From Deltaproteobacteria bacterium (GTDB lineage: Bacteria; Desulfobacterota; Desulfomonilia; UBA1062), in contig JAGGYK010000288.1 of the NCBI GenBank assembly GCA_021162585.1, forward strand, positions 1 to 32,550: a DNA stretch of 32,550 bases. The letters run 5' to 3'. Positions 1-32,550 of the stretch are shown in pieces (position 1 is the stretch's first letter; each line of letters begins with the position of its first letter). Below the pieces are notes generated by a model. That model made no database searches, was not told the DNA's origin, and saw only the letters and a list, made by a program, of their open reading frames with translations. Position numbers and translations under genes: made by a program.

Positions 1-147
1 ATAGATACTGTATCCAAGTATTTTCATACCGGCCTTTATAGGACAAGAATTTAGAGTTAAATTATAAACAACTATCACGCATGATTGACTAATATAACCA
101 ACTATGGCAAGTTCTTGTCCTCAAGGTTAAGAAAGGGGGGGATAATT

Positions 148-945
148 ATGATGATCCCTGTTGGATTCATAGGCGCAGGTAATATGGGGCAAGCCTTAAT
201 AAAGGGAGTGACAAAAAAAGGTGTATATACATCTGATGACATAATTATATTTGATATAGCAAAAAATAGAACTGATAATCTTCGCTCGGAAACAGGGGTA
301 AAGGTTGCCTCATCGGCTGCAGACCTAGTAAAAAGGTCAAAGGTGGTTATCCTTGCAGTGAAACCAGATAAGATAATACCAGTAGTAAATGAAGTGAGAG
401 ATTTATTAAAGAATAAACTTGTAATATCAATCGCTGCAGGTATAGCCTTGAGTGTCTTATCAAATAGATTAGGTAAAGATGCCAGGATAATCAGGGTAAT
501 GCCTAATACGCCTGCCCTAGTCTTAGAAGGTGTATCTGGTATAGCATGCTCTGGGGCCTGCACTGATGAAGACATACAAGTGGCAAACACTATATTTTCT
601 GCAGTTGGAATATGCATAAGTCTGGAAGAAAACCTCTTGGATGCCATAACTGGGCTTTCTGGCTCAGGGCCAGCATTCTGCTTTATGTTTATAGAGGCCC
701 TAGCAGATGGAGGGGTAAGGGCAGGGCTGCCCAGGGATATTGCATTAAAGATAGCAGCAGCTACACTAAAGGGATCAGCCCAGTTAGTGCTGGAGACCAA
801 CAATCATCCTGGATCATTAAAAGACATGGTAACATCACCTTCAGGCACTACAATAGAAGGCATATCAGTCTTAGAAAAAAGGGGGTTTAGGTCTGCGGTT
901 ATGGATGCAGTCTTTGCTGCATACAAAAGGTCAAAAGAAATGTGA
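148..945 (+). CDS. proC: pyrroline-5-carboxylate reductase
   Basis: ORF 85..945. It has the N-terminal Rossmann motif GFIGAGNMGQALIKG and the C-terminal P5CR signature SPSGTTIEG. The track start at 85 is a TTG. I moved the start to ATG 148, which lies 6 nt after a G-run Shine-Dalgarno (135-141). Confidence 0.9.
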   Translation: MMIPVGFIGAGNMGQALIKGVTKKGVYTSDDIIIFDIAKNRTDNLRSETGVKVASSAADLVKRSKVVILAVKPDKIIPVVNEVRDLLKNKLVISIAAGIALSVLSNRLGKDARIIRVMPNTPALVLEGVSGIACSGACTDEDIQVANTIFSAVGICISLEENLLDAITGLSGSGPAFCFMFIEALADGGVRAGLPRDIALKIAAATLKGSAQLVLETNNHPGSLKDMVTSPSGTTIEGISVLEKRGFRSAVMDAVFAAYKRSKEM

Positions 946-961
946 AAACCATAGTAAGCTT

Positions 962-989
962 TCAGCGATCAGCACTCAGCGTTCAGCCA
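962..989 (+). repeat. heptanucleotide tandem array (TCAGCNN)x4
   Basis: The units are tcagcga tcagcac tcagcgt tcagcca. The array starts 16 nt after the proC stop. Confidence 0.85.
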
Positions 990-1130
990 AAACAATATTT
1001 CGTGCTACATTTCACCCAGTCCTCGAATAGCTAACAATCTGGCAGGGTATGAACTTTAACGTATACATACAGAAAGAAGTAAAAGCCAATAATTCTAGCC
1101 CTTATCAGCTTTGAACCTGCAATCGCCTTT

Positions 1131-1158
1131 CTGACTATCGACTGTTGACTGACGACTT
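1131..1158 (+). repeat. heptanucleotide tandem array (NNGACTN)x4
   Basis: The units are ctgacta tcgactg ttgactg acgactt, with GACT recurring at exact 7-nt spacing (1133, 1140, 1147, 1154). Confidence 0.8.
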
Positions 1159-1188
1159 ATTTATGGACTATCAACAGACATTACCGCA

Positions 1189-1536
1189 TCATTCAATAGA
1201 ATTCTTTATGATCTCCACTACATCTTTAATAGAGTCCGCAATCTTTATAATAGACCTGTCTTCTGGTGTTATTTTATCCTCTTTTAACATGGTATTATCT
1301 ATCCAATCCAACAGTCCAGCCCAGTAGTCCTTCCCTATCATAATTACAGGAAATGGCCTGATCTTATCTGTCTGGATCAAGGTAAGGGCTTCAAAAAGTT
1401 CATCCAAGGTGCCAAATCCCCCTGGGAATATCACATATGCAATTGCATAGCGGATAAACATCACCTTTCGAAGCTTACTCTGGACTTCCGTGCAAAACCT
1501 ATCTGGCGCACCGCAAGAACCGGATGAACTCCGCAT
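1189..1536 (-). pseudogene. LOG / TIGR00730-family (lysine-decarboxylase-like) protein, C-terminal fragment only
   Basis: The 115-aa ORF carries the family motif PGGFGTLDELFEALTLIQT and the downstream helix. It lacks the whole N-terminal Rossmann half (GGGxGxM region) expected in 180-200 aa family members. The region upstream (1537-1640) is occupied by GAAC-type repeat words rather than coding sequence. Confidence 0.6.
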
Positions 1537-1756
1537 TCATCTCGGAATCGAACCTCTCTTTCATCAGCTTAACCCTGAACCCCGGAACTTTGAACCTGAA
1601 TAATTACAAAACTAAAAACAGAGCCTCGCTATAAGTTTTAAGAAGTTGAATTTCCTAAAAAACGTCGCAAGTCTTTTAAACAAAAGGTTTTGCGGACATG
1701 ACAATAAATTCTTTTGCCATTTTTGCAAGAACTTTACCACTAAGCGCCTAACAATA

Positions 1757-3394
1757 TCAATCCTCCATGCTAATCTTAACAGGCTTTACATACAAAAATC
1801 CCATTTCCTCAAGGGTCTTGGAATATGAAATTGCCTCCTGTTTTGTATCAAATACACCTATTGTTAACCTATACCAATTCCTACCTTGAGGGTCTACATA
1901 GGGGTATATTGTAGCATTAAACCCTTTACTAATCAGGTGACTAAATACTGCTTTGGCTTCTTCTATACTGTGATAGGATGCTACACTTACACTATATAAG
2001 GTGCTTGTTGAGCTGGATATGCTGGGTATTAATATCTTCTGTCCTTCATAGATTATGTCTATGTCCTCTATCCCCGGATTAGCTTCTTTAACATCCTTTA
2101 ATATTTCATCATTTACCTTGCCGTAATGTTCTATTGCAATATCAGCTAGCGTATCCCCTTCTTTTACAGTAATCCATACTTCTTTTGGCCTTTCTTGATC
2201 AATAAGTGGAGGTGGAATTGGAGGAATTGTTGTGTCTCCATAAGTACCTTGGGAGATTATATTTTGATTAGGGGAATCCACTCTGGCCTGCCGGCTAACT
2301 GTGACATCTGCATGAGTATCTTGGAGATTTGCATTTGTACTCTTATCAGGCACTGAGGATTGATAGACCCCACTTGACCCACTGGTTAATCCATCTGAAG
2401 CCACTGTGGTCTGAGGTGCAGCCATATCTATAAAAGATACATTACTATAATGTGCTGATCTAGGAAGTAAGTGCCATGCAACAACTCCTCCCCCACAGAG
2501 GGCAGTTATTAATATCGAGAACATCAACCAATTAAGATTCACTCTTATCCGCTTATGGGGGGCAGATAATCTTGAGGAAGGCATGTTCGTCTTTCCATAA
2601 GTACCTTCCATATCTGAGACAACCCTTTTTATAAGCTTGGCACCTATCTGGTGGGTATCTTCGGTATAAGCTGCAAGCATGGCATTATCACAAAGTATAT
2701 TTATAAGCCTTGGGAAACCTTTGGTTTGCTTATATATCTCTGCCATACCAGAAGATGTGAATATAGGCTTTGCCTTTGATTCATAACCTGCTACATTAAG
2801 CCTGTGTTCTATGTAATCTACAGTTTCAACACTATCTAAAGGCGGGATATGGTATTTAATACCTATCCTTTGTCTAAGCTGCCTCAGTTGATGCTTCTTT
2901 AACTTTTCGTTGAGCTCTTGTTGTCCCAGGAGCATTATCTGAACCAATTTTTCTCTTGGAGTCTCTATATTGGAGAGCAACCTTATTTCTTCCAACATCT
3001 CAACAGAAAGGCCCTGAGCCTCATCTACTAATAGAAGAGCTCCTCCGATCTCCTTGAGGCGATCTTCATAATCATGTAAATATTTTCTTGATCTCTTATC
3101 TTCAGGTATTCCTATGGCCTCACCCAAGAGAAAATAAAGGTTTTCTGGTCTTATGTTTGGATTTTTTATTACAACCCTGGGCATGCGGGCGGGTATCCTC
3201 ATTAAGAGTGCATTCATGATAGTGGTCTTACCAGTGCCTACCTCGCCTGTAATAACAACAAAACCTGTATTCTCCCTGATCCCATAGATTAAGTGAGCAA
3301 GGGCTTCTTTGTGGGCAGGACTCAAGTACAAAAATTTTGGATCAGGGGTAATACTAAATGGTTTTTTTCTTAACCCAAAGAACTCAGTATACAT
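1757..3394 (-). CDS. ExeA/GspA-like AAA+ ATPase fused to TM segment, LysM and SPOR peptidoglycan-binding domains
   Basis: The N-terminus FFGLRKKPFSITPDPKFLY, Walker A GEVGTGKTT and Walker B LLLVDEAQ match the ExeA/MshM/TIGR03015 type. It has one TM helix (WLMFSILITALCGGGVVAW). The LysM-like stretch is WITVKEGDTLADIAIEHYG...GQKILIP. The SPOR-like C-terminus is YSVSVASYHSIEEAKAV...WYRLTIGVFDTKQEA. The start is ATG, with a GAGGAA SD. Confidence 0.8.
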   Translation of the reverse strand: MYTEFFGLRKKPFSITPDPKFLYLSPAHKEALAHLIYGIRENTGFVVITGEVGTGKTTIMNALLMRIPARMPRVVIKNPNIRPENLYFLLGEAIGIPEDKRSRKYLHDYEDRLKEIGGALLLVDEAQGLSVEMLEEIRLLSNIETPREKLVQIMLLGQQELNEKLKKHQLRQLRQRIGIKYHIPPLDSVETVDYIEHRLNVAGYESKAKPIFTSSGMAEIYKQTKGFPRLINILCDNAMLAAYTEDTHQIGAKLIKRVVSDMEGTYGKTNMPSSRLSAPHKRIRVNLNWLMFSILITALCGGGVVAWHLLPRSAHYSNVSFIDMAAPQTTVASDGLTSGSSGVYQSSVPDKSTNANLQDTHADVTVSRQARVDSPNQNIISQGTYGDTTIPPIPPPLIDQERPKEVWITVKEGDTLADIAIEHYGKVNDEILKDVKEANPGIEDIDIIYEGQKILIPSISSSTSTLYSVSVASYHSIEEAKAVFSHLISKGFNATIYPYVDPQGRNWYRLTIGVFDTKQEAISYSKTLEEMGFLYVKPVKISMED

Positions 3395-3802
3395 GACATT
3401 CCTCTAAAATGTCATATCCCTGGACATACCTACAACTACACAGTGTGTTTGCGAATATACTATCTCCCATGTATCTAAACCTATTAAAGGGCTTCTCCAT
3501 ACAGCACATTTTCAGTATAACCTCTATTATATCAAGTGTATTTATACTTCTCCTATTCTTCTAACATCTTTTATAAATATCGGCTTCATCTTCTTTAATT
3601 ATAATTCAATAATATAAACTACCATGCCTGCATGGCAGCCATCCGCCAAGGGCGGAAAGGATGAAAATGTGTAAACGTCTTTTCCTTAACTCTACTAAAT
3701 CGTGAGGTAAAAAGTGAAGCTAATTTTCTTTGCCTCTCGACTACTTCAAGATTACTAAAAAATAATGATTGGTTAAATCTTCATTCCAGGTTTGTTGTAG
3801 AT

Positions 3803-5221
3803 TTATCCTTCTATCCCACACTCTTTTATCTTATAAAGCAAGGCCTTATAACTAATTTGAAGTATCTGCGCGGCCTTTTTCTTGTTCCAGTTGGTGCCTT
3901 GCAAGGCCTTTAAAATCATTTTTTCTTCTGCCTTCATCGAGGCATCTTTTGCTATCTTTTTCAGAGGAATCACACCCATGCCATCAGGGGTATTATCTCT
4001 GGGTCTCCCTTGATATCTTCTGCCTTGATGCCCTTTGTGTCCAATAGAGTCACTCTCTATCAGATATCTTTTGAAATCATTCATACCCTCTAGAATCACC
4101 AAACGCTTTACTAAATTTTTAAGCTCTCTAACATTACCAGGCCAGCTATAATCAAACAACAATGGATATATCTCATCCTTGTCTACATGTATCATCTTAC
4201 CGTACTTTTCATTATATATATCTAGAAAATATTCAAACAAAAGTGGGATATCTTCGATCCTTTCTTTCAAAGAAGGTACATATATATTCACTACATTTAG
4301 TCTATAATATATATCCTCTCTAAACTTGCCCTCTTCCACCTCCTTTTTTAAATCTTTATTGCTGGCAGTGATAATCCTAACATTCACATGAACATCTTGT
4401 TTCCCACCCAATCTAGCAAAAACAGCATCTTGAAGCACTTGGAGCAACTTTGCTTGTATAGGCAAAGCAATCTCACTAATCTCATCCAGGAATATTGTGC
4501 CATTATTTGCCAGTTCAAACTTCCCTGCCTTTGCTCTGTATGCGCCGGTAAAAGCCCCTCTTTCATATCCAAAGAGTTCTGACTCAAGGAGCTCTGTGGG
4601 TAGAGCAGCACAGTTCACCTTTACAAATGGTTTGTCTGCCCTGCTCGAACTGTAGTGGAGAGACCTTGCTACCAATTCCTTGCCCGTACCACTCTCTCCT
4701 TGTATCAATATGCTTACATCTGTATCTGCTACCTGTTCAATGCTATCTTTTATCCTCTGCATCTTGGGGCTGACAAATACAAACTCACCTTTTTGCTCAT
4801 CGGCTCTAAGTCTTTTCTTTAGGCTGGATATCTCAGCCAGTAACCGCTTCTTTTCAAGGGCCTTAGATACAGCAAGTTCAAGCTCTTCCTCCTCAAATGG
4901 CTTTACAAGATAATCTGTTGCGCCTGCCTTCATGGCCTTTACAATAGTCTTTGTCTGACCCAGAGCGGAGAGCATCACTACTGGTAAATCTTTTGATAGT
5001 TTCTTTATCTCACCCAAAGCCTCCAGACCATCCATATCAGGCATCAAGATATCCAGTATAACAAGGGAGACTTCACTTCCCAAACGTAGCTTCTCCAATG
5101 CATCTTTGGCATCTGGAGATGCTATCACATCGTATCCCTTTTTGGTTAGGAGTTTTGAGATATACTTTCTAATCCCATCCTCATCATCTACTACCATTAT
5201 ACCAATCTTTTCTGTAGCCAT
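3803..5221 (-). CDS. sigma54-dependent response regulator (NtrC/AtoC family: REC + AAA+ + Fis-type HTH)
   Basis: REC domain with ILDILMPDMDG. Walker A is GESGTGKE, the sigma54-contact loop is GAFTGA, and Walker B is GTIFLDEIS. The C-terminal HTH is NKKKAAQILQISYKALLYKIKE. Confidence 0.9.
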   Translation of the reverse strand: MATEKIGIMVVDDEDGIRKYISKLLTKKGYDVIASPDAKDALEKLRLGSEVSLVILDILMPDMDGLEALGEIKKLSKDLPVVMLSALGQTKTIVKAMKAGATDYLVKPFEEEELELAVSKALEKKRLLAEISSLKKRLRADEQKGEFVFVSPKMQRIKDSIEQVADTDVSILIQGESGTGKELVARSLHYSSSRADKPFVKVNCAALPTELLESELFGYERGAFTGAYRAKAGKFELANNGTIFLDEISEIALPIQAKLLQVLQDAVFARLGGKQDVHVNVRIITASNKDLKKEVEEGKFREDIYYRLNVVNIYVPSLKERIEDIPLLFEYFLDIYNEKYGKMIHVDKDEIYPLLFDYSWPGNVRELKNLVKRLVILEGMNDFKRYLIESDSIGHKGHQGRRYQGRPRDNTPDGMGVIPLKKIAKDASMKAEEKMILKALQGTNWNKKKAAQILQISYKALLYKIKECGIEG

Positions 5222-5265
5222 ATTTTCTGCCTATTTTTCTGAACTTAAGTATTTGATAGAATACA

Positions 5266-7260
5266 TTAATTATCTTGAGGACTCAAGGGAATTGTTACAA
5301 CAAAATGCCCACCTTTGTTGGAAGTCTCTGCCCAGACCTCGCCTCCATGGGCATGTATTATCTCTCTGGTTATAGCAAGTCCTAAACCTATGCCACCTTT
5401 GGCCCTGCCCACCTCACCTACATAAAATTCACTGAATAAAGACCTTGCCTCCTCTGGTTTAATGCCAGGCCCCTGATCCATGATCGATATTACCACACGA
5501 CCATGGGCAAAAAGATCACTAATAGATTTCGTCTCTCTAGACTTTATATGATTAACCCGAATATGCACTGTATCACCTCTAGGTGAGTATTTTATAGCAT
5601 TATCAACCAGATTTGTAAGGGCCTGCTCAATCCTTATGGGATCTATATAGACCTCCGGTATGTCTTGGTCTGACTCAAGAATTAGCGATACACCCTTATC
5701 ATTTGCCCTGATCTGAAGATCACGTATCGTATGCCTTATCAGATCCAGGATATTTAAGGGGTGTCTATACATTTTTATCTTATCTGAATTGAGTCTGGCA
5801 AAATCCAAAAGGGAATTACTAAATTCTAAAAGTTTTCCGCAATGTCTCTGAATCTCTGAAATAAAGTCTCTTTGTTCGCTTGAGAAATTGTTTTCTCCAA
5901 CTTTTGAGAGCATACTTGCATACCCCTTTATTACAGTTAGGGGCGCCCTAATCTCATGAGATGCGATATTTAAGAATCTGGATTTAAGACTTAGCAACTC
6001 CTTTTTACTGGTAATATCCCTTACTACACCTACAAAACAAGGCCTGTCCTCTATAATCAATCTTCCTATGCTTATCTCCAAATCCAGCCTTCTGCCATCC
6101 TTCTTTATCCCCTGGATCTCCAGATTTGGTATGAATATATTTCCTTGTCTGGATCTTAGTGCCTCAGTAATTGTCTTTATGGACCCCAGTGTTACAAAAT
6201 GTCTAAAGTGCCTATTTAAAAAATTTTCAGCGTCATAGCCAAGCATCTCCTGCAACTTCTTGTTGGTGAGCAAGAAACGTCCATCTCTTATTATGTAAAC
6301 AGCATCAATGGCATTCTCTACCATATCCTTATATTGATCCTTAACACGGGTAAGCTCCTTTTCCTTAAATCTCTCTGCGCTTACATCTCTAACACATATC
6401 AGGGTTTGCCAGGTTGGTTTAAGGGGAAGTATTGCTAGTTCAAGATTCAAGACACGCCCATGAAGAGATACATCTATGGACCTATCTTTCATTTCAGGTC
6501 CTGCATCATTTATTATATCAGTGTCTATAAATTCACGTATATTATCTCCTGACTTTAAATGAAAAAGTTCAACTGCCTTTTTATTGATAGTGGTAATTAC
6601 ACCATCAGGGCTGACAGTGAGAATGCCAATAGACATATAATTGAAGATCTTAAAGATCTTTCTCCCAAATTCCTCAAGCGCCCGATCTGTCATGGAGAGG
6701 TCTTCTCTTAACATCTTATTTATGTCTTCAATATCACTCATAGTCCTTGCGTTTCTCAATGCTAGTGCAGCAGGATGAACAAGGACATCCAACAAGGACA
6801 GATCAGACTCAGTAAACACCTCTGGGACTGAATGACTCAAATTCAGTACGCCCACGAGTTCTTTATCTCCATATAAAAGGGGTATACTCAACATAGAGCC
6901 TATCTTTACCTTGATATCCCTTGATTGAAACAGTGGATCTTCTCTTGTGTCAGTAATAATAATAGGTTCTTTGCTAAGGGCAACCATGCCAGCAATACCC
7001 TCTCCTATTGAAAATACATCTCCTATGGGATCTTCAGAATATCGTGACCGCAAATCCCTGGCACCCCTTGCAGCTCGAATCTCAAGACATGTTTTATCAA
7101 ATGAGGGCATCATAATTGATGCATTTTCGGCTGCAGTCTCTTCGATTACAATATCTAGTATAGCGCTAGCCACTGCTTTTATATCAGGGGCATACCTGAT
7201 CGCTTGATTAACCTTTTTCATTACAGATAATTCCTGTCGCAAGCGTTCAATATCGTCCAT
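5266..7260 (-). CDS. soluble sensor histidine kinase (GAF + two PAS + HisKA + HATPase_c)
   Basis: No obvious TM helix. The N-terminal region is GAF-like, followed by two PAS-like blocks. The H-box is SHEIRAPLT, the N-box is LTNLVDNAIKYS, and the G-boxes are DQGPGI and GGIGLGLAI. It lies 44 nt upstream of the NtrC-like regulator. Confidence 0.85.
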   Translation of the reverse strand: MDDIERLRQELSVMKKVNQAIRYAPDIKAVASAILDIVIEETAAENASIMMPSFDKTCLEIRAARGARDLRSRYSEDPIGDVFSIGEGIAGMVALSKEPIIITDTREDPLFQSRDIKVKIGSMLSIPLLYGDKELVGVLNLSHSVPEVFTESDLSLLDVLVHPAALALRNARTMSDIEDINKMLREDLSMTDRALEEFGRKIFKIFNYMSIGILTVSPDGVITTINKKAVELFHLKSGDNIREFIDTDIINDAGPEMKDRSIDVSLHGRVLNLELAILPLKPTWQTLICVRDVSAERFKEKELTRVKDQYKDMVENAIDAVYIIRDGRFLLTNKKLQEMLGYDAENFLNRHFRHFVTLGSIKTITEALRSRQGNIFIPNLEIQGIKKDGRRLDLEISIGRLIIEDRPCFVGVVRDITSKKELLSLKSRFLNIASHEIRAPLTVIKGYASMLSKVGENNFSSEQRDFISEIQRHCGKLLEFSNSLLDFARLNSDKIKMYRHPLNILDLIRHTIRDLQIRANDKGVSLILESDQDIPEVYIDPIRIEQALTNLVDNAIKYSPRGDTVHIRVNHIKSRETKSISDLFAHGRVVISIMDQGPGIKPEEARSLFSEFYVGEVGRAKGGIGLGLAITREIIHAHGGEVWAETSNKGGHFVVTIPLSPQDN

Positions 7261-7308
7261 AAAATACCCTACCCAAGGTATGTATCAAAAATCTTTGTGC
7301 ACAATTTT

Positions 7309-8787
7309 TTACCTGTTTTTCCTTTTTGCCTTTTTTGCTGTCTTTCTTTTGTTCTTCTTCTTTTTCAAATCAACCAATGCCTGCTTTTTCTGTCTTGGAA
7401 TACCCCCCCCTAATAGATCCGCGATATTTTCATCACCCATTCCCAGTCTGGCCAATGCCTTTTTCTTTCCTGTAAGCCCTTTGCCTAGATTCCTCATAAC
7501 TTGCCGCATGGTCTTGAACCTATTAACAAGTTCTACCACCTGCGACTTGGCCTGCCCGCTCCCAGAGGCAATCCTTGTGACACGACTATCATCCAAACAA
7601 CCAGGATGCGTCCTCTCATATGGGGTCATAGACATTATTATAGCCTCGACCCTTATCAATTCCTTGTCATCCACTCCCTGGCCCTGGGGCAAAGCGCCCA
7701 TGCCAAGCGGCAACTTCTCTACTATATCGGAAAGAGAACCCATTTTCTTGATAATCTTTAGCTGTTTCAGAAACTCATCAAACGTAAAGTCCCCTTTAAG
7801 TATCTTTTCAGCATCTTCTTCAGCCTTCTCGTCCACCACATCTTCAAAGTCTTTTACCAGACCTACTACATCGCCATAGCCTAGTATTCTAGAAGCAAGC
7901 CCTTCAGGTCTAAACTCCTCTAGGCGATCCAGAGCTTCACCTATGCCTATAAACTTTATAGGCTTATCAGTTACTTCTTTTATAGAAAGGGCAGCGCCAC
8001 CTCTTGCATCGCCATCTAGTTTCGTGAGGATAAAGCCGCTCATATCAAGTCTGCGATCAAACTCTTTTGCCACATTTACAGAATCCTGACCTATCATAGC
8101 ATCTACAACAAGCAATATATTATCAGGATTGGTAGCATCCTTGATCTCTTCAAGCTCTTCCATCAATGTTTCGTCTATAATGCTGCGACCAGCAGTATCA
8201 AATATCACCACATTACAACCCTTAAATTGGGCGGCATCTAATGCATCCTTGCAAATCTGTGGCGGATTCTTTCCAGGGGCATAAAAAACAGGTATATCCA
8301 ATCGCCCACCAAGAACCTTTAGCTGCTCTATAGCTGCTGGTCTATATATGTCTGCAGCAACCATCATAGGCTTTTTGCCCTGCTTCTCAAGATATCTCGC
8401 AAGCTTTGCTGCTGTAGTAGTCTTACCACTGCCTTGAAGCCCCACCATCATAATGACAGTAACCGCCCTGGGACCAAAGGCAAGTGATGAGTCCACAGGT
8501 CCCATAAGTGAGACCAGTTCGTCGTAACATATCTTGATAAAATGTTGGTGGGGAGTGACCTTTAGCTTCTTTCCTCCATGAGAGACCTTGGTTTGGACAA
8601 TCTCTCCAAGGGCCTTTATCTTGACCCTATCTAAAAACGCCTTTACTACATGAAACTCCACATCTGCCCCAAGCAAAGAAACACGTATCTCCCGCAGCGC
8701 GTCTTCAATGTTCTTCTCCGTAATAATGGCTTTACCTTGAAGTAGATGGTGAGCCTTTTTAAAGCCATCTGATACCATTTCTAACAT
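7309..8787 (-). CDS. ffh: signal recognition particle protein Ffh
   Basis: SRP54 N and G domains (GLQGSGKTTTAAKLA, DTAGR, TKLDGDARGGAALS). The M-domain is methionine-rich, and the tail is lysine-rich. An AGGAGA SD lies about 6 nt before ATG 8787. Confidence 0.95.
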   Translation of the reverse strand: MLEMVSDGFKKAHHLLQGKAIITEKNIEDALREIRVSLLGADVEFHVVKAFLDRVKIKALGEIVQTKVSHGGKKLKVTPHQHFIKICYDELVSLMGPVDSSLAFGPRAVTVIMMVGLQGSGKTTTAAKLARYLEKQGKKPMMVAADIYRPAAIEQLKVLGGRLDIPVFYAPGKNPPQICKDALDAAQFKGCNVVIFDTAGRSIIDETLMEELEEIKDATNPDNILLVVDAMIGQDSVNVAKEFDRRLDMSGFILTKLDGDARGGAALSIKEVTDKPIKFIGIGEALDRLEEFRPEGLASRILGYGDVVGLVKDFEDVVDEKAEEDAEKILKGDFTFDEFLKQLKIIKKMGSLSDIVEKLPLGMGALPQGQGVDDKELIRVEAIIMSMTPYERTHPGCLDDSRVTRIASGSGQAKSQVVELVNRFKTMRQVMRNLGKGLTGKKKALARLGMGDENIADLLGGGIPRQKKQALVDLKKKKNKRKTAKKAKRKNR

Positions 8788-8988
8788 TGCCTATCTCCTA
8801 ATGCTTGTAAGAAGTCTTTAATGCTATCTAACATTCACATAAGATGTCAATAGTACTAATCACAGGAGCTACCCTCATTTTTAAAGATCGGACTTTTCTC
8901 ATAGGAAGCCCTCGGCACTTCCGCCTCAGACAGATCAGATTTCAACAACAGGTTGAACGTGTGAACATTAGTTGCTTTCTTTATCTCA

Positions 8989-9009
8989 CTGATAGCTGAA
9001 TGCTGAATC
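8989..9009 (-). repeat. heptanucleotide tandem array, TCAGCNN family in reverse orientation (x3, plus a shifted 4th unit)
   Basis: The plus strand reads ctgatag ctgaatg ctgaatc, whose reverse complement is gattcag cattcag ctatcag. It lies in the ffh/hotdog divergent gap. Confidence 0.8.
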
Positions 9010-9105
9010 GCTGCAATCATGATTGATTTTATATTCAACATCTGTTAATATTTCTTACCAAACTATAATTTAATTCTTAATATCTGTTAGTCAAGGGGGT
9101 TAATC

Positions 9106-9573
9106 ATGGATTATATGTCATTAAGGTCATCTTTTACAGATACAATACCATGGGTAAAGATGAGTGACATCAGTGTAGATCTCCTGGAAGAGCGCCACGT
9201 AAGGTTATCAATACCTGTAAAAGAAAAACATCTTAATCATGTAGGAATAGTTTATGCTGGGACACAATTTATGCTTATGGAGATCTCTGGTGCAGCCCTC
9301 TTCGTTTGCACGTATGGTATTGAACAATTTGTCCCAATAAACAAAGGGATGTCCATAAGATATCTAAAACCTGCTGTAGACGATCTCATATGCGATCTGA
9401 GCATAAACAAAGAAGAAGCTATGACCAAAATCAAACCAATTGAAGAAAAGGGCAAGGGTGATTGGGTGCTGGATATGTCGATCTCTGATACATCAGGTAA
9501 TATTGTATCAAGTTCTACCTGTAATTATTATATTATCCCCATACCTAAAGATCTTATGCCAAAGATGGCTTAA
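9106..9573 (+). CDS. hotdog-fold thioesterase-like protein (PaaI / DUF4442 / YiiD-C class)
   Basis: At 155 aa it has the size and pattern of a single hotdog domain (NHVGIVYAGTQFMLMEISGAALF ... GMSIRYLKPA). An AGGGGG SD precedes the ATG. The family was assigned by eye only. Confidence 0.55.
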   Translation: MDYMSLRSSFTDTIPWVKMSDISVDLLEERHVRLSIPVKEKHLNHVGIVYAGTQFMLMEISGAALFVCTYGIEQFVPINKGMSIRYLKPAVDDLICDLSINKEEAMTKIKPIEEKGKGDWVLDMSISDTSGNIVSSSTCNYYIIPIPKDLMPKMA

Positions 9574-9584
9574 GGAGGTGAGAT

Positions 9585-10628
9585 ATGAGTGAAGTTTTCA
9601 TATATGGTGCAGGGCTGGCAGGCATGGTAGCAGCTATAAACCTGGCAAGACAAGGCTTCAAAATAACCATCTATGATAGAGAAGAGAGCATAGGTGGAGC
9701 AAAAAATTTACATCCTTCTATTCATACTACCCCTCTTCAGCCCAAAGAAACATGGGATTATATAGGAATAGATCTCTCAGAGAGTTTTTATCCCACAGAT
9801 ACATATCCATCCTTTTGGTATAATGCTAAGCGTATGACCCTTCCACCATATGTAAATAATACAGTTGCATACAACGTAGAAAGGGGACCCCGCAACAGTT
9901 CTATTGATGTAAAATTATATGAGATAGCACTGAATGAAGGAGTGAAATTTTCATTTAATAAAAATCTAACCCCAGATGAACTTAAGTCAGCACCTCCTGG
10001 GAGCATAATAGCCACAGGCCTATACAAAGAGGTCTATGATCTGGTTGGAGTAAGATATAGCTCCACTTATGGGTATCTGGCTTCGATTCCATGGGAACAA
10101 GGAGAGGTAAATGGCGCAATCCATATGGGCAGATTCAGTGTAGATTATGGATACACAGCAGCACTTAATGGTTTGATGTTTGTCCTTCTTTTCTCCCGAA
10201 CACCTCTAGAAGATAGAGATCTCGGAAAATTCAAGAAGATACTAAAAGATGCAAGGGGATTAGAGTTTCCCAACTGGCATACATTCAATGGACACTTCCC
10301 AAGAGAGACACGTCTCTCCTGGGAGGACAAGATCCTTGCTGGGACACTTTCTGGTATGATAGAGCCCTTCTGGGGCTATGGTATTGTTGGTGCACTCATA
10401 TCAGGTAAGGTCGCTAGCCTTGTACATACAGACCGTAAGAAGGCAGAGGAAGATTTCTTCAAGTTTACGGCAGGTTTTCAGCGAAAGCTGGCCAGAAAGG
10501 AAAAGATGGACAACATGCCTCTAAATAAACAACTGCTCAGATTGGGGATCTTAAAGGCCAGATTTGATTGCTGGAAAAACCCTGAATTAAAAAAGGCCAT
10601 AAAGGAGCCTGTACGCTGGTTTAAATAG
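9585..10628 (+). CDS. FAD/NAD(P)-binding oxidoreductase
   Basis: The N-terminal dinucleotide-binding fold is VFIYGAGLAGMVAAINLARQGFKITIYDREESIGG. A strong AAGGAGG SD lies 11 nt after the stop of the hotdog gene, so the two are probably co-transcribed. The specific family is not resolved. Confidence 0.6.
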   Translation: MSEVFIYGAGLAGMVAAINLARQGFKITIYDREESIGGAKNLHPSIHTTPLQPKETWDYIGIDLSESFYPTDTYPSFWYNAKRMTLPPYVNNTVAYNVERGPRNSSIDVKLYEIALNEGVKFSFNKNLTPDELKSAPPGSIIATGLYKEVYDLVGVRYSSTYGYLASIPWEQGEVNGAIHMGRFSVDYGYTAALNGLMFVLLFSRTPLEDRDLGKFKKILKDARGLEFPNWHTFNGHFPRETRLSWEDKILAGTLSGMIEPFWGYGIVGALISGKVASLVHTDRKKAEEDFFKFTAGFQRKLARKEKMDNMPLNKQLLRLGILKARFDCWKNPELKKAIKEPVRWFK

Positions 10629-10645
10629 AAAGATTTATATGAAAA

Positions 10646-10673
10646 TAGCTATCAGCTCTCAGCATTCAGCTGT
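10646..10673 (+). repeat. heptanucleotide tandem array (TCAGCNN family)x4
   Basis: The sequence is tagctat cagctct cagcatt cagctgt, with (T/C)AGC recurring at 10646, 10653, 10660 and 10667. The array starts 17 nt after the oxidoreductase stop. Confidence 0.85.
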
Positions 10674-10675
10674 AG

Positions 10676-10697
10676 GGGCCGATGCCCTCATCGGCCC
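10676..10697. terminator. GC-rich hairpin between convergent genes (possible bidirectional terminator)
   Basis: GGGCCGATG-ccct-CATCGGCCC forms a perfect 9-bp stem with a 4-nt loop. It sits between the oxidoreductase 3' end (10628) and the OMP 3' end (10867). The T-tract is only weak (gttta). Confidence 0.35.
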
Positions 10698-10780
10698 GTT
10701 TAGGGAAACGGATCCTACTTTGCTTTAACCTTTTATGAAGTCTTTCGGTTTGTGCATTCATGACTTCTATTCACTAAACG

Positions 10781-10801
10781 TAGAACATAGAACTTTGAAC
10801 C
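10781..10801 (+). repeat. heptanucleotide tandem array (TNGAACN)x3
   Basis: The units are tagaaca tagaact ttgaacc. The same GAAC word family recurs at 1577-1601 and, reverse-complemented, at 32533-32550. Confidence 0.75.
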
Positions 10802-10866
10802 TCCACGAACTGCCCTTTCCACCTTTGGCAGATACCTTTATCCCTCTGTGCCTATTTTCACACAAC

Positions 10867-11436
10867 CTATAGAGCCACTTCTATCCTAAATACAGGTGTT
10901 AACATATCGCCGTCCAAGAGCTCGTTATCAAAGACATGGTGATATTTGAGATCAAGCCCTACATGTATGCGCCCTGAAATAGGAAAATCCATGCCAATAC
11001 CTCCGTATATACCAGATTCGAAGTCGTTTTCATCCCTTGGATAGCCCGGGAGTAATTCAGGTCTGTACTTATAATCGCAGTTATAGATACCAAAACCTGC
11101 ATCCATGTAGACCCTCATATCTTTGAAGTAATAGATAAACCTTGGGCCGAATAGGACTGAAATGACATCTAGAGAATGATCACCGCATTTCTTTGGTTCG
11201 TCATCATGCCTGGAAAATGCAGCGGTGGCCTCCAATGAGATATCCTCAGATATCATATATCCGCCAAAGATCCCCAATGATACACCATCATCCATCTCAG
11301 AGGCGGCATCACTGGTCAATACGGCATAGCCCAGCTGTGCCCCAGCATAAAAGCCATTATCTGCATAGGCCATAGAAGAAAAAGACGCAAGTATCAATAG
11401 GCAGAGAGTGATGACACATGAAAATCTCTTTAGCAT
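10867..11436 (-). CDS. small outer-membrane beta-barrel protein (OMP_b-brl / OmpA-barrel-like), last gene of the arn transcription unit
   Basis: The signal peptide is MLKRFSCVITLCLLILASFSSMAYA. The mature part (about 165 aa) shows alternating aromatic/Gly beta-strand patterns (GFYAGAQLGY, GIFGGYM, GIYGGIGMDF). A strong AAGGAGGG SD is present. It starts 47 nt downstream of arnD. Confidence 0.65.
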   Translation of the reverse strand: MLKRFSCVITLCLLILASFSSMAYADNGFYAGAQLGYAVLTSDAASEMDDGVSLGIFGGYMISEDISLEATAAFSRHDDEPKKCGDHSLDVISVLFGPRFIYYFKDMRVYMDAGFGIYNCDYKYRPELLPGYPRDENDFESGIYGGIGMDFPISGRIHVGLDLKYHHVFDNELLDGDMLTPVFRIEVAL

Positions 11437-11483
11437 TATTATCCCTCCTTTATCTAACTATACACCTTAAAGTGTCTTCGATA

Positions 11484-12338
11484 TTATACACTACATTTGA
11501 ATGCCCTACCAGGGATAAAACCCTGTTGCAGCCCCCTCATATGAAGACCTTTTCTATCAATATCTTTTACAATATTATCAATCCTTTCTATATTATAGCC
11601 TAGAGACATGGCTTTATCGAGTATCTGCTTGAAATCATTCTCATACAATCCACCCTCCACCTCTGCATGCACAGGCAATACCTGGGGGCCAGGGCTGTCT
11701 GCATTATCTTCAAGCACCCTTATCACGCCCTTTGTCCCAACCTCTTCAATGCATGGAAGATTAGACGGGATCTCAATCATACCATTTTCTCTGAATATAA
11801 AAGGCATGCTCGCCCTTGTACAGCTCAAGTACTTAAACCCAAATCTATTTATAATCTCAAGGGCCCTTTTATCCATGCGCCATCCAGGTGCGCCAAACCC
11901 CTGAGGTCTCTCGCAGAGGGTCTCCATGTAGGCATTCACCAACCTGTCAAGCCAGATATCTATCCTGTTTCTGCTCATTAGAGGCAACCAATCCTGCCAG
12001 AGCCTGTGATCCCATGCATGACAGGCCACCTCATGACCCATTTCCGACAGATGCTTTATATCCTCAGGAAAGCTCAACCCTATCATAGGGGCAGGAAGTA
12101 TAGTCCCGTATAATGCGGTCTTTATGCCATACATGCCCGGGGCATTTGTCCTTATCATCTTGTATAAAAATTTAGGCCTTAAAAGCTGGAGCGCAGCAAG
12201 CCCTGATCTGTCCGGCCCGAAACTGATAAAGAAGCTGGCAGGAATGCCATATTTATCCAGTACCTTGACAATATGCGGGATGCCCGTCTTCATCCCCTGA
12301 TATGTATCTACATCTATCTTAAGGGCTAAGACAGACAT
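11484..12338 (-). CDS. arnD: 4-deoxy-4-formamido-L-arabinose-phosphoundecaprenol deformylase (polysaccharide deacetylase family)
   Basis: It is collinear with recalled E. coli ArnD. LALKIDVDTYQG matches VGLRIDVDTFRG, FGPDRSG matches VGPDN, HAWDHRLWQ matches HAWDHHAWQ, and LPVHAEVEG matches YTIHAEVEG. Confidence 0.85.
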   Translation of the reverse strand: MSVLALKIDVDTYQGMKTGIPHIVKVLDKYGIPASFFISFGPDRSGLAALQLLRPKFLYKMIRTNAPGMYGIKTALYGTILPAPMIGLSFPEDIKHLSEMGHEVACHAWDHRLWQDWLPLMSRNRIDIWLDRLVNAYMETLCERPQGFGAPGWRMDKRALEIINRFGFKYLSCTRASMPFIFRENGMIEIPSNLPCIEEVGTKGVIRVLEDNADSPGPQVLPVHAEVEGGLYENDFKQILDKAMSLGYNIERIDNIVKDIDRKGLHMRGLQQGFIPGRAFKCSV

Positions 12339-12343
12339 TATCT

Positions 12344-13363
12344 TTAGCCAGCTTCTTCCAGAAAGGCATCCAGTGTAAGCCTTAGCGCATCATCAAGACC
12401 AGTCTTTGGCTCCCAGCCAAGGATCTCCTTTGCTTCATCTATAGACGGCACCCTGGTATATATGTCCTGATAACTATCGCCATAGAATGTTTTTGCATCC
12501 TGGACCCTGATCTCAGAGTATCTATCATCATTCTTATGTTTGGGATGATTCTTAAACATATCTAAAAGTCTATACGCAAGGTCTTTAATAGTGCAGTTGT
12601 TGGCAGGATTGCCCAGGTTGAATATCTGCCCTGTGGCCCTTCCTCCCTCATTTTCGATAATTTTCATTATTGCATCTATCCCATCATCTATATATGTAAA
12701 TGACCTGCTCTGCTTGCCTCCATCCACCAGAATTATCGGCTCTTTGTACACAAGAGAGGCAATAAATTGAGTGACAACCCTTGATGAACCCTCTTTTGCA
12801 GTCTCGATGGAATCTAGTCTTGGGCCTATCCAGTTAAAAGGCCTCATAAGGGTAAAATCCAATTCCCCCCTCGAGCCATACGCCCATATAACCCGATCCA
12901 TAAGCTGTTTTGAACATGAATATATCCACCTCTGCTTGTTTATGGGACCAAGGATAAGATTAGACTTATACTCATCAAAACTTGGATCAGAGCACATCCC
13001 ATAGACCTCTGATGTAGAGGGGAATATCACGCGTTTTTTATACCTTACACACTGTCTTATGACCCTTAGATTCTCTTCAAAATCTAATTCGAATACGCCT
13101 AATGGATTTTCTATATATGACTTTGGTGTAGCAATAGCCACTAAAGGCAGCACTACATCACACTTTTTTATGTGGTATTCTATCCATTCCTTGTTTATGG
13201 ATATATCCCCTTCTACAAAGTGAAACCTGTCATGGTCAAGCACCCACCCGAGCTTGTCAACCCCAAGATCCATACCATAGACTTCCCAGGTAGTATCCTT
13301 TATTATCCTCTGGCTCAAGTGGGAGCCAATAAAACCGTTAACACCTAGAATTAATACCTTCAT
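12344..13363 (-). CDS. arnA: UDP-glucuronate oxidative decarboxylase (stand-alone homolog of the ArnA C-terminal dehydrogenase domain)
   Basis: It closely resembles the recalled ArnA C-terminal domain. Shared blocks are [69 protein letters not shown] and [19 protein letters not shown] chose ATG 13363 (MKVLILG), which overlaps the upstream TGA as ATGA. The track start at 13372 is a GTG. Confidence 0.9.
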
Positions 13364-14274
13364 TTCAAACACTCTCCTTCGTGATCTTTGAAAAATTTTA
13401 GCATTGAATCCCCTTTTAGACTGAGCCCATCTATCTCTATCTCGTGGGGAGACATGATGCCACTTCCCGTCCCGATAGAGACTTTATCATCTGCTATATA
13501 TATCATCCCGGGTGTAATATCACCTCTCTCATAAGGCAGCCCCCACCAGAAGATGATCTTTTTATCATGCAAAAAACCAAATGCCCCGGGGTATGGCTTT
13601 GTTACCGCCCTTATCAGATTATATATCTCTATGGCAGACATCCCCCAGTCTATACGGCCGTCTTCCGGGGTCCTGCCACCATAGTAAGAGCCTCTGCTCA
13701 AGTCCTGCGAAATCTTTTTGACACGCCCCTTTTTTATGTCCGGTAGTACTTCATCAAGCATAGATCTAGCTGCATCTTCCAGTTTTCCATGAAGGGTTAA
13801 AGCTGTATCCTCAAATAAAATCTCCACTTTTTTTTGCGCAACAATCGGTCCTGCATCTGGTTTTTCTACCATCTCATGAAGGCTCACCCCGGTATATTCC
13901 TCGCCATTTACAAGGACCCAGTTTACAGGACACCTCCCTCTATATGCAGGCAACAAAGAGCCATGAAGATTATAAGCACCCATTTTCGGAATAGCGAGTA
14001 TATCTTTTGATATCATATGCCTATAATAAAAACTGAATATGATATCAGGTGATATTGCCTTTATCTTTTCTATCCATAATGGAGAATTTGGGGTCTTTGG
14101 CGTTACATATTCTATAGATTTTTCCTCACAGATCTTTACCACAGAGCCGAACCAGATATTCTCTTCTGGATTATCATCATGGGTGAATACTAAAGGAATC
14201 TCAAAACCATATCTGATCAGGGCATCTATGCCAATAAGACCGATATTATGATATGCGAATACACATGCCTTCAA
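13360..14274 (-). CDS. arnA: UDP-4-amino-4-deoxy-L-arabinose formyltransferase (stand-alone homolog of the ArnA N-terminal domain)
   Basis: It aligns from residue 1 with recalled E. coli ArnA ([12 protein letters not shown] vs MKTVVFAYHDMG). Further shared blocks are [48 protein letters not shown] and PDAGPIVAQ. The start is TTG and overlaps the arnC stop as TTGA. Confidence 0.9.
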
Positions 14275-15203
14275 TCTTGATGTATCCTCCTTATGGTATA
14301 TGGCGGCCTCTTTTTCACCTCCTCATATATCCTCCCAACATATTCTCCCATTAAACCAAAGGCGAGGAACTGTGCACCCACAAAGAAGAATAGGACTGCA
14401 AACAATGTAAACACGCCTTCTGCAGCCCATAGCGCACCAAAATACAGCCTTGCAATCATTAAGACAACGCCGAAGCCTACACCTAGTACTGCAAACAAGA
14501 ATCCCAGGTAAAGCATGAGCCTTAAGGGAAAATCGGAAAATGAGGTGACCAAATCAAATTGCAGGGATATCAATTTTGCCAAAGAATACTTGGACTCGCC
14601 TGCGAAACGCTGTTCATGGGCCACCTCTATCTCTGTTATATCCTTGGCAAATGAGGTAGCAAGCGCTGGTATGAATGTGGAGTGCTCCTGGCTTTCTACC
14701 ATAAACTCCACCACATGTCTTTTGTATGCCCGAAGCATACAGCCCCAGTCATTCAGATTAACACCAGTGATGCGCCTTGTAATCCCATTTACAATCCGGC
14801 TCGGGATCTTTCTGAATATGGAGTCCTTCCTTGACCTTCTTACTGTGCCCACAACCTCATAATTGCCATTCTCCATAGTCATCACAAGCCTGGGTATCTC
14901 TTCCGGCGGGTTCTGCAGGTCTGCATCCATGGTAATGACAATACCCCCTGTGCTGTTTTCAAACCCGGCAAATACTGCGGCATGCTGTCCATAATTCTTG
15001 GTAAGCTCTACTATCTTTATCCTGTCGCCTATATGCCTTAACATTATATCCAGAGAATTATCAGTGCTGCCATCATCCACAAGTATTATTTCATAGTCCC
15101 TGTTTAAAGATTCCATCACAGGTGTTAGCCTCTCAAATAGCCTGTTCAAGGTCTGCTCCTCATTATACACCGGGATGACAACAGATATCTTTTCCTGGCC
15201 CAT
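14271..15203 (-). CDS. arnC: undecaprenyl-phosphate 4-deoxy-4-formamido-L-arabinose transferase (GT2)
   Basis: It is collinear with recalled ArnC. Shared blocks are SVVIPVYNEE, YEIILVDDGSTDNS, NYGQHAA, DADLQNPPEEIPRLV, GCMLRAYKRH, STFIP, GESKYS, and the two C-terminal TM helices with WAAEGVFTLFAVLFFFVGAQF. Confidence 0.9.
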   Translation of the reverse strand: MGQEKISVVIPVYNEEQTLNRLFERLTPVMESLNRDYEIILVDDGSTDNSLDIMLRHIGDRIKIVELTKNYGQHAAVFAGFENSTGGIVITMDADLQNPPEEIPRLVMTMENGNYEVVGTVRRSRKDSIFRKIPSRIVNGITRRITGVNLNDWGCMLRAYKRHVVEFMVESQEHSTFIPALATSFAKDITEIEVAHEQRFAGESKYSLAKLISLQFDLVTSFSDFPLRLMLYLGFLFAVLGVGFGVVLMIARLYFGALWAAEGVFTLFAVLFFFVGAQFLAFGLMGEYVGRIYEEVKKRPPYTIRRIHQD

Positions 15204-16130
15204 TTATACCTCCTCTATGTAGCCATATATATAATTTCTATTTTTGATAAGACAGATACTGCCTATGAGAACAGCGAGCCACAGTGTAAATACCCTGGCC
15301 ATGATAGCAGCCAAGGCTGCTGGTGTAGCAGGGATGCCTGCATGGACAATCAACCCCATCAGGCTTGCATCTGTAACAATTAACCCGCCTGGAAGCATGG
15401 ACAATACACCAATAAGAGTAGAAAATCCGAATATAGAAGTCGCCTTTATAATCCCCATCTCAAGGCCAAGACCCTTTATGATAAGCATCAGGGCAACACC
15501 CTCGCTAGTCCATGCAATCAGGGTGATAATAAAACTCATGATAACAACCTTGGGCCCAAACAATCTAAACATATTATCTAAGGCATCCTTTAAATCATGT
15601 GTCCTGCCGGAGAACACAGGCAACTTCGACAGGATCTTTATCAATGTATCTGCCACCTGTGGGATAAGACATATAGCAGGTAGCACACAAAGGATAAGCG
15701 CAACCCATATGCCCTTACTAAAAAGGCCTATACCTAATAAAGAGATCATAGCAAGACATATCAAATCCATGTATAGCTCTGCTATAATAACAGGCGATGT
15801 GGTAATAATCTTACGATTGGTTATGGACTTAAGCATCTGACTTTTGATCAAGAAGCCCATCTTGCCAGGGGTTGCACTCATAGAGAGACCTGATAAAAAG
15901 ATCATAAGGCTCTTCCCCAATGTTATATCTATACCCATCTTGGCCAAGTATATATGCCACCTCAAAAACTTGATAAAATCATTGCCAAATCCAAACATGG
16001 CTATGACTGGTATCAAATACCATGAAAAGCCCTTTAATGCAGGACCTGCTTCTATTATATCCCCCCACATACCCACAGACGTGAAGGCAACCATTGCAAG
16101 TGCCAGTGTTAGTATAATCCCCTTTTTCAA
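15204..16130 (-). CDS. UPF0104 / LPG_synthase_TM (MprF flippase-domain-like) polytopic membrane protein
   Basis: 308 aa, with roughly 8 hydrophobic helices. The family-typical stretch is LRWHIYLAKMGIDITLGKSLMIFLSGLSMSATPGKMGFLIKSQML. The TTG start overlaps the arnB stop (TTGA), and its TAA directly abuts the arnC ATG. Confidence 0.7.
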   Translation of the reverse strand: MKKGIILTLALAMVAFTSVGMWGDIIEAGPALKGFSWYLIPVIAMFGFGNDFIKFLRWHIYLAKMGIDITLGKSLMIFLSGLSMSATPGKMGFLIKSQMLKSITNRKIITTSPVIIAELYMDLICLAMISLLGIGLFSKGIWVALILCVLPAICLIPQVADTLIKILSKLPVFSGRTHDLKDALDNMFRLFGPKVVIMSFIITLIAWTSEGVALMLIIKGLGLEMGIIKATSIFGFSTLIGVLSMLPGGLIVTDASLMGLIVHAGIPATPAALAAIMARVFTLWLAVLIGSICLIKNRNYIYGYIEEV

Positions 16131-17251
16131 CCGAGAATTTTCCTTACTGCAGCTATCACTGTCTGGACCTGAGCATCGCTCATACCAGGATATAGAGGCA
16201 AACTTAATATCCGCGGGGCAAGCTCATCTGTAACAGGCAATTTGGTCTCGCCAAACATATTTCTTATATAAGTCAACTTATGACAAGCAGGGAAATGCAG
16301 ACCATAACCGATATTCGCTTCTGCAAGTGCCTCCATAAAATCATGCCTGCTTAAGGATCTAATCTTTACTACAAATAAGTGCCAGGCGTGTCTGTGCTCA
16401 TAAGTAGGCCTGCCCGGCAAATCAATCCCATCTATATCAGACAGCCCCTGTATATAGAGCTCCACGATCTCTGTGCGCCTTTTGGTGATCTCTTCTAATT
16501 TATCCATCTGCACAAGACCAAGCGAGGCTTGAATATCTGTCATGTTGTATTTAAATCCTGGCTCTATTATGTCATATGTCGGGTCAGATGCCTTGCCATA
16601 GCGCTTCCATGCATCACGTTCAATCCCATGAAACCTGAGCAGCCTCAAACGTTCCATAAATGCCTCATCACCACCTACCACCATCCCGCCCTCTGCTGTG
16701 GTGATATTTTTTATGGGATGAAAAGAGAATATAGCGATGTTGCCCCTTGATCCTATATGCCCCCCCTTGTACATGGTCCCTATGGCATGGGCTGCATCCT
16801 CTATAACAGGGATATCGCCCGCAAGGCCTTCTATCACATCCATATCAGCAGGCGCACCTGCAAAGTGTACAGGGATTATTGCCTTTGTATGCACGGACAA
16901 AAGCCTTTCTATCTCTTCTGGTTTTATGAGCATGGTATCATAGTCTATATCTGCAAAGACAGGCCTCGCCCCTGAAAGAGCGATTTGGTTTATTGTGGAT
17001 GCAAAGGTCATGGAAGGTGTTATCACCTCATCGCCTTTTCCAATACCAAGGGCCTTTAATACAAGGTGCATACCACCTGTGCCGGAGCTTAAAGACAGGG
17101 CATATCCTGCACCAGTCAGGGTTGCAAACCTGTCCTCAAATTCCTTACACTTAGACCCTGTGGTAATCCATCCGGATCGCAAGACCTCAGTTACTGCATC
17201 GATCTCATCCTGGCCAATAAATGGCCTGCTCATTGGTATGAATTCACTCAT
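16127..17251 (-). CDS. arnB: UDP-4-amino-4-deoxy-L-arabinose--oxoglutarate aminotransferase (DegT/DnrJ/EryC1 family)
   Basis: It matches recalled ArnB from residue 1 (MSEFIPMSRP vs MSEFLPFSRP). Shared blocks are SGWITTG, GKGDEVITPS, KAIIPVHFAGAPADMD, IEDAAHA.GT.YKG.HIG, and the PLP-lysine block FSFHPIKNITTAEGG. An AAGGAG SD lies 6 nt before the ATG. Confidence 0.9.
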   Translation of the reverse strand: MSEFIPMSRPFIGQDEIDAVTEVLRSGWITTGSKCKEFEDRFATLTGAGYALSLSSGTGGMHLVLKALGIGKGDEVITPSMTFASTINQIALSGARPVFADIDYDTMLIKPEEIERLLSVHTKAIIPVHFAGAPADMDVIEGLAGDIPVIEDAAHAIGTMYKGGHIGSRGNIAIFSFHPIKNITTAEGGMVVGGDEAFMERLRLLRFHGIERDAWKRYGKASDPTYDIIEPGFKYNMTDIQASLGLVQMDKLEEITKRRTEIVELYIQGLSDIDGIDLPGRPTYEHRHAWHLFVVKIRSLSRHDFMEALAEANIGYGLHFPACHKLTYIRNMFGETKLPVTDELAPRILSLPLYPGMSDAQVQTVIAAVRKILG

Positions 17252-17348
17252 CTAGTACTCCTTGTTGGTTTACTAGCATAATAATTTTCGCTAGTATGCT
17301 ACCACAGAACAATTGAATTTGTATAAATATATTTTATCTGCCCTGATC

Positions 17349-18971
17349 CTACTCCTTGGGCCCGCGTACTAACCAAAGGTCACCTTTGTGACCTGCCATG
17401 ACAAGCCCAGGGACATTTTCCTTAATGAGACCTAGATATTTATCATAGGCAAGGCAGTAGACATTTCTTTCCTGTTTCATAAATGTATAAAATTCAGGCC
17501 TTGTCATGATATATTCTTTTTCCGTGCATCTTGCTTGACCAAAAACCAATTCCCCCCTGCTGTCCACTAGATATACCCTCCTTTCAGCATAAAAGCTTGA
17601 AGACGGAAAATATCTGACATAGGCACAAAGCCTTGCATCTTCGGGTACGTGGTGGATTAAGGCCTTTGTGGAACGAAGGTAGTCCCATCTTGGTGCAAAG
17701 GAAATCACTACGATCATAAACGCTATTCCAAGGCATGCAAACCCGGCAACTGCATTGTATCTTTTACCCAGCCAGACACCTGCAAATGTCCCAACAAGGA
17801 TGATTACTCCCATTATGCAGCCTATATCCATAAGCGGGACTAAATTATCTGATACCTTAAGTATGCCCCCTGATACAAGTTCAGGATATAGAATTAAGCC
17901 CGCGCCTAGAACCAGCCATAGAAAGGCTGCACAGATAAAGCCTATACTACTTCTCTTGTAATTCTCCCTGAATAAATATCCAATAAACAGGCTCAAAGGC
18001 GGGAAACAGGGAAGCACATAGGTAGCAACCTTTGAATTCGAAAGGCTGAAGAAGAGAAATATCACTCCAAACCAGCTGGCTATGTACCAAATCTCACCTG
18101 GTACCTTCCTGTTTCCTTTGCCTGTAAAGGCCCTCCTTATAGCCTCTGGAATAAGCACAGACCATGGGAGAAAACCACCTATAATCACAGGGAAAAAATA
18201 CCACCATGGCTGGTAACGCCTACACTCATTAGTGACATATCTCATAATATTCTGATCTATAAAAAAGAAGGAAAAGAAATCAGGATTCTTAAGACATACT
18301 GTCACATACCAGGGGAGTGAGACTGCAAGAAAAACCATGATCCCAACAATGGGCATTGACTCCTTTATAGATGACCACTGTCTGGTTATAATGATGTAAA
18401 GGCCAATGCCCCCAAGGGGCAAAATGACACCTATTGGTCCTTTTGTCAGAACAGCAAGACCGGCACATGCCCATGCAAGGAGATAATATGTCCCTTTCCC
18501 TTGCTTGTGTCCAAGCCAGAAAAACACCATAGTCGCTGTAATAAAAAGGGTGAGCGTCATATTTATATCCACTGTCCTGGCTAAAATAAAATATTCAATG
18601 GATGTTATAAGACTTAAGGAAGCAACAATCCCAGCCCTATTCCCCCAGAGATCTCTTGCCATTAGCCAGATAAGCGCTATGCCTCCCAGGGCGCTAAGGC
18701 AAGGGATAAGCCTTGCTGCCCACTCACTAAAACCAAAAATCTTGAAGCTTGCTGCGACCATCCACATGAACATCATGGGTTTTTCAAAATAGAGCAGGTA
18801 ATTGAGATGTGGGGTCATCCAGTCGTTTTCGACAAGGATCCCGCGGGCTATCTCTGCATATCTTCCTTCATCAGGGTCCCACAATGCCCTTTGCCCCAGG
18901 TGATAGCAACATATCACAACAGCAACACACAAGATCCATCCTAATAATTTTGTTTGTTTCCTATTCTCCAA
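17349..18971 (-). CDS. arnT: ArnT-type GT-C glycosyltransferase (undecaprenyl phosphate-alpha-L-Ara4N:lipid A transferase-like), paralog 1
   Basis: It carries the canonical ArnT N-terminal signature LWDPDEGRYAEIARG...YFEKP, is polytopic, and has a C-terminal soluble domain. The TTG start at 18971 is preceded by an AAGGAAG SD 7 nt upstream. It overlaps the end of paralog 2 by 31 nt, so the start is somewhat uncertain. Confidence 0.85.
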   Translation of the reverse strand: MENRKQTKLLGWILCVAVVICCYHLGQRALWDPDEGRYAEIARGILVENDWMTPHLNYLLYFEKPMMFMWMVAASFKIFGFSEWAARLIPCLSALGGIALIWLMARDLWGNRAGIVASLSLITSIEYFILARTVDINMTLTLFITATMVFFWLGHKQGKGTYYLLAWACAGLAVLTKGPIGVILPLGGIGLYIIITRQWSSIKESMPIVGIMVFLAVSLPWYVTVCLKNPDFFSFFFIDQNIMRYVTNECRRYQPWWYFFPVIIGGFLPWSVLIPEAIRRAFTGKGNRKVPGEIWYIASWFGVIFLFFSLSNSKVATYVLPCFPPLSLFIGYLFRENYKRSSIGFICAAFLWLVLGAGLILYPELVSGGILKVSDNLVPLMDIGCIMGVIILVGTFAGVWLGKRYNAVAGFACLGIAFMIVVISFAPRWDYLRSTKALIHHVPEDARLCAYVRYFPSSSFYAERRVYLVDSRGELVFGQARCTEKEYIMTRPEFYTFMKQERNVYCLAYDKYLGLIKENVPGLVMAGHKGDLWLVRGPKE

Positions 18972-20629
18972 AGCTCTATCTTCCTTCTTGCACGACCATC
19001 AACCTTCAGAACACACTTCCCCCTTGATCCCATAAGCTCCTTTATCCCGGCATCTACCCTGCTCGGCAGGATCAGTACATGCTGCAAATCCCCTTCCCTG
19101 ATTATCTCTGCAAAAATATCTCTATCTTCAATGTCTTCCACATAAACCCCGCCATAAAATAAACACAGGGCCTCTACGGTCTCCGTGAGCTGACAGCCTA
19201 TCACATGCTTATCAGATACCACCTTTCCCATATCCTCAAAAAAAGGCTTATAGTCCTTTTCCTGATCAATTCGAGGAATAAGCAAAGGGGTCCATAGCAA
19301 CAGTAACAAGGCCCAGCTTATAAGAATGACCAAAGGAAAAGGTTTTCTGCTATGCACCCATATATACCAGAATATACCTATCGTAAGCCCAAGCATAACA
19401 AAAGCAATCCACCAAAGACCGCCCAACTTTACATACGCAAAAGGTGCCAGCAAACCAGCTAAAAGGATAAGTCCCATTACAAACCACAAGAATAACTTTT
19501 GCCAACCCACAGCCCCCTTTTCTATTATACTAGACATCCACTGGGCTATTATCACAGCCATGGCAGGATACATGGGCAAAAAGTACAGGCCTCTCTTTGT
19601 TGAAGAAATACTTAAAATGATAAGCCCGGCTAAAAACCATGCATACATGAAGCGTGTTGTATCCTCTAGCCTCCTTGTGCTGATAAAGGCAGGGATCAAA
19701 AGGAGAAACCAGGGGGCAGCATCAGTCCATACGGTGGTGAGATAGTAGTAAAATGGCCTTATATGCCCGCCAAGATAGCTGCCCCCATGGAAAAATCTCC
19801 CGAACTGATTATAGAAATAAAATGTCCTTAGAAAATCAACGCCACCTCTTGTGTACAAGACCCATCCCCAGGCAATCATTACCAAAGCTATCAGGAGTAT
19901 GCCTGGAAGGACCCACATCTTTTTTATATGAAGATAGGGGTTGGGGATCAGGGACCGGTTCCCAGGGACAGATGTTTCTCTCGGCCCGAGCATGTTTTCA
20001 TCCTTGGTTGTGAGCGTGGAGAGCTCATGCGGGTTTATAAGAGAAAAATCTTCCTGCCATAGGGCAAAGAGGATGACTACCGCCAGTGGTATTCCAATAC
20101 CAATAAGCCCCTTTGTCATAAAGGCCAGAGCAAGGCTGATCCAGAAGAGTTTATATCCCCAGGATGATTTATCTTTATATGCAAGGGCAAATGAAAACAA
20201 GGCAGCAGTAATGAAAAAGCAAAGTGCGATATCTACCATCATCTTGTGGGAGATCTCAAAAAATTTGAAAGAAGTTGCTAAGATAAGGGTAGAAAGTCCT
20301 GCTGTTTGTTCTGTATAAATGGCCCTTGTGCCAAAGAACACCACAAGCAAGGTCCCGATAGCAAAGATGACTGATGCAAATCTGCCCACACCCTCACAAG
20401 TAGTTCCAAAAACGCGATAAAAGACGCCTGCTGTGGCAAAATACAAAGGCGGCTTCTCTAAAAATGGCCTGTTCAAGAAATGCGGCATGAGATAATCTCC
20501 GCTTACTGCCATCTCCCGAGAGATCTCTGCAACCCTTGGCTCATCAGGGCTCCACAAAGAGTGATCTAATATACCCACGAGTTGCAACAAGATGGCAATA
20601 GCAGGGAAGACTTGTACGATCTTTATCAT
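18941..20629 (-). CDS. ArnT/PMT_2-type GT-C glycosyltransferase, paralog 2
   Basis: Its signature is LWSPDEPRVAEISREM...RPFLEKPPLYF. It is polytopic. I chose the ATG at 20629 (GGTGG 5 nt upstream). The track start at 20638 is a GTG without an SD. Confidence 0.8.
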   Translation of the reverse strand: MIKIVQVFPAIAILLQLVGILDHSLWSPDEPRVAEISREMAVSGDYLMPHFLNRPFLEKPPLYFATAGVFYRVFGTTCEGVGRFASVIFAIGTLLVVFFGTRAIYTEQTAGLSTLILATSFKFFEISHKMMVDIALCFFITAALFSFALAYKDKSSWGYKLFWISLALAFMTKGLIGIGIPLAVVILFALWQEDFSLINPHELSTLTTKDENMLGPRETSVPGNRSLIPNPYLHIKKMWVLPGILLIALVMIAWGWVLYTRGGVDFLRTFYFYNQFGRFFHGGSYLGGHIRPFYYYLTTVWTDAAPWFLLLIPAFISTRRLEDTTRFMYAWFLAGLIILSISSTKRGLYFLPMYPAMAVIIAQWMSSIIEKGAVGWQKLFLWFVMGLILLAGLLAPFAYVKLGGLWWIAFVMLGLTIGIFWYIWVHSRKPFPLVILISWALLLLLWTPLLIPRIDQEKDYKPFFEDMGKVVSDKHVIGCQLTETVEALCLFYGGVYVEDIEDRDIFAEIIREGDLQHVLILPSRVDAGIKELMGSRGKCVLKVDGRARRKIELWRIGNKQNY

Positions 20630-20838
20630 TGTGCCCACCAGAAAACGTTATCCCCCTTGCTTAACCAACGCGTCGCCTATCTTGATGGCGTTTAACCATA
20701 GTCACGGCCTTTATGTTCATATCCATAGTCAGAAACCCTTGAGGGGTTACGGCCTACCCGAATACAACTGTACAATAAAACACGTTGTTAACCAGATGCT
20801 TACCTGAAGGTTATCTTTTGGTAATGTCGTAATGGATT

Positions 20839-22254
20839 CTAGTTTTGGAAGGATGTGCGAGGTAGAATAATGGTAAATGTGCTCCCCTTGCCCAGGTGGC
20901 TCTTTACAGTTATCTCTCCTCCATGCGCATGAACAATCGCTTGAGCCAGGCTGAGCCCCAGACCGTTTCCGGGCATAGATCGGCTTTGATCCCCACGATA
21001 GAACCGATCAAAGATGTGTGGTAAGTCCTCTTCGCCTATACCTACACCAAAATCAATAACCGAGATCATCATATTCGTTTGAGCTGTCTTTGCTCTTAAG
21101 AGGACCTTCCCGCCGGCAGGGGTATATTTGATGGCATTATCAAGAAGATTAGCTATTACGCGTTGAAGCCTGGCGCAATCACCAAGGATAATCAAAGGCT
21201 CTTGGGGAAGATCAACCTCGAGATGAATACCTTTATCTTCCGCAACCGGCTGAAATAACTCATAGGCATCCTTGATGATTTTTAACATATCCACATCAGT
21301 CTTTGAAAAATCCGCAATGCCAGAATCAACCTTTGCAATCTCCAGCATGGCATTGATCATACCTATAAGACGATCACTCTCTTCAACGATTATCCCTGCC
21401 ATCTCTTTATATTCATCAATGCTGGATTCTCCGGTTAATGTGGTCTCTGCGACTCCCCGAATCCTGGTAATCGGGCTTCTGAGATCATGGGCGATATTGT
21501 TTGTCACTTCTTTCAGGTCCGTAACAAGCGATTCGATCCTCTCCAGCATATCATTAAAGGACATCGCAAGATTCTCGATCTCCTTGCCTTCATTCCCTAA
21601 AGGAACCCGATAGGCAAACCCTCCTTTGCCTATGTTAACCGCTGTCTGTGTGACCCTCTCAACCCCTGTCATGGCCCTTCTGGCCACAAACCATCCCAGC
21701 AGGCCACCACATACCAACATCAGCGCCATGGCCGTCCCGAAGATCTCTCGATAATCTTCCATCAATTCTTCGTCGTCCCTTAGCGTATAACCAATCTCAA
21801 TGATGTTGCCATCATGAGTTTTCTTGTAGATCACGCGGGCCTTATACTCATATCCCGGGATAGATAGTGTCTTAAAGGCCTCTGCCTTGTTTGAAAAACC
21901 CTCAAGTATGGATTGCTGCAAATCGAGATTTGCCCATACGCCCAGATCAGAGGAGGCAAGGGTCTCCATGCTGGGAGAGAAAAGCCGGCAGAACATTCTG
22001 TTGATCCCTTCAGACTGTGTTTCACGTTCAAATTCACCCTTAAGCACCTCGATGCCACTGGTACGATAAAGTTCTCCAAACTCTTTCGCTTCATTGAGTA
22101 GATTTGCATCCATGCGCTGACTAAGGTTCGAGGTTAGCGTGATGTACATGATGAAGAAGACTGATAAAGCTAAACTGGCGAACAGAACCGTATACCACAG
22201 GGTAAGGCGGAAGGTAACTGTATGAAATATATTACCTTTTTTCTTCAAATACAT
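20839..22254 (-). CDS. membrane sensor histidine kinase, CusS/CopS heavy-metal-sensor-like (TM-periplasmic-TM-HAMP-HisKA-HATPase)
   Basis: The N-terminus FRLTLWYTVLFASLALSVFF is typical of the heavy-metal sensor kinase family. There is a second TM helix, then a HAMP region. The H-box is AHDLRSPITRI, the N-box is LLDNAIKYTP, and the G-boxes are DFGVGI and GNGLGLSLA. It overlaps the RR stop by 23 nt. Confidence 0.85.
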   Translation of the reverse strand: MYLKKKGNIFHTVTFRLTLWYTVLFASLALSVFFIMYITLTSNLSQRMDANLLNEAKEFGELYRTSGIEVLKGEFERETQSEGINRMFCRLFSPSMETLASSDLGVWANLDLQQSILEGFSNKAEAFKTLSIPGYEYKARVIYKKTHDGNIIEIGYTLRDDEELMEDYREIFGTAMALMLVCGGLLGWFVARRAMTGVERVTQTAVNIGKGGFAYRVPLGNEGKEIENLAMSFNDMLERIESLVTDLKEVTNNIAHDLRSPITRIRGVAETTLTGESSIDEYKEMAGIIVEESDRLIGMINAMLEIAKVDSGIADFSKTDVDMLKIIKDAYELFQPVAEDKGIHLEVDLPQEPLIILGDCARLQRVIANLLDNAIKYTPAGGKVLLRAKTAQTNMMISVIDFGVGIGEEDLPHIFDRFYRGDQSRSMPGNGLGLSLAQAIVHAHGGEITVKSHLGKGSTFTIILPRTSFQN

Positions 22255-22909
22255 AACCGACTCCCCTGATGGTATGGATCAGCTTGCAATCGAACGACCG
22301 GTCAATCTTGTCTCTAAGACGGCAGATCCTGGCCTCGACCACATTGGTTTGTGGGTCAAAATTATAATCCCAGACGTGTTCCATAATCATTGTCTTTGAA
22401 ACAACCCTTCCTGCATTACGCATGAGATACTCAAGAAGGGCGAATTCGCGTGGCTGAAGCTCAATCTCTCTACCCCCTCGAAAGACCTTCCGCGTGAGAA
22501 GGTCCATGGAAAGGTCGCCCACTGTCAGGCCTGTCGGTTCAGGAATGAAATTGGCCCTGCGGATGAGGGCCTGTATGCGTGCCAACAACTCCGAGAATGC
22601 AAATGGCTTGACCAGATAGTCATCCCCGCCGGTCTGCAGCCCCTTAATGCGGTCATCTACCGAGCTCTTGGCGCTGAGGACGAGAATGGGCATCACCACT
22701 CTCTTCATACGAAGCTCTTCAATCAAGGTCAGACCGTCCAGCTTGGGTAACATTATATCAACCACTGCCGCATCATAGGACCCGGCCAATGCCAGATACA
22801 GCCCATCTTCACCGTCTACAGCATGTTCCACGACAAAACCGGCCTGCTGAAAGCCCTTCATTATAAACGAAGCAGTCCTTATATCATCCTCGACAAGAAG
22901 GATCTTCAT
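22232..22909 (-). CDS. OmpR-family winged-helix response regulator, CusR/CopR-like
   Basis: Starts MKILLVEDD and has the REC motif DIMLPKLDG. The C-terminal stretch VWDYNFDPQTNVVEARICRLRDKID....LIHTIRGVGYVF is characteristic of the CusR/CopR/CzcR subgroup. I moved the start to ATG 22909, because the 18-codon extension in the track lacks support. Confidence 0.9.
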   Translation of the reverse strand: MKILLVEDDIRTASFIMKGFQQAGFVVEHAVDGEDGLYLALAGSYDAAVVDIMLPKLDGLTLIEELRMKRVVMPILVLSAKSSVDDRIKGLQTGGDDYLVKPFAFSELLARIQALIRRANFIPEPTGLTVGDLSMDLLTRKVFRGGREIELQPREFALLEYLMRNAGRVVSKTMIMEHVWDYNFDPQTNVVEARICRLRDKIDRSFDCKLIHTIRGVGYVFEEKR

Positions 22910-22946
22910 AAAAATACTGCCTCTCTCGATAGACCAATACTTATCA

Positions 22947-24542
22947 TCACAGACATTCCTCAATGTTTGACTTATGCATTAGACCATCTGGCATAATATA
23001 AGCCAGTCTTGCCTGCTTGCTGCCGATTTTTTGTTCTAATATGATGTCCACCCCGGCCCTTTCCTTCAAGGCATTAAGCACAGCATCATGGCGCTCTGCC
23101 CAGATAAAGAGCCCACCCTTTTTAATGTCTTTTGGATGGACTACCTCCTTAAAGGTCTTACCTGTAAGCATTGGCAAGACACCTTCGAAGATCTCGTCTG
23201 GAGATAGTATAACTATATCGCTACCTTGTGCCGCGGATAAGGCCTTTTTTGTAAATCCGAGAAAGTCTTGTCTTGGCTTCATATAATCATAATATATCGT
23301 GGTAGAACAGCCAATTCCAATGCATATCACCACAACAAGGGAAAAACCTTTTACATGTTTAAACACCCTTTGCCTGGCAACTACAATAAGGGCTGCTACA
23401 GATACTATACCAAGGGATATACCCGCGGTGGGATACCCTATAAAGATGCCTATGAAAGGCGCAATACAAAAGAGTATAGCAACTGCCCATGTAATTTTTA
23501 ACATAACATCCTCCCACTTTTTATGTATGCCACACTCAAGAAAACTCGCTATCATACATGCTGCTGCCGGATATAACGGGACCAGATATACACCCCTTTT
23601 GGTAGATGCCAGGCATAAAAGGATAAATGGCCCAATAAACCAGCTTATATACGGATCATCCTTGAATCCCCTTATAGACCTTATAAATGCAGGGATAAAG
23701 AGGAACGTCCATGGCAAGAAATCCCTTGGGAAGTGATCAAGATAATACATTATGCCATGATGGTGCCCAAGGCTTAAGGCCTCGGTTGCACCTGTAAAAC
23801 GCCCTATATTATTAACGACTATGACCTCTCTCACAAATGGCCAGCCACCCGTATGAAAGAGGTATACAATCCAGGGCGCAATAGGAACCAGCATAAGGGC
23901 TATTACAATATAAGGTTTTATCCGCCAGATTAGTCTTATGTCCTTTTGCCTTATGATATCTGTTATTATGGCGGCACCAATTATACCAACACCTACCAGG
24001 CCCTTTACCATAAATGTGACCCCAAGCGCTATGCCAAGGAGGATAGAATCTCTTATCCTATAGTGCTCTATCAGTCCAAGGTATGCATACATGGCAAGAA
24101 CAACACCAAATACCAGCGCAATATCCACCTGTATCCATCTCGATATCTGAAAAAACTCCCATGAGGTAGCCAGGATTCCTGCGGCAATGAGAGCGTAGAT
24201 ATATCCTTCTCTCCCGGATACCATAAAGTAAACTATAATAAGGGTCAATATACAAAAGGATAGAGATACCAATCTATACGATATATCCTTGTCTTTACCA
24301 AAGACAGAGCCAGACAGGGCACCTGCCATAAAATATAGCGGCGGCTTCTCTAGAAATGGCCTGCCGTTTAGATAAGGGATACCGTAATCGCCACTGTAGG
24401 CCATCCCAGCACATATGCCTGCAACCCTGGGCTCATCCGGCCTCCATATACCATGGTTAATGCCTGGAAATAACATAAGAAGAAGCAAAAGAAGGCATAT
24501 AGCAGCCCAACTCCTCGTATTCATAGAAAAAGCACATAACAC
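22947..24542 (-). CDS. ArnT/PMT_2-type GT-C glycosyltransferase, paralog 3
   Basis: Its signature IWRPDEPRVAGICAGM...RPFLEKPPLYF is closest to paralog 2. It is polytopic. The GTG start at 24542 has an AGGTGG SD 7 nt upstream. The alternative ATG at 24524 has no SD. Confidence 0.8.
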   Translation of the reverse strand: MLCAFSMNTRSWAAICLLLLLLMLFPGINHGIWRPDEPRVAGICAGMAYSGDYGIPYLNGRPFLEKPPLYFMAGALSGSVFGKDKDISYRLVSLSFCILTLIIVYFMVSGREGYIYALIAAGILATSWEFFQISRWIQVDIALVFGVVLAMYAYLGLIEHYRIRDSILLGIALGVTFMVKGLVGVGIIGAAIITDIIRQKDIRLIWRIKPYIVIALMLVPIAPWIVYLFHTGGWPFVREVIVVNNIGRFTGATEALSLGHHHGIMYYLDHFPRDFLPWTFLFIPAFIRSIRGFKDDPYISWFIGPFILLCLASTKRGVYLVPLYPAAACMIASFLECGIHKKWEDVMLKITWAVAILFCIAPFIGIFIGYPTAGISLGIVSVAALIVVARQRVFKHVKGFSLVVVICIGIGCSTTIYYDYMKPRQDFLGFTKKALSAAQGSDIVILSPDEIFEGVLPMLTGKTFKEVVHPKDIKKGGLFIWAERHDAVLNALKERAGVDIILEQKIGSKQARLAYIMPDGLMHKSNIEECL

Positions 24543-24609
24543 AATCCAGCCACCTGCACAACAACACCATGATTTTAGAAAAAGTGAACAGTAAATAGTA
24601 AGAGAAGTG

Positions 24610-24637
24610 TTGGGTTTTGGGTTTTGAGTGTTGGGTG
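24610..24637 (+). repeat. heptanucleotide tandem array (TTGGGTK)x4
   Basis: The units are ttgggtt ttgggtt ttgagtg ttgggtg. Confidence 0.9.
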
Positions 24638-24647
24638 ATTAAGAATA

Positions 24648-24668
24648 GTTGAGAGTCGAGAGTCGAAA
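24648..24668 (+). repeat. heptanucleotide tandem array (GTYGARA)x3
   Basis: The units are gttgaga gtcgaga gtcgaaa. Confidence 0.85.
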
Positions 24669-24672
24669 AGAT

Positions 24673-24701
24673 GAAAGATAGAAGATAGAAGATAGAAGAT
24701 A
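24673..24701 (+). repeat. heptanucleotide tandem array (GAAGATA)x3 plus one 8-nt variant
   Basis: The units are gaaagata gaagata gaagata gaagata. Confidence 0.9.
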
Positions 24702-24828
24702 AAAAACAGTTTTATGGAAGATGTAGAGGCCTTTTGCCCTCATCGGCCCCGGGGGTTACTCCCAATAACATCCCCCTAGCCCCCGAATCTGTCCGTGCAG
24801 ATTAAGGGGAATCAACCCCAGGCCTTTT

Positions 24829-24870
24829 TGTCCGCCAACTTGTCCTGGCGTCTTGTCCGGAGATTTGTCC
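24829..24870 (+). repeat. periodic TGTCC array (4 copies at 12-13 nt spacing)
   Basis: TGTCC occurs at 24829, 24841, 24854 and 24866, with a fifth copy at 24790. Confidence 0.7.
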
Positions 24871-24890
24871 ATTGTAGCTTAAAGCGAAGT

Positions 24891-24909
24891 CGGAAGCGGA
24901 CGCGAAGGC
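24891..24909 (+). repeat. left copy of an 18/19-nt direct repeat flanking the plus-strand operon
   Basis: cggaagcggacgcgaaggc differs from cggaacggacgcgaaggc at 30934-30951 by one 1-nt indel. The identical 13-mer core is cggacgcgaaggc. Confidence 0.75.
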
Positions 24910-25010
24910 GGATTGATCGTTATTTGCTAAACACTTGCCTGATATCTCTTAGAAGCCTCCTCAAAACTGATGGCTTTTTACGAGTGCATTAAAGCTAAAC
25001 CTTTTAGATA

Positions 25011-25042
25011 TGCAAAATATGTGTGATAGGCCTGCAAATATT
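25011..25042 (+). promoter_or_regulatory. candidate enhancer (UAS) pair: direct repeat TGCAAA(A)TAT x2
   Basis: tgcaaaatat (25011-25020) and tgcaaatatt (25033-25042) start 22 nt apart, about two helical turns. They sit about 70-100 nt upstream of the -24 element at 25110. This is the usual position of bEBP binding sites. Confidence 0.3.
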
Positions 25043-25109
25043 GTATAAACCCTGACTGGAACTCAGCCTAACACCTTGATATAACTAATTTATTGTTTTG
25101 GCGTTGGCG

Positions 25110-25125
25110 TGGTATTGTATTTGCT
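25110..25125 (+). promoter_or_regulatory. candidate sigma54 (-24/-12) promoter of the DUF2334-GT4-UPF0104-HK-RR operon
   Basis: TGGTATTGTATTTGCT compares with the consensus TGGCACG-N4-TTGCW. The invariant GG and GC are at the exact canonical spacing, and TGG, A, TTGC and W all match. The predicted TSS is near 25136. It is followed by the SD GAAGGAAGG (25143-25151) and GTG 25157. Confidence 0.45.
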
Positions 25126-25156
25126 TATGTATCTTCCCTTTAGAAGGAAGGTCAAG

Positions 25157-25921
25157 GTGCAAAAATTTATAGCAGTCACTATACATGATGTAACAGAGGA
25201 TACACTTGAAGAGACTAAGGGTATTGCAGAGGCCCTTAATAGTATAGGGGTGACTAATATGTCTCTTCTCGTTATACCAATGCCCCACTCGGGTCTTCCA
25301 ATAGAGAAATCCCCGGCCCTAGTTTCATGGCTTAGGCACAGGGAAGCCCTAGGTGATGAGGTGGTAATACACGGCCTTACGCACTTCATAGACAGCCCAA
25401 AGGGCATAATAGGTCGATACTATGCCAGGGGAGTGGGGGAATTTCAACACCTGTCTTATGCTGTGGCAAGGGCCAGGTTAGACCAAGCCAACAAGGCATT
25501 TGTTGATATGGGTCTTGAGCCTAAAGGATTTGTAGCCCCGGCATGGCTTACGAGCAAAGGGACAAAAAACGCTATCCTTGATATGGGGTTTTACTATACC
25601 ACGCACATGGGCATCTGCTCTCCAGATAGGGCTTTCGTCCTTTCTCCGGTTATCGTATTTGGTGCAAGAAATCAGGCGACAGCCCTATTCTCTTCCGGAC
25701 TTGCGGATATCATGTCGCATGTATTGAGAAATACCTCCTGCTTCAGGGTGGCGCTTCACCCGCCAGATCTGTCCCGAAAAAGACTTTTTTATAAGGCTGT
25801 AGATATCATAAAGCAAGCTCTGGAGTGCAGGAAAGCTACTACTTATAATGATTTCCTGTCGTTTAACACTGCTACAGATATGGTTAATCAGAGGAGAAGA
25901 GAGGGGGATGTATGCGAATAG
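25157..25921 (+). CDS. DUF2334-family predicted deacetylase (glycoside hydrolase/deacetylase beta/alpha-barrel superfamily)
   Basis: The motif order matches the family pattern as I recall it: FIAVTIHDVTEDT, SLLVIPMPH, LVSWLRHREALGDEVVIHGLTH, FVAPAW. The start is uncertain. GTG 25157 has the only good SD, while ATG 25127 and GTG 25109 (the track start) have none and would overlap the sigma54 promoter candidate. Confidence 0.7.
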   Translation: MQKFIAVTIHDVTEDTLEETKGIAEALNSIGVTNMSLLVIPMPHSGLPIEKSPALVSWLRHREALGDEVVIHGLTHFIDSPKGIIGRYYARGVGEFQHLSYAVARARLDQANKAFVDMGLEPKGFVAPAWLTSKGTKNAILDMGFYYTTHMGICSPDRAFVLSPVIVFGARNQATALFSSGLADIMSHVLRNTSCFRVALHPPDLSRKRLFYKAVDIIKQALECRKATTYNDFLSFNTATDMVNQRRREGDVCE

Positions 25922-27177
25922 GGCTGTTTTCTAATACATATTGGCCGTTTACCGGAGGCGTGCCAGTGGCCGTGGATACTATGGCTGAACAACTTATGGC
26001 AAAGGGACATAAGGTCTCTATTATCACATCTACAAATGCTGGTGAAATGAAGGACCCCCCTTATGTTCACCGTATTAATTATCTCAGTCTCCCTGGTATC
26101 CCAGAGTCAAGATTGAAGATATCTAACCGGAACCAATGGATATGGAATCTCTTCTGGGCTATAGATACCCCTCTCGGAGGAAGGATAGCCCTTTCTGCGA
26201 GGGATCAAATCAGGCATATAGTCGAGGATGAAGCGATCGATATCATCCATGTAAACCAGCCATTTGGTCTGGGCCTGCAGGCACTTCTTGTAGCTAAAGA
26301 AAAAGGGATCCCCTGTATATATACCTTCCATACCCAATATGAACACTACCTGAAGGGCATCCTTGTTGAAAACCCCCTTATTTCTCATATTGTCTCGCAT
26401 TACAGCTATAAATTTGCCAATAGTTGCGACTATGTGATCGCCCCTTCTGAAACCATCAAAACATTACTGCTAAAGCACCATGTAAGGGTTCCAATAAAGG
26501 TTATACCTACTGGAGTAGGTAATGCATTTGCCTATAGGGGGAATAGGGCGTTTATAAGAAGAAAGTACAACATATCAAAAAATACAAAGGTGTTTATAAC
26601 AGTCTCCAGGCTTAGCTCCGCAAAGAATGTAGGGGCCATAATAAGGGCATTTTCTCTCATCCATGGTAAAGAACCTGATACACATCTTCTTATAGTAGGA
26701 GATGGTAGAGAAAAGGCCGCCTTAGAAAGGGAAGCGGAAAAGCTCGGTATAACAGACGCTGTTAGCTTTACAGGGGATATACCAAGAAAGAACCTTCCCC
26801 ATTATTATGCAGGCGCTGATATATTCCTATTTGCATCCAGATACGAATCCCAGGGGATTGTGCTTATCGAGGCCATGGCAACAGGGCTTCCCATAATATC
26901 CTTTGATATACCAGCTGCTCGGGAGGCGCTTAAGGGCTCAGGTGCATCCCTGGTAAATAATGCAGAGGAGATGGCCTTAAAGGCTGTATGTTTATTAAAG
27001 GATAAAAGCCTAAGAAGAGAGATATCCATTTGTTCCAGGGAAAAATCCTTACTGTTCGACCCATCAAGGCTTGCAGATGAGACATTAAAATTGTATACTT
27101 ATTTGATCACCGCTGATAACAAAAGGGTATCTTCCATTGCTCAGGATCTCATTATAGGGAATGCTGGTGTATCATGA
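25912..27177 (+). CDS. GT4-family (GT-B, retaining) glycosyltransferase, N-terminus resembling diacylglycerol glycosyltransferases
   Basis: The N-terminus MRIGLFSNTYWPFTGGVPVAVDTMAEQLMAKGHKVSIIT recalls alMGS/CpoA-type MRIG.F.DTY.P..GV starts. The E-x7-E motif is ESQGIVLIEAMATGLPIIS. A GAGGGGG SD is present. It overlaps the upstream gene by 10 nt. Confidence 0.85.
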   Translation: MRIGLFSNTYWPFTGGVPVAVDTMAEQLMAKGHKVSIITSTNAGEMKDPPYVHRINYLSLPGIPESRLKISNRNQWIWNLFWAIDTPLGGRIALSARDQIRHIVEDEAIDIIHVNQPFGLGLQALLVAKEKGIPCIYTFHTQYEHYLKGILVENPLISHIVSHYSYKFANSCDYVIAPSETIKTLLLKHHVRVPIKVIPTGVGNAFAYRGNRAFIRRKYNISKNTKVFITVSRLSSAKNVGAIIRAFSLIHGKEPDTHLLIVGDGREKAALEREAEKLGITDAVSFTGDIPRKNLPHYYAGADIFLFASRYESQGIVLIEAMATGLPIISFDIPAAREALKGSGASLVNNAEEMALKAVCLLKDKSLRREISICSREKSLLFDPSRLADETLKLYTYLITADNKRVSSIAQDLIIGNAGVS

Positions 27178-28181
27178 ATAGACTGAAGGTAAAACGTTAT
27201 TGGGTATGGTTATTCCTTATCATATCCGGCTTGGCTGCCATATTGATTTTAAAGAATATACCTCCTGGAGAATTGGCCCAAGGGCTAAAGATTATAAGCC
27301 CGTCAGGTCTGCTGGGCGCATTAAGTGCGGTACTTATCATGTGGGTAGCAGATGCCATGAGGTTAAAGGTCCTAAGCAGGGCTGCCGGATCAAACATAGG
27401 AGTAGCCACAGGGTTGAGACTTGTGTGGGGAGGGCTTCTTTTCTCAGGCATTACCCCCTTTGAATTCGGGGGAGGGGCATACCAAATCCTTTTGATGAAT
27501 AAGAAAGGCCTGAGTTCTGCTGAGAGCACGGCAATCATTACCACAAAAGGCCTGCTTGCCATGATAGTCCTCTTAGTTATGGCACCTGTTGTACTCTGTC
27601 TTTATCCAGGGGTTTTACCCCATAGTGCGTTTAAATACCTTATGGTTGTTACATGTACACTCATGAGCATAAGCTCAACTATCATGGTAATATCATGCCT
27701 GAGACCAATGATTGTGACCAGCACAGGCCATAAGATCTTATCCGTTTTTTTTAAAGCCCATATAATCCATAGGCCTACAAAAACCAGATGGGATAAGGCA
27801 TGGAGTGTATGGGCAGATCAATGCCATAGTTCATTCATTACTATCTTCAGGAAAGGCAGTGGAATCTATATGACTGCTGCCACTATATGTACGTTTGTCT
27901 TCTTATTAGGTCAATTTGCTGTGGCCCCGCTCCTATTAATAGGGGCAGGTATTCATATAGATATGTGGCAACTGATACTCCTCCAGTTTCCCCTTACTGT
28001 ATTACTGTATTTCATACCAACACCTGGCTCCAGTGGGGTGGCGGAAGGTGGGTTCTATGTAATATTTGCATCATTTGCCCCACCTGTCTTAATAGGTATG
28101 TTGACATTAATGTGGCGTTTTTTAACCTTTTATCTGGGTATGATCTTGGGCATGATATTCGTACCTGTCAGAGCCGAGTAA
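27174..28181 (+). CDS. UPF0104 / LPG_synthase_TM (MprF flippase-domain-like) polytopic membrane protein, second copy in window
   Basis: 335 aa and multi-TM. The family-typical stretch is ADAMRLKVLSRAAGSNIGVATGLRLVWGGLLFSGITPFEFGGGAYQILLMNKKGL. Its start overlaps the GT4 stop as ATGA. Confidence 0.7.
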   Translation: MNRLKVKRYWVWLFLIISGLAAILILKNIPPGELAQGLKIISPSGLLGALSAVLIMWVADAMRLKVLSRAAGSNIGVATGLRLVWGGLLFSGITPFEFGGGAYQILLMNKKGLSSAESTAIITTKGLLAMIVLLVMAPVVLCLYPGVLPHSAFKYLMVVTCTLMSISSTIMVISCLRPMIVTSTGHKILSVFFKAHIIHRPTKTRWDKAWSVWADQCHSSFITIFRKGSGIYMTAATICTFVFLLGQFAVAPLLLIGAGIHIDMWQLILLQFPLTVLLYFIPTPGSSGVAEGGFYVIFASFAPPVLIGMLTLMWRFLTFYLGMILGMIFVPVRAE

Positions 28182-28185
28182 CGCT

Positions 28186-29541
28186 ATGACCACAGAGCCA
28201 GATACCATTTATACTCCCAGGTTTAGAGGGCTGGTGATCTTTGTGTTGATAATAGGATTTGGGATATTATTAGGAATTTTATTTAGCCGCGAGGCCATGT
28301 ATGAAACAAGGGTCAGGATCGATTTACTAAAAAAGGAAGCACATACTATTACAGCGCTACTTAAAGACCCGGCTATAAGGTATATAAAATCAGATAAAAA
28401 AGATACTATGTTTGAAAAGATGGTCTCCATCCTGGGTTCTTCGTCACTAGGCGTTCTTGAGGTCCATCTACTTAATGCTGAAGATATTGAGATCTTTGGC
28501 ACCAAAAAGGAACATAGGGATATAAGTCAAAAAAAGAAGTATAATTTCAATATGATATTAAAAAAATTAGAGGGGGGACGTCTTGGCCTCCAGATAAGAA
28601 CCCCTCTTTATTCTGATAGCACACTTCTAGGTTTTATGGAGATAAATTACCCGGAAGACCTAAGCCACAGCTCATTCTTTAAGAGTAAGAAAGAGGTAAG
28701 ACGAGAAACTATTATGCTTATAATAGCGGTCACAATCACTGTCCTCATTATTATATACATACTGCTCATCCGTTATGACAGACATACTGCCGTAGCTATT
28801 ACTAAGGAAATGGAGCAAAGGAACCTGGCGCTATCTGAGGAGGTAAAGAGAAATGAACGTCTGGCAGTCCTGGGTAGGATGACAGCATCCATTGCACATG
28901 ACCTCAGGAGCCCTATTACCTCAATAAAGACCTTTGCCCAACTCCTGGAAACAAAATATAATGACCCTGAATTCCGAAAAGATTTTATTAGGACTGCGAT
29001 TAACCAGAGCGACCGCATAGACCGGTTTATAAACAATATGCTGGACTATGCGAGGCCCCTTACCCTGCATATGGATCTCTGGGACATCTCTGGGGTCATA
29101 GACGATGCAATGATGGAGGTGACTGGTCCAGAGAGAAAAGATGTGGCCATCAATAAAGAAGTCCCCAATGGCATGATGGTGATGTGTGATAGGGACCATA
29201 TGCTTACTCTAATAGAAAACATCATCTTAAATGCCTGTCAGGCTGTAGACCCTGGCGGGCAGATTATGATAAAGGCCGGGGATTTAGACAGGTCTTTCTT
29301 TATAGAGATAACAGATAATGGACGCGGGATATCTCAAAAGATACGAGAGCATATATTTGAACCGTTTTTCACCACAAAAAACCATGGTACAGGACTAGGT
29401 CTGGCCATATGTGAAAAGGTAGTTAATGCACATCACGGCAGGATAGAGGTGGACTCTAGTCCAGAGAAAGGCACAAGCGTAAAGGTGATTATACCTGCGC
29501 AGGAAGATCGAGATGAAACGATTATTGATAGTCGACGATGA
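28186..29541 (+). CDS. membrane sensor histidine kinase (TM - about 150 aa extracytoplasmic domain - TM - HisKA - HATPase_c), NtrB/AtoS-like
   Basis: The TM helices are LVIFVLIIGFGILLGILF and IMLIIAVTITVLIIIYILLI. The H-box is SIAHDLRSPIT, the N-box is IILNACQA, and the G-boxes are DNGRGI and GTGLGLAI. It starts 4 nt after the UPF0104 stop. Confidence 0.85.
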   Translation: MTTEPDTIYTPRFRGLVIFVLIIGFGILLGILFSREAMYETRVRIDLLKKEAHTITALLKDPAIRYIKSDKKDTMFEKMVSILGSSSLGVLEVHLLNAEDIEIFGTKKEHRDISQKKKYNFNMILKKLEGGRLGLQIRTPLYSDSTLLGFMEINYPEDLSHSSFFKSKKEVRRETIMLIIAVTITVLIIIYILLIRYDRHTAVAITKEMEQRNLALSEEVKRNERLAVLGRMTASIAHDLRSPITSIKTFAQLLETKYNDPEFRKDFIRTAINQSDRIDRFINNMLDYARPLTLHMDLWDISGVIDDAMMEVTGPERKDVAINKEVPNGMMVMCDRDHMLTLIENIILNACQAVDPGGQIMIKAGDLDRSFFIEITDNGRGISQKIREHIFEPFFTTKNHGTGLGLAICEKVVNAHHGRIEVDSSPEKGTSVKVIIPAQEDRDETIIDSRR

Positions 29542-30841
29542 CGATGCCATAAGACTCTCTCTTGCAACTGCCTTTAAAGACACCTTTGAGACGAGAGAGG
29601 CATCAGGCGGAAGAGATGCTATAGATATACTGGGAGAATGGCTGCCCGACGTGGTTCTTCTAGATCAACGTATGTTTGACATGGATGGCCTTGAGACGCT
29701 CAGCCACATAAAAGACATTGATCCTGATATCCCTGTAGTTATGATAACTGCCTATGGTACGATATCAGATGCAGTAAAGGCCATGAAACAGGGGGCCACA
29801 GACTATATTCAAAAACCCTATGATATAGAGGAGGTTCGGATAATAGTAAACAGGGCAGCAACCATAGGGGCTATGAAGAGAGAAATCAAGGAACTCAAGG
29901 GCGAAATGAACATGTTTGGTATGGTAGGGGCTAGTGAGGCCATGAAGGATGTCTTTGAGACCATAGAAGAATTTGCCCCAACTGACATCAATATCTTGAT
30001 TACTGGCCCTACAGGTGTAGGTAAAGAGATGGCTGCAAGGGCCATACATCATAAGAGTTTGAGAAGAGAAGGCGTTTTTGTCCCCATAAACCTGGCTGCT
30101 ATACCGGAAAGCCTAATGGAATCTGAACTCTTTGGTTATGATAAAGGGGCATTTACAGGGGCGAGTACAAGCAAAGCCGGCAAGGTGGAACTCGGTGATA
30201 AAGGCACACTTTTCCTGGATGAAATAGGCGATATGGGTAAGACCCTGCAGGCAAAGTTACTTCGATTCTTAGAGACCAGGGTAGTGGAACGCCTGGGCAG
30301 TACACGCTATCGGCCTGTTGATGTAAGGATAATATCAGCTACTAATCAGGATTTATCTAATGCAGTAGATACAGGGGCCTTCAGGGAAGACCTTTTTTAC
30401 CGGCTTAATACAGTATATATAAATATACCTCCGCTTAAGGAAAGACTTGTGGATATTTCAATTTTAACAGATCATTTTATCTCAATCTATAATCAAAGAT
30501 TTAAAAAAGACATCCAGGATGTATCTAAAGAGGTTATGGATAGATTTCTTTCATATCCATGGCGAGGCAATGTGAGGGAGCTTATGCACACAATAGAATT
30601 TGGAGTGGCCAAGTGCAAGCAATCACTTATATCACTTTCTGATCTGCCACCACAGATGCTGTCTTCACAACAGACAGTTAATGGAGAATCTGCCATGGTT
30701 GAAGAAGTAAAACAACTGGAACGTCAGATGATACAGAATGCACTTATTACTACGGACAGCAATCGCACTAAGGCAGCAGAACTTCTTGGTATAAGCTTGA
30801 GATCACTGCAATACAAACTTAAAAAATATAATATGGTTTGA
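29513..30841 (+). CDS. sigma54-dependent response regulator (NtrC/AtoC family)
   Basis: Starts MKRLLIVDDDD and has the REC motif LLDQRMFDMDG. Walker A is GPTGVGKE, with the GAFTGA loop and Walker B GTLFLDEIG. The Fis-type HTH is NRTKAAELLGISLRSLQYKLKKY. It overlaps the HK by 29 nt and has an AGGAAG SD. Confidence 0.9.
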   Translation: MKRLLIVDDDDAIRLSLATAFKDTFETREASGGRDAIDILGEWLPDVVLLDQRMFDMDGLETLSHIKDIDPDIPVVMITAYGTISDAVKAMKQGATDYIQKPYDIEEVRIIVNRAATIGAMKREIKELKGEMNMFGMVGASEAMKDVFETIEEFAPTDINILITGPTGVGKEMAARAIHHKSLRREGVFVPINLAAIPESLMESELFGYDKGAFTGASTSKAGKVELGDKGTLFLDEIGDMGKTLQAKLLRFLETRVVERLGSTRYRPVDVRIISATNQDLSNAVDTGAFREDLFYRLNTVYINIPPLKERLVDISILTDHFISIYNQRFKKDIQDVSKEVMDRFLSYPWRGNVRELMHTIEFGVAKCKQSLISLSDLPPQMLSSQQTVNGESAMVEEVKQLERQMIQNALITTDSNRTKAAELLGISLRSLQYKLKKYNMV

Positions 30842-30933
30842 TGATATTAATTAATGGTATGAACCCCAGAGCAAGCTTTTGCCTTTTATCCACAGCAGGC
30901 TACGGGCAATCAAATACAACCCTTCTTGTCTAC

Positions 30934-30951
30934 CGGAACGGACGCGAAGGC
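30934..30951 (+). repeat. right copy of the 18/19-nt direct repeat flanking the plus-strand operon
   Basis: cggaacggacgcgaaggc lies 93 nt after the stop of the sigma54 regulator. Confidence 0.75.
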
Positions 30952-31149
30952 TTGGGTCTCATATCAAGTTGCGTTCAACCGAGTACTTTCCAAAATTGTC
31001 GTTGCGAGCGTAACTCCTTTCTACTGAGTTCACGTGCTCCCAGACGAGGAAACGCCATTGCTAGGCGTATGCCTGGAAGTATAACTATAACCAGGGAGAG
31101 GAAGGAGATGGCAACAAGGACATTTCTTATACTATTATCAATATCTGCT

Positions 31150-32452
31150 CTACCTTATTATGGTCGTATCCATTATGGCGCCATGCCTGAATATCCTTAA
31201 AGAAATCTTGTGCCCAGAAAGACCAGACAAGACCTCTTTAAACCCTCCTATGCCCTCTATATCCTTACCATTTATCCTTATAATGACATCTCCCGGGGCT
31301 AGGCCAGTGGAGGCTGCCGGGCTACGTGCTTTTACCTTAAAGACAAGAACGCCTTTTAAATCTTGAGGAAAACTCAATCTTTCTCTTGTTACATCCGTTA
31401 TCTCTCCAACAGTAGCGCCTGCTAAAAATCTATTGTCCTTTATCACAAACTCGTTTGATGTAATCTTGGCCTTGGATAGATCGCCTATGATAATACTGGA
31501 AACCTTCTCTTTTCCATTTCTTAAAATCTTGACCCTTGCTGAAGATCCGGGCAGAAGCTCCGATGCCATAATCCTTAACCCAGATGCCTGTGTAACCTTC
31601 TTTGAGTTTATCTCTAGAATAACATCACCCCTTTTAATACCACCCTTATCCGCAGGAGAATCATCCACCACACCAGCAACCAGAACACCTTTAGTAGAGG
31701 TAAGGTGCATGGCCTTTGCAATCTTTGGTGTGATGTCCTGAACAGTAACGCCAAACCACCCCCTTACTACCTTGCCATAGCGAATAATACTCTCCTTTAT
31801 ATTTATGGCCAGATCAACCGGTATGGCAAACCCAATGCCGACATTTCCTCCTGACTTCGACAAAATAGCGGTGTTAATCCCAATAAGTTCTCCCTTCATA
31901 TTCACAAGCGCACTTATAATCCCCATGGTTACAGTCTGACTCAAACCAAAGGGATTACCAACAGCCAACACCACGGTCCCTATACGTAAATTCGAGGAAT
32001 TCCCTATAGCTATGGCAGGCAGGTCCTTGGCTGCTATCTTTATTACAGCAACATCACTCTTCGGATCGCTACCTATAATACTAGCCTCAAAAATCCTCCC
32101 GTCAGCCAGCCTCACCTCTACCTTATCCGCGCCACCTACCATGTGATTATTCGTAATAATATATCCATCCCATGAGATGATAACTCCAGATCCTAATGCC
32201 TTTTCTAATCTCTTGCGAGGCACAGGATCAAAAAAAATCCTTAAAGAATGGATCAGACAAAAACGGGGATTGTTCTGCCATCACCGTCTTTACCGAAGAG
32301 ATATTCACTACAGACGGCAACACCTTCTTAGCCACATCAGCTATCAGATCCCCTTGAAATAGATCCCGCGGGGCAGCATAAGATGATCTACTCAAAAGTA
32401 TAAATAAAACAGAGGCCATTAATACTATCTTAATCTTGCTATTTCTTTGCAT
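31150..32452 (-). pseudogene. htrA: HtrA/DegP-family periplasmic serine protease with two PDZ domains, frameshifted and lacking the catalytic-serine segment
   Basis: ORF 32228..32452 encodes the signal peptide and N-terminus (LPSVVNISS...FFKDFF). ORF 31150..32223 continues in a different frame (LGSGVIIS.DGYIITNNHMV, SDVAVIKI, two PDZ domains). The junction is an A8/T8 run at 32230-32237, and removing one base fuses the frames. The family block GRS...IQTDAAINxGNSGGxL is absent between GIISAL and VNMKGELIGINTAI. Confidence 0.8.
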
Positions 32453-32532
32453 GTGTTCCTCCCATAAATTGCTGGGGAAAAACTATCACAATTGTTTTTT
32501 GCTCGTCAATTACTAAAGCCTGCACGAGAAAA

Positions 32533-32550
32533 GTTCAATGTTCTATGTTC
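32533..32550 (-). repeat. heptanucleotide array of the GAAC family (reverse orientation), running off the window end
   Basis: GTTC occurs at 32533, 32540 and 32547. The reverse complement gaacatagaacattgaac is nearly the same as tagaacatagaactttgaac at 10781. Confidence 0.7.

Follow-up and report, generated by a model that had tools for sequence, protein, structure and literature searches.

A conserved five-gene operon as a candidate gpgSDF-type amino-glycolipid module with its own sigma-54 two-component system

The window, which is the whole stretch of 32,550 nt analysed from a Deltaproteobacteria bacterium contig (JAGGYK010000288.1), carries five plus-strand genes that form a real operon. 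Its products most likely put an amino sugar onto a membrane lipid and flip it outward, giving a less negative surface charge, and we read it, with a probability of roughly 0.6, as an amino-glycolipid module of the gpgSDF type that is controlled by its own sigma-54 two-component system. The gpgSDF operon of P. aeruginosa encodes a GT4 glycosyltransferase (cd03814), a COG3233 deacetylase, and a UPF0104 flippase, and makes GlcN-PG from GlcNAc-PG, according to transposon mutants, gpgD complementation, and E. coli expression (Khan, Palmer and Guan, preprint 2024, J Bacteriol 2025; PMC12713373). The hexSDF/hexRK system of C. difficile makes aminohexosyl-hexosyl-diradylglycerol, an amino-glycolipid conferring protection from cationic antibiotics (mBio 2023, PMC10128005). 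A sequence-only reading of the window had supposed that no function had yet been assigned to any of the three enzymes in such a combination; gpgSDF and the analogous hexSDF/hexRK precede it and already cover the overall concept of an amino-lipid trio. Since the gpgSDF trio has been characterised, the window operon represents a variant of a system already known.

Operon layout and conservation

The gene junctions were all as previously described. Genes 1 and 2 overlap by 10 nt (25912/25921), with the RBS GAGGGGG preceding ATG 25912; genes 2 and 3 share an ATGA overlap at 27174-27177; genes 3 and 4 are separated by a 4-nt gap (28181/28186); and genes 4 and 5 overlap by 29 nt (29513/29541), with the RBS AGGAAG. 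The start of gene 1 is most likely GTG 25157, which is preceded by the RBS GAAGGAAGG at 25144-25151 and matches the 254-aa gene call of the public record (P0062). The start at 25109 given by the sequence-only reading is that of the longest mechanical ORF and is probably 48 nt too early; in addition, positions 25110-25125 are occupied by a conserved sigma-54 promoter element and so are not coding.

Table 1. Features of the operon and its surroundings in the window
Feature	Position	Strand	Basis or remark
Candidate upstream activator site GCAAAATATGTGTGA	25012-25026	+	15 nt, related to the next site
Candidate upstream activator site GCAAATATTGTATAA	25034-25048	+	15 nt, related to the previous site
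Sigma-54 type -24/-12 promoter element TGGTATtgtatTTGCT	25110-25125	+	GG and GC dinucleotides canonically spaced
Gene 1: predicted GpgD-like lipid-HexNAc N-deacetylase (DUF2334/COG3233, CE4/NodB-like fold)	25157-25921	+	Profiles, fold, homology
Gene 2: GT4 retaining glycosyltransferase, Mgs-like lineage; proposed lipid HexNAc transferase	25912-27177	+	
Gene 3: UPF0104/MprF-flippase-domain-like membrane protein; proposed amino-lipid translocase	27174-28181	+	
Gene 4: membrane sensor histidine kinase	28186-29541	+	HisKA and HATPase_c (Pfam)
Gene 5: NtrC-type sigma-54-dependent response regulator	29513-30841	+	Receiver, AAA+ with GAFTGA, Fis-type HTH
ORF list	25109-25921, 25912-27177, 27174-28181, 28186-29541, 29513-30841	+ (all)	ORF calls
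arn (L-Ara4N lipid A) pathway cluster	11484-24542		Back-to-back with the five-gene operon

An identical five-gene order was found in two relatives (L001 and L002), whose proteins are 49-76% identical to those of the window, and it is also kept in a near-identical contig (L086); the arrangement is thus conserved and chance packing is ruled out. In a further relative (L095), the first three genes are present and then the contig ends. The cassette is uncommon, turning up in only a few metagenome genomes of Deltaproteobacteria type. Co-occurrence of the enzyme families, proposed earlier as a check, was seen more widely among 82 genome loci with a DUF2334 gene: a same-strand GT4 gene lies within 3 kb in 63 of them, and a UPF0104 gene within 3.5 kb in 15, across several phyla.

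The surroundings are given over to remodelling of envelope charge. A complete arn-like cluster lies next door in the window, run by a separate OmpR-type two-component system, and its back-to-back placement is as the sequence-only reading had it. The neighbourhood in L001 holds three ArnT-like genes together with DedA and PAP2.

The three enzyme genes

The Pfam families expected for the three enzymes were all matched. Gene 1 matches PF10096 DUF2334 (94 bits), and its sole NCBIfam match is NF053788 GlcNAc-PG deacetylase (138 bits; cutoff 280). Full-length comparison gave 31% identity (E=7e-36) to a P. paraeruginosa GpgD orthologue that itself clears the equivalog cutoff. The AlphaFold2 model of the protein (pLDDT 91.7) has a CE4-like fold, with CE4 esterases/deacetylases, ArnD, and NDST1 as the top Foldseek matches in the PDB, and the residues H10-D11, H72-x3-H76, and H201 are invariant (H-D ... 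HxxxH ... H), in line with the predicted deacetylase role. A scan for hydrophobic segments found none, with no predicted TM segment or signal peptide, and the enzyme is predicted to be cytoplasmic.

The GT4 protein encoded by gene 2 (PF13439, 101 bits; PF00534, 124 bits) has orthologues in relatives at 61-64% identity, beyond which the nearest proteins are Streptococcus '1,2-diacylglycerol 3-glucosyltransferase' proteins (about 35% identity). Among NCBIfam models, Mgs (NF049988) ranks highest (156 bits, cutoff 400), followed by BshA (115 bits, cutoff 273.7), IagA/BgsA (103 bits), and GpgS (86 bits, E=2e-24, cutoff 480), all below their cutoffs; processive diacylglycerol glucosyltransferase models are also matched. 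The identity to GpgS is 24% over 265 aa, and that to alpha-glucosyl-diacylglycerol synthases is 29-36%. In a neighbour-joining tree, the protein falls within an Mgs-like clade that holds none of the other deacetylase-linked GT4s, with moderate support (72/100 bootstraps). Profile, BLAST, and tree therefore uphold the likeness to diacylglycerol glycosyltransferases noted in the sequence-only reading. The nearest non-orthologous relatives occur in unrelated contexts, one of them a polysaccharide cluster. The closest solved structure is BshA, which is UDP-GlcNAc-dependent and thus fits a UDP-GlcNAc donor. Since no named enzyme exceeds 36% identity and the Mgs score is below its cutoff, acceptor and donor are unreadable from sequence.

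Gene 3 matches PF03706 LPG_synthase_TM (110 bits, profile positions 2-302 of 302) and the TIGR00374 flippase-like model above its cutoff (73 bits against 43), while NF053789 GlcN-PG flippase is matched below its cutoff (40 bits against 320). The protein has eight hydrophobic segments, is 19% identical to GpgF, and may act as a flippase. The window proteins thus match all of the NCBIfam models for the gpgSDF proteins (NF053787/8/9) below their cutoffs; because the scores of all three lie far below these equivalog cutoffs, the cassette is, as judged by profiles, no strict gpgSDF orthologue, and its proposed function is transferred across deep divergence.

Two-component system and promoter

The operon contains its own sensor kinase and sigma-54 activator, in agreement with the earlier domain assignments. 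The kinase has TM segments at residues 10-28 and 171-189, which bracket an extracytoplasmic loop of about 140 aa; its N-terminal 188 aa gave no match against Pfam, and the named families that come closest, AtoS and ZraS, score below cutoff. The regulator carries PF00072 Response_reg, PF00158 Sigma54_activat (227 bits), and PF02954 HTH_8, and in its translation the GAFTGA motif is intact, alongside the Walker A (GPTGVGKE) and Walker B (LFLDEIG) motifs. Its L001 and L002 orthologues share 76% identity with it.

In L001, L002, and L095, which have a deacetylase with about 50% identity, the sigma-54 element of the window recurs (TGGTATcgtatTTGCT) some 30 nt upstream of where the deacetylase gene starts. 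Each cassette locus holds the exact pattern TGGTATN5TTGCT once, and none of the 85 other loci compared has it. Taken alone, the sigma-54 motif occurs in the window about as often as chance predicts (16 matches at ≤2 mismatches against 16.3 expected), so the support for this site comes from its position and conservation. The upstream intergenic region was also searched for a sigma-70-like site, and none was found. The two candidate activator sites start 22 nt apart, at about -117 and about -95 from the inferred transcription start. In an alignment of the window, L001, L002, and L095, both are recognisable (GCAAaTTAyGTATAC / GCAAyTATGGTATAC), while the flanks have diverged. The response regulator may bind these two sites, and the conservation of the sigma-54 element and both repeats in every cassette locus suggests that the operon is autoregulated through its own activator.

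Proposed pathway and alternatives

We propose that the GT4 enzyme, at the cytoplasmic face of the inner membrane, would load a glycerolipid with N-acetylhexosamine, most likely GlcNAc supplied by UDP-GlcNAc; the DUF2334 protein, a metal-dependent cytoplasmic deacetylase, would then remove the acetyl group to leave a free amine, and the UPF0104 protein would translocate the amino-lipid outward. The membrane kinase would sense an extracytoplasmic cue and phosphorylate the NtrC-type regulator, which, on the two upstream sites, would activate the sigma-54 promoter ahead of the deacetylase gene; because that promoter would drive all five genes, the system would induce itself. The order of HexNAc-lipid, HexN-lipid, and flipping had been put forward by the sequence-only reading; its chemistry is established in the homologous gpgSDF system (PMC12713373), while for the window we infer it. 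As the GT4 enzyme is not a GpgS orthologue and sits among diacylglycerol alpha-glycosyltransferase-like enzymes, diacylglycerol is the favoured acceptor, and the product may be a net-cationic HexN-DAG.

It is possible, though unlikely, that the operon is instead a functional gpgSDF orthologue with a very divergent GT4, using phosphatidylglycerol as acceptor and making zwitterionic GlcN-PG. The only characterised homologue of the deacetylase works on GlcNAc-PG, the GT4 still matches the GpgS model, and PG is universal in bacteria, whereas free diacylglycerol pools are small. The GT4 evidence points the other way in its profile ranking, its lower identity to GpgS than to diacylglycerol glucosyltransferase-like proteins, and its separate place in the tree, and the partner GT4s of three other lineages (L019, L025, and L008) do have GpgS as their best NCBIfam match. 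A HexSDF-like extension, in which HexNAc is added to an existing monohexosyl-diacylglycerol and deacetylated to HexN-Hex-DAG, appears improbable: no first glycolipid synthase gene lies within the operon or the window, and the window proteins match GT4 and DUF2334 models while HexS and HexD are annotated as other families, although this is how C. difficile HexSDF works, with a two-component system dedicated to it, and the IagA/BgsA and processive models matched by the GT4 represent enzymes acting on glycolipids.

Lipid A modification with GlcN or GalN in Bordetella and Francisella is made via a carrier-lipid-linked HexN route, and the known polyprenyl-phosphate sugar synthases are GT2 enzymes. 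That the cassette makes such a deacetylated carrier-lipid-HexN, flipped and then transferred by an adjacent ArnT-like GT-C paralogue, seems very improbable. Three ArnT-like genes flank the cassette both in the window and in L001, and the sequence of sugar transfer, deacylation, and flipping parallels ArnC/ArnD/ArnEF. However, the cassette glycosyltransferase is a GT4 and the arn cluster of the window already has its own GT2; an ArnT-like gene lies within 8 kb in 1 of 84 DUF2334 loci (L001, of the window's own clade), and gpgSDF is functional in E. coli without an ArnT-like partner. Hardly credible is a non-lipid product, either a soluble GlcN conjugate of the bacillithiol/mycothiol type or a partially deacetylated polysaccharide, even though BshA is the closest solved structure and second-best NCBIfam match of the GT4 and polysaccharide deacetylation is common among CE4-fold enzymes. 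The BshA score is below cutoff, the window showed no gene for an LmbE-type deacetylase or a cysteine ligase, and the conserved UPF0104 protein would have nothing to do if the product were soluble; neither a synthase nor an exporter for a polymer is present, and such polysaccharide deacetylases are usually extracytoplasmic, in contrast to one without signal peptide or TM segment.

Read as a gpgSDF-type module, the operon has its three protein families in common with gpgSDF, likewise grouped in a single operon, and so too the proposed logic of cytoplasmic HexNAc-lipid synthesis and deacetylation followed by presumed flipping; the flippase activity of GpgF is itself unproven (PMC12713373). It differs in gene order (D-S-F against S-D-F in P. 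aeruginosa), in the Mgs-like lineage of its GT4, so that the lipid acceptor may differ, and in bringing along a kinase, a sigma-54 activator, and a sigma-54 promoter of its own, whereas gpgSDF is described as a three-gene operon with regulators unmentioned (PMC12713373). HexSDF/HexRK shows the same logic of synthase, deacetylase, and MprF-like flippase, with an adjacent dedicated two-component system that induces the operon, and HexF is dispensable for product formation (PMC10128005). HexS carries the annotation of a monogalactosyldiacylglycerol synthase and HexD that of a polysaccharide deacetylase, which makes analogues, not orthologues, of two of the three enzymes; moreover, HexRK has no link to sigma-54 in that report and the host is Gram-positive (PMC10128005).

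Gene 3 has the N-terminal flippase-type domain of MprF (lysyl/alanyl-PG synthase-flippase), and both systems would serve to supply the outer leaflet with a lipid of lower negative charge; the gene 3 protein is without the aminoacyl-PG synthase domain (335 aa, single domain), and the positive charge would come from a deacetylated sugar rather than an amino acid. The Mgs family and the streptococcal enzymes, which align with the GT4 over nearly its full length, use UDP-glucose and are unlinked to a deacetylase or flippase. BshA/BshB, MshA/MshB, and PIG-A/PIG-L have the same two-step chemistry of GlcNAc transfer and N-deacetylation, but their acceptors are malate, inositol phosphate, or PI, they are not known to have a flippase partner, and BshB, MshB, and PIG-L are members of the LmbE/PIG-L family rather than of DUF2334. 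The Arn pathway likewise reduces envelope charge, and its CE4-type deacylase ArnD is a structural neighbour of the window deacetylase, although the pathway works through a carrier lipid and GT2/GT-C enzymes, with lipid A as the target.

The gpgSDF-type trio

The operon gpgSDF of Pseudomonas aeruginosa PA14 encodes a GT4 glycosyltransferase, a COG3233 'predicted deacetylase' and a UPF0104 flippase-like protein; the gpgS mutant is devoid of both GlcNAc-phosphatidylglycerol (GlcNAc-PG) and GlcN-PG, and GlcNAc-PG builds up in the gpgD mutant (PMC12713373). The NCBIfam equivalogs for GlcNAc-PG synthase, GlcNAc-PG deacetylase and GlcN-PG flippase derive from this work by Khan, Palmer and Guan (bioRxiv 2024; J Bacteriol 2025; PMC12713373). 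The same three families are contiguous in one operon in the window, in the order D-S-F: a DUF2334 deacetylase (gene 1), a GT4 glycosyltransferase (gene 2) and a UPF0104 flippase-like protein (gene 3). Pfam agrees with all the families predicted from the sequence alone, namely DUF2334, two GT4 domains and a full-length LPG_synthase_TM, and for the regulators HisKA and HATPase_c in the kinase (gene 4) and receiver, sigma-54 AAA+ and Fis-type HTH domains in the activator (gene 5).

The window proteins match all three gpgSDF models weakly, and a control P. paraeruginosa locus passes all three cutoffs (S 627, D 422 and F 515 bits). The route proposed in the sequence-only reading, in which a HexNAc-lipid is converted into a HexN-lipid and then flipped, has already been demonstrated for the same family trio (PMC12713373), where flipping is presumed, and the predicted mechanism is well supported by homology to this experimentally defined system. 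The accompanying statement that the trio lacks an assigned function is out of date, because gpgSDF and the analogous hexSDF have already been characterised, and the idea of an undescribed pathway finds no support. In Clostridioides difficile, hexSDF performs an analogous job on a glycolipid, is induced by the adjacent hexRK, and uses a monogalactosyldiacylglycerol-synthase-type enzyme together with a conventional polysaccharide deacetylase (PMC10128005). By the annotation of both enzymes in that study, HexSDF differs from the window cassette, whose deacetylase matches PF10096 only and whose glycosyltransferase matches only GT4-type models (E<=0.01). Literature searches on DUF2334/COG3233 returned the gpgSDF paper and otherwise incidental mentions, and those on the LgmC deacetylase returned nothing relevant. 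The term 'GlcN-DAG' in one paper proved to be a false lead, denoting glucosyl-diacylglycerol substrates of MprF and not glucosamine.

Gene 1 matches PF10096 (DUF2334/COG3233) with 94.1 bits (E=1.2e-26), well over the Pfam gathering score of 26 bits, and its sole NCBIfam match is the GlcNAc-PG deacetylase equivalog NF053788, at 138 bits against a cutoff of 280. It is 31% identical to the Pseudomonas deacetylase, aligned across the whole length, and no hydrophobic segment was found in it. The high-confidence structural model of gene 1 (pLDDT 91.7) was compared with the PDB by Foldseek, and the best 19 matches were all CE4/NodB-type deacetylases, esterases or ArnD, with E values down to 4e-8; the best ones include acetyl-xylan esterases, peptidoglycan and chitin deacetylases, ArnD and the N-deacetylase part of NDST1. 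By sequence, the DUF2334 family profile also matches peptidoglycan deacetylase 3qbu near the HxxxH motif. Residues H10-D11, E68, H72-x3-H76, E95, W130, R197 and H201 are invariant in 32 family sequences, which matches the Asp-His-His metal site and distal His expected of the CE4/NodB superfamily; gene 1 itself combines the fold, the Asp and HxxxH pattern of predicted metal ligands and the distal, putatively catalytic His. With about 1,000 clusters at 50% identity, DUF2334 is modest in size; its members usually adjoin a GT4 gene, and gene 1 forms an isolated branch among them: 995 proteins among 1.84 billion representatives match it at E<=1e-3 and only 4 at E<=1e-30, one of these being the 50% cluster to which the window's own relatives belong.

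Gene 3 matches PF03706 along the full profile (positions 2-302 of 302; 110 bits) and TIGR00374 with 73 bits (cutoff 43), and contains about eight hydrophobic segments, as in UPF0104/LPG_synthase_TM proteins, an assignment under which lipid translocation is a predicted activity. Its score with the GlcN-PG flippase equivalog NF053789 is 40 bits against a cutoff of 320, and its similarity to GpgF is at the family level (19% identity). It is a single-domain protein of 335 aa without a C-terminal aminoacyl-PG synthase domain (no NF033480 match), which sets it apart from bifunctional MprF, and a PDB sequence search with it gave zero matches. Because of this family, fold and motif evidence, gene 1 stays within the deacetylase superfamily and gene 3 within UPF0104, as the sequence-only reading had supposed.

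Operon layout and predicted sigma-54 control

The five packed + strand ORFs are as predicted, and the junctions (see table) were read directly in the sequence. The exception is the start of gene 1, where 25109 is merely the first position at which the open frame could begin. The preferred start is GTG 25157: a strong RBS (GAAGGAAGG) lies at 25144-25151, and the public record likewise starts gene 1 at this codon, giving a product of 254 aa. Positions 25110-25125 form a conserved, predicted promoter element rather than coding DNA. It fits the pattern TGGTAT-N5-TTGCT, with GG at -24, GC at -12 and correct spacing. The bare sigma-54 motif with two mismatches occurs 16 times in the window against 16.3 expected, and is thus no rarer than chance; what supports the element is its position and its conservation. 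It recurs (TGGTATcgtatTTGCT) some 30 nt ahead of the deacetylase start in three related cassette loci (L001, L002 and L095), whose deacetylases are about 50% identical, and the exact pattern occurs once per cassette locus and in none of 85 other loci. A sigma-70 scan of the upstream intergenic region returned no promoter-like site, a scan of the whole window with Rfam at gathering thresholds returned nothing, and only two weak internal terminator-like sites (both within gene 2) were found, fewer than the average of 5.7 in shuffled sequences.

Upstream of the promoter element, two related 15-nt sites at about -117 and -95 are still recognisable in an alignment in which the surroundings have diverged. 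Such positions are usual for enhancer-binding proteins. Gene 5 carries the AAA+ domain PF00158 (227 bits), with the GAFTGA loop and Walker motifs intact in its translation, so that a GAFTGA activator and a conserved -24/-12 element, both features of a sigma-54 operon with its own enhancer-binding protein, are present by sequence. Gene 4 has two hydrophobic segments on either side of an outside loop of about 140 residues, in which no recognisable domain was found. The kinase would sense something outside the cytoplasm, the activator would bind both upstream 15-nt sites, and sigma-54 RNA polymerase would transcribe the five genes together; the simplest reading of this arrangement would be positive autoregulation of the cassette. 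The cassette offers a clear regulatory design for an amino-lipid module, pairing a sensor kinase and a sigma-54 activator with conserved upstream sites and a predicted -24/-12 promoter.

A second sigma-54 system is encoded on the - strand of the window (3803-7260), where a GAF-PAS histidine kinase (5266-7260) is followed by an NtrC-type activator (3803-5221), and the host organism evidently makes wide use of sigma-54 control.

Features of the window and of related loci (loci are designated by L numbers where the position is not in the window)
Feature	Position	Strand	Remarks
Candidate activator sites, two related 15-nt	25012-25026, 25034-25048		22 nt apart
Sigma-54 type element TGGTATtgtatTTGCT	25110-25125	+	32 nt upstream of GTG 25157
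Gene 1/2 junction	gene 1 stop TAG 25919-25921; gene 2 ATG 25912	+	RBS GAGGGGG ahead
Gene 2/3 junction	27174-27177	+	ATGA common to both
Gene 3/4 junction	gene 3 end 28181; gene 4 start 28186	+	
Gene 4/5 junction	gene 5 start 29513; gene 4 stop 29541	+	gene 5 starts inside gene 4 end; RBS AGGAAG
Arn-like cluster	11484-24542	-	opposite strand; ArnD-like deacetylase, dehydrogenase, formyltransferase, GT2, aminotransferase, three ArnT-like GT-C
ArnT-like GT-C paralogues	17349-18971, 18941-20638, 22947-24542	-	
OmpR-type response regulator and HAMP histidine kinase	20839-22963	-	embedded among ArnT-like paralogues
Second UPF0104/LPG_synthase_TM protein, 308 aa	15204-16130	-	PF03706 111 bits
GNAT insertion loci	L019 7324-7974; L100 5180-5842		also L080, L026
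Verrucomicrobiota large partner	e.g. L008 8717-11158		C-terminal 360 aa is a GpgS-like GT4

Glycosyltransferase lineage and candidate product

Gene 2 passes the gathering thresholds for GT4 (GT-B, retaining; PF13439, 101 bits; PF00534, 124 bits). Among NCBIfam models, the GlcNAc-PG synthase equivalog NF053787 (GpgS; 86 bits, cutoff 480) ranks fifth, after Mgs, BshA, IagA/BgsA and TIGR04157. The best match is Mgs (NF049988, alpha-monoglucosyl-diacylglycerol synthase) with 156 bits, below the equivalog cutoff of 400, and streptococcal relatives annotated as diacylglycerol glucosyltransferase likewise fall below this cutoff (249 bits). The model of BshA, the bacillithiol GlcNAc-malate synthase (TIGR03999), gives 115 bits against a cutoff of 273.7, and that of IagA/BgsA 103 bits; the nearest solved structure is BshA, a UDP-GlcNAc enzyme, at just 78 bits. 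The orthologues of gene 2 are 61-64% identical and the next proteins 29-36%, including streptococcal enzymes annotated as 1,2-diacylglycerol 3-glucosyltransferase, and the identity to GpgS is 24% over part of the length only. GpgS is the best match for the three DUF2334-partner GT4s tested in other lineages (L019, 284; L025, 212; L008, 131 bits).

In a neighbour-joining tree, the window GT4 and two orthologues fell within the Mgs-like group in 72 of 100 bootstrap replicates, which set the window GT4 away from all other deacetylase-linked GT4s and outside the GpgS-like group. No deacetylase or flippase adjoins the Mgs-like GT4 relatives that were looked up. According to these comparisons, the glycosyltransferase of an ancestral module of the gpgSDF type was probably exchanged. 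As a proxy for membrane or acceptor preference, the GT4 N-domains of the window protein, its L001 and L002 counterparts, GpgS and one streptococcal Mgs-like protein were also compared by net charge and pI; the values disagreed among orthologues and were uninformative.

A HexNAc donor for the window GT4 is supported by BshA being the closest solved structure and by the retention of the deacetylase. As for the lipid acceptor, the GT4 lineage favours diacylglycerol (DAG), and PG is possible; with GlcN-PG as product, the locus would be an ordinary, distant family member. The points of interest are the probable glycosyltransferase swap, which may shift the product to a net-cationic HexN-diacylglycerol, a complete, conserved set of predicted sigma-54 control elements, and the presence in uncultured Deltaproteobacteria-type bacteria beside arn. 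The most far-reaching reading, put forward tentatively with a probability of about 0.35, is that an Mgs-like GT4 swapped into an ancestral gpgSDF-type module would use UDP-GlcNAc and DAG towards glucosaminyl-DAG, a lipid that would be net positive and not zwitterionic, and that the module would form a membrane-lipid arm parallel to the neighbouring L-Ara4N (Ara4N) lipid A arm, induced by a sigma-54 circuit of its own that senses the envelope.

If the glucosaminyl-DAG reading is true, the cassette would be the first set of genes to which a lipid of this kind is assigned. The outcome would carry some weight because a glucosaminyl diglyceride was reportedly described in Bacillus megaterium in the early 1970s with no genes assigned; HexN-DAG synthesis would provide a genetic handle on a poorly described lipid class and a compact three-gene cassette for membrane charge engineering. 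The reading also implies modularity, in that the glycosyltransferase would be exchangeable for one of a DAG-glycosyltransferase lineage, predicting a different, possibly fully cationic lipid.

Genomic neighbourhood and related loci

The window is the entire contig from a metagenome-assembled genome, and the closest relatives of the deacetylase carry the label 'Deltaproteobacteria bacterium'. The gene content of the adjoining arn-like cluster, which contains an embedded OmpR-type two-component system, shows that the neighbourhood was correctly described from the sequence alone. In L001 three ArnT-like genes adjoin the cassette, as do a DedA gene and a DedA-PAP2 fusion, and the neighbourhood supports envelope charge remodelling as a common theme. 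Across the family, a link of DUF2334 with ArnT was rejected: an ArnT-like gene occurs at only 1 of 84 loci, in the window's own clade, so the adjacency is local synteny, and since the other 83 DUF2334 loci lack such a gene, the neighbourhood does not point to a direct enzymatic link. Of the ArnT-like paralogues, the first alone resembles ArnT along its whole length (242 bits); in the other two the match is mainly N-terminal, suggesting that they may act on different substrates. The second UPF0104 gene sits between the ArnB-like aminotransferase and the ArnC-like GT2 genes, about where the ArnE/ArnF flippase lies in enteric arn operons, and may encode the carrier-lipid-Ara4N flippase of this organism; it has no sequence relation to the cassette UPF0104 protein beyond the family level.

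An intergenic stretch of about 350 nt (~24576-24920) is absent from L085, the closest divergent relative (deacetylase 89% identical), which runs continuously as ...CAACAAT-ACCATGATTTGCTAAAC at this place. The stretch opens with short tandem repeats (GTTGGGTTTTGGGTTTTGAGTGTTGGGTG, GAGAGTCGAGAGTCG and AGATAGA x4), followed by a GC-rich part with inverted repeats; neither an Rfam match nor a second copy in the window was found for it, and it could be an insertion in the window or a deletion in L085. On the - strand at 31150-32223, an HtrA/DegP-like protease ORF has a trypsin-like domain and two PDZ domains, and the regions of the catalytic His and Asp are present. A serine motif of the usual GNSGG type was not seen in the translation, which reads ...GIISALVNMKGELIGINTAI... 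as though about 25 residues were gone, and the ORF may represent a pseudo-protease or an assembly defect.

A scan for DUF2334 with one genome per species gave at least 591 loci, of which 80 were retrieved and joined by two relatives in a sample of 82 that is skewed towards Verrucomicrobiota. A same-strand GT4 gene lies within 3 kb of the deacetylase gene at 63 of these loci, a UPF0104 gene within 3.5 kb at 15, and both at 14, among them Pseudomonas and Stutzerimonas (S-D-F), Acidobacteriota and several uncultured lineages. The GT4/DUF2334/UPF0104 amino-sugar lipid route would range well beyond Pseudomonas, into uncultured Deltaproteobacteria-type genomes, here next to arn. The five-gene form with kinase and sigma-54 activator was found solely in the window's small clade, in L001, L002 and L086. 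A metagenome scan added one further window-type locus only, L095, in which at least the first three cassette genes precede the contig end.

In several uncultured lineages, a GNAT acetyltransferase gene (~215-220 aa) stands between the GpgS-like GT4 and DUF2334 genes, followed by UPF0104; the inserted enzyme might attach a different acyl group to the freed amine, giving a further lipid variant. At many Verrucomicrobiota loci (L005-L081; Chthoniobacterales and Udaeobacter), a protein of 800-870 aa is encoded 3' of DUF2334, and its N-terminal ~440-450 aa have no Pfam or NCBIfam match. A flippase-GT4 fusion was considered for this partner and rejected, as the N-terminal half is unlike UPF0104 (hhalign probability 0.1%) and has one hydrophobic segment. 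Finally, at L101 (2567-5171) a DUF2334 homologue of 334 aa with an N-terminal extension (P0006) is encoded in overlap with the end of an Lnt-like gene (apolipoprotein N-acyltransferase), and a GT4 gene was not found nearby; DUF2334 may therefore have other lipid-related partners.
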